Positions 1 through 64,000 of a DNA stretch of 64,000 bases are shown piece by piece. Source of the DNA: an uncultured virus (IMG/VR IMGVR_UViG_3300022602_000071). Lineage: Duplodnaviria; Heunggongvirae; Uroviricota; Caudoviricetes. Position numbers and translations under genes: made by a program. The notes beneath the pieces are model-generated. The model searched no databases and was not told where the DNA came from. It saw nothing but the letters and a program-made list of their open reading frames with translations. The first letter of the stretch is position 1, and each line of letters starts with the position of its first letter. Location of the stretch: the IMG/VR virus record IMGVR_UViG_3300022602_000071; one strand, written 5' to 3'.

Positions 1-2
1 CA

Positions 3-44
3 ACTCCAGTTGCTAACGTTTCAGTAACATTAGACAACTCTTAA
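3..44 (+). CDS. 3' end of an upstream gene (...TPVANVSVTLDNS*), truncated by the window
   Basis: Open frame to TAA 42-44, followed by a second stop TGA; composition like the neighbouring structural genes. Confidence 0.5.
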   Translation, partial: TPVANVSVTLDNS

Positions 45-51
45 TGAGCAA

Positions 52-74
52 TGTAGGGGACTAGTTCCCCTACA
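52..74 (+). other. Intergenic 9-bp stem-loop (TGTAGGGGA-ctagt-TCCCCTACA), no U-tract
   Basis: Perfect inverted repeat; could be a weak terminator or an RNA processing/stability hairpin. Confidence 0.5.
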
Positions 75-91
75 CTTAAATGGAATTTTAA

Positions 92-1105
92 ATGTCAAGA
101 ATTTCTAGAATTAACGGTGACTATAGAATACAAGTAACCGCGGGCGGCAATGTTATATTAGATACTAGTAATACCGGTATCGGTACTATGGGTACTGTTA
201 CGGTATATGGCAATCTTAATGTTATTGGTACTGTGACTTATGTGGCTTCGACCAATGTAGAAATAACTGACAATATAATTAAATTGAATTACGGGCAGAC
301 TGGTAGTGGAATTGGAAACGGCGTTGGTTCTCAAACTTCAGGAATAGAAATTGAAAGAGGTGTATTAAGCCCTGCACAGATTTTATTTAATGAAACGGTG
401 AATCATTATAACCCAGTAACTTCCTCAGAGGTTGCAGGCACATTTGTTATGCGTACAGCAGATGGAACATTGTCTGGACTGCAAGTTGCTTCTATTGCAA
501 ATTCAGGAACAACAGACTTCGTGTTTGATATGCAAAATACTGGCTATGTATTGCGTGTAGCAAATGCATCTTCATATGCAACTAATATTAGTTCAGTTAA
601 CGATATTCCAAATGTTCAATATTTAAATAATTATGTATCCAGTACCTATGATTCGAGTTATCCTTATGTGCAAGGTGTAGCTCTTGTAGATAGGATTATA
701 TATCCCCCAACTAACGGTACAAATATTGGCAATGCTAACAGCAGTATAGAAACATTTTCCAGCAGCATAGTATTTCAAGTAAGCCAAACTACAATTGCTT
801 CCATGGCTACAACTGGATTAAATGTAAATAATATCAATTTATTTGGCAACACAGTTACAAATACCAGTTCAAACAATTTAATTTTGACAGCAACTAACAA
901 CAATGTTGAAGTTAATGGTGTGTTGAATTTGGATAATCAAACATGGAACAGTCCAAGTTATCCTTCTTCAGCCACTATGTTGTATGCTAGCAATACAATC
1001 GGACCAGGAAAAACTGGTTTATATTTTACAAATGCTGGTGCCGCGCATACACCAGATGAATTAATTAGTCGAAATCGTGCCGTAGTACTAAGTATTTTAT
1101 TATAA
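92..1105 (+). CDS. Virion structural / tail-fibre-like protein
   Basis: N/T/G-rich; GNLNVIGT..DNIIKLN..SGIEIERG motif typical of T4-like phage fibre proteins; hydrophobic C-terminus. Confidence 0.65.
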   Translation: MSRISRINGDYRIQVTAGGNVILDTSNTGIGTMGTVTVYGNLNVIGTVTYVASTNVEITDNIIKLNYGQTGSGIGNGVGSQTSGIEIERGVLSPAQILFNETVNHYNPVTSSEVAGTFVMRTADGTLSGLQVASIANSGTTDFVFDMQNTGYVLRVANASSYATNISSVNDIPNVQYLNNYVSSTYDSSYPYVQGVALVDRIIYPPTNGTNIGNANSSIETFSSSIVFQVSQTTIASMATTGLNVNNINLFGNTVTNTSSNNLILTATNNNVEVNGVLNLDNQTWNSPSYPSSATMLYASNTIGPGKTGLYFTNAGAAHTPDELISRNRAVVLSILL

Positions 1106-1114
1106 GGAACAATT

Positions 1115-1453
1115 ATGGCATTAACAACAACATTAATAAACGCATCTAATCAAACAGTTTATACAAGCTCGGCAACTAGTCCTGTACTAGGTAACGCTAT
1201 AACCAGTATCATTTTGTGTAATACTAGTAACAGCACCAGCGCTACTGTTACTATATATGCTGTTCCAAACAGCGCAGGATCAGTTGGTGCCGCTAGTGCT
1301 AGCAACATGATAGTTAATGCTTTGCCAATTCCAGCAGGAGAAACTGTTAGTTTAGACCAAGAAAAATTAGTATTAAGCAATAATGACACTATAGTTGCTG
1401 TAGCCAGTGTTGGCGCAACCATATCTATTTTAATCAGCACTTTACCAGTATAA
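1115..1453 (+). CDS. Small beta-rich virion protein (paralogue family with 5693, 21347, 21688)
   Basis: AAGGA SD; T.VYT...ITSIILCN...IPAGET...EKLVL pattern shared with the paralogues. Confidence 0.7.
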   Translation: MALTTTLINASNQTVYTSSATSPVLGNAITSIILCNTSNSTSATVTIYAVPNSAGSVGAASASNMIVNALPIPAGETVSLDQEKLVLSNNDTIVAVASVGATISILISTLPV

Positions 1454-2532
1454 TGAGATATCTTAAACAACGAAACCTCAGTAGAAGAATAGTCAATGAT
1501 ACGACTCTATATTCAGATGTCACTAATACTAACATCTATATGAGTCCTGTAAATCAGGGAAGTTTTACTCCACCAAGCGGATCTACTGGACAAGCACCGT
1601 CAAGTCCTACTCAAGGTATGATGCGATATAACAGTACTACTAATGAAATGGAAGTTTATCAAGGTGCAAGTCCAACTTGGAGAGCTTTGCGTTACAAAGA
1701 ATCTACTGGTATTACACAACAAAATTTAGGAGCCGGAGATGGCCTTAATTTATATTTTGGGCCATTGAATCCGGCACCTCCCACAGTAGTGCAGACTGGA
1801 AGTGGTAGTAGCAGTGGACAATACAGTACCAATGCAGCTTGGGGCGGTCAGAATATTTTAGTAGTAGTTGAAAATGTTTTACAATTAAACAATATCAACT
1901 ACACAGTTGTTCAAAATCCTAGTATTGCCGGCGAAACATATATTGGATCTCTTAGTGTAGCTGCTGGCACAGGATCAACAATATTGTATTTTAATACAAG
2001 TTTAAATGTGACCTCAGCAAGTTGGACTAGTAATGTTGCTACGGTTACAGTATCAAATACTGTTTCTACACAACCTGGATTTGCAATTGGCGCAACAATA
2101 ACAGTTGCAGGTATTACTTCGTCTGGACAAACTCCTAGTGCATTTAACGGAGTATTTACAGTTACCGGATCAACAGCAACTACAGTTACTTACGCATTAA
2201 CAACTAATCCAGGAACTTATCAAAACGGAGGATCAGTTACTGCAAGCGGCAGCACTCCGGCTGTATTTCCAGCTGTACCTCTTACTGGCGCAACTGTTAG
2301 CGGATTTAATATCTATAGTGGAGCACTTCTTACTGGTGTTGCAATAACTGATCCAAATACTGGAGCATTGATTAGTATTTCTCAGAATCATGCTCCTACT
2401 GGTTCTATACCTGTGAATACAGCTATCACTATTGCTGAAGGTTCTCAATCAGGATCTGGTTACTATTTAAAATTTAGCACACCAGTGCCTTACGGTAAAG
2501 TAGTTGTAGCATTGATCGGATTTGATCAGTAA
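1453..2532 (+). CDS. Virion structural protein with fibre motif GMMRYN..EVY.G..W and an inserted beta module
   Basis: TAATG coupling to the upstream gene; motif shared with 2549 and 4181. Confidence 0.65.
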   Translation: MRYLKQRNLSRRIVNDTTLYSDVTNTNIYMSPVNQGSFTPPSGSTGQAPSSPTQGMMRYNSTTNEMEVYQGASPTWRALRYKESTGITQQNLGAGDGLNLYFGPLNPAPPTVVQTGSGSSSGQYSTNAAWGGQNILVVVENVLQLNNINYTVVQNPSIAGETYIGSLSVAAGTGSTILYFNTSLNVTSASWTSNVATVTVSNTVSTQPGFAIGATITVAGITSSGQTPSAFNGVFTVTGSTATTVTYALTTNPGTYQNGGSVTASGSTPAVFPAVPLTGATVSGFNIYSGALLTGVAITDPNTGALISISQNHAPTGSIPVNTAITIAEGSQSGSGYYLKFSTPVPYGKVVVALIGFDQ

Positions 2533-2548
2533 CACTTAGGAGTTATAC

Positions 2549-4063
2549 ATGGGGCGAGAACTTGGTAGAATAAGTGGCCCGTTACTGTCAGATAATCTAC
2601 TTCGTAACGGTACAAATCTTGCCTTTGAAACTAAATTACTATATTTTGATGTAGTTAACAAGCGTGTAGGAATTAATTTCTCTAGTCCTACTAATGATTT
2701 ATTCATCCATAGCACAACAAATACTGTAAATCTAAATGTAACTACTAGTGCTAGTCTTGGCTCAAATATTGATGTATCTACAAATCAGATACAAAATGTT
2801 ATCAGCAGTATTACTATAAGTCCAAATCAAAGTAGTAATCCTAATATCATAACTCCAGGATTAAGCACAGCAAATTTATATTTGTATAGTAATACTATTA
2901 GTGATACAGTCACTAACGACAGCATTTATATCACAGCTAATGGTACTGGTGCAATTAATTTAAATAATGATACTACAATAACAGGTAATCTGCATGCCAC
3001 TGGTAATATTACTTGGGATGGAAACATTACATTAGGTAGTAATAGTGGAGATACTATTGATTTTGCTGCAGAAATTAAAAGTGATATTATTCCCAGCGCA
3101 AATTTGACAGACAACTTAGGTTCAAGCAGTTTACAATGGAATAATTTATACATTAATGATGCTATTGGTAATTTTACGCTACCTGATTTTACAATTGCTG
3201 GTAATAGTATTGCTGGTACTGTAGTAAATAGCAATGTTAATATAACAGCTAATGGCAGCGGAACAACTAATATTGAATACTTAAGCTGGGCAAATAATAA
3301 CATTACTAATGTATGGCCTTCTTCATCAAACAATACTCAAAACAGTATTATATTTTATCCCAATGGTTCTGGAAATATCCAGATTAATTCTACAACCAGT
3401 TTAATTTTACCAATAGGAGATGATGCTACTAGAAGTTTATCTATTAATGGTGAAATAAGGTACAATGATCTAAATAATAATATTGAAGCGTATAGCAATA
3501 CTGGTTATGTAAATTTAATTGATTTATACAGTCAAGACCATCAAACTTATATAACTGGGGAGCTAGCACCAGGAGTTGCTGATAATACTTTAAGATTTGG
3601 TGTTGCTGGAACAGTTACTACAACTATCACTGACACTACACTACAAACAAATCAATTAGCTAGCGGAAATGTTGCTGTTACTGCTAACACAATAAAAAAT
3701 AATACACTAAATGCAGATCTACAAGTGTTAGCAAACGGTAATGGGCTAGTGGAATTTGCTAGCGCATTGACTCTTAGTAATTCTTCTAATTTTAATAATT
3801 TGACTGGATCCACATTTCAATTTAACTCTACAGGATATGGATCATTTAAATTCACAGGATCTAATGGATTGGTTATTCCTGTAACAGAAACTACAGTTGG
3901 CCCTGTTCAAGGTACAGTTAGGTACAATCCTACTTCAGAAACTGGAGAAATTTATTCGAATACATACGGTTGGATGCCATGGGTAGGTGCTACCAATAGT
4001 ACAATTACTAGTAGCCAAGGGTCTGACTTATCTGTGATATACACGCTTATGCTTGGCTTCTAA
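2549..4063 (+). CDS. Tail-fibre-like protein, paralogue of 4181
   Basis: AGGAG SD; N-terminus GRISGPLLSDNLLRNGTNLAFET; repeated ITANGTG units. Confidence 0.7.
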   Translation: MGRELGRISGPLLSDNLLRNGTNLAFETKLLYFDVVNKRVGINFSSPTNDLFIHSTTNTVNLNVTTSASLGSNIDVSTNQIQNVISSITISPNQSSNPNIITPGLSTANLYLYSNTISDTVTNDSIYITANGTGAINLNNDTTITGNLHATGNITWDGNITLGSNSGDTIDFAAEIKSDIIPSANLTDNLGSSSLQWNNLYINDAIGNFTLPDFTIAGNSIAGTVVNSNVNITANGSGTTNIEYLSWANNNITNVWPSSSNNTQNSIIFYPNGSGNIQINSTTSLILPIGDDATRSLSINGEIRYNDLNNNIEAYSNTGYVNLIDLYSQDHQTYITGELAPGVADNTLRFGVAGTVTTTITDTTLQTNQLASGNVAVTANTIKNNTLNADLQVLANGNGLVEFASALTLSNSSNFNNLTGSTFQFNSTGYGSFKFTGSNGLVIPVTETTVGPVQGTVRYNPTSETGEIYSNTYGWMPWVGATNSTITSSQGSDLSVIYTLMLGF

Positions 4064-4072
4064 TTAAAAGCG

Positions 4073-4079
4073 ATAAATA
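4073..4079 (+). promoter_or_regulatory. T4-type late promoter (ATAAATA)
   Basis: Intergenic match to the gp55 consensus TATAAATA just after a stop codon. Confidence 0.6.
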
Positions 4080-4087
4080 CTTTTGAT

Positions 4088-4180
4088 TATAGAAAAGACC
4101 AATTTTCTATATGGTTAAACTGTGGTAAACCCGCAATGTAAGGTGGTTAACCGTGAAACACGGGGTATACGGGAGCGTAA
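4088..4180 (+). ncRNA. Candidate structured 5' leader RNA
   Basis: Several hairpins: TATAGAAAA/TTTTCTATA, GGTTAA/TTAACC enclosing TGTGG/CCGCA, and CCGTG/CACGG; unusually long and partly GC-rich intergenic stretch. Confidence 0.45.
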
Positions 4181-5689
4181 ATGGCTGTTGGTCGAATTTC
4201 AGGTCCGCTCTTAAAGGATAATTTGCTTCGTAACGGGGTAAATTTAGCTTTTGAGACGAACCTTCTCTTTTTGGATGTTATTAACAGCCGAATAGGTATT
4301 AATACAGCCACGCCACAATACGACCTAGATGTCAACGGCACTACCCGTACTACCAATTTAAATGCAACAACTAATGCTAACATAGCTACCTTTACCTTTA
4401 ACGGTAATACAATCAGTAGCACTAGCAATACAATTAACTTTTTACCAACTGGTACAAACCCTACAGTATTTTCAGGCGTAGTTTCTGTTGGTAATTTAAA
4501 TCTTACAACAAATACTATTAGTGCTACAAATACTAATGGTTCGATTAATATCACCGCTAATGGCACTGGTGGAATTAATTTAGGTAATACTAATGGCAAT
4601 GTCCAAGTTACTGTAACTGGTAATTTGCATGCTACTGGAAATATTACAGCAGACGGCAATATCGTACTTGGTGCAAATGCTGGCGATACTGTTACATTTG
4701 ATGGTGAGGTTAATAGCGATATTATTCCAAGTGCAAATATAACTTATAATTTAGGTTCTAATAGTTTAAAATGGAATAATTTGTATGTTGGTACTGTAAA
4801 TGCTACTACAATAAATGGTGGAAATGTTCAAATTAGTGGAAACACAATTACCACAACTAATATTAACGGAACATTGTATATTACAGCCAATGGAACCGGA
4901 AGTGTACAAGTTCAAAATTTAAGTATTTACAATAATATTATCAGTAGTGTAAATTCAAATGCAAATATAGTATTGACTCCACAGGGTACTGGTAGTGTAA
5001 TAATTAACAACAATGGCAGTTTACTAATACCAGTTGGTAACACCGGCCAACGACCTGCTGGTGCAAATGGTATGATTAGGTATAATACCATTACTAATCG
5101 ATATGAAGGTTATGCAAATGGTTACTGGACAAATTTAGGCGGAGTACAAAGTGTTGATGGAAATACTTATATTACTACTGAAAGTTCTCCAGGTGCAGGT
5201 AATAATGTAATAAATTTTTATGCAGGTGGTGTTAATACAGCTTATATTAATAGCACACAACTTTACACAATTGATTTTAAAACAGCTAACATCGACATTA
5301 GCGGAAACACAATTAGTACATATACTTCAAATACCAATTTAAATTTAACGCCAAATGGAACTGGTAGTGTAACAATAGGTACAGTACAGTTTAATGGAAA
5401 TAGTATTACTAATACGACAACTAACCAGATTACTCGATTTAATTCTACAGGTTATGGATATTATCTTTTTGGTGGAACTTATGGTGTAACGATTCCATCA
5501 GGAAATGGAACTAGTGATCGACCACCAACTTTGTACAGTCAAACGGGCATGGTTAGATTTAATACAGACCAAGAAGCGGTTGAAGTATTTAACGGAGCAA
5601 CATGGGGCAGTATTGTAGGTAATGCAGGTGGTATTAATAGCTCGCAAGCCAGCGACATTAGTATAGCAACTGTATTAACTTTTGGATAA
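4181..5689 (+). CDS. Tail-fibre-like protein, paralogue of 2549
   Basis: GGGAG SD; GRISGPLLKDNLLRNGVNLAFET; GM(I/V)R(Y/F)NT motif twice. Confidence 0.7.
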   Translation: MAVGRISGPLLKDNLLRNGVNLAFETNLLFLDVINSRIGINTATPQYDLDVNGTTRTTNLNATTNANIATFTFNGNTISSTSNTINFLPTGTNPTVFSGVVSVGNLNLTTNTISATNTNGSINITANGTGGINLGNTNGNVQVTVTGNLHATGNITADGNIVLGANAGDTVTFDGEVNSDIIPSANITYNLGSNSLKWNNLYVGTVNATTINGGNVQISGNTITTTNINGTLYITANGTGSVQVQNLSIYNNIISSVNSNANIVLTPQGTGSVIINNNGSLLIPVGNTGQRPAGANGMIRYNTITNRYEGYANGYWTNLGGVQSVDGNTYITTESSPGAGNNVINFYAGGVNTAYINSTQLYTIDFKTANIDISGNTISTYTSNTNLNLTPNGTGSVTIGTVQFNGNSITNTTTNQITRFNSTGYGYYLFGGTYGVTIPSGNGTSDRPPTLYSQTGMVRFNTDQEAVEVFNGATWGSIVGNAGGINSSQASDISIATVLTFG

Positions 5690-5692
5690 AAA

Positions 5693-6253
5693 ATGACAAC
5701 AGTATTTAAAAATAGACTAGCAACTAGTATAAATGGAACTACTACTACCTTATCGATAACATCAGTTACTGCTAGTAGCCCTTCTGCTGGATCAGTAACA
5801 TTGGGATTTTCAACTCAAGCAACAATTCCGTATCCAATTGGTAGTTACATTTATATTTCAGGAATTAGTGTATTAAATTATAATGGTGGTTATATTGTAA
5901 CTGGTGCAACAACTAGCAGTGTAACTTATTCAAATTCAACTACTGGTGCAGCTACCGGCGGTACTATTGTGAATACTATATTAACTTCTAATTCTTCTGC
6001 GGTTACAACAGTTATTGGACTTAGTTTAACCAACACTAGTTCAGAAGTAACATTAGCAACAATTCAATTGCAAGATACACTGGCAGGTACAACAGCTTAC
6101 TACATTAGTAATGCAGCAATTCCTGCTTATCAAAGTTTACGAGTAGTTTCAAACGGTGAAAAATTAGTTTTAGGAAATAGTAATAATGTTTTTATTACTT
6201 CTAGTATTCCAAACACATTAGATTTAGTAATGAGTTGGGTAGAAATAAGTTAA
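5693..6253 (+). CDS. Small beta-rich virion protein carrying an inserted module
   Basis: MTTVFKN...TTVIGLSLTN...IP..QSL..GEKLVL, similar to 1115. Confidence 0.65.
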   Translation: MTTVFKNRLATSINGTTTTLSITSVTASSPSAGSVTLGFSTQATIPYPIGSYIYISGISVLNYNGGYIVTGATTSSVTYSNSTTGAATGGTIVNTILTSNSSAVTTVIGLSLTNTSSEVTLATIQLQDTLAGTTAYYISNAAIPAYQSLRVVSNGEKLVLGNSNNVFITSSIPNTLDLVMSWVEIS

Positions 6254-6263
6254 GGAGAATAAC

Positions 6264-6623
6264 ATGGCATATGTAGGTCAAATAGATCCCAATCAAATTA
6301 TTGGCAGTAAGCCAAGATTTTTCTATGGTTTAAGAAGAACAGATGCCGGTGATTTATATATTCAGAAAATTGATACTATCTACGCAACAGATACAGCATT
6401 TATAAACAATGCAGGTGATCAAACACAAAATTATCTTTTGCTAGATGAAGGAGTAGATTTCTTCGAAGGCAGAGATGTTTATCATAATATTGTCTATCCA
6501 AATTTAAATTACGAACAATACAGATGGGATGAAGTAAGTATTAATTATTATATAGATTCTGCAGGAGAACTTGTGGCTAGGATCAATCAAACTTATTCAT
6601 ATCCAGCATCAAATCAAGCATAA
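6264..6623 (+). CDS. Hypothetical protein, probably structural
   Basis: AAGGAG SD; tiles the operon. Confidence 0.65.
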   Translation: MAYVGQIDPNQIIGSKPRFFYGLRRTDAGDLYIQKIDTIYATDTAFINNAGDQTQNYLLLDEGVDFFEGRDVYHNIVYPNLNYEQYRWDEVSINYYIDSAGELVARINQTYSYPASNQA

Positions 6624-6635
6624 AGGTATCAGACA

Positions 6636-9600
6636 ATGACTCAATTTAGAATAGACCGTCTTAGATTTACTTGGAAAGGCAATTGGACTGGCGCAACAGT
6701 TTACAACAAAGATGATATTGTCCGTTATGGTGGTAAAGCCTATGTTTGTCTAGTAGGACATACTAGTACGGCTGTAACTCAAACTTTATTAACTGGTCAA
6801 GAAATAATTACTGGATTCTATACAGATTTAAATCAAATTAACACCAATGTAACTCCTAATGTGCCAAATCCTTATTGGACATTATGGATCGATGGTTATA
6901 GTTGGCAAGGTGTGTGGGTAAACAACACATTGTATAATGCCGGAGATGTTGTCAGCTATAACGGCACAATTTATATTTGTAATACTCCTCATGTGAGTGT
7001 ACCAAGTAACTTATCTTTATTACTTAGTTCTTGTGTGCCCAGTTCTCCGACTACTGGTTCAGTTACTTACAATTTTACGCCACAAAGCATAACTCCATTC
7101 CTAGTAGGATCTAACGTAACTGTTGCAGGATTTTCAACTTCAGGTTTTAATGGAACATTTGCAGTTACAGCTAGTACTTTATCTAGTGTAACTGTTAGCA
7201 ATAGTACAACAGGATCATCGTCGTCAGTATCGGCAACCATTTCTGGACAGATTCAGTTAGGGCTTGAATACAATCAAAGCTATTGGTCTTATTATGAAAT
7301 TAATGATTACTGGATTGGTGTATGGACCACTGGTTACAGATATAAAGTAGATGATATAGTAAAATATGGCGGAACTATATATCGTGCAACCGCTGCACAT
7401 GTTAGTAGCAACTTGTTAGAAACAGATATTGCCAACTGGCAAGTAGTAATTTATTCAGATAAGTGGACTACAGATTGGACTTTGAACACACATTATCGAG
7501 TAAACGATGTAGTTAGATACGGAGGTATAGTTTATCGTTGTCTAACTGCACATAATAGTGCATCTACTAATAACGATCCTAGCATTGCACCACCAGGCAT
7601 TCCAGGCGGACTTGAAGCAAATCAATCTAATTGGCAAGTGGTTATTAGCGGTACTGAGTATAAATCCTTATGGTCGTCAAATTTCAGGTATAAACTAAAT
7701 GATACAGTAAAATATGGTGCTAATATATATCAAGCCACAATAGGACATCAATCTGGATCACTGTTTGACATTGGTAAATGGTCGTTATATTTGCCAGGAC
7801 AAGAATATAGAAATTCTTGGAATGGAAGTATATACTATGTTTTAGGAGATGTAGTAGATTATGGTGGTAATAGTTATGTAGCTATTGCAAATAATCTAAA
7901 TCAAGATCCTAGCACCAGTTCTCTTTCATGGTCATTACTGACCATTGGTTATTTGATTGTAGGAGAATGGAATAATACCTCTAGTTATCAGCCTGGAGAT
8001 GTAGTAAGAAGACATGGTAATTTATATGTTGCTATAACAGACAGTGCGGCTTTTGATCCAAACACAACACCTAATTCTGCATGGACTTTGATTGTTTCAG
8101 GAACACAGTGGCAGAATCGTTGGGCGCCAGCTACTCAGTATGATGTAGGCGACATAGTAACATACTTAGCAACCAGTTATGTATGTATTCTTCAGCATAC
8201 TTCAACATCGGGCGGTGGCGGAAATAGTCCTATTGCCGATATTAGTCAAACTTATTGGAATGTTTTTGTTCAAGGTGATCATTTTGAAGTATTGGCTAAC
8301 TTAGGTGATATAACAACTTATAATACAGTTACCAAACAGACAGCAGTACCAATAGGTTCAGTAGGAAATGTATTAAAATCAAATGGCATACAACCTTATT
8401 GGCAAGCCTTTGGTCAAGTAAACGATGTATACTATGTTTCTGCTACCACAGGTGTTGATGCTCCAGGGTATGGTCTTACATTAAATGCTCCTTTTGCTAC
8501 AGTCGCCTATGCATGCAACTATGTTCAAAATGGTGCTTATTATCAAAATACAGCTTATCTCTTGAGTTCTAATAAGCAATGGATGATTGCTGAAATGTAC
8601 AATTGGATGGTTTACGAAAAAACTAACAGCATCAGTCCGTTTAGCCCAACATCATCTTATGATCAATACAAGACTCAGCGAGATGCTGAATATATAATTG
8701 ACAGTATAATCTATGATATAACTAGAGGAGGTAATAGTCAGACTGTGGCGTCTGCTTTATCTTTTTTTATTCCAGGAACAAATACTTTTTTAACAACAAA
8801 TATTGCTAGCGAAATTCAATTTTTTACAGCTTCTTTATCAGAACTGGCAAATCTTATGCAGAATGCTATAACTAACACAGCTCCGACTTATAGTTATCAA
8901 GCATTAACTGGTTTAACAAGCGCTTATTCTGTTACAGTTACTGGCGCTAGCGGAAATGGTTCCACAGCTACATTAACTTTTGGTACTCAAACAAATATTC
9001 CTTTTACCATAGGTGAAAGTATTTTGATTTCTAGTATAAGTCCAACCGTATATAATGGCACATTTACTGTAACTTCAGTTAGTCCTACCAGCGTAAGTTT
9101 TTCTTCAACAGCCACAGCTGCATACAATAGTGGAGGATCGATAGTTGGATCTGCACTAGTTCAAAATATAGACGGAACGAGGCCAGCTGAAAATGGTGCA
9201 ACTGTGGTAGTAAGTTCCTTAATGAATATAATTATTACAGCATTGACTAATCAAAGTACAGCATCGCTTCCTCCTACTAACACAGGAGTAACTAGCACTA
9301 TCAATATTAAAGATGGTACTTACAATGAAATAATACCAATAATAGTTCCAGAAAATACAGCTCTTGTCGGTGATGAGTTAAGAGGCACTATAGTACAGCC
9401 TTCACAGACTTCTGCTACTTTTACAGGAAGCATAAGCGGAAGCACTTTAACTGTTACAGGACCAGTAACTGGCACAATTGTGATAGGGATGTGGGTATCA
9501 GCTTCTACCATGTATTACCCAACACAAATCACAAGTTTTGTAAGCGGAATAAGTGGCGGTGCAGGATTATATACAGTTAATTTAAGTCAAACAATCAGTA

Positions 9601-12600
9601 CAATTTCGATGACAGCAGGATATATTACTGGGAACATGTTCTATTGTCGAAACGGTAGCGGAATTAGGAATATGACTCTCAGCGGTTTAACTGGTTCATT
9701 AGGTCCGTTGAATACTTATCTAACAGGAAGACCAACTGCCGGTGCTTATGTGAGTTTAGATCCAGGTTTTGGACCTCAAGATACTAGTGCATGGATTTTT
9801 CGAAAAAGCCCTTATGTACAGAATGTAACTACATTTGGTTCTGGTTGTGCGGGTTTAAAAATTGATGGATCATTACATGCTGGAGGAAACAAATCTATTG
9901 TTGCTAATGATTTTACTCAAGTGTTAAGTGATGGTATCGGTGTATGGGCTACTGGATCAGGCGCATTGACTGAATGTGTTAGCGTGTTTACCTACTACAA
10001 CCATGCAGGATATTTGTCAGAATTAGGTGGCAAAATTCGAGCGACAAATGGTAATAATTCTTACGGAACATATGGTAGTGTTGCAGAAGGATATGATATT
10101 TTAGAAGTTCCTCTGACAGGTACAGTTAACAATGAGTATTACCCAGCACAAGTTGTTTCTGCATTTGCTGGGCAAGCACAGAATAAAATTCTTTTATTAG
10201 AATTTAGTAATTGTGGAGAAACTTATACAAATGCCAGTATAGCATTTAGCGGCGCTGGTACTGGAGCATCGGTTGTAGTATCAGAGTTTAGAGATAATGC
10301 TATATTTGAAGCGCATCTTACTGGAGCAAGCGCAGGGCTTGGCGGATCTGGATATATTACAGCAGGAAATCAAGCTCAAGGCGGAAATACAACAACAATT
10401 GTAATTGCGCAGAATGATCCTAATACTATTACCAACTATCAAGGCATGCGTATTATAATTGTTAGTGGAACTGGTGTTGGACAATATGGATATATAAATG
10501 CTTATAATACAACTAGTAAAACTATAACAGTTTTTACAGAAAGTTCAGGTGTAGCAGGTTGGGATCATGTTATTCCGGGATATCCGATAGCATCTTTATT
10601 AGATTCTACAACTCAATACAGTATCGAACCGAGACCACAATTTTCTAATCCTCCATTTGTTCCAAACTCAACAGTGTTGCCAGCAGCCGGTATATGGATT
10701 AGTACAGCATACGGTAACGGAATATTTGTAACTATCGACGGATCAGGATTAAGTGCTTACAGTTCAAACGGAATAGCTTGGAGTCCAGGATCTATATTGC
10801 CAGTTGGAACTTATACTTCACTAGCTTATGGTTCTGTCCCAAATCTATTTGTAGCAGTTACTGGAGGATTAGGCGGAGCCTCTACAACCGCTGCTTACAG
10901 TTCAAATGGATCAACCTGGTCGTCAGCTGTGCTACCAGTTAGTGCGGTATGGAATAGTGTAACTTATGGTAATGGTTATTTTGTTGCTATAGGAACTAGT
11001 GCATATTTAGGTTCAGGAAACTCTGTCGCAGTAAGTACCAATGGAACCACATGGACAAGCGGAGGAAATTTACCCAGCAGCCAACAATGGTCTAGTGTAG
11101 CATACGGCTTAGTAACCAATACATTTGTTGCTGTGTCTACCGGAACATCTAATACAGCTGCTTACAGTACAAATAATGGTGTTACTTGGACAGCTACTAC
11201 GCTACCCAATACAGCCAATTGGGTAGGAGTAACCTACGGCAATAACAGATTTGTAGCGGTGAGCAGTTCTTCTTTGTATTCTGCCTATAGTCTCGACGGG
11301 ATAACTTGGTCTGCATCTAACGGGCTGCCAAGTACAGCTCAATGGACAGCAGTGTCTTATGGGCAGGGACTATTTATGACCATAGCCTACAGCAGTAGTT
11401 CTGCCGCTACTAGTCAAGACGGAATTAATTGGGTATCTCGATCTGTATCGACAAGTGCAAATTGGACTAGTTTAGCTTTTGGAAATCCGGCTATCAGCGG
11501 AAATGTGACACCTACTTGGGTAGCAGTATCAACTACTGGTTCTAGTGTAGGATTAAATATATCTGCAGGTGCTACTGCAATGGGTAGAATTGTAGTCACT
11601 GGCAGTGCAATTACCCTAGTAAAAATATGGGATCCTGGTTCTGGTTACACCAGTGTGCCTTCAATTACTATTACTGATCCCAATGTGTTAATCAATGGAG
11701 GATCTAATGCTAATATTGTCTGTAGATTAGGCAAAGGAGTTTTATGTCAGCCTACATGGGTTAATAGAGGACAAAATTATCAAACAACTACCACAGTTGT
11801 CACAGTTTCGGGTAATGGTTATGCAGATATCTACCAAGGTACTGATGGATTTTTAATAGCACAAGGTATAACGGTTCAACCTACACCGGGAGCTAATCTA
11901 GTAATATCTGGTATAGTTTTTCAATACAGTATTACAGCAATTTTTCCTTTAGGAGGAACAACATATAAATTTACATTAAGTGTAAATTTAGACAACGCTC
12001 AAACTCCGTTGCATGGAACCACTATAACCATTCGTTTGAAGTATAGTCAAGTTCGTTTAACTGGACATGATTTTTTATACATTGGTACAGGTAATTTTAA
12101 TAATACCAATTATCCCAATGTTCCAATTCAAAATGCCTTACAAAATCAGCAAGTACAATATAATAATGCTGGTCGTGTATTTGTTATGTCTACAGATCAA
12201 GATGGTAATTTTAAAGTTGGTAATTTATTTGGAGTTCAACAAGCCACTGGTATCGTTACGATTAGTGCTAGTTTATTTAATTTAAGCGGAGTAACGGCAT
12301 TGAGTTTAGGAGGTGTATCTGTTGGCCAAAATGCCGTTATCATAACTCAGTTCTCAACAGACAGCTATTTTATAGCAAACAGTGATGCAATAATTCCAAC
12401 CCAAAGAGCGATTAAAAGCTATATTGCTAGAGCTGTAAGTACTGGAGGTGCTAACGCCGCGGCTGGCACAGTAATTGCTGGCCTAGTGGGCATTGGAAAC
12501 AAAGGTATTAATCAAGCCGTCATTTATAATACTGCGGGTACTCAGATTAGAGTTTTAAATAAAATAAATTTTACAGGACAAGGTAATGGCGTCCCTACCG

Positions 12601-12674
12601 GAACAGACGGTAATATGCTTGCAATGTCATACTTCGCAAACAGCTTTGGTGGTGGTGGCGGAGCTACCGGTTAA
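6636..12674 (+). CDS. Giant tail fibre/spike (2012 aa): 8 CBM5/12-like repeats, beta-helix-like core, propeller-like repeats
   Basis: W...Y...D+V.YGG..Y.C...H.S repeats; SPYVQNVTTFG..NDFTQV core; W.SV.YGNG repeats. Confidence 0.75.
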   Translation: MTQFRIDRLRFTWKGNWTGATVYNKDDIVRYGGKAYVCLVGHTSTAVTQTLLTGQEIITGFYTDLNQINTNVTPNVPNPYWTLWIDGYSWQGVWVNNTLYNAGDVVSYNGTIYICNTPHVSVPSNLSLLLSSCVPSSPTTGSVTYNFTPQSITPFLVGSNVTVAGFSTSGFNGTFAVTASTLSSVTVSNSTTGSSSSVSATISGQIQLGLEYNQSYWSYYEINDYWIGVWTTGYRYKVDDIVKYGGTIYRATAAHVSSNLLETDIANWQVVIYSDKWTTDWTLNTHYRVNDVVRYGGIVYRCLTAHNSASTNNDPSIAPPGIPGGLEANQSNWQVVISGTEYKSLWSSNFRYKLNDTVKYGANIYQATIGHQSGSLFDIGKWSLYLPGQEYRNSWNGSIYYVLGDVVDYGGNSYVAIANNLNQDPSTSSLSWSLLTIGYLIVGEWNNTSSYQPGDVVRRHGNLYVAITDSAAFDPNTTPNSAWTLIVSGTQWQNRWAPATQYDVGDIVTYLATSYVCILQHTSTSGGGGNSPIADISQTYWNVFVQGDHFEVLANLGDITTYNTVTKQTAVPIGSVGNVLKSNGIQPYWQAFGQVNDVYYVSATTGVDAPGYGLTLNAPFATVAYACNYVQNGAYYQNTAYLLSSNKQWMIAEMYNWMVYEKTNSISPFSPTSSYDQYKTQRDAEYIIDSIIYDITRGGNSQTVASALSFFIPGTNTFLTTNIASEIQFFTASLSELANLMQNAITNTAPTYSYQALTGLTSAYSVTVTGASGNGSTATLTFGTQTNIPFTIGESILISSISPTVYNGTFTVTSVSPTSVSFSSTATAAYNSGGSIVGSALVQNIDGTRPAENGATVVVSSLMNIIITALTNQSTASLPPTNTGVTSTINIKDGTYNEIIPIIVPENTALVGDELRGTIVQPSQTSATFTGSISGSTLTVTGPVTGTIVIGMWVSASTMYYPTQITSFVSGISGGAGLYTVNLSQTISTISMTAGYITGNMFYCRNGSGIRNMTLSGLTGSLGPLNTYLTGRPTAGAYVSLDPGFGPQDTSAWIFRKSPYVQNVTTFGSGCAGLKIDGSLHAGGNKSIVANDFTQVLSDGIGVWATGSGALTECVSVFTYYNHAGYLSELGGKIRATNGNNSYGTYGSVAEGYDILEVPLTGTVNNEYYPAQVVSAFAGQAQNKILLLEFSNCGETYTNASIAFSGAGTGASVVVSEFRDNAIFEAHLTGASAGLGGSGYITAGNQAQGGNTTTIVIAQNDPNTITNYQGMRIIIVSGTGVGQYGYINAYNTTSKTITVFTESSGVAGWDHVIPGYPIASLLDSTTQYSIEPRPQFSNPPFVPNSTVLPAAGIWISTAYGNGIFVTIDGSGLSAYSSNGIAWSPGSILPVGTYTSLAYGSVPNLFVAVTGGLGGASTTAAYSSNGSTWSSAVLPVSAVWNSVTYGNGYFVAIGTSAYLGSGNSVAVSTNGTTWTSGGNLPSSQQWSSVAYGLVTNTFVAVSTGTSNTAAYSTNNGVTWTATTLPNTANWVGVTYGNNRFVAVSSSSLYSAYSLDGITWSASNGLPSTAQWTAVSYGQGLFMTIAYSSSSAATSQDGINWVSRSVSTSANWTSLAFGNPAISGNVTPTWVAVSTTGSSVGLNISAGATAMGRIVVTGSAITLVKIWDPGSGYTSVPSITITDPNVLINGGSNANIVCRLGKGVLCQPTWVNRGQNYQTTTTVVTVSGNGYADIYQGTDGFLIAQGITVQPTPGANLVISGIVFQYSITAIFPLGGTTYKFTLSVNLDNAQTPLHGTTITIRLKYSQVRLTGHDFLYIGTGNFNNTNYPNVPIQNALQNQQVQYNNAGRVFVMSTDQDGNFKVGNLFGVQQATGIVTISASLFNLSGVTALSLGGVSVGQNAVIITQFSTDSYFIANSDAIIPTQRAIKSYIARAVSTGGANAAAGTVIAGLVGIGNKGINQAVIYNTAGTQIRVLNKINFTGQGNGVPTGTDGNMLAMSYFANSFGGGGGATG
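6684..8270 (+). repeat. Eight CBM5/12 (ChtBD3)-like protein repeats
   Basis: Counted in the translation; boundaries approximate. Confidence 0.65.
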
Positions 12675-12677
12675 GAA

Positions 12678-12685
12678 TATAAATA
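12678..12685 (+). promoter_or_regulatory. T4-type late promoter (TATAAATA)
   Basis: Exact consensus upstream of an AGGA SD. Confidence 0.75.
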
Positions 12686-12703
12686 TATCATAGGAATATT
12701 AAA

Positions 12704-15700
12704 ATGGCAGAATTTAAACTTGGAAGATTACGATTTGTATGGCAAGGCGCTTGGACCACTGGTACAGCTTATGTTAAAGATGATGTAGTAAGAAATGGCG
12801 GAAAAACTTATGTTTGTGTTATAGGACATACAGCTTCTTCTGCATTCGGAACTGACTTTTCAGCAATACCTTCTAAATGGAACCAAGTAGCCGATGGCTC
12901 GACATGGACTGGAAACTGGTCTACAAACACTGTTTACAATTTAAATGATTTAGTCAAGTACAATGGTTATGTGTATATTTGTAATACAGCACATACTAGT
13001 AATGCCAGCGCAAGTTCAGGTGCAAGTCCTGAAACAACAGCAGGATTAGAAGCTGACCAATCTAATTGGACTGTTTTTGCTGCCAGTTTCAATTACACAG
13101 GTGCGTGGGGATATAATACTAGATATAAAGTCGGTGATGTTGTTAAATATGGAGCTGAAACTTATGTTTGTAATACTGGACATACCAGTACACCGACATT
13201 AGAAACTTTGTCAATTAGTTCAGCAACTACTAATGCCGGATCCGGAACTGCGACTTTAACATTTGCTTCAGCTCAGTCAGCAATTCCTTACGCCGTAGGA
13301 TCGACTATTACAGTATCAGGCTTTGCAACTACTCAATTTAATGGCTCATATACTATTACTGCAGTTACAAACACCACAGTAAGTTATAGCCTAGTAGGCA
13401 ATTATACCGGTACTACTGGTTCGGTTGTTAGTAATAGCCTACTTGGTTTAGAAGCTGATCAATCTAAATGGACTGTATTTACAGATGGATTTAATTGGCA
13501 AACAGCTTGGTTACCAACAACACATTATAAAATAAATGATGTAGTAACTTATGGTGGTTTGGTCTATGTTTGTAATACAGCACATATTAGCGCCAGTACT
13601 GCCACATTAGGATTAGAAAACGATCAATCTAAATGGGACTATTTCCATAAAGGATTTAACTATCTCGGCAATTGGAACAGTGCCAGCGTAAGATACAAAA
13701 TAAATGATGTTGTGGTATATGGTGGTGATACTTTTATTTGTATAAATCCACATACTAGTTATAGCACATTTGTTGCAAGTAACTGGTCAAGATTTGTAGA
13801 AGGTTTAACTTATTTTAACACATGGAATAATTCTACCACTTATGCCGTAGGCGATATCGTAGCTTACGGTGGTTATACCTATATAGCTGGCAGTGTCAAT
13901 ATTGGAGTTACTCCGTCAACTGATGCTGCTAGCCCAACAACATTGACTATAACTGGTGCTACTAGCACTGCAAGTGTTGTAACTTTGACCGTTTCTAGTG
14001 GCGGTACTAGTTTTCAAAGTGGACAAACTATAACTGTTACAGGCATGACACCTTCTACATATAACGGACAGTATGTAGTTACAGGTACACCAACAGGTAC
14101 ATCTATTCAATACTTGATTGAAAACGGTCCTCTAGGATCAGCATCTGTATTTGGAAGTATATCAAGTAATAATTGGATGTTGTTTACAACTGGATTTAAA
14201 TTAATAGGCGATTGGTCAGCTAGTCAAAGTTATCAAGTAGGTAATGTTGTTAGAAATGGCGGATATACTTATGTTGCGCTAGTAGATCACACTTCTAGCA
14301 CTGGTAATCGACCTCCAAATAATACCTATTGGAGTAGATTAAACAGCGGTATTCGCTTTAATGCTCCAGGGCTATCATTTAGTTCTTTGAGTACGACAAA
14401 TGTTTCAGTGACTAACGGATCTGCAGCAGGAGCTGTGTTCTCAGTAACAACCTCAGGTACAGTTTATAATGTAACAAAAACTTCCAGCGGATCTAATTAT
14501 ACAGCTGGAGATGTAATTAAAATTTTAGGATCTAGCCTAGGAGGCATTAGTCCATTTAATGATATTACCATCACGGTTAGTACTGTTTCAACTGGAGCTA
14601 TATCTGCTTTTACTACTAGTGGATTTGCAGTAACCTGGGCGTCAGGAACGTTATATGTTGCTGGTGATATTACCGTATATGGACCAAATAGTTATATTTG
14701 TATTTTAGCACACACTGGTGCATCAGGTAATAGTCCTGCAAATGACTTAACAGGCACATATTGGAACTTAATTGCTGCAGGAGCCAGTACTAGTATTTTA
14801 ACCACGCAAGGTGATATAGCATATTTTGGCCCAGGAGGTGCAACTCGTTTACCGATTGGCGCAACAGGGCAAGTTTTAAAAGTTAACTCATCAGGCTTAC
14901 CTAGCTGGGGATATTTTGGCTTAATCAATAATGTATATTATGTTAGTAATACAAATGGAGTGGATAGCCCTGCTCCTAGTTATGGTACTACATTAGATCG
15001 CCCTTGGAAAACAATTGCTTATGCTGCTAAACAGGTGTTTAACGGCTTACAAAATCCTAATGCAACTTACCTATTGACCAAAAACAAAAATTGGGCTGTA
15101 GCAGAAATGTATAATTGGATGATCTACGAAAAAACTAATAGTGTATCTCCTTTTAATCCATCGTCTGCATATGATCAATATAAGACTCAAAGAGATGCCG
15201 GATACATTGTAGATTCTTTAATATATGATATTTCTAGAGGCGGTAATAGTCAGACTGTAGCTGCCGCGCTAGCATTTTTCCAACAAGGCAGCACAAATAT
15301 CTACTATAATGCAAACATAGCAGCTCAAGTATCCTTCTATATAGCGGCATTATCAAAACTATCAAGTTTGTTAACAAGCAATGTTTTGGCAAATACAGCT
15401 CCGGGAACCATATATCAGAACACATCAGGCGGTAGCGGTGGAGTAACTAGCTTAGGTATAACTGGTGCAAGCGGGCTCAACGGTGAAGTAACTTATACAT
15501 TTGCCTCACAAACAAACAGTCCATTTGTAATTGGCGAAACCATAACTGTTTCAGGCGTAAGTCCTAGTAGTTATAATGGCAGTTATAAAGTTATTGCTCT
15601 AAGTCAGACCAGTGTGGTGGTTGCCAGTTCAAATACAGCAACTTATAGTAGTGGAGGAACTATAGCAGGTTCTGTAATTAGCCAAGTTATTGATGCAAAT

Positions 15701-18700
15701 TACACAGCTGAAACTGGCGCATCAACTTTAGTCAGTTCGTTAATGTCTATAATTACTACAGCACTAACAAATCAAAGCACAACAGCGATTCCAGCACCAA
15801 ATTCAGGAGTCACTAGTACAATCTTTATTAAAAATGGCACCTATAATGAAATTTTACCAATTACAGTGCCAGAAAATACTGCGTTAGTCGGCGATGAACT
15901 TAGAGGAGTTGTTGTACAACCTTTCTCTACAGCAGGATCATCTACCGGAGGAGCGGCAATTAGCAACACTACTCTGACTATTACCAGTATTGATAATATT
16001 TTAACAAGTCAAACTATTTCAGCAACTACTTCAGGCGCATATGGAACCACTAGTTCTGGTGGCGTAGTTACTGTAGCCACTACTGCAGGACTGAATACAG
16101 GACATGTATTTGTTGTAACTGGCACTGGTGGCGGCGGCCTTTCTGCTGGTGTTTACTGGGTAGGTCAATTGCTGACAGCTACCACATTAACACTATCTAG
16201 CACATATGCTAATGCGTTGGCAGGTTCTTACATAAGTTTTACAACTTCAAGCCCTACAAGCACTACATTTACAGCTTATGGACAATTTTTAGTAGGATCT
16301 TTTATCAGCGGTGGTATAATAACTGCTCCTATTCAAATTACATCTCAGCTGACTGGCGCCAGTGGTAGCAGCAATACAAGTCAAACATTTAATGGTACTA
16401 GTGGATCTTACAATATAACTTTAAGTTCAGCTAATTCTAATATTCAACCAGGTTATTTTATATCAGGAAATGGTTCAGCTATTTCTGGTATTCCTGCTAA
16501 TACATTTGTTACAGCTGTCAACGGAACTACAGTGACACTTAGTAATGAATTAACCAATTCTTTTACCGGATTTTCTACCACTGCATATTTCTTTATTCCT
16601 GGTTTAACTGGAACTTACAGCATTTATTCTACAACTCCTTCGATGAATATTCTAACTGGTTCTAGTTTAACAATTACAGCAGGGTATGTATCAGGCAATA
16701 TGTTCTATACCAGAAACGGTTCAGGCATAAGAAATATGACTTTGTACGGTTTAACTGGAAAAGTAGGCATACCATTAGTGACAGCTACTGGAAATATTAC
16801 AGCAACAGCAGTAGGAACTTTTGGTACATCCGGTACAGGCGGTGTGGCCACAATTACTAGTACAACTGGTTTAGCTGTAGGAAATACATTTACAGTTACT
16901 GGTACAGGTGGAGGCGGTATTTCTGCTACAACTTATTATGTTGGGCAAGTTTTAACTGTAACTACTTTAACATTGTCTAGCTCGTATGATAATGCACTTT
17001 CAGGAAAATATATTACATTATCAACAGCCAGCCTAACTGGCACTGCTTACTCTGCAAGTTATGGTACAAGCCGACCAACTGCAGGAGCATATGTTAGTCT
17101 AGACCCTGGTACAGGTCCTCAAGATACCAGTGCATGGATTATTAGAAAAAGTCCGTATGTTCAAAATGTAACAACTTTTGGAACAGGATGTGTCGGATTA
17201 AAAATTGATGGAACACTACATCAGGGCGGTAATCATAGTATTGTCTGTAATGACTTTACACAAGTATTAAGTGATGGTATCGGTGTATGGTGCTACGGAC
17301 CAGGGTCACTGACCGAATGTGTCAGTGTATTCAGTTATTATAATCAAATCGGTTATCTAGCAGAAGCTGGTGGTAAAATCCGAGCTACAAATGGAAATAG
17401 CTCATACGGTAGTTATGGAGTAGTTGCAGAAGGGTACGATGCAACTGAAATACCAATTACAGCTCAAGTTAACAACAGATACACTGGCCCTATTATTTCC
17501 AACGTGGTCACTGATGCTTTAAACAAAATTTATCGAGTAGAATTTGCAACTGCAGGTAGTCAAGCCAATTCAGGAACATTTGCTTTTGCCAGTAGCACCG
17601 GTTATGGTGCCACTACGGTAGCTAATGAATTTCGTGACAATGCTGTATTTGAGACTCGATGGTTGACAGGTGGCTTGAATTACATGACGGCTGCAAATAC
17701 TGGACAAAATGGTACAAACGCTCAGTTTACAATTGCGGCCACTGACTTAAATGTTAGTAGTGCATATTTAGGTTTACGACTGTATCTTACAGGTGGAACT
17801 GGTGTGGGACAATATGGCTTTATAGCAAATTATAACAATGGTAGTAAACTTGCATTATTAGCTAAAGAAAGTTTTGGTACACAAACTATTACAGCAACAA
17901 CTAATGGCACAGCCAGTGCAACTGGTGTTTTGTTAGCAGTAGGAATTCCAAATATTCCAGGCGCTTTTGTTCCTACTGGTACAATTACTAACACATTCAA
18001 TGTTGGCATGATTTTAACCAGCACAGGTGCAATTACAGCAGGAACATACATTACAGCTATTACAACAGGATCAATTGGTACTTCAGCTTTAGCTAGTACA
18101 ACACTGAGCACCACTGGTACTATAGGGTCTATAACCGGTACAGGTCCTTGGACAGCAACAATCACTGGCATGAGTTCAACTAGTAGTTTTATTGTTGGTA
18201 TGCCACTAACTGCTACTACAGGTTCTGGTACACTGTATGGCGGAAGTCCAACAAGTGTGTTAGTGAAAAGTATAGTTAGTCAAACTAGCATTACCTACAC
18301 AGTTACTGGGGGATCTACTCCAACTGCTGGTACTGTAACTAACATATCGAGCACATTGTTATCAGCATCAGTATCCGCAAGCAATCTTGCAATTGGCGGA
18401 TTGCTAGTGGGTGGTAGTGTAACAGCTGGAACTTACATTACTGGACAGATAAATGCTACAGGATCTACTGCTTTAGCAACTTGCACAGTAACTGGCACAA
18501 ACGGACAAAATACTTTGACTTTAACCAGTTTTACAGTTGGATCATTATATACTGTTTCGACAGGACAATTTATTCTTCCTATCTCTGGACTGCCAGCCGC
18601 TACTTATGTGACAGCAATTAACATATATACAGGCGTAATCACTATAAGTCAGAATCTAGTTGGAGCTGTTTCAGGCTCTACTAGTTTTTATACAGCTGGC

Positions 18701-21334
18701 GGTTTAGGTACTTATGGTTTGAATCAAGGCGGATCAGGAACACCAACTAGTACTTCAAATTATACAATCAGTGTTAGTCAAACACAGTCAAGTGCTACAA
18801 TAACTGGTACACAAAATACACTTACTGTAGGTAGTACAGCTGGCATCTATAACGGAATGCCTATCTATCTAGCAGCAACTGTAGGATCAAATTTAGCACC
18901 TGCCACATTATACTATGCTATGGCAGTGGTGCCAAATAGCACTATACTCAGTGTGGGATCGACTAATACTGCTACAAGCGCTCTTACAGTAACCAGCACC
19001 GGTTCGGTATCAATTGGATTATATGCAGCAGGCTTTGACCATGTTCTTCCAGGAACTGCTATATCAAGTAATTTAGATACGACTACAACTTATATCATCG
19101 AACCTCGATGTTTATTAACTGGTCCAGGGTTTACTACTGTTACTGGTACACAAACCAGTGCTGCATGGATCGATTGTGCATATGGCGATATAAATGCTAC
19201 TTATAGTTCGGTGAGCGCAACAGGTGGCACTGGTACACTAGCTACATTTTCTGTAGTAAGAACAGGTATTGCTTATGTTGTAACTTTAGTAAGCGGTGGC
19301 CAAAATTATGTAATTGGCGATACATTGACTTTAGCAGGTACAAGTTTAGGAGGCACTAGCACTAATAATATCACAATTACTGTTACTAATACAACAACAA
19401 CTACAAATAGTGGTGTTATTAATAATTTTACCTATACTGGACAAGGTCAAGGCGGTAATTATGTTGCTATAGCAACTGGTGCAACAACTTCTCAATATAG
19501 TACTAATGGTACTACATGGACAGCTGGAGGCGCTTTGCCTGCAGCCAGTAATTGGACCAGTATTGCATCTGGAGTAATTAGCGGAACGACTACATGGGTA
19601 GCTGTACAAAATGGATCTAATAATTCTGCAGTCAGTACAAATGGCGGAGTAACATGGAGTGCTGGCAGTACCCTTGGGGCTAGTGTAAATTGGTCAAGTG
19701 TTGCATACGGAAATGGTTATTTTGCAGCCATTCAATATGGCGGAACTAATTTAGTTTACAGTAATAATCCTAGTTCTAGCTGGTCATCTAGTTCTGGTGG
19801 CCTACCATCTAGTTTAAATTGGACCAGTATTGCATATGGAAATGGCACATGGGTAGCCATAGCAACAGGCACTACCAGCAGCGCATACAGTACTTCTACT
19901 AATGCATCAGTATGGACAGCAAGCAATGGATTGCCAAGCGCTTTAGCATGGAACAGTGTAACATTTGGTAAGGGTAAATTTGTAGCTGTAGCAAGTGAAT
20001 CTACTACAACAGCTTATAGTTTTGATGGCATAACATGGTATGCTAGCGTATTTCCTTTACCAACAGTTCAAAATTGGACTCGTGTTCGTTACGGTCAAGG
20101 TTTATTCTTTGCAACATCTGCCGATACAACTACTGTAGGAGCCACATCAGAAGATGGATTGTTGTGGACAACAAGAACAATGCCACTAAGTGTCGGCGGA
20201 AATAATGTATTGGCATTTGGCAATCCTAATAGTGTACCTTTATGGGTTACTTTACCATACAACAGCACTAGTTTTGCAAGTATAACTACTGGTTGTACAG
20301 CACAAGCTAGAGCTGCAGTAGCTTCTACTACTATAACATCATTTAGAGTTTGGGAACCAGGTAGCGGATATGCTAGCGCTCCTACTATGACTATAACGGA
20401 TCCAAATCAAACTGTTTCAGCAACATGGACTGTAAGAACTGGTACTGGGGCCATAGCAAATCCAACTTATACTAATAGAGGCACTAGCTATGCTACAGCA
20501 AGTGCAAGCGTTACTACAAATGGTTATGCTGATATCTATCAACCATCTACTATTGTAAATGTGTCTGGAATTTATACAGTTCCTACAGCAGGATCCAATG
20601 TAATATTTGCCAACAATAGCACAGTATACAAACTAGTGCAGATTAACAATTTAGTTGGCACAGGTGGTGGCCTTTATCCTTACACAGCAACTTTCCAGAT
20701 TAATCCAAGTCTAACAACTAGTAATGCTCCTATCAATGGAGCTGCTATTTCAATTAGATTAAAATATAGCCAAGTTCGATTAACAGGACATGATTTCTTA
20801 AATGTTGGAACTGGTAATTTTTCTAATACTAATTATCCAGGAATACCGTTAATTAATCCTGACAGCAATTATCAAACTGTAAGCAATAATGGTGGTCGTA
20901 CATTCTTTACAAGTACTGACCAAGACGGTAATTTTAATGTAGGTAATTTGTTTAGTGTACAACAGGCTACAGGTGTTACTACCCTAAATGCTAGTGCATT
21001 TAATGTATCTGGATTAAACAGTTTAACAATTGGTTCAGTAAGTTTAGGTACAAATAGTGCTACGATTAGCAGTTTTTCTACCGATCCTTACTTTACAGCA
21101 AATAGTGACAACATTTTACCAACTCAAAAAGCTATTAAATCATATATTACAAGCCAAATTGGTGGTGGTGGTGGCACTTTGATTGTAAATACACTAACAG
21201 CTGGTATAATTTATGTTGCAGGCAACACTATTAGCACCACAACAGGCGGGCAAATTAAAGTAGCAAACAAAATGTATTTTGTAGGCGGCATTGATGGAAG
21301 TCCGCTAGCTATGAACTTTTTATTATTAAATTAA
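12704..21334 (+). CDS. Giant tail fibre/spike (2876 aa), paralogue of 6636 with more inserted modules
   Basis: Same N-terminus (F(K/R)+.RLRF.W.G.W), 8 CBM-like repeats, shared core, shared YSQVRLTGHDFL C-terminal block. Confidence 0.75.
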   Translation: MAEFKLGRLRFVWQGAWTTGTAYVKDDVVRNGGKTYVCVIGHTASSAFGTDFSAIPSKWNQVADGSTWTGNWSTNTVYNLNDLVKYNGYVYICNTAHTSNASASSGASPETTAGLEADQSNWTVFAASFNYTGAWGYNTRYKVGDVVKYGAETYVCNTGHTSTPTLETLSISSATTNAGSGTATLTFASAQSAIPYAVGSTITVSGFATTQFNGSYTITAVTNTTVSYSLVGNYTGTTGSVVSNSLLGLEADQSKWTVFTDGFNWQTAWLPTTHYKINDVVTYGGLVYVCNTAHISASTATLGLENDQSKWDYFHKGFNYLGNWNSASVRYKINDVVVYGGDTFICINPHTSYSTFVASNWSRFVEGLTYFNTWNNSTTYAVGDIVAYGGYTYIAGSVNIGVTPSTDAASPTTLTITGATSTASVVTLTVSSGGTSFQSGQTITVTGMTPSTYNGQYVVTGTPTGTSIQYLIENGPLGSASVFGSISSNNWMLFTTGFKLIGDWSASQSYQVGNVVRNGGYTYVALVDHTSSTGNRPPNNTYWSRLNSGIRFNAPGLSFSSLSTTNVSVTNGSAAGAVFSVTTSGTVYNVTKTSSGSNYTAGDVIKILGSSLGGISPFNDITITVSTVSTGAISAFTTSGFAVTWASGTLYVAGDITVYGPNSYICILAHTGASGNSPANDLTGTYWNLIAAGASTSILTTQGDIAYFGPGGATRLPIGATGQVLKVNSSGLPSWGYFGLINNVYYVSNTNGVDSPAPSYGTTLDRPWKTIAYAAKQVFNGLQNPNATYLLTKNKNWAVAEMYNWMIYEKTNSVSPFNPSSAYDQYKTQRDAGYIVDSLIYDISRGGNSQTVAAALAFFQQGSTNIYYNANIAAQVSFYIAALSKLSSLLTSNVLANTAPGTIYQNTSGGSGGVTSLGITGASGLNGEVTYTFASQTNSPFVIGETITVSGVSPSSYNGSYKVIALSQTSVVVASSNTATYSSGGTIAGSVISQVIDANYTAETGASTLVSSLMSIITTALTNQSTTAIPAPNSGVTSTIFIKNGTYNEILPITVPENTALVGDELRGVVVQPFSTAGSSTGGAAISNTTLTITSIDNILTSQTISATTSGAYGTTSSGGVVTVATTAGLNTGHVFVVTGTGGGGLSAGVYWVGQLLTATTLTLSSTYANALAGSYISFTTSSPTSTTFTAYGQFLVGSFISGGIITAPIQITSQLTGASGSSNTSQTFNGTSGSYNITLSSANSNIQPGYFISGNGSAISGIPANTFVTAVNGTTVTLSNELTNSFTGFSTTAYFFIPGLTGTYSIYSTTPSMNILTGSSLTITAGYVSGNMFYTRNGSGIRNMTLYGLTGKVGIPLVTATGNITATAVGTFGTSGTGGVATITSTTGLAVGNTFTVTGTGGGGISATTYYVGQVLTVTTLTLSSSYDNALSGKYITLSTASLTGTAYSASYGTSRPTAGAYVSLDPGTGPQDTSAWIIRKSPYVQNVTTFGTGCVGLKIDGTLHQGGNHSIVCNDFTQVLSDGIGVWCYGPGSLTECVSVFSYYNQIGYLAEAGGKIRATNGNSSYGSYGVVAEGYDATEIPITAQVNNRYTGPIISNVVTDALNKIYRVEFATAGSQANSGTFAFASSTGYGATTVANEFRDNAVFETRWLTGGLNYMTAANTGQNGTNAQFTIAATDLNVSSAYLGLRLYLTGGTGVGQYGFIANYNNGSKLALLAKESFGTQTITATTNGTASATGVLLAVGIPNIPGAFVPTGTITNTFNVGMILTSTGAITAGTYITAITTGSIGTSALASTTLSTTGTIGSITGTGPWTATITGMSSTSSFIVGMPLTATTGSGTLYGGSPTSVLVKSIVSQTSITYTVTGGSTPTAGTVTNISSTLLSASVSASNLAIGGLLVGGSVTAGTYITGQINATGSTALATCTVTGTNGQNTLTLTSFTVGSLYTVSTGQFILPISGLPAATYVTAINIYTGVITISQNLVGAVSGSTSFYTAGGLGTYGLNQGGSGTPTSTSNYTISVSQTQSSATITGTQNTLTVGSTAGIYNGMPIYLAATVGSNLAPATLYYAMAVVPNSTILSVGSTNTATSALTVTSTGSVSIGLYAAGFDHVLPGTAISSNLDTTTTYIIEPRCLLTGPGFTTVTGTQTSAAWIDCAYGDINATYSSVSATGGTGTLATFSVVRTGIAYVVTLVSGGQNYVIGDTLTLAGTSLGGTSTNNITITVTNTTTTTNSGVINNFTYTGQGQGGNYVAIATGATTSQYSTNGTTWTAGGALPAASNWTSIASGVISGTTTWVAVQNGSNNSAVSTNGGVTWSAGSTLGASVNWSSVAYGNGYFAAIQYGGTNLVYSNNPSSSWSSSSGGLPSSLNWTSIAYGNGTWVAIATGTTSSAYSTSTNASVWTASNGLPSALAWNSVTFGKGKFVAVASESTTTAYSFDGITWYASVFPLPTVQNWTRVRYGQGLFFATSADTTTVGATSEDGLLWTTRTMPLSVGGNNVLAFGNPNSVPLWVTLPYNSTSFASITTGCTAQARAAVASTTITSFRVWEPGSGYASAPTMTITDPNQTVSATWTVRTGTGAIANPTYTNRGTSYATASASVTTNGYADIYQPSTIVNVSGIYTVPTAGSNVIFANNSTVYKLVQINNLVGTGGGLYPYTATFQINPSLTTSNAPINGAAISIRLKYSQVRLTGHDFLNVGTGNFSNTNYPGIPLINPDSNYQTVSNNGGRTFFTSTDQDGNFNVGNLFSVQQATGVTTLNASAFNVSGLNSLTIGSVSLGTNSATISSFSTDPYFTANSDNILPTQKAIKSYITSQIGGGGGTLIVNTLTAGIIYVAGNTISTTTGGQIKVANKMYFVGGIDGSPLAMNFLLLN
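12749..14770 (+). repeat. Eight CBM5/12-like protein repeats
   Basis: Counted in the translation; boundaries approximate. Confidence 0.65.
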
Positions 21335-21707
21335 CGGAGATAAAATATGGCAACAGGAAGATTAGGCATTGTAGATATTCCAGTAGCAGCAACAGATACA
21401 CTACTGTATACAGCACCTGCTGGGTATTTTACAGTGGCCACTGTTAGCGTAGCAAATAGAAGTAATAGTCCTGTGACCATTCGTATGGCTATCAGCACAA
21501 GTTCTAGTACAATGGCTTCAAATGAATACATAGAATATGAAACAGAAATTTTATCGCATGGAGTGTTAGAGCGCACTGGACTTGTGATAAACGCTGGATA
21601 TTCTATATTGGTTAGATCTAGCGCATTGCTGGTAAATTTTGTAGCTTACGGAATTGAAACTTCAACAACTTAAAACGGAGATAAAATATGGCAACAGGAA
21701 GATTAGG
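21333..21707 (+). repeat. 34-bp perfect direct repeat (21333-21366 and 21674-21707) covering the SD and start of two tandem genes
   Basis: AACGGAGATAAAATATGGCAACAGGAAGATTAGG occurs twice, 341 bp apart. Confidence 0.9.
21347..21673 (+). CDS. Small beta-rich virion protein, tandem copy 1
   Basis: MATGRLG...TLLYTAP...GVLERTG...YGIETSTT. Confidence 0.8.
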   Translation: MATGRLGIVDIPVAATDTLLYTAPAGYFTVATVSVANRSNSPVTIRMAISTSSSTMASNEYIEYETEILSHGVLERTGLVINAGYSILVRSSALLVNFVAYGIETSTT

Positions 21708-22014
21708 AGCAGTAGATCTTGGCTCAGCAGCAACGGATACTTTGCTTTACACAGCTCCGGCAGGGACTTTTACAGTAGCCAGTGTAAGTATTGTTAATAG
21801 GACAAATTCAGATTCAACTGTTAGATTAGGGCTGTGCGCCAGCAGTTCGACAATTGCTACAGGTGAATTTTTAGAGTATGAAACAGAATTACTACCACAT
21901 GGAGTGTTGGAACGAACTGGAATTGTGGTTAATGCTGGTTATAGCTTACTTTTTAGGGGTAGCATTACTGGTATCAATGCTGTAGTATACGGAATTGAAA
22001 CATCAACGACATAA
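21688..22014 (+). CDS. Small beta-rich virion protein, tandem copy 2
   Basis: Same length as and collinear with 21347. Confidence 0.8.
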   Translation: MATGRLGAVDLGSAATDTLLYTAPAGTFTVASVSIVNRTNSDSTVRLGLCASSSTIATGEFLEYETELLPHGVLERTGIVVNAGYSLLFRGSITGINAVVYGIETSTT

Positions 22015-22017
22015 ATA
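22011..22017 (+). promoter_or_regulatory. T4-type late promoter overlapping a stop codon
   Basis: ATAAATA upstream of an AAGGA SD. Confidence 0.6.
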
Positions 22018-22038
22018 CAGTCATAAAGGAATAAAGAT

Positions 22039-22368
22039 ATGGGACGATATATTACAACAACAGGAACAGCTGGATCGGTTATTCGTTATAATGCCGGTGT
22101 CGCATATACTGCACTACCAAACGACAGAATTATTTGTACAGCTGGCGGGCAAACAATTACATTGCCGGCAACTTCGACTAGCTTAGACGGAGATACAGTT
22201 CAAATAATTGATGCTACTGGGGCGTTTAGTTCAAGCAATTGCACAGTTGCTCAAAATGGTGCTGCTTACATTGCCAATAACAATGGTAATTTAACATTAA
22301 ACGTTAATTATTGTGCTGTTACACTAATCTATTCCAGTGCATATGGTTGGTTATTAGGCGGACATTAA
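22039..22368 (+). CDS. T4 gp9/gp10-like fibre-attachment domain protein
   Basis: YTA..NDRI..TITLPA....GDTVQIIDA.G.F...L.Y....GW pattern. Confidence 0.55.
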   Translation: MGRYITTTGTAGSVIRYNAGVAYTALPNDRIICTAGGQTITLPATSTSLDGDTVQIIDATGAFSSSNCTVAQNGAAYIANNNGNLTLNVNYCAVTLIYSSAYGWLLGGH

Positions 22369-22369
22369 T

Positions 22370-23170
22370 ATGGCAACATCTAGTCTGTCAGGTTTAATAA
22401 TTCAAAATCCAACATCCGCGGCTGCTACCTATCGATTTAATCAAATAGCTGTGATGACTAGTGGTCATAACGATGACGGAGTCCAAAATGGTGGTGCTTG
22501 CTGTTGCTTCAAACCAAATAGCTGTACCACATATATAACATTTGAACTGTGGGGTGCTGGCGGAGATGGTGGTGGTGGATGCTGTTGTCAGGGCAATTAT
22601 CGTTCACCGAACCCTGGGTTTTATGTCAAAAAAACAGTTAGCGGAAGTCTTTGCCCTTACTATAATGTCTGTTCAGCTGGTTCAGGATGTTGTTCCTGTG
22701 GTTGTTGCGGAACATGCGGATTTCCTAGTTTTGTAACAAATTCAGCAGGTTCAACTATTGCTTGTGCAGTAGGCGGTTCTGGTGGATGCACTGGGTGTTG
22801 GCATGGTATAGGTTGTAATCCCTGTACCGGCATTTGTCAGTATGCCTGCAATACTTTAATTTGTTGCGGACCTTCAGCATATGATATTGCTTTTCAAGGT
22901 ACTTCTTTAGGTCAAATGGACAATTATTTCTGCGCTCAGTTTACAGTACAATTAGTTCAAGGTGCTATTAAATATCAACCAAATGCTAGACACAGTCTAG
23001 ATCCTTGTTGCACCTCGATGACCATAGAGGGTTGTTGTAAATTTGGTAGCAGCGGCTCACAAGCTATACCGTGGCCAGGCGGTCCAGGAAATGCTGGTAC
23101 AGGTTGCGGTGGCGGATGCTGTTGGGGTCAATGGGGATCTAGCGGACTAGTATTAATTACATACGGTTAA
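22370..23170 (+). CDS. Cys/Gly-rich gp38-like adhesin (copy 1)
   Basis: ITFELWGAGGDGGGGCCC...G..GLVLITY; about 32 Cys in 266 aa. Confidence 0.6.
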   Translation: MATSSLSGLIIQNPTSAAATYRFNQIAVMTSGHNDDGVQNGGACCCFKPNSCTTYITFELWGAGGDGGGGCCCQGNYRSPNPGFYVKKTVSGSLCPYYNVCSAGSGCCSCGCCGTCGFPSFVTNSAGSTIACAVGGSGGCTGCWHGIGCNPCTGICQYACNTLICCGPSAYDIAFQGTSLGQMDNYFCAQFTVQLVQGAIKYQPNARHSLDPCCTSMTIEGCCKFGSSGSQAIPWPGGPGNAGTGCGGGCCWGQWGSSGLVLITYG

Positions 23171-23182
23171 AAAGGATAAAAA

Positions 23183-24166
23183 ATGGGTGATCAATCAAAA
23201 AATACCAAGGTATCTGTAACATTTACATATCCTGTTGCAGATTATTATTTGGCTCAAACTAATAGTAAAAATCTAACAGGCACTTGGACTTATACAGGTC
23301 CAGACAAAATTTGGATATTTGTAGATAATACTACAAAGAAAATTATCGGCAGATTCCACTATACTGAAGCAGATGACGGTGCAGATATTCCTACACCCGA
23401 AGGTCAAACTAAAGTTTTAGTAGATGCTAATGTAAATCCAGATATTGCCAGTTTGTGTCATGGAGAAATAGATTATGCTACATTGCCTCACGGACAAAAG
23501 ACACATCCTGACGACAGCCAGTACTTATGGCCTGAACCAACTCCTCCAGATCATACATATGAATTAACAGAAATTCAATATGATGCAACTACTAATACAT
23601 TTATTAAACCGTATCCTTGGAAAAAACCTCATATGACATGGGAAGAATTACTTACTTGGAGAAACGGTAATTTAGCAGGAACTGATGAATTGTATAACAA
23701 ATCAAGTCCATCAGATAAAGCACACTGGGCAGCCTATAGGCAATGGATGAGAGATTTAACTGCTACACATCAAGCCAATGGAGTTAATCCTTGGGAGGTG
23801 ATTCCTCCATTAAGACCAGATGAATTGCACAATGATAAATCTAATGCTGCCATTCCTCCAGTACTGTATACACCAGTTAAAAACCCACAGATTACCAGTA
23901 CCACAGGCGTGTTTTCTTGTGATGCGTTAATCGTAGCACCAACTGTGGGTCAGCCTGTAAAGATTACAGGAACATTCAGCAGCGGTAGTATAACTGGATA
24001 TACATCAGGTGCGACTTATTATGTTGTTGGTTCTCCTACAACTACAGCTTTCCAATTATCGTCAACAGCAGGCGGCGGACCAATTACCAGCACAGTCAGT
24101 ACAGGTACCATTACTGGTATTGATATAAAATTGACAATTTTGGCTAGTGTTCGACCAGCAAACTAA
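23183..24166 (+). CDS. Tail-fibre assembly chaperone-like protein with a C-terminal beta module
   Basis: W..L..WRN..L..TD...W..YRQ..RDL motif of phage tail assembly chaperones. Confidence 0.65.
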   Translation: MGDQSKNTKVSVTFTYPVADYYLAQTNSKNLTGTWTYTGPDKIWIFVDNTTKKIIGRFHYTEADDGADIPTPEGQTKVLVDANVNPDIASLCHGEIDYATLPHGQKTHPDDSQYLWPEPTPPDHTYELTEIQYDATTNTFIKPYPWKKPHMTWEELLTWRNGNLAGTDELYNKSSPSDKAHWAAYRQWMRDLTATHQANGVNPWEVIPPLRPDELHNDKSNAAIPPVLYTPVKNPQITSTTGVFSCDALIVAPTVGQPVKITGTFSSGSITGYTSGATYYVVGSPTTTAFQLSSTAGGGPITSTVSTGTITGIDIKLTILASVRPAN

Positions 24167-24180
24167 TAGGAAATATATAA

Positions 24181-24936
24181 ATGGCATCGACTAATTTAGC
24201 AACATTATTTCCCGATAGTAGATTTACACAACCATTATCATACGGCAATCCATATAATGTAATTTACATTTATAATACCAGCACCAACGCGGCAAGTAAC
24301 GGTGGACAATGCTGTTTATGGACAGTTCCGTCAGGCGCTACATGGGCTAAATTTGAAGTCTGGGGCGGCGGCGGCGGTGGTGGTGGCAGTTGTTGCTGTC
24401 AACAACAATGTTTCAGCGGCGGCTCGGGCAGCTATGCTAGAAAAACTATTCAAGTAGTTCCAACACAACAATATACAATCTGCGCTGGTGGTTCAACTGG
24501 TTGCAGTAGCAACTGTAATGGCGGTTGCGGATATGCTAGTTACGCTTGCAATGCGACAGCTAGTTATCCGTTGTGTTTGTGCGCTTCAGGTGGATTTTGC
24601 GGAGTAACTGGTTGTTTTTTCAGTAATAACAGTTGTGGCGCAGTAAGTTGTCAAGCGGGAAGTGCTTGTGGTTTTGATTTAGCAATTTGCGGACTAGTTT
24701 CAGGAGCAGGCGCATCTACTTGTGGATATATGAGTTGGGACTACGGTTCTGAGCCCACTTACATTGGCGCTGGGGTCAGGATGAGTTTGGACCAGTGCGG
24801 AAATACTTATGGAGACGCTCGCGGCGGATGCGCTAGTTTTCCGGGAGGCGGCGGATCAGGCGCTAGCGCTAACGGCGGTAACTGTTATCAAGGCGGTCAC
24901 GGTGCGGGCGGACTTGTAATCATAACTTACAAATGA
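24181..24936 (+). CDS. Cys/Gly-rich gp38-like adhesin (copy 2)
   Basis: WTVPSGATWAKFEVWGGGGGGGGSCCC...GGLVIITY; about 23 Cys. Confidence 0.65.
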   Translation: MASTNLATLFPDSRFTQPLSYGNPYNVIYIYNTSTNAASNGGQCCLWTVPSGATWAKFEVWGGGGGGGGSCCCQQQCFSGGSGSYARKTIQVVPTQQYTICAGGSTGCSSNCNGGCGYASYACNATASYPLCLCASGGFCGVTGCFFSNNSCGAVSCQAGSACGFDLAICGLVSGAGASTCGYMSWDYGSEPTYIGAGVRMSLDQCGNTYGDARGGCASFPGGGGSGASANGGNCYQGGHGAGGLVIITYK

Positions 24937-24949
24937 TAGGAATATAATA

Positions 24950-25717
24950 ATGGCAACTATTAATTTAGCAACGATAGCGTTCACAGTTCCCTCAACAACG
25001 ATATTAACCACTAATACTCCTAAAGAATTCAGTGTTTGTAATACCAGTCCACAGTCGGCAGCTAATGGTGGATTCTGTTGTAATTTTGTAGCACCAGCTG
25101 GAACCACATGGATAACTTTTGAAATGTGGGGCGGAGGATCTGGTGGAGGTGGCGCATGCTGTTGCATGCAGTCAACTCAAGGAGGAGGTGCAGGATCATA
25201 TGCTATAAAAACAATTAATTGCGGAACAACAGGCGGTCTAGCTGGTGCCAGTTATACAATTTGTGCTGCAGGTTCAGGCAACTGCGCTGGAGCATGCTAT
25301 GGATGCGGAGGCTATACCAGTTATGTAAACGGTCCAGGATTGAGTAATTTTTGTGCACAGCCAGCTAGAAGTGGTGATACTCATTGTTTTGCTGGTGATG
25401 GGTATTACATTCCTTGTGTAATGTGTTTTTATTGCTGTGCCTGTGGCGGCGATATTAATATAAGCGGTGCTAACGGTTCAGCTTTAACTACTCAGTATTG
25501 TTTTTCATATTCTTATGGATATACAGCAGTAGCAGCTGCTACAGTTTCAGGTCCGGTAATCAACGGTGGACAATGTGGAACTGGCGGTGGAGCCAATGGA
25601 GTATATGGTTATGGCATTGTGCCAGGTGGCGGCGGACAAAATGCCACTAGTTATGGAGGCGGTTGCTGCTGGGGCGGATTCGGTAACCAAGGACAAGTTT
25701 CAGTAACATACGGATAA
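24950..25717 (+). CDS. Cys/Gly-rich gp38-like adhesin (copy 3)
   Basis: FVAPAGTTWITFEMWGGGSGGGGACCC...GQVSVTY; about 22 Cys. Confidence 0.65.
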   Translation: MATINLATIAFTVPSTTILTTNTPKEFSVCNTSPQSAANGGFCCNFVAPAGTTWITFEMWGGGSGGGGACCCMQSTQGGGAGSYAIKTINCGTTGGLAGASYTICAAGSGNCAGACYGCGGYTSYVNGPGLSNFCAQPARSGDTHCFAGDGYYIPCVMCFYCCACGGDINISGANGSALTTQYCFSYSYGYTAVAAATVSGPVINGGQCGTGGGANGVYGYGIVPGGGGQNATSYGGGCCWGGFGNQGQVSVTYG

Positions 25718-25720
25718 AAA

Positions 25721-26680
25721 ATGAACAAAATTATTAGTCAAACATTTACTTATGATTTACCAGATGATTATTTGTTGACAACAAATAATTTGAAAAAAAC
25801 AGGCACATGGACTTATAATGGCCCTGATAAAATTTGGGTATTTGTAAACAAAGAAACATTAAAATGGCAACAAGGTCATTTTCTTACCGAAGATGATGAT
25901 GGTCCAGACTATCCAGCCCCGTTAGACTGTCATCTGGTCAAAGTAGATTGCACAACAAATCCCAAAATGTGCCATATATTTGGCGCAGACGCTAGCAGAT
26001 ATCATTATGATAAATTGTCAACAGCGGATGAAACATTAGCTGACGGTGCTGTTTACACTAGACCAGATCCTCCACCACCTGATCACACACATGATCACGA
26101 GACTGTAACATATGATCCTGCAACAGATACATGGTCCACACCATGGAGGGAACCTCATGTAACTTGGAATCATATTAGAGGATGGAGGAATGGTATACTA
26201 TCATCTACAGATCATATAGCCACAGCCGATGATATTCCTTCAGCCACAAAAACTGCTTGGCAAACTTACAGACAAAAACTTAGAGATTTACCTCAAGTTC
26301 ATGGTGCAACTAACATGCTCAAAACAATCGATTTGACTGCAGCATCTCCTACTAATACACAAGGTCAAACGATCATTCAACTTACAGATGCTACTGGTAT
26401 CACTGTAGGAATGGATGTAGGCATTACTACTTTTGGTTGTCCAGACATTTTTGCTAGTCATACAACTGTTGTAAGTATTTCTAGCAATCAAATTACGCTG
26501 AGTTCCGCACTAGTAGCTACCCCTTTAAGTATAAATGGCAATGCAGCCATAACTTTTAGTCCGGCTCCAACTACACATCCTTGGAAGGTCCAACCTTACG
26601 ATGATCCTAATGGCATATACGGTACAAATAAACCCACTACTACCGATCCGTTATTTGACCCAGATCCTAATCATCCATAA
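25721..26680 (+). CDS. Tail-fibre assembly chaperone-like protein, paralogue of 23183
   Basis: TFTY...GTWTY.GPDKIW+FV; PPDHT; WRN.IL..TD..WQTYRQKLRDLP. Confidence 0.65.
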   Translation: MNKIISQTFTYDLPDDYLLTTNNLKKTGTWTYNGPDKIWVFVNKETLKWQQGHFLTEDDDGPDYPAPLDCHLVKVDCTTNPKMCHIFGADASRYHYDKLSTADETLADGAVYTRPDPPPPDHTHDHETVTYDPATDTWSTPWREPHVTWNHIRGWRNGILSSTDHIATADDIPSATKTAWQTYRQKLRDLPQVHGATNMLKTIDLTAASPTNTQGQTIIQLTDATGITVGMDVGITTFGCPDIFASHTTVVSISSNQITLSSALVATPLSINGNAAITFSPAPTTHPWKVQPYDDPNGIYGTNKPTTTDPLFDPDPNHP

Positions 26681-26707
26681 AAAAAGCAGCTTACGCTGCT
26701 TTTTTTT
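26679..26707. terminator. Bidirectional intrinsic terminator
   Basis: A7-GCAGC-ttac-GCTGC-T8 between convergent genes. Confidence 0.9.
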
Positions 26708-28523
26708 AGGTATTACTGATTTTAATTAATTTACCATATTCTGGTAAGTACAAATATTCAATACTGCATCGACTTAGGGTATCTAGCGCATCATCTAATG
26801 TCTCCACTAATGGATCGCCACCTAAGTTAAAACTGGTATTAAACAAAATTGGTACTCCTGTCTGATTATAAAATTCAGATATAAGTGCATAAAAATGTTT
26901 ATTTTGTTCTTCAGTAACAGTTTGAATCCTACAAGTTCCGTCCACATGGATAATACTAGGTATTTTTTCAGCAACCCCTTCTTTACAGTTTACAGCATAC
27001 ATCATATAAGGACTGTCTTTCATTCCTCTAAGATCAAACCACTCGTGGACATGATCCTGAAGTATACTGCCTGCAAATGGTCTAAAATACTCACGATGTT
27101 TTACACTATTTACAAAATCTTTACCATCAGCGTAAGTAGGATTAAACAAGATACTGCGATTTCCCAGTGCTCTTGGCCCGTTTTCGCTGCGACCTTGGAA
27201 CATAGTAACAATATTTTTATTGAGCAGTAATTCTACAACATCTGCATAACCGGCATCAGTTACTTCTGCACTATAATTACTAGCCAGCTGATTAATTTCG
27301 TCATCGGAATAGTTGTATTCAAAACCTAAATATAGTCCATCTTTGCAATGATTTTTATTTTGGAAATTAGGGCCAGACATGAAATATTTTTTGTGTACCA
27401 GTAAAGCAGCTCCAATGGCTGTTCCAGCATCGTTACTAATTGGTTCAACATATAGTTCAATGCCGTCTTTTTGTAAATGTTGCAGGTAATAATAATTAGC
27501 CACACAATTTAATCCATAACCGCCACTGAGAACTACTTTCTTAATGCCAGTTTTTTCTACAGCTTTGCGAATTAACAATAATACTTGTTCCTGTGTCTGC
27601 GTTTGACAAGCATAAGCTAAATCTCTACGACTTTGAAGAAGTGTAACATCTTCTGTAGATTCTTCGTTTAGGAATGTAAATAATTTAGCGTTAATAGCTG
27701 CACCATTAGGATATGTAGGAACAACTATATTTCTGTTGGATAGTGGTGCTATTCCAGTTGTATCAAATAACGCAGGGATTTGATCATTAGGATTACCGTA
27801 AGGAAATAGACCCATAGTTTTCCCGGCTTCTATACTATCCCAACCGCAATATTGAGTTACAGCTTCGTAAACTTTAGTAATTCCAGCTCTATCAGTGACT
27901 AGTGCTTCGTGAGTTTGTCCATGTTCATCATAAATGGAACTATCAAATTCTTCCACTAAAGCGCCAGTTAATGGACCACGAGTTCCTATGTGTTTATAGA
28001 CAGTTTTGAACCAATCAGGATAGGTGCATTCATAAACGCTTTCAACTTCCCAACCGGTGAGACTTTCTCTACCTGCTGTCAATGGTATAAAAGTTCCTGC
28101 TCCGTCCACAATAACTGCAGTGGCTTCGTCAAAACCTGATCGATAAAATGCGCAGGCTGCATGCAATTTATGATGAATATGACTTAGATCGATAACTTGA
28201 GGATGTTCATAAGGATTTTCTTTTCTACTGATTAAATTTAGTTTCCTTGCTATTCCTGTATAAATGTCATCGCCTGAAAAATCTACTCTTCCTGCTGTAT
28301 CTTTTAGAGCTTGAGTATGTGCAATTACAAGATAATCTAAATGATCTGTATATTCTAAAATCTCCATCATGGCAGCAAACGGTCCACCGTCATATTTTTT
28401 ACGGCTTAACCGTTCTTCTTCAATACTAAAAACAATTTCATCATTTTTTAGTAGACAAACACTGCTGTTATGTCCTCTAGCAACACCTGCAATCCAGATA
28501 TCTCTTGAAAGTTTCTTTGTCAT
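26706..28523 (-). CDS. Carbamoyltransferase, NodU/CmcH/TobZ family (start probably 28523 rather than 28544)
   Basis: HHKLHA..AFY.S, DGAG, GKTMGL, LNCVAN, NDAGTAIGAA, GPRALGNRSIL, FRPFA, HVDGT.R.QTV, NTSFN motifs; AGGA SD before MTKK. Confidence 0.93.
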   Translation of the reverse strand: MTKKLSRDIWIAGVARGHNSSVCLLKNDEIVFSIEEERLSRKKYDGGPFAAMMEILEYTDHLDYLVIAHTQALKDTAGRVDFSGDDIYTGIARKLNLISRKENPYEHPQVIDLSHIHHKLHAACAFYRSGFDEATAVIVDGAGTFIPLTAGRESLTGWEVESVYECTYPDWFKTVYKHIGTRGPLTGALVEEFDSSIYDEHGQTHEALVTDRAGITKVYEAVTQYCGWDSIEAGKTMGLFPYGNPNDQIPALFDTTGIAPLSNRNIVVPTYPNGAAINAKLFTFLNEESTEDVTLLQSRRDLAYACQTQTQEQVLLLIRKAVEKTGIKKVVLSGGYGLNCVANYYYLQHLQKDGIELYVEPISNDAGTAIGAALLVHKKYFMSGPNFQNKNHCKDGLYLGFEYNYSDDEINQLASNYSAEVTDAGYADVVELLLNKNIVTMFQGRSENGPRALGNRSILFNPTYADGKDFVNSVKHREYFRPFAGSILQDHVHEWFDLRGMKDSPYMMYAVNCKEGVAEKIPSIIHVDGTCRIQTVTEEQNKHFYALISEFYNQTGVPILFNTSFNLGGDPLVETLDDALDTLSRCSIEYLYLPEYGKLIKISNT

Positions 28524-28524
28524 T

Positions 28525-29448
28525 TTATATTCCTGTATTTTCAACGAAGTTATTTAAATTTGGTCGGAAAATTTTTTTACTTTGGGGTTCGTCTCTAAAC
28601 AGTTTTCCTATGTGATGTTCGAATACTCGTTTATTAGACTTATATTTCTTATGAATATTCATAATCTTAGAAACAATATCATCGAGTTGATTAAAATATT
28701 CATCCGGTAATGCTAACTTATTTTTCATTTCTTGTTCAATGTAAATCCTTGACTGTGCAGGACTAGGGTGTAAATCTATAAAACTTTCACCATATTCATC
28801 TAAAAAATCAAATGTTAAGTCTGGATATTTTTGACAATGCAATTCTAACGGAGTAAGCCAACGATCTTTTCGATTTTCAAACAATGGTTCTCGATAAACA
28901 GCTAAGTGAGGTATTATGTCCCATGCTGTTTTTTCTTTTGAAACATATTTAGTAACTCCAGTTTTTTCACCGTAACCTGTACGATCACGGATATCGGCAC
29001 CCAATTTACTAATATCTCCTATACTGGTCATATACCATGTACAACCTATTGAATCGAGTAGGCCTTGTACCAATGATATAAAATTTAAAGTATGCATGAA
29101 ATAAGCAGGTTCATGGAAAAAGGTTTCAATCCATTTTCTATCATATATTGTTTGATTTTTATAGTTAAAAATACTACCTGCTGTCTGCCATCCTGGCAAT
29201 CTGTCCGGTAAATTATTAACGTGATACCAATCGTTACGAAGATGACTGCTCCATTGAATCAACACCGTATCATCTTTAGTTATAGGATTCCTAACATGGC
29301 ATTCTGATACCAATTCTGCAATAGCCCTATTACCTAATCCTGGTTCAGCCCATTGTTCTATTCCATCAAAATGATAACAGAGCAATTCAGCATAGCTAGG
29401 CCATGCATAGCTGGTGTAGCTACAGCCAAATATTCTCAATCTTTTCAT
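28525..29448 (-). CDS. SGNH/GDSL-like hydrolase-fold protein (start probably 29448)
   Basis: FGCSYT, G.GN and D.HP blocks; ATG immediately after the upstream stop. Confidence 0.55.
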   Translation of the reverse strand: MKRLRIFGCSYTSYAWPSYAELLCYHFDGIEQWAEPGLGNRAIAELVSECHVRNPITKDDTVLIQWSSHLRNDWYHVNNLPDRLPGWQTAGSIFNYKNQTIYDRKWIETFFHEPAYFMHTLNFISLVQGLLDSIGCTWYMTSIGDISKLGADIRDRTGYGEKTGVTKYVSKEKTAWDIIPHLAVYREPLFENRKDRWLTPLELHCQKYPDLTFDFLDEYGESFIDLHPSPAQSRIYIEQEMKNKLALPDEYFNQLDDIVSKIMNIHKKYKSNKRVFEHHIGKLFRDEPQSKKIFRPNLNNFVENTGI

Positions 29449-29449
29449 T

Positions 29450-30454
29450 TTATCTTGCACAACTTGCAGGTTCAGCAGTTGTAGCGTGAATCTCAGGTGT
29501 TGCTAGCGTACTATTTTTAAATTTTTTAATACCTGTGTCTACAGATTTAATAATAGCATCTTCAACAGCTTCATTCATTTTCATAATGCCGTCATTTCCT
29601 CGATCAGCAACTTCGTCCATTGTAATTCTAATAGGACTATAAGTTCTACGATCTCCTCCTACATCTAACACTTCAAACATATCACATTCGGGATAAGATA
29701 CATTTACATCAAATGTCGAGCCTAACACTACACTAGCAGGCTTGTACATTGCATAAGCAAGGTGTTGCCCTACACTATCACAGCCTAAAAAGTAATCTGC
29801 ATTTCCAATTACTCCTGCCCATTGGCGGATATTCATATTTTGAGGAAATGCTACCGGGTCTTTGCAACCATGCTTGCTAAAATCTATACCAATTTCACTC
29901 ATCATTATAACTGCATATTTTTTCTGCAATTTCTTAATAATATTAATTACATGTTGCGCTTCGAAACTTCGACCACTGGAATCAAAAATAACATTATTTT
30001 GCGAAACAACTCCGCGACCAAATGGTTGAAATACAACAACAACATCCTTTTTTGTTTTTTCTTTTACTTCTTTGACTATGTTGTGTCCTGTAAACATCTC
30101 TTCATTAGACATTTTTATTGTAGGTCTTGGCAAGGGTCGTATGCCTTTATTATTGATGATGATATCAAAAGCCTGTGCAATCGAACATTTTTGATTGAAA
30201 TATTCCCAAACTCTGTAAGGCTCGGGGCTAATTAGATCCATATTGACTAATTTTTCTTCAAATAAATTTTTGTGCCAATGATCGTAGGTTCGAGAAAATA
30301 ATGTAGGGTGTCCTTTGAACATATCAGTGCCACCTTCACAAACTATAATAAAATCTTTACTAGTTTCTTCGTAATATTTTTCCAGTGCTGGTATAGCGCA
30401 AATAGTTCTTCCGGCTCCACCGTTAATAAAAAATGCTTTAGCTCTTTCAGTCAT
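29450..30454 (-). CDS. GT-B glycosyltransferase, GT9 (heptosyltransferase)-like
   Basis: GGAGRTICAIPAL at the N-terminus; IRQWAGVIGNADYFLGCDSVGQHLAYAM.KP..VVLGST. Confidence 0.7.
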   Translation of the reverse strand: MTERAKAFFINGGAGRTICAIPALEKYYEETSKDFIIVCEGGTDMFKGHPTLFSRTYDHWHKNLFEEKLVNMDLISPEPYRVWEYFNQKCSIAQAFDIIINNKGIRPLPRPTIKMSNEEMFTGHNIVKEVKEKTKKDVVVVFQPFGRGVVSQNNVIFDSSGRSFEAQHVINIIKKLQKKYAVIMMSEIGIDFSKHGCKDPVAFPQNMNIRQWAGVIGNADYFLGCDSVGQHLAYAMYKPASVVLGSTFDVNVSYPECDMFEVLDVGGDRRTYSPIRITMDEVADRGNDGIMKMNEAVEDAIIKSVDTGIKKFKNSTLATPEIHATTAEPASCAR

Positions 30455-30525
30455 ACATGTTCCTAAAATTATAGTATGCTATAATTTAGCATATTTTAGT
30501 GAAAGCTGCAATAGATTTGATATGA

Positions 30526-30532
30526 ATAAATA
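30526..30532 (+). promoter_or_regulatory. T4-type late promoter
   Basis: ATAAATA in the divergent intergenic region. Confidence 0.6.
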
Positions 30533-30552
30533 CATAATGATATGGAAACTCC

Positions 30553-31794
30553 ATGAAATTTTTTGATTATTTTACCGAAGGCTTAAAAAACACCTTAAAA
30601 CTCAAGAACCGTGCAGGCATGAGTTTTAAAAACGAAGCTGTGCCGGTACGCCCAAATACGATCCTAGATACATGGTATATGGGAGATTTTACCAGTGCTA
30701 CTTACGAAGTAGCGGTAGAGTATGGAGCTAATGATATAGAAAGATTAACAGTTGTAGTTAGCGCTCGAGTTAATCAGGCCAGTTTAACAGTTTATGGCAG
30801 AACTAATTCGGGAAAAGATCTAGTACAATTTACAACAACAGTTAATTCTTCAAATGTTAGTTTAATTGTAAGTCCTTTTTATTCTGCTGACAATGTCAGT
30901 TCATTGACTGGCGTTTATTTAACATGGACAGCGGTATATGCAGAGAGAATGGTTAGATTACAGATTCCAACAACCAATGGTGAAAGCACAAATAGTGGTG
31001 GTGAATTGGGTGTATTATCAAACTGGACCAACAATTTAGGCAATAATGTTATACAAGTTAACGACGCAGGTTCGATTGCTATAAGCAATATTGGAACTAT
31101 TATCTCTCCGGGCATCCAACCGCTTGTATCTGCATTTATTTTAGATACACTGACATTACAGAATACTGACGGAAATATCAGTATTGTATTAACACCTACG
31201 GTACAAGTTTCCGGTTCAATTTCTGGTAATACATTAACTATCACTTCGAACAATGGCAAACTAGGCATTGGTATGATAATTTCTGACGGCGTCGGATTAA
31301 TTACCGGAACTACCATTATTGCAGGTCCCTTAACCGGCACTGCCACTAGCTTTTCTAGCACTTGGACAGTTAGCAACACAGGTACAGTCACTGGTATTTC
31401 GTCAATTATTTCAAATACCTTAACTATATCTTTATCTCAAGTTCCTAATTTAACAGTTAACTATTCATTTATTTCAACTATACAGTCTGGCACATTGGAT
31501 AACACTAGAATAGGACCCAGTACACCTTTAGCTGGAACTGTGAGCACACTATCAATATCAGGAACAACTTCATTATCTCAAAGTAATAGTGTGATTACAA
31601 TTAAACCAAAAGGAGTTGGTACTGTTAATCTGCATCCTACGCAAGTAGGAACTATAGATAATATTGTAATTGGATCAGTTGTTCCTGTAACTGCAAAATT
31701 CACAACACTGACAATAACTCAACAACCTACACTGAATAATCAGTTGGTATCGTTAGGCAACATACAAGCCCGATTACTTCTTGGAGCAATTTAA
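30553..31794 (+). CDS. Virion structural / fibre-like protein
   Basis: GT+DN..IG..(T/V)P repeats shared with the next two genes. Confidence 0.6.
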   Translation: MKFFDYFTEGLKNTLKLKNRAGMSFKNEAVPVRPNTILDTWYMGDFTSATYEVAVEYGANDIERLTVVVSARVNQASLTVYGRTNSGKDLVQFTTTVNSSNVSLIVSPFYSADNVSSLTGVYLTWTAVYAERMVRLQIPTTNGESTNSGGELGVLSNWTNNLGNNVIQVNDAGSIAISNIGTIISPGIQPLVSAFILDTLTLQNTDGNISIVLTPTVQVSGSISGNTLTITSNNGKLGIGMIISDGVGLITGTTIIAGPLTGTATSFSSTWTVSNTGTVTGISSIISNTLTISLSQVPNLTVNYSFISTIQSGTLDNTRIGPSTPLAGTVSTLSISGTTSLSQSNSVITIKPKGVGTVNLHPTQVGTIDNIVIGSVVPVTAKFTTLTITQQPTLNNQLVSLGNIQARLLLGAI

Positions 31795-32321
31795 TGAACG
31801 GATATACCTATATTGCATCACCTGGACAACCAACTATTGGGTTGACTCCAATAAACAATGTACTGACTATAGCTAGCGGAGGTGCCATCGGCTTAGTAAC
31901 CAGCCCTACTACAAATACGCTAACGGTGAATCTTAACAGTTCAAATTTGAATGTGACTAACTTCACAGTAACAGGAACTCTAACTTTAAATCCAACACTA
32001 GTAAGTACATTAGATAATATCACCATTGGTAGTATTACTCCAGCACCTGCTACATTTACAAGTCTAACAGTAACGGGTGCAGTGAATATGAATCCCACGA
32101 ATGCTAACATTACTATCAGTCCAACTGGAACAGGAACGCTAATTGTTAATCCCAATACTACAGGAACAATTGATAATATTGCTATTGGATCTAATGTTCC
32201 AGCAGCTGGCAATTTTACATCTATTACTATAGCTGGAACACAACCAACCAGTCTTAAAAGTGTAGTAACTAAAGGTTATGTGGCAGCACTGTCTGCAGCT
32301 TACGGAGTAGCACTATCTTAA
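31794..32321 (+). CDS. Short fibre-like structural protein
   Basis: DNI.IGS..PA...FTS+T repeats; TKGYV and a hydrophobic C-terminus. Confidence 0.6.
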   Translation: MNGYTYIASPGQPTIGLTPINNVLTIASGGAIGLVTSPTTNTLTVNLNSSNLNVTNFTVTGTLTLNPTLVSTLDNITIGSITPAPATFTSLTVTGAVNMNPTNANITISPTGTGTLIVNPNTTGTIDNIAIGSNVPAAGNFTSITIAGTQPTSLKSVVTKGYVAALSAAYGVALS

Positions 32322-32334
32322 AAAGATTTATAAA

Positions 32335-33063
32335 ATGAGCACAGTAGCTAAACAATTAAGATCAAGTTACGGTTTTGAAAGTCCGTATTTTATTGTAGAT
32401 TCAAGTGGTAATCTTGTTACTCAAACAGTCACGGTAACTGGTAACAGGATAGAACTAACACAGGGCAGTTATCTCAGTTACAATGGCGCACCTTTGCTTA
32501 CTCAGACAGCATTGGGGGCATCTATTACTACTATTCCTGGAACTTTGACTGGATTATCAGTACAAGGAACTGTATCCTTAAATGGAGCATTTAAATTAAC
32601 TTCGGGAACAACTGCATCAGTATGGAATCCAGCTACTGTTAGTACGATTGACAATACAGTTATAGGATCCATTACACCCTTGTCTGCTACATTTACCAAC
32701 TTAACAGTAAATGGATCAATAACACTTAATAGCACTAATATCAGTATCAGTCCGCCAGGTTCTTTAACTTTGGGATCCACTGGACAGACAATAAACTTAC
32801 AGGGCAATATAGCACTGACAGGAACACAATCATTTAGAGTTGCTCCTAGCGATGGTAGTCTAGTGTCATTTCAACCAAACGCCACAGGCAGTATAGATAA
32901 CATGACTATTGGCGCAATAACTCCTTCAACAGGTACCTTTACTGTGCTTACACAGACTACACCTGACGAAAAATGGAACAGTTCAGTTAAAAATCAAGCC
33001 TCAACTAAACGATATTCAGAAAATATAGCAGTTGCACTCAGTTATTTTGCCATGGGCCAATAA
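32335..33063 (+). CDS. Short fibre-like structural protein
   Basis: IDN..IG.ITP...TFT repeats; TKRY and a hydrophobic C-terminus. Confidence 0.6.
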   Translation: MSTVAKQLRSSYGFESPYFIVDSSGNLVTQTVTVTGNRIELTQGSYLSYNGAPLLTQTALGASITTIPGTLTGLSVQGTVSLNGAFKLTSGTTASVWNPATVSTIDNTVIGSITPLSATFTNLTVNGSITLNSTNISISPPGSLTLGSTGQTINLQGNIALTGTQSFRVAPSDGSLVSFQPNATGSIDNMTIGAITPSTGTFTVLTQTTPDEKWNSSVKNQASTKRYSENIAVALSYFAMGQ

Positions 33064-33087
33064 GGCAAAACTAAGAAATGGCTTGGC

Positions 33088-33093
33088 TAAATA
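33088..33093 (+). promoter_or_regulatory. T4-type late promoter (TAAATA)
   Basis: TAAATACACTTAAGAAAC, similar to the sheath promoter TAAATACATTAAGAAAC. Confidence 0.6.
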
Positions 33094-33120
33094 CACTTAA
33101 GAAACGATTCGGAGAAATAA

Positions 33121-36100
33121 ATGGCAAAAAGTCAAATTAGACAGTATGTTTTTAGCCCTACAGGCACAACTGGTGGTACCATTACTGTCCCAGGAAAAAT
33201 TGACCTACAACAGCTATTAGTTATTACTAATACTACAACTAATTCAATATTGTATAACTTTGCAGATTCTACTTATACAGGAACCACTGTTTCATTTTAC
33301 AGAGCTAATGATACTAATTTTGCCACTGCATTAGATAATACTGACGGTGTTACTATAATTACAATACCCAGTACAATTAGCACTAGCGGTATGACCAGTT
33401 CAAATGTACTGCAAATATTCTTTGAACAGTCATTTCAATATGTACGCAGCCCAGAAGTAGGTACTGATGCATTTGAGCGTCAACGTACCGCAGGCCCACA
33501 ATCAATGATTGACGCTGACTTTGAATATGGTATGCAACCAACCAAGTGGTTGACCATTAGTCAGCAACGCGGCTATCCTGCAATTTATGAAATTCCAGGA
33601 ACTGATCAAACAGTTACTGCCGCTACAACAGATGCCAGTGCTGGATCCGGCGGCCTTGTAACTTCAGAAAGTATTATTACAATTACTACAGCAACTGCTC
33701 ATGGTTTTAGTGTTGGAACTCCTTTTACAATCAGCGGATTCAATAGTTCTATAGTTGGATTCGATCGAGCTCAAGGTAGTTTTATTGTATTTTCTGTTCC
33801 TAGCACAACAACTTTTAGCTTCATTGCCAAAGGTAAAGTAGGAACCGTAAACGGTGATAACGTCTACACACCATTTATTCAATTGCGCAGTGGAGGATTT
33901 TATTCAGGTTCTAATATTAATGCTGTTATTGGAACTACTATTACTGCTACAACTACCGGTACAAACTATGTAACTGTGATTAGTACAGCTGGTATACAGT
34001 CAGGCAGTGCAATAAGCATTTCAACAGTAGTGACAAATGCCACTGGCACAAATCAAAACACTAATTATATCACAGTAGGTTCCACAGTAGGCATGTATCC
34101 AGGCATGCCGTTGGTATTTTCAGGTGTGGCATTTGGCGGTCTTGTTTCAGGAACCACTTATTATGTAGTTACTATAGTTGATGTAAAAACTATTACAGTT
34201 AGTCTAAGTAGCAATTTAACACCATTAATTACCCCAACTACTGCTATCAATGGTAACATGACTGTTACTGGAGGAGCTTTCTTTGGGGGGATAACAGCAA
34301 ACACAGTTTACTATGTAAACCAGATAATAAGTGGAACACAGATAACTATCAGCAACAACATAGTCTACACAACTACTATTGCAGGAACCAATGCTACACT
34401 AAATGCTGTAAATTTTGGAACCACAGTCAATATGACAGTAGGAGAAGCGGTTGTGGTAACTGGTACTACGATTGGAAATTTGTCCGCAGGAACTTACTAC
34501 ATTGTACAAATCATTGACAGTAACTATGCCACAGTCAGCACAACTCCAGGAGGTAGTGTATTTACTATGACTACCGCAACTGGCAGCATGTCAGCAGTTG
34601 TGGGAGTTAATGCTACTTTATCTTCAGCCACTGGATACTTAGCTGCTATAATTGTGGCACCGGTGACTTTAACTTACAGTACTCCGTCTACTGTGGTTAA
34701 TTTCACAGGTACTATAAGTGGAACTACTCTCACAGCTACCAGTGTGTCTGGAACATTTGCCGTTGGGCAAGGAATTAGCGGTACTGGTGTACCTAGTTCT
34801 ACTGTTATTCAAAGCCAACTTACAGCAACAAACAGTGCCAGCGCTACTACTACCTTAGTATCAGGCGGCGCTGCTAACTCTTTTACATTTGTTGTAATCA
34901 GTGTTACAAATATACTTGTAGGCCAATTAGTTGCAGGATCTGCTTTGCCAGCTAGTGCATTTGTTACTGGAATTAATGGAACAACGGTAACAGTAAGCCA
35001 AGCATTTACTTCAGGTGGTGGCAGTGGTAATTACAGTTTTTATACACCATATCAAGCAGGCACTTACCAAATTAATACAAATACAGGTACAGCAAGTGGT
35101 GCCAGCTGTGTTGCTGTGAATACTCAGCCCGTAATCACTGTCAACACTTACAGTCCGCACGGTTTTACTCCTGGAGACACAATTAACATGTATGTGTCTA
35201 GCGAAAGCGGATTTAACAATCATACTTTAGCTACCGGACCGTTCTTTGTAGAAAATATTTCTACTAATACAGTGAACGGTGTAACAATAGCTAACCAATT
35301 CACTTACACTGCGCGAGGAGTTGGAATTATTAGTGGCACTATCAGCGCTATATTGTATGCTAGACCAGATAGTTTTTATTCACATAGACCGTTTGATGGC
35401 GGCGTACAACTAGGAACAGGTCTACCAAGTCACGGTGCACAGGCAATCCGTATGAGTAAAAAATACATTCGATATCAATCAGGTAAAGGTATTAACTTTA
35501 ACACTGGTTTGTTAATGGCGCCAAACTACTATGTGAGAACTGTATTTTCTTATACAGGTACTACAAACTATGTAACTGGTTTAGCCATAACTAATGTTAC
35601 TAGTGCGGGAGTTGTTACAATTACTCAAGGAACTTATGTAACTGGGCAAGCTATCATAGTCAGTGGATCAATTACCACTACAAACAATTTTGCTGCAGGA
35701 ACATATTACGTACTAGTAGGCGGTACCAATGTTACTTTAATTACGATCGCCACTACACTAGCTAATGTTATTGCTAACACCGCTGCAGTGTTTACATCGA
35801 CCAGTGCTGTATCGGGTGCAACTGCAACATTAACTTCGATTATTCAAATAGTTACCGATGATGTAGATCATGGTTGTCAAGTTGGCGCAGGAGTGTTGTT
35901 AACAGGTGTAGTTTCTTCAGGGTTTAATGGAAACTATACCGTTGCTGGTATCATAGACGAAAGAAATTTGTTAGTAGTAGCCCAATCTGCTCTAGCATCT
36001 ACCGCTGCCACTACTTATGCTAGTATCAACGATCCATGCTTTCTAAGTTTGACTAACTGGTATGGTTCCACAGTGCGTTCAGGCACATATGACGAACAAA

Positions 36101-38085
36101 ACGGAGTATTTTTCCAGTATGATGGTCAGAATGTTTCAATAGTGAGACGATCCAGCACTTATCAATTGGCAGGTACTATCAATGCCGTAGTAGGCAGCGG
36201 GCAAATTATTGGTATAAACACTAGATTTACATCTCAATTATATGTTGGAGATCGTGTTGTAATTAGAGGTATGAGCCATATGATTACACAGGTAGTATCT
36301 GACACATTGATGTATGTAAATCCTCAATTCCGTGGTTACAGTAATCTATATGGTATCAAAATGACCAAAACTATAGACTATATTGTTCCACAGAGTAAAT
36401 GGAATACCGATCGCATGGACGGCTCAAATGGCCCATTTAACCCCAGCGGATATCTGCTGAATCCTTGGAAAATGCAGATGGTTGGATTGCAATGGACATG
36501 GTACGGTGCTGGATTCATTGACTGGATGATGCGTGGCCCAGAAGGCAAATTTGTAACAGTACATCGTTTGAGAAACAACAATCTGAACAACGAAGGTTGG
36601 ATGCGTACCGGTAATATACCAGTGCGTTATGAAGTACAAAATGAAGCAGCAAGAACATGGACGGTAGGAACAGTTTCGGTATCTCCTACTGATTTAGTAA
36701 TTCCAGTTAACGACACTTCAATCTTCCCAACTCCTAGCACAGTCAACGCTGGTACTGGTTTTGCCACAGTATATATAGACAATGAAATTATACAATACAC
36801 AGCTAAAATTAACACCATAGCAACAGCCATCAGCGGAGGTAATACTATTACTGTAGGATCAACAGCTAATATGGCTACTGGTCAACCTATAGTTTTTATA
36901 CATCCACTTGGTTTAAGCATAGGTGGTATAGTTTCAGGGCAGACATATTATATTGCTAGTATTGGTACTAATACTATAACTTTATCTTCTAACGCAGGGT
37001 TATCTGCTCCAGTAACTGGTTTAACCACTTACACTTACAATCCTTATGGTGCATCTAATACCAATTATTATATGACTGTGAACGCTCTTTTGTTAACAAG
37101 CATAGCTAATAGAGGACAAAGCATAGTACCATGGGCAGTTGGTGGATATAAAACATTTGGAGCAGGTAGTGCAGCTACTCACACTCCTAATACCGGTGTA
37201 ATACAAATAAACGGCACTGCCAGCCCAGTAGTTAGCCACTGGGGAGCAGCTTTTGTACAAGACGGTGGATTTGATACTGACCGTTCATATATTTTCAACT
37301 ACAGTCAGCCTAATGTAAATATTTCAACTAAGAAAACTACCGCTTTTGCAGTACGATTAGCACCTAGCGTAAGTAATGCATTAACTGGTGATTTAGGCGG
37401 TCGTGAACTGATCAATCGCGCTAGTTTCTTGTTACAAACACTTGAATCGTGTGCGGGTAATACAAGTAATGCTAATACAGCGATTGTTATTGAAGGAATT
37501 TTAAATCCTAGCAATTATCCTGCACTATCAAATATTCAATGGGCCAGTTTGAGTTCAGCTGTGAATCCAAGTGGACAACCAAGTTTCAGTCAAGTTGCTC
37601 CTGGCTCTTCAATGGTGTTTACAAATAGTGCAAATAATTTTACCACTATCACCAATGTTGGCGGATTAGGTGTGGGTGCGCTAAGTATGACTGTTGTCAG
37701 TACAACCGGTATTAAAGTAGGAGATGATGTATTTTTTCCAGCAACTACCAACGCTTGTCAAGGGTTAACCAAAGTTACTGCAATTAATAGTCTTACCATT
37801 ACTTTTAACTTTGCTATTGTTACTGCTGTTTCTGCTAGTTCAATTGTTCAGTTCAGTAGAGGAACTTATGCCTTACCAGGTGAAACTGTATTTTCATATG
37901 TAAATTCACCAGCTAACAAAGACGCTCTAGATTTGACACCATTTAAAGAATTGACCAACACACCAATTGGTGGCAGAGGTACTTATCCTAATGGTTGCGA
38001 TGTATTGTTTATCAATGCTTATATTACACAAGGAACACCCCTTAATCAGAACTTGGTTCTACGATGGGGCGAAGCTCAAGCGTAA
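33121..38085 (+). CDS. Large virion structural protein (baseplate/fibre-associated, 1654 aa)
   Basis: GGAG SD; LLVITN.T.N.ILYNF N-terminus; DADFEYG.QPTKW; many T/G-rich beta modules. Confidence 0.7.
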   Translation: MAKSQIRQYVFSPTGTTGGTITVPGKIDLQQLLVITNTTTNSILYNFADSTYTGTTVSFYRANDTNFATALDNTDGVTIITIPSTISTSGMTSSNVLQIFFEQSFQYVRSPEVGTDAFERQRTAGPQSMIDADFEYGMQPTKWLTISQQRGYPAIYEIPGTDQTVTAATTDASAGSGGLVTSESIITITTATAHGFSVGTPFTISGFNSSIVGFDRAQGSFIVFSVPSTTTFSFIAKGKVGTVNGDNVYTPFIQLRSGGFYSGSNINAVIGTTITATTTGTNYVTVISTAGIQSGSAISISTVVTNATGTNQNTNYITVGSTVGMYPGMPLVFSGVAFGGLVSGTTYYVVTIVDVKTITVSLSSNLTPLITPTTAINGNMTVTGGAFFGGITANTVYYVNQIISGTQITISNNIVYTTTIAGTNATLNAVNFGTTVNMTVGEAVVVTGTTIGNLSAGTYYIVQIIDSNYATVSTTPGGSVFTMTTATGSMSAVVGVNATLSSATGYLAAIIVAPVTLTYSTPSTVVNFTGTISGTTLTATSVSGTFAVGQGISGTGVPSSTVIQSQLTATNSASATTTLVSGGAANSFTFVVISVTNILVGQLVAGSALPASAFVTGINGTTVTVSQAFTSGGGSGNYSFYTPYQAGTYQINTNTGTASGASCVAVNTQPVITVNTYSPHGFTPGDTINMYVSSESGFNNHTLATGPFFVENISTNTVNGVTIANQFTYTARGVGIISGTISAILYARPDSFYSHRPFDGGVQLGTGLPSHGAQAIRMSKKYIRYQSGKGINFNTGLLMAPNYYVRTVFSYTGTTNYVTGLAITNVTSAGVVTITQGTYVTGQAIIVSGSITTTNNFAAGTYYVLVGGTNVTLITIATTLANVIANTAAVFTSTSAVSGATATLTSIIQIVTDDVDHGCQVGAGVLLTGVVSSGFNGNYTVAGIIDERNLLVVAQSALASTAATTYASINDPCFLSLTNWYGSTVRSGTYDEQNGVFFQYDGQNVSIVRRSSTYQLAGTINAVVGSGQIIGINTRFTSQLYVGDRVVIRGMSHMITQVVSDTLMYVNPQFRGYSNLYGIKMTKTIDYIVPQSKWNTDRMDGSNGPFNPSGYLLNPWKMQMVGLQWTWYGAGFIDWMMRGPEGKFVTVHRLRNNNLNNEGWMRTGNIPVRYEVQNEAARTWTVGTVSVSPTDLVIPVNDTSIFPTPSTVNAGTGFATVYIDNEIIQYTAKINTIATAISGGNTITVGSTANMATGQPIVFIHPLGLSIGGIVSGQTYYIASIGTNTITLSSNAGLSAPVTGLTTYTYNPYGASNTNYYMTVNALLLTSIANRGQSIVPWAVGGYKTFGAGSAATHTPNTGVIQINGTASPVVSHWGAAFVQDGGFDTDRSYIFNYSQPNVNISTKKTTAFAVRLAPSVSNALTGDLGGRELINRASFLLQTLESCAGNTSNANTAIVIEGILNPSNYPALSNIQWASLSSAVNPSGQPSFSQVAPGSSMVFTNSANNFTTITNVGGLGVGALSMTVVSTTGIKVGDDVFFPATTNACQGLTKVTAINSLTITFNFAIVTAVSASSIVQFSRGTYALPGETVFSYVNSPANKDALDLTPFKELTNTPIGGRGTYPNGCDVLFINAYITQGTPLNQNLVLRWGEAQA

Positions 38086-38090
38086 AAAAC

Positions 38091-38116
38091 AAAAAGCACT
38101 CTTAGGAGTGCTTTTT
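38091..38116. terminator. Bidirectional intrinsic terminator
   Basis: AAAAAGCACTC-ttag-GAGTGCTTTTT between convergent genes. Confidence 0.9.
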
Positions 38117-38565
38117 TAGATTAAATCAACTAGATCAAATACTGTTTGTAGTTTAGTACGAATAATTTTGCTAGAAAAACTATTTCGTAAACCTTGATGC
38201 AATGGCTTAGGAGCTCGATCAATAGTGGCCCAAGCCCAACCTTGATGCTCGTTACTTAAAACAGGGACAAATTCATTTTCAATTACGCACAAGTAAGTAT
38301 GAAAATTAAACACATTGTCATTACTGACAAATGTTTCTAAAGGAATAGTTTTAATTATAACAGGAATACTTCCGATTTCTTCCTGTATCTCACGTTGCAA
38401 CCCTTCCCAGGGAGTTTCACCACTTATAGTGGTACCTCCTACAAGTCCCCAAGTGCCTTCGTGTTTGCCTTGGCGTTTCTGTAACAATAAAAATCGACCA
38501 GTTGTTTTAGCATAAAACAATGCACCGCTACAGACTATTGATTCTTTTATAATACTATTTTCCAT
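38116..38565 (-). CDS. NUDIX hydrolase
   Basis: Nudix box GGTTISGETPWEGLQREIQEEIG. Confidence 0.9.
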   Translation of the reverse strand: MENSIIKESIVCSGALFYAKTTGRFLLLQKRQGKHEGTWGLVGGTTISGETPWEGLQREIQEEIGSIPVIIKTIPLETFVSNDNVFNFHTYLCVIENEFVPVLSNEHQGWAWATIDRAPKPLHQGLRNSFSSKIIRTKLQTVFDLVDLI

Positions 38566-39995
38566 TGACTTGCTGGATATTCACCTTCGTAGCTCTTGAC
38601 CCAGGAAACTCCATTCCAAAGATATTGAACTCCAGTGTATATATTAGTTTGCCATATCATAGTGGTTGTTTCTTGACTACTATTAAAAATTATTTTCCAT
38701 GCTGAACCAGTCCATTCAATGATGTCATTAGCGGTTGCTACCAGTGATCCCCATACTTCAGTAGTAACTCCTTGCGCTCCTATATCTTCTATGATTAGAT
38801 ATCTAGTTCCTGCTACTAAATGGGTTGGGGTGTAAGTTTGTGGATTTATTATAGCATCAAAAGTACCAGGACTGTTAGGTCTATAACTACCGGCTCCGTT
38901 GTAATTTACTGCACCTTCTAAAACGCCATTACTATCAATTCCAGTATTTGTTGTCAGAGTGTCAGGATTCCAATTAACTTGTAGAATTGTAGGGTCTAAA
39001 CTGTTTATAGCAACAGTTCCTACCACATACGATCCGTTAGGTTGTAATAGGTATATTGTGCTACTACCGGCAACATATTTGCCTCCTGCTGTAGCAAATA
39101 TTTCTAACCAGCTTATCGGTGTACCTTGTCTCACAGGCGCAGGATTTAATGAAGGTTCATTGGGCAAAACGCTTTCTGCTGAATTAAGGGCAATTACTTG
39201 CGAACCATACACTTCCAACTTGTATCCACTGATTGTAGTAACTATTTGATCAATTAGATCTCCAAAAGACACAGTTCCAGCAATAGGATCGTCCCCTAAT
39301 CCTTCAATGTAATTGCCTGAAGTTGCTGATGTTCCCCATAAACTGGTAATAATTTTTGTAATAACTCCAAGCCTTTTAACTTTAACTGGCGGACTGATCC
39401 ATATAGGAGTATCTAAAGTTAGCGTCGCTATATCTATTGGTGTATCATTACCAACTGGCACTTGTTTGCTTGACCAGCTAATATCATCAAGATTTAACAC
39501 GCTTAAACTGGTCCAATCTAAGTAGTTATCACTAGTTTGTAACTCTAAACTAGGATTAAATAAAACCAATATCTGCTCTAGTATTTGTAATTTTTGTTCT
39601 GTACTGCTAGCCCAAATATCTACTTTTAAAGTCAGTTTAAATGGTGTGGGCATTAATCTTTCTACGGTGTAGTTTCGTCCTTGACTTTGATTATAGGTTG
39701 TACCATCAGAAGATATATCTCTTTCGCGAATATTCACTTTACTGATAAAAGTTGCATCAGAAAGTCTTTCTTTATCTAAGGCTAATGCAGTAACATACAC
39801 ACTGATTCTAGGCACACTATTAACTTTATTTTCAGTATTACTTCTAATAATACTAGCAACTTGTCGGTCAGCATCCCCATACATTACAGGTATTCGGCGC
39901 AGTGTGCCATCACTATATTGTACCACAAAATTACTAAACACACGAATTACTTGTGTGATGTACCGTCTAATTTGCCCATCGTAGAAAAATTCCAT
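38547..39995 (-). CDS. gp15: Tail sheath stabiliser / tail completion protein (gp15-like) with a C-terminal extension
   Basis: FFYD.QIRRY..Q...F, IPV.YG, P.PF.L..., QILEQIL..FNP. Confidence 0.75.
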   Translation of the reverse strand: MEFFYDGQIRRYITQVIRVFSNFVVQYSDGTLRRIPVMYGDADRQVASIIRSNTENKVNSVPRISVYVTALALDKERLSDATFISKVNIRERDISSDGTTYNQSQGRNYTVERLMPTPFKLTLKVDIWASSTEQKLQILEQILVLFNPSLELQTSDNYLDWTSLSVLNLDDISWSSKQVPVGNDTPIDIATLTLDTPIWISPPVKVKRLGVITKIITSLWGTSATSGNYIEGLGDDPIAGTVSFGDLIDQIVTTISGYKLEVYGSQVIALNSAESVLPNEPSLNPAPVRQGTPISWLEIFATAGGKYVAGSSTIYLLQPNGSYVVGTVAINSLDPTILQVNWNPDTLTTNTGIDSNGVLEGAVNYNGAGSYRPNSPGTFDAIINPQTYTPTHLVAGTRYLIIEDIGAQGVTTEVWGSLVATANDIIEWTGSAWKIIFNSSQETTTMIWQTNIYTGVQYLWNGVSWVKSYEGEYPASQWKIVL

Positions 39996-41452
39996 TATAA
40001 ATCTGCCCTTGGTTTTAGTGCCTTACTTAAACTTTGTCGTTGTGCATCTCTAGCATTATATAGTGTAATAGTCCATTGCCCAGCATAAGGAATTGTTTGC
40101 TGAACAGAATTAATTACTGGCAAATTAATCTTAATGCAGGCAGTTTGAATGCCAGTTGGACTAGTATATTGATAGCTGGTAATTAGTCCCTGATAGTCTG
40201 CAACAACATATTCGATAGTCTGTTGAGCTGTCTGAAACTTTAACACAAGATAAGGTGCTGTCGTAGTGTAAGGAATTATTGTTTCAACGATAGTAGCGCC
40301 AATGGCCAATGTCTTATAATCAGTAGCTACCGCATCGTTGTATGTATAGTTATCGTTATTAATAAATCCAGTTTTTTGAGTAGATCTTGTATCAGTTTGG
40401 GTCATAGTCATTCGCACAGAATCTTCTACAGCAATCCACACACTTTGTGTACCATCAAATCTAAATAATCTATTTGGAAAATAATCGGTTCTTAAGAAAA
40501 AATCATCAGTAGCAGGATTGGCTGGAAATTGTACTCCAAACCCAAAATCGTAACCATTGACTGGAAATCCATCCCCTATTAAATGTCCTGTGTATCCACT
40601 TCTTTGGGGAACGCCATCTTGTGCACTTGCTAAGATTGAAGTGCCGCTATCGCTTGCCAATAGGTCTGTTTCGTCGGCTGTTTTTAGCACAGGTTTACCA
40701 GTTAGGGGATCTGCTGCTAAAGTATAATATTGTCTAGTTTGGTATCCACTTTCTGGAGCATCTGCTTCACTTTGAGCTATAACTTGATCATTAATAGACA
40801 GCTCAGTGTTATACATGCTGAGCAAATCTCTTAGTGTATTATTTGTAGGATCACCGTTGGCATCTTTTGCAGGTTGATCAAAAATATCTTTGTATTGTTG
40901 ACTATCAACAATTTTTTTAATTTTTAACCTGTAAAGATGAGGGAACCAAGTGACACTGAATCCCTCGCTGGCACGACCAACATCTTCAATAACATAATAT
41001 CTGGGCATAGCAACATCAAAATCGCCCAACGCAAACTCATCTCGCAGATGTGGTAGTTCTATAACATCACCACTAATAGGTTTACGACCAACATACTTAA
41101 TAAAATCATTAATGTGTACAGTCATGTAAAGTGTATCGTTATCTATAAAAAGACCAAATTGACTTAGATTAAAATCTATATTTTGAACATTGTATAGTCC
41201 ACGAATTCTATAAATTTCTTTATCGTAAGTCCTATCACGATTTTCTAAAAATAATAAATCTTGAATATTAGTCACGCTAGTGCTAGGATAAACGGGTTTA
41301 TCAGCGGTAGCATTATTTTCTGTATTATTAGTACCTAAATATTTGTGTAAGTAAACATCAGTACCGCCAGCTTGAAACATCTCACTGGCGTTGCGATCTA
41401 TAAACTTATAGTCTGAACCCTTTTCGGGACGGTATAAAGAAAGTCTTGGCAT
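39995..41452 (-). CDS. gp14: Neck/head-closure protein (gp14-like), extended
   Basis: G.DVY.H; LSQFGLF...D.L..T.H; GDVIELPHL; located beside gp13 and gp15. Confidence 0.65.
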   Translation of the reverse strand: MPRLSLYRPEKGSDYKFIDRNASEMFQAGGTDVYLHKYLGTNNTENNATADKPVYPSTSVTNIQDLLFLENRDRTYDKEIYRIRGLYNVQNIDFNLSQFGLFIDNDTLYMTVHINDFIKYVGRKPISGDVIELPHLRDEFALGDFDVAMPRYYVIEDVGRASEGFSVTWFPHLYRLKIKKIVDSQQYKDIFDQPAKDANGDPTNNTLRDLLSMYNTELSINDQVIAQSEADAPESGYQTRQYYTLAADPLTGKPVLKTADETDLLASDSGTSILASAQDGVPQRSGYTGHLIGDGFPVNGYDFGFGVQFPANPATDDFFLRTDYFPNRLFRFDGTQSVWIAVEDSVRMTMTQTDTRSTQKTGFINNDNYTYNDAVATDYKTLAIGATIVETIIPYTTTAPYLVLKFQTAQQTIEYVVADYQGLITSYQYTSPTGIQTACIKINLPVINSVQQTIPYAGQWTITLYNARDAQRQSLSKALKPRADL

Positions 41453-41459
41453 AGTAACA

Positions 41460-41478
41460 TATTTATCTTAGCTAAATA
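41460..41478. promoter_or_regulatory. Back-to-back divergent late promoters (TATTTA-7 nt-TAAATA)
   Basis: TAAATA on the minus strand at 41460-41465 and on the plus strand at 41473-41478. Confidence 0.75.
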
Positions 41479-41496
41479 TAGTAAGAGGATTAAAAT

Positions 41497-42285
41497 ATGG
41501 ACGATTTACCATCAACGACGCAATCAGATTCAACAACTGAAAGAAACAAAGTGTTTGATTATTGCCGTACCATGCTAGGCGATGGTATGATTGATGTAGA
41601 ATTAGATTCTGTACACTACGAAACTGCTTTAGATAGAGCTTTAATAAAATATCGTCAACGTAGTCCCAATGCTGTGGAAGAAAGCTATCTATTTTTAGAA
41701 CTTATACAAGATCAAAATGAATATAGATTACCTGACGAAGTAATTACAGTTCGAGAAGTATTCAGGCGTGCCATTGGAAGTCGAACTGGCATTGGTGCTG
41801 GCGGCACACTTTTTGAACCGTTCAATTTAGCCTATACAAATACTTATTTGATGTCAGGCAGTATGATGGGCGGCCTAGCCACTTACGATGCGTTCGCTGG
41901 TTATCAAAAATTGGTAGGTCGTATGTTTGGTAGCTATATTGAATTTTTATGGAAACCAACCACACATATTTTAAATATTTTACAACGCCCATTTGCACAA
42001 GGCGAACAAATTTTATGTAGAACCTATAACTATCGTCCAGACTGGGTACTGCTTCAAGATATCTACTGTAAGCAATGGTTAAAAGACTATGCACTGGCTA
42101 CTTGTAAACAAATGCTAGGGCAAGCTCGTAGCAAATTTGGATCCATTGCAGGTCCAGGAAGTCCAATAACTCTAAACGGAACGGCGCTCCTAGCTGAGTC
42201 AAAAGAAATGATCGATAATTTAGAAAAAGAACTAATAACTAATGAAGTAAACGGTAGTAATGCCTATTATTTCATAACTGGTTAA
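41497..42285 (+). CDS. gp13: Neck protein (gp13-like)
   Basis: LG..MIDVEL; WLKDYALA.CK..LG..RSKF...GP...TLNG. Confidence 0.85.
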   Translation: MDDLPSTTQSDSTTERNKVFDYCRTMLGDGMIDVELDSVHYETALDRALIKYRQRSPNAVEESYLFLELIQDQNEYRLPDEVITVREVFRRAIGSRTGIGAGGTLFEPFNLAYTNTYLMSGSMMGGLATYDAFAGYQKLVGRMFGSYIEFLWKPTTHILNILQRPFAQGEQILCRTYNYRPDWVLLQDIYCKQWLKDYALATCKQMLGQARSKFGSIAGPGSPITLNGTALLAESKEMIDNLEKELITNEVNGSNAYYFITG

Positions 42286-42292
42286 AAAAATC

Positions 42293-42321
42293 TTGACCTT
42301 GTAATAAAACTGTTATATACT
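42293..42321 (+). promoter_or_regulatory. Sigma70-type promoter TTGACC-17-TATACT
   Basis: Near-consensus boxes with a 17-bp spacer. Confidence 0.7.
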
Positions 42322-42342
42322 AGAGTTACTCAAGGGGGCTCT

Positions 42343-42981
42343 ATGATCATAGGTGTGTGCGGTTTTATTGGTTCTGGCAAAGATACTATTGCTGATTATT
42401 TGACTAACTTTCACGGTTACAGACGAGAAAGTTTTGCCAACAGCTTAAAAGATGCTGTTAGTAAGGTGTTTGGATGGGATAGAACCATGCTGGAAGGCCG
42501 TACTAAACAAGCCCGTGAATGGCGAGAACAAGTAGATCCTTGGTGGGCAGAACGTTTAAACATGCCTAATCTTACTCCGCGTTGGGTGCTACAATATTGG
42601 GGCACTGAAGTTTGTCGTAAAGGTTTTAACGATGATATTTGGATTGCCTCATTAGAGAATAAACTACGCAATAGTAAAGATGACATTGTAATCAGTGACT
42701 GCCGTTTTCCGAACGAGATTAAAAGCATTCGGAACTCGGGAGGAAAAGTTATTCGTGTTAAACGCGGCCCTGAACCAAAATGGTATAAATCTGCTGTTAG
42801 TGTTAATCGTGGTCCAGATGGCAACATCGATTGGGCGTTAAGTAAAAGTCGTTTAGAAAAGGCAAATATTCACTCAAGTGAAACTGCGTGGGTAGGCACT
42901 CAATTTGATCATGTATTAGATAACGACGGCACTATAGATGATTTATATCAACAAGTCCTAACTGTTATAGGTCAGGAATAA
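42343..42981 (+). CDS. gp1: Deoxynucleoside monophosphate kinase (T4 gp1-like)
   Basis: GFIGSGKDT P-loop; TPRWVLQYWGTE; ISDCRFPNE; HSSE. Confidence 0.9.
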   Translation: MIIGVCGFIGSGKDTIADYLTNFHGYRRESFANSLKDAVSKVFGWDRTMLEGRTKQAREWREQVDPWWAERLNMPNLTPRWVLQYWGTEVCRKGFNDDIWIASLENKLRNSKDDIVISDCRFPNEIKSIRNSGGKVIRVKRGPEPKWYKSAVSVNRGPDGNIDWALSKSRLEKANIHSSETAWVGTQFDHVLDNDGTIDDLYQQVLTVIGQE

Positions 42982-43297
42982 GATCTCCCTGTCTCCATTT
43001 AATCCCTTCTTTGTGCAATACTCTAGCACAGTTAGAACATACTGTTTTTAAGTTTTGCGGCCTACAATTATTTAGATCCCCGTCTACATGAAATACTGTG
43101 AATATTTCTTTATGTAATGATTTGAAACCACATTTATCACAGTTATTTTTTAATCTATAACCTGCTTGATACCATCTAGCAACTCCGGCTGCACCTTGTT
43201 TCAAACAAACATTACACAATCTGCGGTAAAATGTTTTACCTTGTTTATGGTAGTTAACTGCCCTCGGTCGTAATCCACATTTACACAACGGTCTCAT
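42965..43297 (-). CDS. Small Zn-binding HNH-family protein
   Basis: CxC, CxxC, CxxC...FHVDGDLNN...NL..VC.NC. Confidence 0.75.
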   Translation of the reverse strand: MRPLCKCGLRPRAVNYHKQGKTFYRRLCNVCLKQGAAGVARWYQAGYRLKNNCDKCGFKSLHKEIFTVFHVDGDLNNCRPQNLKTVCSNCARVLHKEGIKWRQGDLIPDL

Positions 43298-43301
43298 AAT
43301 C

Positions 43302-43307
43302 TATTTA
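43302..43307 (-). promoter_or_regulatory. Late promoter 4 nt before the HNH ATG
   Basis: Minus strand reads TAAATA-gatt-ATG. Confidence 0.55.
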
Positions 43308-43316
43308 CGCATCCCT

Positions 43317-43336
43317 GGCCTTTTCACGGCCTTTTC
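43317..43336. repeat. Direct repeat GGCCTTTTC x2, 11-bp period
   Basis: 43317-43325 and 43328-43336, between divergent promoters. Confidence 0.7.
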
Positions 43337-43369
43337 TTGAAGTATATCTGGTATAAAAATTCAAAATAC

Positions 43370-43377
43370 TATAAATA
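43370..43377 (+). promoter_or_regulatory. T4-type late promoter (TATAAATA)
   Basis: Exact consensus before the sheath gene. Confidence 0.8.
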
Positions 43378-43410
43378 CATTAAGAAACATGTACTCATGG
43401 AGATAATACA

Positions 43411-46400
43411 ATGGCTCAATTAAATTCACCAGGTGTAAGCGTAACCGTAACAGACGAATCGTTTTATACCCCAGCGGCGCCTGGAACTGTACCTTTAATT
43501 ATTGTTGCTAGCCAAGCAAACAAACAAAATGCAGCAGGAACTGGAATAGCTCCAGGTACTATTCCCGCTAACGCTGGACAAGTATACTTACTTACAAGCC
43601 AAATGGATCTTGGAAATAATTTTGGTATTCCGTATTTCCAAACTGATGCAGAAAACAATCCAGTCAATGCCGGTGAAATAAACGAGTATGGATTGCAAGC
43701 AGCGTATAGCTTTTTAGGTGTAAGTAATCGTGCCTATGTAGTTAGAGCAAATTTAGATACAAGTCAACTTATCGGTAACACTAGTATTCCTACAGGCTAT
43801 CCAGTAAATGGTCAATTTTGGTTTGATACTACCGATACTAGTTTTGGTATTTTTCAATGGAATGGTAATGCAGCCACAGTCACTGGAGGGCAAACATTCA
43901 CAGTTCAGATTCCGGCAGTGATTACAAATATTAGTCAGTTAGTGGGACAAACAGCTGGCAATGCACCAGCTAGTAGTTTTGGAGCCACTGGTAGTTATGC
44001 AATTACAGCAACTACAACGCTAAACAAATTATGGTACAAGAAAGGCGTTACTGATGGAATTAATCAAGCTGGCTGGGTCGAAGTAGGGTCTAACAACTGG
44101 ATTTCAGCTTGGCCAACAGCCACTAGTACTACAGCCAGTCCAACCTTAACAGCTACCGGTATTAGTATTTCAACAGCTATTATAGGTAATGGAGCAGCAA
44201 GTCCTGCAGCAGGAACAATTCTAACAGTTACTGGAACAGTAACTGGTGGTACTCTTACAGTAGGCGATGTATTAAGTGGTGGGTCAGTGGCATCAGGCAC
44301 AGAAATTATTGCTGTAAATACAGTTACATTTACAGGTAGTATTAGTACAACTACACTAACAGTCACTGGATCACCAACAGGTACTATTAAAGTTGGTATG
44401 TTAATCACTGGTACAAGTGTTACAGCTGGAACTTATATTGTTGCATTCCTAGGCGGCTCAGGCGGTGCAGGTACATACACTTTAAATCAATCAGCTACTG
44501 GTACTCCAACTACCGGTACTAGTTACACAGTGAGTGCTAGCCAACTAGTGTCAAGCACAGCAATGACTACAGGCGGTAGCATCTTAACTATCAATAACGG
44601 TACAAGTTCTGTAAATATTACCGGTGTAAGCAGTGTTGCTGCATTGGCAACAGCCATTAATACCGCAGGACTGAGTGGAATTACAGCTGGAGCAAATGGA
44701 AATTATTTGAATATCTATTCAACAGGTGCAAATGTTACTTTATCGGGTACAGCCGCAACTATCCTAGGATTCAGCTCATATCCATATCTTGCTCCTGCAT
44801 ATCAAGCTAAACCACACTACAATATTCCAACATATTTTTCTGCTGACAATACTGGATATGCCAACGGATACCCAACAGGCAGTATCTGGGTTAAGACAAC
44901 TAATGTAAATTTAGGAGCCAACTGGGTTGTTAAAGAATATAACAGTTCAACTGAATCGTGGATGTTGATTTCTAACCAATTGTTGCCAAACAATGGTACA
45001 GCCTTAGCAACGCTAGACCCAACAGGCGGCGGTATTAATCTAGCCATTAACACAGTTTATGTAAAATTCAACGACAGCGAAGCTAATAGTTCCTTAGCAG
45101 ATTTTAAAATATATTACAGGACCGCTGCAGGAACAACACAAATTACTAGTAGTCCAATTGCAGATACAACATTTAGCAATGCACAAGCCTATAATTTTAC
45201 TGTTGCAGAAACTACATTAAGTCAAGGTTCTGCTGATGCAAATGGTTATTACCATTATCTAACTACTCCAGTAACTGTATCATTTACAGGTATCGGCAAC
45301 GGACCAGTAGATGCTCAAAATTTAGTATCTGCTATGCAGGCTGCGTTACTAAACACAAATGTTGCTGTAACTTTAAATAGTAACTATACAATAACAATTA
45401 CTCATATCACAGGTGGTGATATAGTATTTGTAGATGGTACCGGACCAGCCGCAACTCTAAGCAATTTGTTTATAGCTGGCACTACAGCTAACTATTACAC
45501 AAATCCTACAGGTACAGGAACAATTGCCACGCTATGGGGTACTACATCAGGTAACACCGCATTTGCTACACCGAGCCCAGTAGCGTTAACTACTACACCA
45601 GCTAATGGTACTTATTGGTATGACAGTTACTTAGGTGATGTTGACATTATGGTCAACAACGGAAGTTCTTGGGTAGGTTATAGAAGTGTAGATCAAACAA
45701 TTGGCAGCACAACTATCAAAGGCGGTAAATCAATTAACAATCCTTTTGGAACTCAAGGTACTACTGATATAAATGGACCGATTGTTAGTGCAACGCAACC
45801 TACTACTCAAAGTACAGGAGGCCAACTAGCTAACAATGATATCTGGATTTATACTGGAGACATTGAAAATTATCCTATTATCTACAAATGGAACTATTCA
45901 ACCCAAGCATGGGTTTTGGTAAACAACCAAGATCACACGGACGGAAATGGTATTGTATTTGCTGATGCTCGTTGGAGCGACCAAAGCGGTAATAGCATAT
46001 TAGGCGCTCCATATACAGGCGCAGGCGCTCCAGATACGATCGCTAGTTTATTAACCAGCAACTTTGTAGATTTCGATTGTCCTAATCCAGGACTATATCC
46101 AAAAGGCACTCTGTTGTTCAATACTAGACGCAGTTCTTTTAATGTTAAAAAATATGTAACTGGTTATGTAAATCTAAGCGGACAAAACACTTTATTGAAC
46201 AACGCATCTATGGGGTATTACTTCCCAGATCGTTGGGTAAGTGCAGCACCTAACGATACATTTGGTGTTGGGCAATTTGGTCGTAAAGCACAACGTGCGG
46301 TAGTATTGCAAGCATTAACTGCAACTATCGAATCTAATCAAAATATTCGCCAACCCGACTCTGTTATCTTTAACTTGTTAGCTTGTCCAGGATATTTAGA

Positions 46401-47232
46401 AACAGCCAGCGCATTAGTTGGTTTGAATACTGACAACGGCACAAGCGCATTTATTGTGTTAGATACTCCAGCTCGATTATCGCCCGATGCTACCTCATTA
46501 AGTAATTGGGGTAATAATACAAATGGAGCGTCTATTGACGGAGAACTTGGTTTAATTGAAAACAACGCTTATAGTGCGGTTTATTATCCATGGGGCTATA
46601 CACAAGACTTGTTAGGTAACAATATTGTTGTACCGCCAAGCTATATCATGTTGCGTACAATCGCTCTAAGCGACAATGTTTCTTATCCTTGGTTTGCACC
46701 AGCAGGTGTACGACGCGGAGGAGTAACAAATGCTAGCAGTGTAGGATATGTTGTTGGCGATACTGGAGAATTTTTTACAGTTGCCTTAAATCAAGGTCAA
46801 CGCGATACATTGGCCGCGGTCCATGTTAACCCAATTACATATATTGCTGGAACAGGACTTGTAGCTTATGGTCAATATACAAGACAGCTTGTAGCCAGTA
46901 GCTTGGATCGTATTAATGTGGCTCGTTTAGTAATTTATTTGCGTTACCAACTTAATGTAATTGCTAAACCGTTCATATTTGAACCAAATGATACAATTAC
47001 TCGCAACGAGATTAAACAACAAATTGAAGCTTTACTACTAAATCTAACAAGCCAACGTGCGCTTTACGATTTCTTGGTAGTATGTGACACTACTAACAAC
47101 ACACCATCTAGAATCGATGCAAGTGAACTTCATGTCGATATAGCTATTGAGCCAGTAAAAGCAGTGGAATTTATCTATATTCCATTACGCTTAGAAAATA
47201 CTGGAGCAATCAAAGGTTTAAGCGGCGCATAA
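43411..47232 (+). CDS. gp18: Contractile tail sheath protein (1273 aa, with large insertions)
   Basis: SPGVSVTV.DES; YPWFAPAG.RRG; LDRINVARL; FEPND..TR; IEPVKAVEFIYI. Confidence 0.95.
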   Translation: MAQLNSPGVSVTVTDESFYTPAAPGTVPLIIVASQANKQNAAGTGIAPGTIPANAGQVYLLTSQMDLGNNFGIPYFQTDAENNPVNAGEINEYGLQAAYSFLGVSNRAYVVRANLDTSQLIGNTSIPTGYPVNGQFWFDTTDTSFGIFQWNGNAATVTGGQTFTVQIPAVITNISQLVGQTAGNAPASSFGATGSYAITATTTLNKLWYKKGVTDGINQAGWVEVGSNNWISAWPTATSTTASPTLTATGISISTAIIGNGAASPAAGTILTVTGTVTGGTLTVGDVLSGGSVASGTEIIAVNTVTFTGSISTTTLTVTGSPTGTIKVGMLITGTSVTAGTYIVAFLGGSGGAGTYTLNQSATGTPTTGTSYTVSASQLVSSTAMTTGGSILTINNGTSSVNITGVSSVAALATAINTAGLSGITAGANGNYLNIYSTGANVTLSGTAATILGFSSYPYLAPAYQAKPHYNIPTYFSADNTGYANGYPTGSIWVKTTNVNLGANWVVKEYNSSTESWMLISNQLLPNNGTALATLDPTGGGINLAINTVYVKFNDSEANSSLADFKIYYRTAAGTTQITSSPIADTTFSNAQAYNFTVAETTLSQGSADANGYYHYLTTPVTVSFTGIGNGPVDAQNLVSAMQAALLNTNVAVTLNSNYTITITHITGGDIVFVDGTGPAATLSNLFIAGTTANYYTNPTGTGTIATLWGTTSGNTAFATPSPVALTTTPANGTYWYDSYLGDVDIMVNNGSSWVGYRSVDQTIGSTTIKGGKSINNPFGTQGTTDINGPIVSATQPTTQSTGGQLANNDIWIYTGDIENYPIIYKWNYSTQAWVLVNNQDHTDGNGIVFADARWSDQSGNSILGAPYTGAGAPDTIASLLTSNFVDFDCPNPGLYPKGTLLFNTRRSSFNVKKYVTGYVNLSGQNTLLNNASMGYYFPDRWVSAAPNDTFGVGQFGRKAQRAVVLQALTATIESNQNIRQPDSVIFNLLACPGYLETASALVGLNTDNGTSAFIVLDTPARLSPDATSLSNWGNNTNGASIDGELGLIENNAYSAVYYPWGYTQDLLGNNIVVPPSYIMLRTIALSDNVSYPWFAPAGVRRGGVTNASSVGYVVGDTGEFFTVALNQGQRDTLAAVHVNPITYIAGTGLVAYGQYTRQLVASSLDRINVARLVIYLRYQLNVIAKPFIFEPNDTITRNEIKQQIEALLLNLTSQRALYDFLVVCDTTNNTPSRIDASELHVDIAIEPVKAVEFIYIPLRLENTGAIKGLSGA

Positions 47233-47246
47233 TTAGGAGAAATTAA

Positions 47247-47882
47247 ATGGCAATTGCAGCTCTATCAAATTTTACAGTACCCTTAGCATCTGACCAGAGC
47301 GCAAGCTCTCAAGGTTTGCTATTTCCCAAACTAAAGTACCGATTTAGAATATCTTTTGAAAACTTTGGGGCAGGTGGTGCAACAGAACTAACAAAACAAG
47401 TTGCAGAAGCAGCTCGTCCAAACGTTAAATTCGCCGATCAGAAAATTGAGATTTATAACTCAGTTATCCACTACGCTGGCAAACCAGCTTGGGATCCTAT
47501 CTCAATTAAGTTGCGTGATGATGCCAGTAATATTGTAACAACATTAGTAGGGCAACAAAATCAAAGACAATTTGACTTTTTTGAACAAAGTTCAGCAGCT
47601 GCTGCTGGAGATTATAAATTTACTATGCGTATCGAAATGCTTGACGGAGCTAACGGTAATACAACTCCAGTTGTATACGAAGCTTGGGAATGTTATGGTT
47701 GTTATCTTGTAAGTACAAATTACACTGATTTAAAATATAGTGATATGACTCCAGCAATGATCGACTTGAGCATACAATTTGATAATGCTGTTCAGGTAAC
47801 TCCTGCCAATGCACTTGGTTCGAGCACACCAGTAATAACGTTTAATGAAACAGTTGGCAACGGCGGAAGCGCACTAGCTTAA
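47247..47882 (+). CDS. gp19: Tail tube protein
   Basis: PKLKYRFR; YAGK..W..I...LRDD; directly follows the sheath gene. Confidence 0.85.
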   Translation: MAIAALSNFTVPLASDQSASSQGLLFPKLKYRFRISFENFGAGGATELTKQVAEAARPNVKFADQKIEIYNSVIHYAGKPAWDPISIKLRDDASNIVTTLVGQQNQRQFDFFEQSSAAAAGDYKFTMRIEMLDGANGNTTPVVYEAWECYGCYLVSTNYTDLKYSDMTPAMIDLSIQFDNAVQVTPANALGSSTPVITFNETVGNGGSALA

Positions 47883-47912
47883 TAATAAAACCCGCTAGTC
47901 GGGTTTTATTAT
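47882..47912 (+). terminator. Intrinsic terminator
   Basis: ATAATAAAACCCG-ctagt-CGGGTTTTATTAT. Confidence 0.85.
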
Positions 47913-47946
47913 CTCGATTAGTTAAGTACATACATTATTTTTTAAA

Positions 47947-47952
47947 TAAATA
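47947..47952 (+). promoter_or_regulatory. Late promoter 5 nt before the ATG
   Basis: TAAATA-aagtt-ATG, no SD. Confidence 0.6.
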
Positions 47953-47957
47953 AAGTT

Positions 47958-49127
47958 ATGGCCTTCACTCCTACTCCTCAACAAAATACAGCCGCGCAGT
48001 CAAACGGACAAATTATTCTAAAAGACTGGCGGCATGCGGCCAATTTATTTAATGTTGATCAATTTAGATTAGCACCAAAAACCAGTTTTTTATTTCATGT
48101 AGCATTTGGTATCAATACCAAAGCACTTACAAACAGCAAGTTGGTCAGCACCTATGGTCAAGAAATCAACATGCTGGTAAAAAGTATAGATTTGCCTAGT
48201 TTTACTATTAACACTGAAGTGTTAAATCAGTATAACCGGAAAAAAGTTGTACAAAACCAAGTGAAATATACAGAAATTAGTGTAAAATTTCATGATGATA
48301 ACATGGGATTAATTAATCAAGTTTGGCAAGAATATTTTTCCTATTACTACGCAGACAGCACTACAGCAACAGTTCCAGGCGCATACGCCAGGAACGCTAC
48401 AAAATCTTACAGCACTATTCCAGCAAGCTATGGATACGATGCAGGTAGCACAGATCCATTTTTTAATTATATAAAAATTTATCAGATGGCACGCCACGAA
48501 TTTGTTTGCTACCAATTGTATAATCCAATTATATCTAGTTGGAGTCACAATAAATTGGATTATGCTCAATCTTCTCCGCATGATTTTGACATGAAAATAT
48601 TATATGAAAGTGTTAGTTATAGCGTAGGTTCAGTAACAGCCGATAATCCTGAAGGATTTGGCGTCACTCATTATGATACTACTCCTAGTTCTTTAACAGG
48701 AACTATACCTACAGGAGCTGCTACGGCAAGTTTTGTCCCTACAATAAATACCGCAGGACTAACAGCTGGAGTTTTATCGAATGCCGTATCTCAAGTAAAT
48801 ACTTATCAAAATTCGCAAACTAACGGCGGAGGCCTAGGTTCATTGGTGTCAACTGCTGCTGCAATTGCGGGCGTAGCCGCAATTGCAGGCGGATTATCGG
48901 GCATTAGCTTCCCAAGCCTAAGCGGATCAACAAGTGCAACCAGCGCAAGCGGCGGCGATTCGATAGCGACTCCTGCAACTGATTCAAGCAGCACGGCAGC
49001 TACAGATGTGCCGGCTAGTACCGATAGTTCGGTGAGTACGCAAGATGAAGGCTCGGGATACGGAACAACGCCAACTCAATCTTCTCCTACGGATGGCAGT
49101 ATTAATTATGATCAGGCAGACTTCTAA
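47958..49127 (+). CDS. Tail-tube-fold protein (gp19/gp54-like tube initiator) with a low-complexity C-terminal tail
   Basis: LVKSIDLPSF......NQYNRK......Y..I...FHDD; L.NP.I....H..LDY. Confidence 0.6.
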   Translation: MAFTPTPQQNTAAQSNGQIILKDWRHAANLFNVDQFRLAPKTSFLFHVAFGINTKALTNSKLVSTYGQEINMLVKSIDLPSFTINTEVLNQYNRKKVVQNQVKYTEISVKFHDDNMGLINQVWQEYFSYYYADSTTATVPGAYARNATKSYSTIPASYGYDAGSTDPFFNYIKIYQMARHEFVCYQLYNPIISSWSHNKLDYAQSSPHDFDMKILYESVSYSVGSVTADNPEGFGVTHYDTTPSSLTGTIPTGAATASFVPTINTAGLTAGVLSNAVSQVNTYQNSQTNGGGLGSLVSTAAAIAGVAAIAGGLSGISFPSLSGSTSATSASGGDSIATPATDSSSTAATDVPASTDSSVSTQDEGSGYGTTPTQSSPTDGSINYDQADF

Positions 49128-49501
49128 TGGCTACTACACCTTATAATTTACCTCCGCAAACAAACTCAGATGCTGTAAATATCAAAACATTTTTTGCAGT
49201 TAATTCCAAAACTCCTTATAGTTTTACAGCCAATGAAATCGATGCTACAACCAGTTTCTTTTTAAAAAGAGGCTTTGACCAAATTAGTTCAAACAGCATA
49301 GCAATAATATTATTAACTCAAGCTCGCAATGAAAATGTTCAGGTATTTACATTACTCGATACTTTAAAAGTACTGACTGATATTCAATTAAGTCAAGTGG
49401 TTGCACAGGTCCTAAACACCAATAGAGATATAACAAGTTTTATAGGGTATCGTACACAACCTGTGACCAACACTTATGAAGCTCGAAACATTTTAGTATA
49501 A
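49127..49501 (+). CDS. Hypothetical protein
   Basis: TAATG-coupled ORF in the operon. Confidence 0.7.
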   Translation: MATTPYNLPPQTNSDAVNIKTFFAVNSKTPYSFTANEIDATTSFFLKRGFDQISSNSIAIILLTQARNENVQVFTLLDTLKVLTDIQLSQVVAQVLNTNRDITSFIGYRTQPVTNTYEARNILV

Positions 49502-49502
49502 T

Positions 49503-49931
49503 ATGGCTAAATTTGCTCGCGGAAAATTTGTGATGAAGCATCCCGAAAAATATGTAGGAACAAAGACTCCTACATATAGATCCAGCTGGGAATGGAGTTT
49601 CATGAATTTTTGCGACAATAATAAAAGTGTCCTTAAATGGGCAAGTGAAGCAATACAGATTCCATATAGAGATCCTTTAACCGAACGGCAGACTGTATAT
49701 TTGCCAGATTTTTTTATACAATATGCAGATAAGCATGGCAGGGTTATAACAGAACTAATTGAGATTAAACCTGCTAGTCAAACTATTTTAGAAAGAGTTG
49801 GCAAAAATAAGTACAACCAAGCACAATATGTAAAAAATCAGGCTAAATGGGCTGCAGCTAATCTTTGGTGTCGACAGCAAGGCTTAAAATTTCGTATTCT
49901 TAACGAAAATGATATTTTTAGTCATGTCTAA
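49503..49931 (+). CDS. gp4: Head completion nuclease (T4 gp4-like, TnsA-like fold)
   Basis: KY.G...P.YRSSWE..FM.FCD; WASE...IPY; Y.PDF; IEIKP; N.AKW.AA. Confidence 0.9.
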   Translation: MAKFARGKFVMKHPEKYVGTKTPTYRSSWEWSFMNFCDNNKSVLKWASEAIQIPYRDPLTERQTVYLPDFFIQYADKHGRVITELIEIKPASQTILERVGKNKYNQAQYVKNQAKWAAANLWCRQQGLKFRILNENDIFSHV

Positions 49932-49934
49932 GCA

Positions 49935-49940
49935 TAAGTA
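49935..49940 (+). promoter_or_regulatory. Late promoter variant TAAGTA, 5 nt before the ATG
   Basis: TAAGTA-attat-ATG. Confidence 0.5.
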
Positions 49941-49945
49941 ATTAT

Positions 49946-50428
49946 ATGACAAAAAAACTTGAAGAAATTTTAAATCTCCCTGAAAGTAAGAAAATTATTA
50001 AGCAGGAAGAAAAAGAAGCTAAAAAAGCTGAAGTGGCCGCGCCATTTATTCGCGATATGAGCGAGTATGATAAAATTGCCGCTGCTTTACCGCAAGTAAA
50101 AGGTTTAGGTGATTTAGCTGATAACGAACTAGACGATTTAGCAAAAAAAGCTACAGATGCATACGATGATTTAATGGATTTAGGCATGAATGTAGAAGCT
50201 AGATATAGCGCAAGATTATTTGAAGTTGCCGGCACTATGTTAAAAAATGCCATTGATGCTAAAAGTGCAAAACTAGATAAAAAACTTAAAATGATTGATT
50301 TACAGTTAAAAAAACAAAAGTTAGATCAAGAAGTTGCTAACTCGGACGAAGGAATTAATATCTCAGGTGACGGTGTTATTATTACAGATCGCAACAGCTT
50401 GCTAGAAAAACTCCGCCAAATGAAATAA
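49946..50428 (+). CDS. Probable terminase small subunit
   Basis: Helical, charged; R+FEVA..ML and DRNSLL motifs reminiscent of gp16; close to the large terminase gene. Confidence 0.55.
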   Translation: MTKKLEEILNLPESKKIIKQEEKEAKKAEVAAPFIRDMSEYDKIAAALPQVKGLGDLADNELDDLAKKATDAYDDLMDLGMNVEARYSARLFEVAGTMLKNAIDAKSAKLDKKLKMIDLQLKKQKLDQEVANSDEGINISGDGVIITDRNSLLEKLRQMK

Positions 50429-50431
50429 ATA
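50425..50431 (+). promoter_or_regulatory. Late promoter overlapping a stop codon
   Basis: ATAAATA. Confidence 0.55.
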
Positions 50432-50449
50432 TAATACTGGGATCACATT

Positions 50450-51079
50450 ATGAAATCATTCAAAGAATACCTAACTGAAAGTAAGAAGATATACGAATTC
50501 AAGGTTAAAATTGCCGGAGATTGTCCACCGGATTGCACTAGCCAGATTAAAGTTGCCTTAGCACAATTTAATCCTACCGGTGTTAGCGCAGGTAAGCGAA
50601 CACCTATACAAGAGCGTCATTCAGAATTTCCTGAACACAAAAATGTCAATATGACAGTATTTGATGTTACAACAGACTATCCTGCCACAAACAGACAAAT
50701 ACACGATATGTTAGCAGCACATTTAGGTATGCTAGCTAGTTGTATAAAAGTTAAAAACATGGCTGAAGAACTAGAACATGAAATCAATCATGAACACGAT
50801 AAGCGGACACACCGGGCAATTGGTGGTACAATGCAAGAACCTAGTGATAACAGCGACTTAGTTGGTGAAAAACATAAGATGAAATTTTTACAAGAGTTAG
50901 GCAAAGAAAAACATCAAGGTACGCACTACAAAGGCATTAATGATGATATCTTAGCACAGAGTGTTCCCGGGCTTGCCAAGGAATATCGTAAAGAAAAACA
51001 AAGTACAGTAGAACAAGCTCACGCCAGTCCTATTGGCACAAAGCAAAACAAAATACCTAGTCCAATAGGAGTGAGATAA
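50450..51079 (+). CDS. Probable internal head protein with a CTS-like N-terminus
   Basis: MKSFKEYLTE resembles the T4 capsid targeting sequence MKTYQEFIAE. Confidence 0.55.
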   Translation: MKSFKEYLTESKKIYEFKVKIAGDCPPDCTSQIKVALAQFNPTGVSAGKRTPIQERHSEFPEHKNVNMTVFDVTTDYPATNRQIHDMLAAHLGMLASCIKVKNMAEELEHEINHEHDKRTHRAIGGTMQEPSDNSDLVGEKHKMKFLQELGKEKHQGTHYKGINDDILAQSVPGLAKEYRKEKQSTVEQAHASPIGTKQNKIPSPIGVR

Positions 51080-52305
51080 TGAATTTTGATGAAATTTATA
51101 AAAAAATACGCGAAATTGACGAGAATCTAGTACCAGTTCCAAATCCAGGTACTCCTCCTGTTGCTCCAGTCCATACAGATAAGCCAGCTAGCGAAGAAGG
51201 TATTGAAATCATTGGACCTATGGGAGGCATGCACCAGGAACAACCTAAACAACAAGACAATGTAACAATGAGTGTCAGTATGAACGGTAGTGGTCCAGGC
51301 GGTATTCGTGATTTAATGAGTGTACTTAAAACTATAGAACAAGGTGGCCTTGATGACCACGAACCTACACATCACGACGATCCTGTACATCACGGCGGTG
51401 ATGAAGAACCTTTGATCGGTGACATGATGCAGGCTATGTCGCATCATGAAGAGGATGAAGATTTAAGCCCGTTATCGCAAGCACCTGAAGAAGAAATGGA
51501 AGAAGGCGGCAACGATGAGACTTGGGCCAATAGTGCTCACGGAGATGTTGGTGCACACCATGCTGGTATTGGCCATACTGAACCTAATACATTCAGCGGC
51601 GATGACATGAATAGTAAAGCCAAAACTAGTCCACTTGCTCGTGCACCTGGAACGAATAGTTTAATTCGTCATCATTATCATGTAAATGAAGACTTGATAG
51701 AAAAATTACAATCTCTATATAATACTATAAAAGAAGAGCGCACAGAAGAAAAAGATGAAAAAGGCAATGTAGTTCGTTGGAAAGAAGAAGGCGAATGGGT
51801 TAAGTCTAAAGGCAAAGAGGGCCGTGGCAAAGTAACTAACCTAAGCGATAAGGCTCGCCGCGAAATGGAAAAGATGTCTAAAAAAGATGTAAAAGAAAAT
51901 GCTAAATGGCGTGATCCTAAATACAAAGGCCAATTGTTTACTCAAAAGAAAGGCGACAGTGATGATTACGATAGCATAGATTACGGATACGGTATAAAAG
52001 AAAGACCTAAAAAAGATCCAGGTCAAAAACGATCTACATTTGACAGAGATACTGTATGGACGGATCCATTAGATACTAGAAGTAATTTACCTAAGCATCA
52101 CAATGATCCTGAGAACTGGGGGTATGGTAGTATCTCTAGTAAAGGCGACTCAAAAGGAAAACTTACGGCTGATAGAAGAAAGCGTATGAAAAATGATATT
52201 CGAGGAAGTTTAGGACAACACCATACTCCAACCTTACCAGAACAAATGAATGAAAGTAAAGAATTAAATGCTATGCTAGCATTAAACAAAAGATTAAACG
52301 GTTAA
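51079..52305 (+). CDS. Highly charged low-complexity protein, probable internal head protein
   Basis: D/E/H-rich half then K/R-rich half; C-terminal NESKELNAML motif. Confidence 0.55.
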   Translation: MNFDEIYKKIREIDENLVPVPNPGTPPVAPVHTDKPASEEGIEIIGPMGGMHQEQPKQQDNVTMSVSMNGSGPGGIRDLMSVLKTIEQGGLDDHEPTHHDDPVHHGGDEEPLIGDMMQAMSHHEEDEDLSPLSQAPEEEMEEGGNDETWANSAHGDVGAHHAGIGHTEPNTFSGDDMNSKAKTSPLARAPGTNSLIRHHYHVNEDLIEKLQSLYNTIKEERTEEKDEKGNVVRWKEEGEWVKSKGKEGRGKVTNLSDKARREMEKMSKKDVKENAKWRDPKYKGQLFTQKKGDSDDYDSIDYGYGIKERPKKDPGQKRSTFDRDTVWTDPLDTRSNLPKHHNDPENWGYGSISSKGDSKGKLTADRRKRMKNDIRGSLGQHHTPTLPEQMNESKELNAMLALNKRLNG

Positions 52306-52340
52306 GTTTCGTCGCAGTTAGCACCCTGTCCAAGGTGCCA

Positions 52341-52367
52341 AATAGACCCCCCGGGGTCTATTTTTTT
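52341..52367 (+). terminator. Intrinsic terminator
   Basis: AATAGACCCC-cc-GGGGTCTATT followed by a T-run. Confidence 0.85.
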
Positions 52368-52370
52368 GAT

Positions 52371-52376
52371 TAAATA
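52371..52376 (+). promoter_or_regulatory. Late promoter 5 nt before the terminase ATG
   Basis: TAAATA-aacat-ATG, no SD. Confidence 0.65.
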
Positions 52377-52381
52377 AACAT

Positions 52382-53983
52382 ATGGCAAAAAGTCTCGACG
52401 GGGTCTTAACAAAAAAGGCTCACACTAAAGAAAAGTTTACGGAAGAACAAGTCGAACACTTGATGAAGTGTGCCGACCCTCAGACTGGCTATTTACATTT
52501 TGCCAAAAACTTTTTTCATATTCAGCATCCGGTAAAAGGCAAGGTAAAATTTGAACCTTTTGAATACCAAGAGAGGTTGCTTGCCGCTTATCACGATTAC
52601 AGATTTAACATCAACATGCTACCGCGTCAAAGTGGTAAGACCACTTGTGCGTCAAGTTATCTATTATGGTACGCCATGTTTCACCCGGATCAAACTATTC
52701 TAGTGGCCGCCCACAAGTACACAGGCAGTCAGGAAATTATGCAACGTATTCGCTACGGATACGAACTGTGTGAAGACTATGTTCGCGCAGGTGTGGTCAA
52801 TTATAACAAAGGGAGTATTGAATTTGAAAACGGATCTAGAATTGTTTCAGCTACTACTACTGGTAATACCGGTCGTGGTATGTCCATATCCTTACTTTAT
52901 TGCGATGAGTTTGCGTTTGTTCAACCCAATATTGCAACTGAATTTTGGACCTCAATTTCACCAACCCTGGCAACGGGTGGACGAGCAATCATTACGTCAA
53001 CTCCAAATAGCGATGAAGACGAATTCGCAATAATCTGGAAAGAAAGTCAAGATAAATTCGACGAATACGGAGATGAAAAAGCAGACGGAACTGGACTAAA
53101 CGGATTTCATGGATTCCGTGCTGAATGGCATGAACATCCAGATCGCGATGAAGAATGGAAGCGTGTCGAAATGGGTCGTATCGGAGAAGAACGATTCCGT
53201 CGTGAATATGGATGCGAATTCTTAGTTTATGATGAAACATTAATTAACAGTCTTAAACTCATCGACATGTTAGGACGCGAGCCTGCATGGAAAATGGGTC
53301 AAGTTCGATGGTGGAAAAAACCCGAACCTGGCAATGTTTATTTAATTGCACTTGATCCTAGTTTAGGAACGGGCGGAGACTATGGTGCTATAGAAGTGTT
53401 TGAAATGCCCAGCATGACGCAAGTAGCTGAATGGCAACACAATACAACCCCAATACAACAACAAGTTAAAATTTTTCGAGATATACTAAAATATCTCTCA
53501 GATGAGCTAGGAGCAGAAAATTATAATCAAATTTACTGGAGTGTAGAAAATAACACAGTAGGCGAAAGTGCTTTAGTAGTAATTGACAATTTAGGAGAAG
53601 AAACTTTTCCAGGTGTGTTTCTAAGCGAGCCTGCTAGAAAAGGTCATGTAAAAAAGTTTCGAAAAGGTTTTAATACTACACATGGAACTAAAATTAGTAC
53701 TTGTGCTAAAGTAAAATTTCTTATAGAAGAAGATAAAATGAAATTGTATAGTCGTCCTCTTATCAGTGAATTAAAAACTTACATTGCTAAAGGAACTAGT
53801 TTTAGTGCCAAAGAAGGACAACACGATGATCTTGTAGCAGCCTTGTTACTTGTAGTACGCATTAGCCAGGTACTAGCCGAATGGGATCCTGCGGTATTTG
53901 AACATCTAAAAGTTACTAGCGATTGGGCTGTAGATGAAGAATTTGAACCACCGTTGCCTATTTACATATCCAGAGGATTTTAA
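52382..53983 (+). CDS. gp17: Terminase large subunit
   Basis: PRQSGKTT Walker A; LLYCDEFAF Walker B; STPN; DPS.G.G.D; HDDLV. Confidence 0.97.
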   Translation: MAKSLDGVLTKKAHTKEKFTEEQVEHLMKCADPQTGYLHFAKNFFHIQHPVKGKVKFEPFEYQERLLAAYHDYRFNINMLPRQSGKTTCASSYLLWYAMFHPDQTILVAAHKYTGSQEIMQRIRYGYELCEDYVRAGVVNYNKGSIEFENGSRIVSATTTGNTGRGMSISLLYCDEFAFVQPNIATEFWTSISPTLATGGRAIITSTPNSDEDEFAIIWKESQDKFDEYGDEKADGTGLNGFHGFRAEWHEHPDRDEEWKRVEMGRIGEERFRREYGCEFLVYDETLINSLKLIDMLGREPAWKMGQVRWWKKPEPGNVYLIALDPSLGTGGDYGAIEVFEMPSMTQVAEWQHNTTPIQQQVKIFRDILKYLSDELGAENYNQIYWSVENNTVGESALVVIDNLGEETFPGVFLSEPARKGHVKKFRKGFNTTHGTKISTCAKVKFLIEEDKMKLYSRPLISELKTYIAKGTSFSAKEGQHDDLVAALLLVVRISQVLAEWDPAVFEHLKVTSDWAVDEEFEPPLPIYISRGF

Positions 53984-53989
53984 TAAATA
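53984..53989 (+). promoter_or_regulatory. Late promoter 4 nt before ATG 53994
   Basis: TAAATA-tact-ATG immediately after the terminase stop. Confidence 0.6.
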
Positions 53990-53993
53990 TACT

Positions 53994-56060
53994 ATGAACA
54001 CGAATTTAGACAAAATTGCACTGGATCTCTACGGCAAAATACAAACCCGTTTTACTAATATTAAAATGGGGGACGAGCATGCCGCAGTTTTAAGTAAAAA
54101 AGAAGATATACCCAAAGCACGATTTTTTGAATTTCAATACAAAGAAAATGGTGTAAGTTTAGGTACGATAGCCATAACTTTAGACGAAGATGACGGTGTT
54201 GTGGTGCAGATAAGCGGCGATTTGGCTAGGGATAAACACCACGGCGCATTTAAGTTTATTCGTAGTTTTAGACAATTTGCCAAAGACCGTTTATTAAATT
54301 TTGATGTACAAAATATTGGTAAAAGTGAATTAGATAAAAGAGATTACGAATTTCAATCAAAAAGTAAGGAAGAACCAGAAATGCCACAGCCTACGCAACA
54401 GCCTACTCAACAGCCTAAACCCAAGATGGCTCCAAAATCCAGTATGATGGAAAATAAAATGTACGGCACATCTAAAATGAGTTATCAGGATTTAGGCGAA
54501 GCTACTTTAATAGTCAAGCACAGCCAGCCAATTAATCCAGATATTGCTGCAGGTCGTACCATGCATATTGAAGGTATATGGGTAGAAAATGCAGATGGTG
54601 AGCGTTTTAAATATCCTTACAAGCATTTGAACGGTGCTAGAGCTTTAGCAGAACATTTAAAAGCCGGTGGAAATCCTTATGACGATATCGGTCGTCATAT
54701 TACTAGTCTCAGCGAAGAATTAGCACAGCTGCGCAAATTCAAAGGATATGTTAGTCGCAATGAAGCATTGTCAGAAGCAATGGAAGATATAACACCAAAA
54801 GTTTTTGAGCGCATAGAAGAAGTAAAAAAAGAAATACATAATTTACAAAGACCGACTTATTATAAAGCATTTGCAGAATCATTTGAATCTAATGAGGAAC
54901 AAATGATCCCAGAAGAAGTTATGAGTGATTGGATTGATCGCCTGACCGTACGAACTTTTAACGAAGAATTAAAAACAGCATTTCCTTACATTTTCCGTTT
55001 AGTAGACGAAAGTGAAATCCCCACTAAAGAAATTAATCCAGATGATTTATTAGATGAAGCAGGAAGTCCTGCTCAACAAGCGGCTATTGCCATAAACATG
55101 AAAAAGTATGGCAAGAAACCAAAAAACATGAAAGAATCTCCAGAAGATCAATTTGAAAATTTTATCAACAAAATAGTCGAAGACGAAGAAATGCAAAATG
55201 GTGAGAACACACTATTCAGTCCTAATAAGTCAACACAACAAAGTGCTATTGACAAATTTAATGAAATTATGAAGACTGAATTAAAAGGTGGTCCAGAAGG
55301 CATTAACATTATTGATAGTTTAAAAGGGCTAATCGACGATCCAGAGTTTTTAGATAAACTAAAAACTATAGATCCAGAATTAGATGCTCGTGGTGCAATT
55401 CAACAAGAATTAAATTCTATGGCTGAAACAGATATAGATGTTGCAAGAATTCTTCCTCAACTAGATTTTAAAGGAGACGAACAAATAGGTGGAGAAGAAT
55501 TGCCTCCGGCACCAGAAGCTACACCTACTCCTCCTCCTCCGGCACCACCAGCACCTCCAGCACCAGATGCAACAGGAGCACCACCAGCACCAGCAGCCCC
55601 TCCGCTAGCAGCACCAGCACCGGCAGCGCCACCGGTAGCAGAAAGTAAAGCAAAAGCTGGAATGATTAAAGCAATACACAATGCTAAAAAAGCTGGTGCA
55701 AAATTAGATACGAAAATTGATTTTGGCCACAAAGAAATGACTTTGCATGATTGCATTGAAGAGTGCGGTATGGATCCAAAAGATTTTGGTTTTGACAGCC
55801 ATTCTGAAGAAAACGGAGTTCAACAAATACTTAAAAGCATTGCAGGATTTTGGAATAAAGAAGCTAAAAACTTCACTATAGGTGGAACTCGTGCTAAAAT
55901 TAGTGTGATAAAAGATTTCAAGAACGGAGATTTTGGCAATGCTACAGAAGAAGATCTTAAGCATGTAATACAACTTATAGATCGTGCTGATCCAAGTGAA
56001 CAATACAATGAATCTGATGAATTATCAAGTATACTTAAAATAGCGGGAGTTAAAAAATGA
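53994..56060 (+). CDS. Large acidic hypothetical protein with a Pro/Ala linker, probably head-associated (start probably 53994 rather than 53934)
   Basis: The later start avoids overlap with the terminase; C-terminal NESDELSSILKIAG motif. Confidence 0.65.
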   Translation: MNTNLDKIALDLYGKIQTRFTNIKMGDEHAAVLSKKEDIPKARFFEFQYKENGVSLGTIAITLDEDDGVVVQISGDLARDKHHGAFKFIRSFRQFAKDRLLNFDVQNIGKSELDKRDYEFQSKSKEEPEMPQPTQQPTQQPKPKMAPKSSMMENKMYGTSKMSYQDLGEATLIVKHSQPINPDIAAGRTMHIEGIWVENADGERFKYPYKHLNGARALAEHLKAGGNPYDDIGRHITSLSEELAQLRKFKGYVSRNEALSEAMEDITPKVFERIEEVKKEIHNLQRPTYYKAFAESFESNEEQMIPEEVMSDWIDRLTVRTFNEELKTAFPYIFRLVDESEIPTKEINPDDLLDEAGSPAQQAAIAINMKKYGKKPKNMKESPEDQFENFINKIVEDEEMQNGENTLFSPNKSTQQSAIDKFNEIMKTELKGGPEGINIIDSLKGLIDDPEFLDKLKTIDPELDARGAIQQELNSMAETDIDVARILPQLDFKGDEQIGGEELPPAPEATPTPPPPAPPAPPAPDATGAPPAPAAPPLAAPAPAAPPVAESKAKAGMIKAIHNAKKAGAKLDTKIDFGHKEMTLHDCIEECGMDPKDFGFDSHSEENGVQQILKSIAGFWNKEAKNFTIGGTRAKISVIKDFKNGDFGNATEEDLKHVIQLIDRADPSEQYNESDELSSILKIAGVKK

Positions 56061-56866
56061 AACGTATAGATGAAAACCAATTAGCGGCTCGTGTTGCCGG
56101 ACTAAGAGAAAAGATAGCCGAAATTGAAAGCCAACAAAACGAAGGCGTGTGGGACGCTATCAAAGGTGCTGGCCAAAAAGTTGCCGGATGGATGGGTCAA
56201 CATCCGATGGCAACAGCTGGAGGTGCAGCAGCCGCAGGCGCAGCAGGAACAGCAGCGGCTATGGGTGCTGGAGGTAAACCAGCACCTACAGCTCCAAAGT
56301 CAGATCCGGCTGTTATGAAACAACAACAAGATTTAATTGCAAAAGGTGCAAAAATTAAAGCTGATGGTATTATGGGACCGGCTACACAAGCAGCTATTAA
56401 ACAATTTGGCGGCGCAGGACCGGCACCTACTGGCACAACTGCACCAGCGGCAACACCCGCACCGTCTGCACCTGCAGGAGATGCTGCGAAAAATCCAGTT
56501 GGCACTACAAATGCTTCAACCGCAATTCCGACAGGTGGTTTAGAAAATCCAGCTAATCAAGCAAAACCTACCCCTGCACCTGCGGCGGCACCTGCTGGCG
56601 CACCTGCAAATGTTACAGCACAAGGTTCTGAATTTGGAACAGATGCTACATTTGCCAAACCAGATGCTGCACCTGCAGCTGCACCAGCAAAAAGCGAAGC
56701 TGAAAAAGCTGACGATGCACAATATGCGGCAGCCGACGCTCAAAATCAAGCGAATGCGGTAAAAGCAACCCAAGAAATGCCAGCCGGGCCAGCAGCAATG
56801 GGCGAAAGTACTAGCTTCCGTAATGACGAATTGACTAGAATTGTTAATTTGGTACACTATCGTTGA
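56057..56866 (+). CDS. Ala/Pro-rich protein with a peptidoglycan-binding (PG_binding_1-like) domain
   Basis: V...QQ.L...G..I.ADGIMGPATQAAIKQF. Confidence 0.7.
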   Translation: MKRIDENQLAARVAGLREKIAEIESQQNEGVWDAIKGAGQKVAGWMGQHPMATAGGAAAAGAAGTAAAMGAGGKPAPTAPKSDPAVMKQQQDLIAKGAKIKADGIMGPATQAAIKQFGGAGPAPTGTTAPAATPAPSAPAGDAAKNPVGTTNASTAIPTGGLENPANQAKPTPAPAAAPAGAPANVTAQGSEFGTDATFAKPDAAPAAAPAKSEAEKADDAQYAAADAQNQANAVKATQEMPAGPAAMGESTSFRNDELTRIVNLVHYR

Positions 56867-56902
56867 TTGAGTAAACAACTCACATTTCCAGCAAGATTTC
56901 TC

Positions 56903-56931
56903 TTGCAAACATAAATAAAAGTGCGTATAAT
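56903..56931 (+). promoter_or_regulatory. Sigma70-type promoter TTGCAA-17-TATAAT with a late ATAAATA (56911-56917) in the spacer
   Basis: Read directly from the sequence upstream of gp32. Confidence 0.7.
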
Positions 56932-57010
56932 AACTTATATGCACTTTTTGTTTTAGTAGGTACTAAAACATACAGGCAAAAAAACTAAGGCTATTAATAG
57001 GAGAACAATT

Positions 57011-57988
57011 ATGGCAACATTAGCTGAAATACGGGCAAAACTAAAAGCATCTGAACAAAAAGGTTCAGGAGAAAGAACAGGCGGAGATAAATCAATTTAT
57101 CCGTTCTGGAACTTAAAAGAAGGCGGAGAATCTACACTTAGATTTTTACCAGATGGTAACTCCGACAACACCTTTTTCTGGGTTGAGAGAGCAATGATCA
57201 AATTGCCTTTCTCAGGCATTAAAGGTGAATCCGAAAGCAAAAACATCACAGTACAAGTACCATGCGTTGAAATGTATGGTGACACTTGCCCAATTTTATC
57301 AGAAGTGCGTGGTTGGTTTAAAGACCCTGCGTTGGAAGATATGGGTCGTAAGTACTGGAAAAAGCGTTCTTACATTTTCCAAGGTTTCGTTGTAGAAGAC
57401 GGACTGGGTGAAAAGAGTGAAGAGCAACCAGAAAATCCAATTCGCCGTTTCATTATTGGACCTCAAATCTTTACATCAATTCGTGCGGCATTAGTCGATC
57501 CAGAATTGGAAGATTTGCCAACTGACTATGTGCATGGTTTAGACTATCGCATGAAGAAAGGTAGCAAGGGCGGTTATGCTGACTACTCAACATCTAGTTG
57601 GGCACGACGCGAGCGTCCACTAAGCGATGCTGAAAATGCGGCTATTCAACAATATGGCTTGTTTAATTTAACTGATTTCTTACCTAAGAAGCCAGGCGAA
57701 GTTGAATTGAAAGTTATGAAAGAAATGTTTGAAGCAAGTGTTGATGGAGAACCGTATGACATGGATCGTTGGGGACAATATTTCAAACCAGCAGGTATGA
57801 GTCAAAATACTGGCGATCCTAACAAAGCAACTCCTAAAGCATCTGCTACAGTAGATGACATCGACGAAGATGAAGCACCAGCACCAGTAGCTAAGTCTGC
57901 TCCAGCACCAAAAGCTGAAGCAAGCGCCGGTGGCGATAGTCGTGCCCAAGATATCTTGGCAATGATTCGTAATCGTCAAAAAGCATAA
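57011..57988 (+). CDS. gp32: Single-stranded DNA-binding protein (gp32-like)
   Basis: LRFLPD; C..CP; YWKKRSY; GGYADYSTS; acidic C-terminal region; precedes uvsX. Confidence 0.88.
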   Translation: MATLAEIRAKLKASEQKGSGERTGGDKSIYPFWNLKEGGESTLRFLPDGNSDNTFFWVERAMIKLPFSGIKGESESKNITVQVPCVEMYGDTCPILSEVRGWFKDPALEDMGRKYWKKRSYIFQGFVVEDGLGEKSEEQPENPIRRFIIGPQIFTSIRAALVDPELEDLPTDYVHGLDYRMKKGSKGGYADYSTSSWARRERPLSDAENAAIQQYGLFNLTDFLPKKPGEVELKVMKEMFEASVDGEPYDMDRWGQYFKPAGMSQNTGDPNKATPKASATVDDIDEDEAPAPVAKSAPAPKAEASAGGDSRAQDILAMIRNRQKA

Positions 57989-57995
57989 AGCACAC

Positions 57996-58040
57996 GGCTC
58001 GGGCCACTGCAACTTAGTTGTACGCCCGGGTTATCTTTTT
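57996..58040 (+). terminator. Long stem-loop with a short U-tract between gp32 and uvsX
   Basis: GGCTCGGGC..TGCAAC-tta-GTTGTA..GCCCGGGTT then ATCTTTTT. Confidence 0.55.
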
Positions 58041-58054
58041 AGGAGAATTAATTT

Positions 58055-59110
58055 ATGGCCACAAAAGCCTTCGATCTATCGAAATTTAGAAAGACCTTGA
58101 CTAAGAGTATTGACGGTCTAGGTATTGGGTTTAACGACCCAACTGATTGGGTAAGCACAGGTAACTTTGCTTTGAACTATCTAATCAGTGGTGACTTTAA
58201 CAAAGGTATTCCTTTGGGCAAGGTTACAGTATTTGCTGGCGAGTCGGGCGCTGGTAAGTCATATATTTGTTCTGGTAACATTGTTAAGAACGCACAAGAG
58301 CAAGGCATTTATGTTATTCTTGTAGACAGTGAAAATGCATTAGATGAAAAATGGTTACATGCATTAGGTGTAGATACTAGTGAAGAAAAACTTCTCAAGT
58401 TGAACATGGCTATGATTGATGATGTGGCGAAAACAATCCACGAATTCATGACAGAATACAAAGCCATGGAACAACGCCCTAAGGTATTGTTTGTTATAGA
58501 CAGTTTGGGTATGTTGCTTACCCCTACTGATATTAATCAATTTGAAGCAGGCGACCTTAAAGGTGATATGGGTAGAAAGCCTAAAGCACTTACAGCGTTG
58601 GTTCGTAATTGTGTTAATATGTTTGGTAATTACAATGTAGGTATGGTTTGTACAAATCACACATACGCAAGCCAAGACATGTTCGATCCAGACGACAAGA
58701 TTTCAGGCGGACAAGGATTTGTTTACGCAAGTTCTATTGTAGTTGCTATGAAGAAATTGAAGTTGAAAGAAGACGAAGACGGTAACAAGGTTTCAGAAGT
58801 CAACGGTATTCGTGCCGCCTGTAAGATTATGAAAACTCGTTACGCAAAACCTTTTGAGACATTACAAATTAAGATTCCATACGAAACAGGTATGAATCCT
58901 TATAGTGGGCTAGTTGACTTGTGCGAAAAAGCCGGCCTGCTAAAACAAGAAGGCAACAGACTAAAGTGGGTTGATCCCGAGACAGGCGAGGAATTCAAAT
59001 TCTACCGAAAAGAATGGAAAGATGATAAATTAGATATGTTAATGAGTAAATTTCATATCAAACCGTTAACAACAACCATTCCAGAGGAGATAGAAGAGAA
59101 TGTTGAATGA
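58055..59110 (+). CDS. uvsX: RecA-like recombinase UvsX
   Basis: AGESGAGKS Walker A; DSENALD; VIDSLG; NHTY; SGG.G. Confidence 0.95.
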   Translation: MATKAFDLSKFRKTLTKSIDGLGIGFNDPTDWVSTGNFALNYLISGDFNKGIPLGKVTVFAGESGAGKSYICSGNIVKNAQEQGIYVILVDSENALDEKWLHALGVDTSEEKLLKLNMAMIDDVAKTIHEFMTEYKAMEQRPKVLFVIDSLGMLLTPTDINQFEAGDLKGDMGRKPKALTALVRNCVNMFGNYNVGMVCTNHTYASQDMFDPDDKISGGQGFVYASSIVVAMKKLKLKEDEDGNKVSEVNGIRAACKIMKTRYAKPFETLQIKIPYETGMNPYSGLVDLCEKAGLLKQEGNRLKWVDPETGEEFKFYRKEWKDDKLDMLMSKFHIKPLTTTIPEEIEENVE

Positions 59111-59339
59111 AACGCAAGTAGGCGATATTTGGTTAAATTTTGTCGAGTACATCGATAAGAAACAATTGGAAACTGTAGCAGAACGCTATGTTGATCTATT
59201 AGCAGATTTTGGAATATCCGATAAAGTATTCAAAGAAGCCTTAGGTGTAGATGAAACACTGGATCAAGCCATTGGGTATTATCTTAATGATGATGAAGAT
59301 ATCGAAGACGATGAAGATTACGGCGAGTTGGAGTTTTAA
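59100..59339 (+). CDS. Small acidic hypothetical protein
   Basis: Tiles between uvsX and uvsY. Confidence 0.65.
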   Translation: MLNETQVGDIWLNFVEYIDKKQLETVAERYVDLLADFGISDKVFKEALGVDETLDQAIGYYLNDDEDIEDDEDYGELEF

Positions 59340-59794
59340 TGGGTTGGTATTCTAAGGTTGCTAAAGATATAAGTAACATTCCTGATGCGGCTGATTTTTT
59401 TAATACAGAACTAATTGAAGCCAAAAAAGAATGTGTTATTGCAGGCAATGTTGAACGAGTTGCAGCAGCAATGCCTGGAGTCGTTGAACATCGATTCTCA
59501 CAGTTACAAGAAATTGAAGCAATTTTAGAATATCTTAATATTGAACTTCGAAGATTAAAAAGTCAACATTTTCGAAAATATCTTGAAAATTATCAACGTG
59601 CATTAAGTAGCAAAGATTGTGAACGATATGTTGAAGGTGAAGCAGATGTAGTCGACTTTGAAAAGATTATTAATGAATTTGCTTTGATCAGAAACAAATG
59701 GTTAGGTATTACTAAGGCACTAGATCAGAAACAATGGCAAATTACTAACATTGTAAAATTAAGAGTTGCCGGTATGGAAGATGCAAGCGTGTAA
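59339..59794 (+). CDS. uvsY: Recombination mediator UvsY-like
   Basis: Helical; YV.GE.DV; K.WQI.NIVKLR C-terminus; position. Confidence 0.75.
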   Translation: MGWYSKVAKDISNIPDAADFFNTELIEAKKECVIAGNVERVAAAMPGVVEHRFSQLQEIEAILEYLNIELRRLKSQHFRKYLENYQRALSSKDCERYVEGEADVVDFEKIINEFALIRNKWLGITKALDQKQWQITNIVKLRVAGMEDASV

Positions 59795-59817
59795 TCAATT
59801 CGCCCAAAAGCAAGATC

Positions 59818-59850
59818 ATAGGCCTTAAATAATATAGGGCCTATTTTTTT
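59818..59850 (+). terminator. Intrinsic terminator
   Basis: ATAGGCC...GGCCTAT followed by a T-run. Confidence 0.7.
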
Positions 59851-59858
59851 CTAAGAGG

Positions 59859-59887
59859 TTGCTTTTTATTATCAGTTAATATATACT
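59859..59887 (+). promoter_or_regulatory. Sigma70-type promoter TTGCTT-17-TATACT, 6 nt before the ATG
   Basis: 17-bp spacer; no room for an SD. Confidence 0.6.
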
Positions 59888-59893
59888 TACATT

Positions 59894-61078
59894 ATGACAA
59901 CAATAGATAATTTATTAATAAAAATTGTGAATCATGCTTCACCGGCAATTGAAGAACAAATACCCCAGAGAGATTCTAAAATACTTAGAAGTATTGCTAG
60001 TTCAATAAATTCACATATCTATATAACAGAAAATCAAAGTAAATTACTAATAAAAATACTTCGTGAACACGAAAACAAAATTACGGATTTTTCACAACAA
60101 ATTCAATCAGCTTTGACTAATTTGTCGTGGGCCAAACCATTCAGGCGCATTGAACAAGTAAAAAAATTACAAATTAAAAAAAACGAAGAGCATGAATCTA
60201 TTCTTTGTATAGAAATAACTTTTTCTCATGAAATTCGTCAAATTTTAACAAATTTGTCAAAGTCTATTCCTGACATGATAGCATATAACACAAAAAATTG
60301 GCAGTGCGAGCTGACTGAGAAAAATATTGTAACCTTATACGATACATTTGCTCCGTTGAATTTTGAAATTGACGAAGATATAAAAAACTATTACACTACG
60401 ATAAAATCTTGGTCAAAATCAGATATTGAAAATCAATTTTTGATTACAAACATAGAACATAAAAATTTTCAAAAGGCTATAACTGACGATCTAGGGTTGT
60501 CAACGACTATTAATCAAAATATTATTAATGATCGTAGTATGAGGTATCAATATCATCAAGATCCTAAAAATTTAGGAGAAGATTTAACTGAAAATATAGC
60601 CAACAGATCTAAACCACGAATATGGATTGATAAAAAACAACATACAATGACAGCTGTTGTAGCAAGCATTATTGAACTAAAAAGGTTGCCTTTATTGATT
60701 GTATTTGACACATTAGTCAATAACAAGTACTTAGAAAATCTCAAAATTTTGTCAAAATCTTTGGAAGAAAATGGAATTTTTGACGGCGTTGGAGTTTACT
60801 TTAGATTGCCGAACGATGAGATGGGCAAGCAGTTTAATACTTTTATCGCAGAAAAATCATATAACTATCAACTATGCGATGATACCAATGTGGCATGTGT
60901 AATGAGTGGAAAATTACCAAAGTTTTTTTTAAGAAATGCTTGGAAACCAATGAGTGTGATTGCTCTAGATAGTCGAATGGGTATGCGTCACGGCAAAACT
61001 GCTGTATACTCTAATTGTTGTGATTTAATCATAGAATGGGCCGACGAACCTAGTACAATGGACATTAAATTAAAATGA
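59894..61078 (+). CDS. Hypothetical protein
   Basis: 394-aa ORF, ATGA-coupled to uvsW. Confidence 0.75.
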   Translation: MTTIDNLLIKIVNHASPAIEEQIPQRDSKILRSIASSINSHIYITENQSKLLIKILREHENKITDFSQQIQSALTNLSWAKPFRRIEQVKKLQIKKNEEHESILCIEITFSHEIRQILTNLSKSIPDMIAYNTKNWQCELTEKNIVTLYDTFAPLNFEIDEDIKNYYTTIKSWSKSDIENQFLITNIEHKNFQKAITDDLGLSTTINQNIINDRSMRYQYHQDPKNLGEDLTENIANRSKPRIWIDKKQHTMTAVVASIIELKRLPLLIVFDTLVNNKYLENLKILSKSLEENGIFDGVGVYFRLPNDEMGKQFNTFIAEKSYNYQLCDDTNVACVMSGKLPKFFLRNAWKPMSVIALDSRMGMRHGKTAVYSNCCDLIIEWADEPSTMDIKLK

Positions 61079-62541
61079 CAGTAAAATTAATCATTAGAGA
61101 TGAAGTCAATATTAAGTTTGAAGGGCTAAGTTTAGAAGCCCGTAAAAAACTGTCTAATACTTTTAAGTATGTTGATCCAACAGCCAGATACCGCCCTGCT
61201 TACAAATTAGGTCGATGGGACGGAAAAGTCAGCATGTTTGGGCTAGGTGGTAATGGGTATCTCAGCCAACTAGAAAAATGTATACAAATACTATCCGATA
61301 TGGATATTGATATTGACGAATTAGAAGATTTACGCACAACTAAGAAAATTTCTTTCGAACCGGTAACAGAAACATATTGGGCAGATCAAGGTAAAGTGTG
61401 GCCAAAAGGGCATCAACAAGAAGGCAAACCCATTATGTTGCGTGACTATCAAGTCGAAGCAATTAATAGATTTTTTGAAAACACACAGAGTCTTCAAGAA
61501 ATTGCAACAGGCGCAGGTAAAACAATTACTACAGCAACACTAAGTCATTGTGCCGAAAAATACGGAAGAACTATTACTATTGTTCCTAATAAAAGTCTTG
61601 TTGAACAAACAGAAGAAGATTTCATCAATGTAGGGTTAAATGTAGGCGTATACTATGGTGACCGAAAAGATTTAAACAAAACACATACAATTTGTACTTG
61701 GCAAAGTCTTAATATTTTAGATAAGAAAAGTAAAAATCACGAATACGATATTGTATCGTTAGCTGAATTTTTAGATGGTGTTAGAACTGTTATTGTGGAT
61801 GAAGTTCATATGGCAAAGGCCGATGTACTTAAAAATTTACTCACACAAAACTTGTGTAACGCACCTATCCGCTGGGGTTTAACTGGTACCATTCCTAAAG
61901 GAGATTTCGAAGCAGAGCCTATTTTTGCTAGTCTTGGCCCAGTTGTCGGCGGAATTAAAGCACACGAACTACAAGAAATGGGTGTGCTATCGGCATGCCA
62001 TGTTAATGTAATACAGATGATAGATTTACCAGAGTTCAAGACATATCAAGAAGAATTAAAGTATCTTGTTACTGAAGAAAACAGGATGATATATATCAGT
62101 AATTTAATTAAAAAAATATCACAATCAGGCAATACACTAGTTCTAGTTAATAGAATAGATTCAGGCAAATTTTTAGTAAATGAAATACCAGATTCAGTTT
62201 TTATATCAGGATCAGTTAAAACCACTGATAGAAAAGAAGAATATGATGAGATTAAAACAAGCGATAATAAAGTAATTGTTGCAACATTTGGTGTTGCAGC
62301 CGTGGGAATCAATATTCCCCGTATTTTTAATTTGATTTTATTGGAACCGGGAAAATCATTTGTTAGAGTTATACAAAGTATAGGCAGAGGCATCCGTAAG
62401 GCAGAAGATAAAGATTTTGTACAAATCTGGGATTTAACCAGTACTTGTAAGTGGGCAAAACGCCACCTTACAGAAAGAAAGAAATTTTATAAGGAAGCCA
62501 AATATCCATTTACTTTAGATAAAGTGGATTGGTCTAAATAA
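61075..62541 (+). CDS. uvsW: SF2 DNA helicase UvsW-like
   Basis: LRDYQ; ATGAGKT; DEVH; GLTGT; QSIGRGIR. Confidence 0.92.
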   Translation: MTVKLIIRDEVNIKFEGLSLEARKKLSNTFKYVDPTARYRPAYKLGRWDGKVSMFGLGGNGYLSQLEKCIQILSDMDIDIDELEDLRTTKKISFEPVTETYWADQGKVWPKGHQQEGKPIMLRDYQVEAINRFFENTQSLQEIATGAGKTITTATLSHCAEKYGRTITIVPNKSLVEQTEEDFINVGLNVGVYYGDRKDLNKTHTICTWQSLNILDKKSKNHEYDIVSLAEFLDGVRTVIVDEVHMAKADVLKNLLTQNLCNAPIRWGLTGTIPKGDFEAEPIFASLGPVVGGIKAHELQEMGVLSACHVNVIQMIDLPEFKTYQEELKYLVTEENRMIYISNLIKKISQSGNTLVLVNRIDSGKFLVNEIPDSVFISGSVKTTDRKEEYDEIKTSDNKVIVATFGVAAVGINIPRIFNLILLEPGKSFVRVIQSIGRGIRKAEDKDFVQIWDLTSTCKWAKRHLTERKKFYKEAKYPFTLDKVDWSK

Positions 62542-62547
62542 GGAATT

Positions 62548-63054
62548 ATGCAAATATTAACTTTAGATAATGTAATGTTCTCTTTGAACAATTTACCCGA
62601 GGAGGTGGACGAAAATACCAGATTCGCTGTATTAGACAATAGTAACCCTCAAGAACCCGATTTTTTCTTTATGCCATTAATATTTTTAGAAAGTTTTAAT
62701 GCACCGGCAATTGTATTACAGATCGGTGACGATGAAGTTACTATGCCAATTGATTGGAGTATAGCTGTTGGAGATAGTTCAAGTAGTTGTGATATTGAAA
62801 TATTGCCGTTGACTAGCTTAAATGACCGAGGGTTTGAAGCCTTATGTTTTAATCCGCTGAGCAGTTTCAGGGTAGAATTTAAACCTATAAAAATATTGAA
62901 TTTTTACAATGATGTCAAATGGTATTTTCCAAAAATGAAAAATGGTCAACTATTGGCTACTCCAACAAGAGCCGGGCATAAACCTGACTGTGTTTATTTT
63001 GTTAAAGAAATATCTCGACAAAACGAATTAATTCAATTGGATAAAATATTATGA
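62548..63054 (+). CDS. Beta-rich hypothetical protein
   Basis: AAGGA SD; tiles the operon. Confidence 0.75.
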   Translation: MQILTLDNVMFSLNNLPEEVDENTRFAVLDNSNPQEPDFFFMPLIFLESFNAPAIVLQIGDDEVTMPIDWSIAVGDSSSSCDIEILPLTSLNDRGFEALCFNPLSSFRVEFKPIKILNFYNDVKWYFPKMKNGQLLATPTRAGHKPDCVYFVKEISRQNELIQLDKIL

Positions 63055-63695
63055 GTTTAAAAATAGCCTACTTCCAACCAACTATAATTTGTATCGATAA
63101 TGTGCCTCCTGTAGAATTCAGCAAGATTTATAACCTTGCAGATGCATTACATCAAAATGAAAATATAAATGATGCAGGCGATCCATCGATCAGTATTCGA
63201 GGCGGACATCAAATACAAGTATATCCAAATGATAAAAATCTTGATGTAACATGGTTAATAAAATATATCGAAACTATATGCCGCGGATATATGGAAATTG
63301 TGTCTCAACAGTCAGGCACAACGGATCTATCATTGTGCGATATTTTAGTAACTAGTATATGGACTATTAGGCAATTTTCCGGAGATTATCAAGAAATGCA
63401 TACACATCCTGCCGGAAGTTTAAGCGGAAATATCTATATTACCGCACCAGAATTGGCATTAAATAGCCAACCTAGTGACAGTCAAATTTTATTTAGATTG
63501 CCTTATACGCGAGATGTTAATCGTTTTGTTATGACAGATACTTGGAAATACGATCCTACACCTGGTACGGTATTGGTATTTCCAAGCCATATTCCGCATA
63601 CTGTTTATCCGTGGAAAGGTAATGGAAACAGAACTGTTATGGCGTTTGATGCAAGACTTGTGCCTAAAGAGGAAACTTTGAATGGGAACCCTTAA
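63051..63695 (+). CDS. 2OG-Fe(II) oxygenase-like protein
   Basis: HTHP...LSG..YI; VFPS.+.H.V.P; R..MAF. Confidence 0.8.
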   Translation: MSLKIAYFQPTIICIDNVPPVEFSKIYNLADALHQNENINDAGDPSISIRGGHQIQVYPNDKNLDVTWLIKYIETICRGYMEIVSQQSGTTDLSLCDILVTSIWTIRQFSGDYQEMHTHPAGSLSGNIYITAPELALNSQPSDSQILFRLPYTRDVNRFVMTDTWKYDPTPGTVLVFPSHIPHTVYPWKGNGNRTVMAFDARLVPKEETLNGNP

Positions 63696-63972
63696 ACCTG
63701 GTGCTAAGTACATTTATGAAAAAGCAGATGGTGTAACCTATGCTAGAGAATTCGGGGACGCTAACAGAACTCCAATTGGGTGGGATTATGATCCTGTGAA
63801 TGGACACAAACGTGATAGTAGAACTCCCGACGGGCGACCGCTACATGATTATCTAGCAGAAGCACAACTATGGGGTAACATTTGGCGAGAAGCGCAAACC
63901 AATCCCACTTTACAAAAAGCTCTAGATCGTGCTATAATGATATACAAACTAAGCAAAGAAAAATATGAGTGA
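63682..63972 (+). CDS. Hypothetical protein
   Basis: YIYE..DG.TYARE.G pattern; overlaps both neighbours. Confidence 0.7.
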   Translation: MGTLKPGAKYIYEKADGVTYAREFGDANRTPIGWDYDPVNGHKRDSRTPDGRPLHDYLAEAQLWGNIWREAQTNPTLQKALDRAIMIYKLSKEKYE

Positions 63973-64000
63973 TAAAATCGAGCTAAAAGAAAAGATAGCA
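63965..64000 (+). CDS. 5' end of the next gene (MSDKIELKEKIA...), truncated
   Basis: ATG overlapping the upstream gene end; open to the window edge. Confidence 0.5.
   Translation, partial: MSDKIELKEKIA

Follow-up and report, generated by a model that had tools for sequence, protein, structure and literature searches.

Cysteine-rich, glycine-lattice paralogues of an uncultured tailed phage as candidate fibre-tip proteins

Why should a tailed phage carry, within a few kilobases, three genes for glycine-rich proteins that are also loaded with cysteine, and what might such proteins do? The question is raised by positions 22370-25717 of an uncultured virus (IMGVR_UViG_3300022602_000071, Caudoviricetes), of which 64,000 nucleotides were analysed; this whole stretch is referred to as the window. 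The three genes, all on the plus strand, are G-A (22370..23170, 266 amino acids), G-B (24181..24936, 251 amino acids) and G-C (24950..25717, 255 amino acids). G-A has 32 cysteines (12.0%), 48 glycines and two CCC triplets; the corresponding numbers are 23 (9.2%), 51 and one for G-B and 22 (8.6%), 56 and one for G-C. A set of 44 other open reading frames (ORFs) of the window (19,826 amino acids) contains 0.62% cysteine, with a maximum of 2.75%, and the enrichment in the trio is far above chance (binomial tails 1e-18 to 1e-30). The first-pass annotation of this DNA had counted 32, 23 and 22 cysteines, or about 9-12%, and the recount gives the same values. It had also treated the entire span as three cysteine-rich genes, which is correct for the trio, but an unrelated gene, X1, whose product has two cysteines, lies within it as well.

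The three proteins are indeed divergent paralogues, as had been proposed. They are 33-34% identical to each other and share 61 invariant alignment columns, 15 of which are cysteines. All of the shared motifs named earlier are among these columns, i.e., N40-G41-G42-x-C44-C45, F58-E59-x-W61-G62-x-G64-xx-G67-G68-G69-x-C71-C72-C73, Y98-xx-C101-xx-G104-S105-xx-C108-xxx-C112 and, at the C-terminus, G259-x-V261-xx-T264-Y265. Each protein starts with a common M-A/S-x-x-x-L motif, and variability is greatest in the C-terminal halves, which we regard as distal loops. G-B matches the Pfam family PF21722 (Gly_rich_2) with 38.3 bits (E 1.9e-9), above the gathering cut-off of 24.3 bits. G-C reaches only 12.6 bits with this profile and G-A has no Pfam match; both are placed in the family of G-B because of their 33-34% identity to it and their matches to PHROG 4205 (E 4.2e-16 for G-A and 1.3e-26 for G-C). 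A search of NCBIfam with the trio gave no match.

The trio belongs to a cysteine-rich subfamily of 906 clusters (at 50% identity) that is present at no fewer than 436 viral-contig loci. Profile searches also find its genes, without annotation, in the cyanophages P-SSM2, which has two copies, and S-CAM3, which has three (gp156-158) together with a single chaperone gene; PSSM2_304 and PSSM2_306 are longer relatives with N-terminal extensions. Blastn with the region and tblastn with G-B and G-C gave no match among cultured phages at thresholds up to E 10, a negative that we attribute to a filter artefact, as the profile searches do detect these homologues. The same Pfam family includes cysteine-poor cyanomyovirus proteins, such as those of Syn9 (266 amino acids), S-SM1 (350 amino acids) and P-SSM2 (485 amino acids). 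These match in their motifs, which are VP.G...v.v.GGGGGG close to the N-terminus and G.v.i.y at the C-terminus, but contain 0-2 cysteines and 22-29% glycine, compared with 22-36 cysteines and about 20% glycine in the cysteine-rich subfamily. In the literature on cyanophage and cyanomyovirus tail fibres we found no description of a cysteine-rich variant, the nearest being the paper on phage Pam3, and we found no mention of Gly_rich_2; the word "cysteine" does not occur in the text of PMC1079782 and PMC3037559. In the trio, a known phage adhesin fold takes a form that has not been described. The related contigs do not establish a cyanobacterial host; none of the five large ones, themselves 45-75% complete, has a Photo_RC (psbA family) gene.

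That fold, as predicted by AF2 for G-B, joins a TNF-like beta-sandwich to a lattice of glycine-rich motifs, into which the strands continue without interruption. In phage Pam3, the distal part of the tail fibre protein gp24, for which structures with its chaperone gp25 are available (PDB 7YPX, 7YFW), has the same fold, although sequence profiles do not connect gp24 with the trio. There are other differences. Pam3 has one gp24 gene rather than three paralogues, and the Pam3 papers treat only Cys28 of gp24 (PMC9942802), whereas cysteine makes up 9-12% of the trio proteins. Gp24 begins with a helical stalk and docking domain of about 75 residues; this trimerising, baseplate-docking alpha-helical domain is absent from the trio, where the 25 or so residues ahead of the domain include a single 4-residue helix in the AF2 model, with pLDDT values of 58-61. 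The T-even (S16/T2-type) adhesin gp38 likewise has a distal lattice of glycine-rich motifs and a short N-terminal attachment region with no stalk, but its beta-helix middle domain and three-layer lattice are unlike the trio, and according to the Pam3 paper gp24 and gp38 are alike only in the lattice (RMSD 2.7 Å over 52 C-alpha atoms; PMC9608196). Searches with two family profiles gave no PDB match to gp38 at E<=10, at most chance antibody matches, and S16 gp38 is not among the best 50 fold matches listed, where a weak similarity could sit lower. Two more fold relatives come from distant sources. One is the TG (TNF-like/glycine-rich) ligand-binding domain of ALK/LTK (7NX3, 7LRZ; 18-19% identity in the alignment), which is an animal receptor kinase ectodomain whose Pfam family, PF12810, is not matched by the trio. 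The other consists of the tail-tip chains of mycobacteriophage Bxb1 (PDB 9D93 Qa/Qb), a siphovirus of an actinobacterium.

T4 gp38 is itself a non-structural chaperone, and one could imagine that the trio proteins are not virion components but assembly factors, or that they act on the surface of the infected cell. Proteomic evidence for the subfamily does not appear in the text of PMC3037559. However, the nearest relatives with solved structures, Pam3 gp24 and the Bxb1 chains, belong to virions (gp24 has been detected there; PMC9608196), and dedicated chaperone-like genes come after the G genes; we consider a non-virion role very unlikely.

These chaperone-like genes are X1 (23183..24166, plus strand, 327 amino acids), which matches PHROG 9740 and 4912 ("tail fiber assembly"), and X2 (25721..26680, plus strand, 319 amino acids), which matches PHROG 4912 with E 4.8e-12. 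They are paralogues with 39% identity. X2 scores 36.1 bits against PF16778, above the cut-off of 26.6 bits, and X1 scores 22 bits, below it; X2 also has a profile match to PDB 2kz6 (E 3e-6). The AF2 model of X2 (pLDDT 90.6) has three domains and suggests that the X proteins, twice the length of Pam3 gp25, have extra N- and C-terminal beta domains. Neither gp25 nor another fibre chaperone was among the matches in a fold search with X2. We infer that X1 and X2 are candidate Tfa-like chaperones, which would assist the tips in folding and assembly as gp25 does gp24.

Together, the five genes form a cassette with the order G-X-G-G-X, X1 coming after A, and X2 after B and C. Of 75 viral contigs from relatives, 71 have the intact cassette and the remaining four are cut by contig ends. 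Orthologues of C form a single clade (52 of 52, support 0.98), and those of A and of B each form a pure clade inside both phage groups. Judged from these clades, A, B and C are ancient paralogues, and each cassette position corresponds to old orthologous clades. The completeness of the cassette and the age of the clades imply that the trio is a fixed set and not a collection of recent host-range copies. This observation bears on the possibility, a doubtful one, that A, B and C serve as alternative adhesins on separate, probably homotrimeric, fibres and give the phage several receptor specificities. No fewer than two giant fibre genes (6636-12674 and 12704-21334) do lie in the window, the presumed distal halves of A, B and C vary the most, two chaperone-like genes suggest two assembly units, and the numbers in P-SSM2 and S-CAM3 indicate that copy number can differ. 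A constant order with old clades is, however, unlike the pattern of rapidly swapped host-range cassettes.

The reading that we favour, with a probability of about 0.6, is that the trio consists of ancient receptor-binding paralogues at a fibre tip, which are assembled with the help of chaperones and braced by a cysteine core. Because just 25 or so residues precede the domain, the tips would probably dock on another fibre component rather than on a stalk of their own. Candidates are encoded immediately upstream. The second giant gene (12704..21334, plus strand) encodes a protein of 2876 amino acids with CBM_5_12 repeats that matches PHROG 9851 (tail fiber, E 1.6e-155), and its C-terminus is retained upstream of the cassette in the relatives. 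It is followed by s1, s2 and s3 (21347..22368, plus strand; 108, 108 and 109 amino acids), which have PHROG tail-fibre matches and resemble C-terminal pieces of tail fibres. G-A is always separated from the giant fibre gene by a small ORF and s3, and this upstream arrangement is conserved in 71 of the 71 complete cassettes. The giant fibre is a likely carrier of the tip proteins.

The cysteines themselves are conserved. Across the subfamily, 12 positions are kept at 81-100%, and the first-pass annotation, which had staked its interpretation on conservation in homologues, holds in this respect. The conserved core includes a CC in the second sandwich strand and the CCC that directly continues the first poly-Gly motif. 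Cysteine occupies many lattice and core sites where cysteine-poor relatives have glycine, small or hydrophobic residues. Outside the core, cysteines are gained and lost one at a time, with frequent exchanges between cysteine and glycine, which is evidence against a fully paired disulfide ladder. Odd cysteine numbers (154 of 269 proteins) outnumber even ones (115), and among 109 close pairs, changes in a single cysteine column occur in 23 and double changes in 11; a preference for even counts, with gains and losses by twos, as in disulfide-rich extracellular domains, is not seen. The strongest co-occurring cysteine pairs are clade signatures, confounded by phylogeny, and positions 123/132 in neighbouring strands are the sole pair that resembles a possible cross-strand pairing (r 0.68). 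The earlier interpretation is partly supported. A disulfide ladder involving every cysteine fits these patterns poorly, and a paired core would be compatible with them, 12 being an even number.

Could the phages supply the oxidising machinery themselves? The first-pass annotation had proposed a search for a thiol oxidase elsewhere in the genome. No thiol-oxidase, DsbA or thioredoxin domain was found in 34 ORFs of the window. Profile searches of 10 records, comprising the genomes of five cultured phages and the five large contigs mentioned above, found DsbA in none and thioredoxin in one, a 122-amino acid ORF (contig G002) far from the cassette. Erv1/ALR was found in none of the 10, but control genomes were equally silent, which deprives this result of weight. 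The complete genomes of P-SSM2 and S-CAM3 have no DsbA or thioredoxin family gene.

The absence of these genes from the two complete genomes would suit a rather unlikely alternative in which the conserved cysteines bind zinc or iron, possibly as thiolate or Fe-S clusters, in place of forming disulfides. Such sites could arise while virions are being assembled in the reducing cytoplasm, and they would make the glycine lattice rigid. Twelve core cysteines would be appropriate for three four-cysteine sites, even numbers are not preferred and single gains and losses are common. Metal ions are also known from phage fibres and tail tips, such as the iron of T4 gp37 and the Fe-S cluster of lambda gpL. 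Canonical CxxC pairs and histidines are not conserved, however, AF2 models the domain confidently with no metal present, and no metal-binding family in Pfam, PHROG or NCBIfam was matched. 

In the favoured reading, by contrast, the 12-cysteine core would cross-brace a domain that is nearly devoid of a hydrophobic core, most likely by disulfides that form after the virions exit the reducing cytoplasm, perhaps together with metal-thiolate sites. The further 10-20 cysteines per protein would have no obligate pairing.

A more speculative and unlikely version is that A, B and C form a heterotrimeric knob that caps a homotrimeric giant fibre, the glycine lattice being locked by a cysteine hub. Complement C1q is a heterotrimer of paralogous TNF-like chains, and a polyglycine-II helix has three residues per turn, so that three consecutive cysteines point in three directions. 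The invariant CCC, continuing the central poly-Gly helix, may then face conserved cysteines of neighbouring motifs or chains.

A last possibility comes from the genes on the other side of the cassette. A module on the minus strand (26706..30454) consists of a carbamoyltransferase (26706-28544; PF16861, PF02543), a 311-amino acid ORF and a 334-amino acid ORF, and it lies directly 3' of the cassette in 71 of the 71 complete cassettes; an inversion, which divides them by orientation into 51 and 20, has not separated the two. In P-SSM2 and S-CAM3, the genes into which the module continues carry annotations of heptose synthesis and "cysteine dioxygenase". One might suppose that the cysteines are modification sites (S-glycosylation or S-carbamoylation) for this putative glycosyltransferase/carbamoyltransferase module, which we regard as highly improbable. 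Adjacency in related phages can be explained by inherited synteny, the Glyco_transf_9 hint in the 334-amino acid ORF is weak (E 0.052), and the conserved cysteines are part of the strands and lattice motifs in a domain with a confident fold prediction, not of exposed tails. Furthermore, NodU-type enzymes are known to O-carbamoylate sugars. Any functional link between the module and the cassette is uncertain.

Glycine-rich lattice domains are among the main receptor-binding modules of phage fibres and are now known in human ALK/LTK, and yet it is poorly understood how domains nearly without a hydrophobic core are stabilised. The cysteine-rich proteins bear on this question as a large unannotated subfamily that places cysteine at many lattice positions, 12 of them nearly invariant. 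The state of these cysteines, as disulfides, metal ligands or free thiols, would show how the folding of such proteins proceeds inside a reducing cell, and it would reveal if abundant aquatic phages need a certain redox state or trace metals for adsorption. With its three fixed paralogues, the cassette also allows hetero-oligomeric fibre tips to be tested against multi-specific ones. If the heterotrimer with a cysteine hub is true, phage receptor-binding tips would include a class that depends on redox state or metal, in keeping with the report of redox-sensitive attachment of the Pam3 fibre.

As judged from structure models and sequence comparisons, the products of genes A (22370-23170, plus strand, 266 aa), B (24181-24936, plus strand, 251 aa) and C (24950-25717, plus strand, 255 aa) are TG-fold proteins (TNF-like beta-sandwich plus glycine-rich lattice) of the tail-fibre module, which share a conserved core of 12 cysteines; their three genes are an ancient set in which Tfa-like genes are interspersed. 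The three proteins are 18-22% Gly and contain 32 (A, 12.0%), 23 (B, 9.2%) and 22 (C, 8.6%) cysteines, with two CCC triplets in A and one each in B and C. The cysteine numbers are exactly those of the first-pass annotation, which had also noted CCC triplets, and all of the shared motifs that it described are present in the alignment of A, B and C. It had also read 22370-25717 as three paralogues; A, B and C are paralogues, but X1, which also falls within these coordinates, is not a paralogue of theirs. Pairwise identity is 33-34%, and 15 of the 61 invariant columns are Cys. The other 44 ORFs in the window average 0.62% Cys (maximum 2.75%), and so the enrichment is 14- to 19-fold (binomial tails 1e-18 to 1e-30).

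Genes for a tail sheath, tubes, large terminase, UvsX and SSB make up a T4-like structural module in the window. Two giant tail-fibre genes, at 6636-12674 (2012 aa) and 12704-21334 (2876 aa), both match PHROG 9851; near their N-termini are CBM_5_12 carbohydrate-binding repeats, six matched stretches in the first and five in the second. On the 3' side of the second is a tightly packed plus-strand run of ORFs in the order s1-s2-s3-A-X1-B-C-X2. The small ORFs s1 (21347-21673) and s2 (21688-22014), both plus strand and 108 aa, are tandem duplicates that resemble C-terminal pieces of tail-fibre proteins; s3, also plus strand, is 109 aa. The tail sheath (43411-47232, 1273 aa) is unusually long and the canonical sheath PHROG covers no more than residues 658-1266, which points to a large extension that is either N-terminal or inserted. 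Amid the tail and packaging genes, a 142-aa ORF (49503-49931) has a TnsA-like endonuclease N-terminal domain (E 7e-21) and may be a homing-endonuclease-like insertion.

All three proteins match PHROG 4205 (function unknown), and B exceeds the cut-off of the Pfam family Gly_rich_2 (38.3 versus 24.3 bits); C is below this threshold and A has no Pfam match. An AlphaFold2 model of B (alignment of 98 sequences; pLDDT 91.2, pTM 0.85) matches the Pam3 fibre protein gp24 (7ypx_A) in Foldseek with an E value of 1.7e-8; VIA-align was applied to the top Foldseek chains, as a re-ranking, and independently to a set of 48,161 chains. S16 gp38 is absent among the listed matches of the PDB sequence-profile and fold searches. 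From these two results the fold is assigned, on the model, to the Pam3/ALK TG type and probably not to that of gp38. The earlier comparison with gp38 holds for the glycine-motif lattice, which both have in common, but probably not for the overall fold. As described for Pam3, gp24 has an N-terminal helical stalk, a TNF-like domain and one rich in glycine that is a four-layer lattice of 12 extended motifs; it shares only this lattice with S16 gp38 (2.7 A over 52 C-alpha), is a trimer and requires for folding a Mu-Tfa-like chaperone, gp25, that is described as absent from the virion (PMC9608196). Unlike gp24, A, B and C lack the stalk and have a short N-terminus; because the stalk is missing, docking would be through this short shared N-terminus. 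Uncharacterised S-CAM3 and P-SSM2 proteins head the matches in BFVD; among the 226 at E<=1e-3 are collagen-like proteins from giant viruses as well as proteins annotated as tail fibres.

Conservation of the cysteines in homologues, on which the first-pass annotation had staked its proposal, is borne out: among 269 non-identical family members, the 12 core positions (B numbering) are 81-100% Cys, and a 121-sequence alignment agrees. Nine of these (44, 45, 71, 72, 73, 101, 145, 181 and 206) are 96-100% Cys, followed by 108 (91%), 134 (85%) and 235 (81%). In the B model, C44 and C45 are in strand 43-48, C101 in strand 97-102, C134 in strand 131-135 and C145 at the end of strand 142-145; the non-beta stretch with C71-73 carries straight on from the G62-G69 run. 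In a rough alignment, Cys-poor relatives have Gly or another small residue at loop positions 71, 108, 206 and 235; where the core cysteines are in strands, these relatives carry V, A or T. Each protein has 10-20 further cysteines that vary, and in the variable Cys columns of the 269 members Gly is a frequent alternative. Gly and Cys codons are separated by one base.

In a fully disulfide-paired domain, changes in Cys would be expected in twos. The total is odd in 154 members and even in 115, with no even preference in the family or in any ortholog clade. Among 109 independent nearest-neighbour pairs (61-97% identity), the number of changed Cys columns is 0 in 47, 1 in 23, 2 in 11 and at least 3 in 28, and 35 pairs differ by a net +-1, 13 by a net +-2. 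These single-column changes and the lack of an even preference do not fit a domain in which every cysteine is paired; the peripheral cysteines look like tolerated or favoured substitutes for Gly rather than obligate partners. The 12 core cysteines, being even in number, could all be paired. Phage tail proteins are capable of functional disulfides, since the Pam3 fibres are disulfide-bonded to the wedge and released by DTT (PMC9942802). Searches for a phage thiol oxidase in the window ORFs, five related contigs and five cultured phage genomes were negative or uninformative. We favour, at a probability of about 0.5, core disulfides formed after lysis, possibly with metal sites too. Pure metal-thiolate sites, which would leave the core without disulfides, are a good deal less probable, and the remaining weight goes to free cysteines that serve as small packing residues or modification sites. 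The core cysteines would brace a lattice that has little hydrophobic core. Presumably A, B and C would form the distal tip with which the fibre system binds its receptor; a C1q-like heterotrimeric knob of the three, locked by a cysteine hub, seems rather improbable.

X1 (23183-24166, plus strand, 327 aa) and X2 (25721-26680, plus strand, 319 aa) are paralogues of each other (39% identity). Both match "tail fiber assembly" PHROGs; for Pfam Phage_tail_APC (cut-off 26.6 bits) X2 scores above (36.1) and X1 below (22), and a profile of 56 X sequences matches PDB 2kz6 over the helical hairpin (E 3e-6). The X2 model (pLDDT 90.6) has an N-terminal beta domain (1-140), the hairpin (145-195) and a C-terminal beta domain (196-282). 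These matches suggest, at the family level, a chaperone role; X1 may assist A, and X2 may assist B and C.

A pattern scan of IMG/VR gave at least 436 confirmed loci among 671 candidates, of which the best 80 were kept (76 distinct loci). The G-X-G-G-X cassette (A-X1-B-C-X2) is complete in 71 of 75 loci (L005-L079), many of them near-duplicates of each other; in the remaining four it is truncated where the contig stops. All 71 have a fibre gene, a small ORF and s3 on the 5' side and a 334-aa ORF, a 311-aa ORF and a carbamoyltransferase directly on the 3' side, and this three-gene module faces one way in 51 loci and the opposite way in 20. The s1/s2 type is single before s3 in 66 of the 71 and double in five. 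In a midpoint-rooted tree (FastTree, LG+gamma; 51 A, 50 B and 52 C non-identical sequences), all 52 C-position proteins form one pure clade (support 0.98), and within each of two phage groups A (17 and 34) and B (17 and 33) form pure clades (supports 0.82-1.0). The pure clades and fixed order indicate that the triplication is old and that all three copies have been retained, a pattern at odds with interchangeable host-range copies that diversified recently. In the group to which the window belongs (L005-L027 and L050), A and B are sisters, but in the other group A is nearer to the C clade, which suggests that A was long ago replaced or gene-converted by a B copy.

The TG fold and the logic of adhesin plus chaperone are already known; our literature search did not find the Cys-rich subfamily, its near-invariant CC/CCC core or the fixed cassette in print. 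A word-indexed search gave 385 matches, and the 120 listed are all unnamed or "hypothetical protein", with 6.0-11.2% Cys and CCC in 116. When 1.84 billion representatives were searched exhaustively with a profile, 906 clusters matched at E<=1e-3, of which 221 reached E<=1e-10 and 53 reached E<=1e-30; the 147 representatives that were new in this listing are Cys-rich without exception (5.9-12.2% where the protein has 230 aa or more). In some relatives, of 350-480 aa, the N-terminus is extended by helical or beta segments, and the ESM Atlas clusters are 100% viral. In S-CAM3 three copies stand in tandem (329, 302 and 300 aa; 36, 35 and 24 Cys) with a single X-like gene after them, and in P-SSM2 an X-like gene separates two copies (356 and 355 aa, both with 36 Cys); all are annotated "hypothetical protein" in GenBank. 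The subfamily was not found in Atu_ph07 or in Syn9, S-PM2 and S-SM1 (0/3), the cyanomyoviruses whose virion proteomes have been published (PMC3037559). Syn9, S-SM1 and P-SSM2 have Cys-poor Gly_rich_2 proteins (0-2 Cys, 22-29% Gly). One Syn9 ORF (2049-3227 of its locus, 392 aa), beside a 266-aa Gly-rich gene, has the N-terminal half of Gly_rich_2 twice around a hydrophobic Cys-containing spacer, which suggests either a tandem duplication or a frame artefact.

The adjoining module (26706-30454, minus strand) consists of a NodU/CmcH-type carbamoyltransferase, the 311-aa ORF, which has no family, and the 334-aa ORF, which has a weak Glyco_transf_9 hint (E 0.052) and is 57% identical to its S-CAM3 homologue. 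The module may have a fibre or a host glycan as the target of glycosylation or carbamoylation. Its continuation in P-SSM2 and S-CAM3 consists of genes with the annotations heptose synthesis, "cysteine dioxygenase" and sugar epimerase. The lengths of related contigs go up to 268 kb (estimated completeness 75%), which implies genomes of about 350 kb, and Photo_RC (psbA family) was not found in five of them that are 45-75% complete. UvsX (58055-59110) is 66% identical to those of the jumbo myoviruses Vibrio phage 2.275.O, Atu_ph07, CBB and GAP32, and TerL (52382-53983) is 52% identical to that of PA5oct, whereas the cassette and module (21347-30454) are common to some Kyanoviridae cyanophages (P-SSM2, S-CAM1/3). 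The genome is a mosaic, in which phage lineages appear to have exchanged the module for host recognition.
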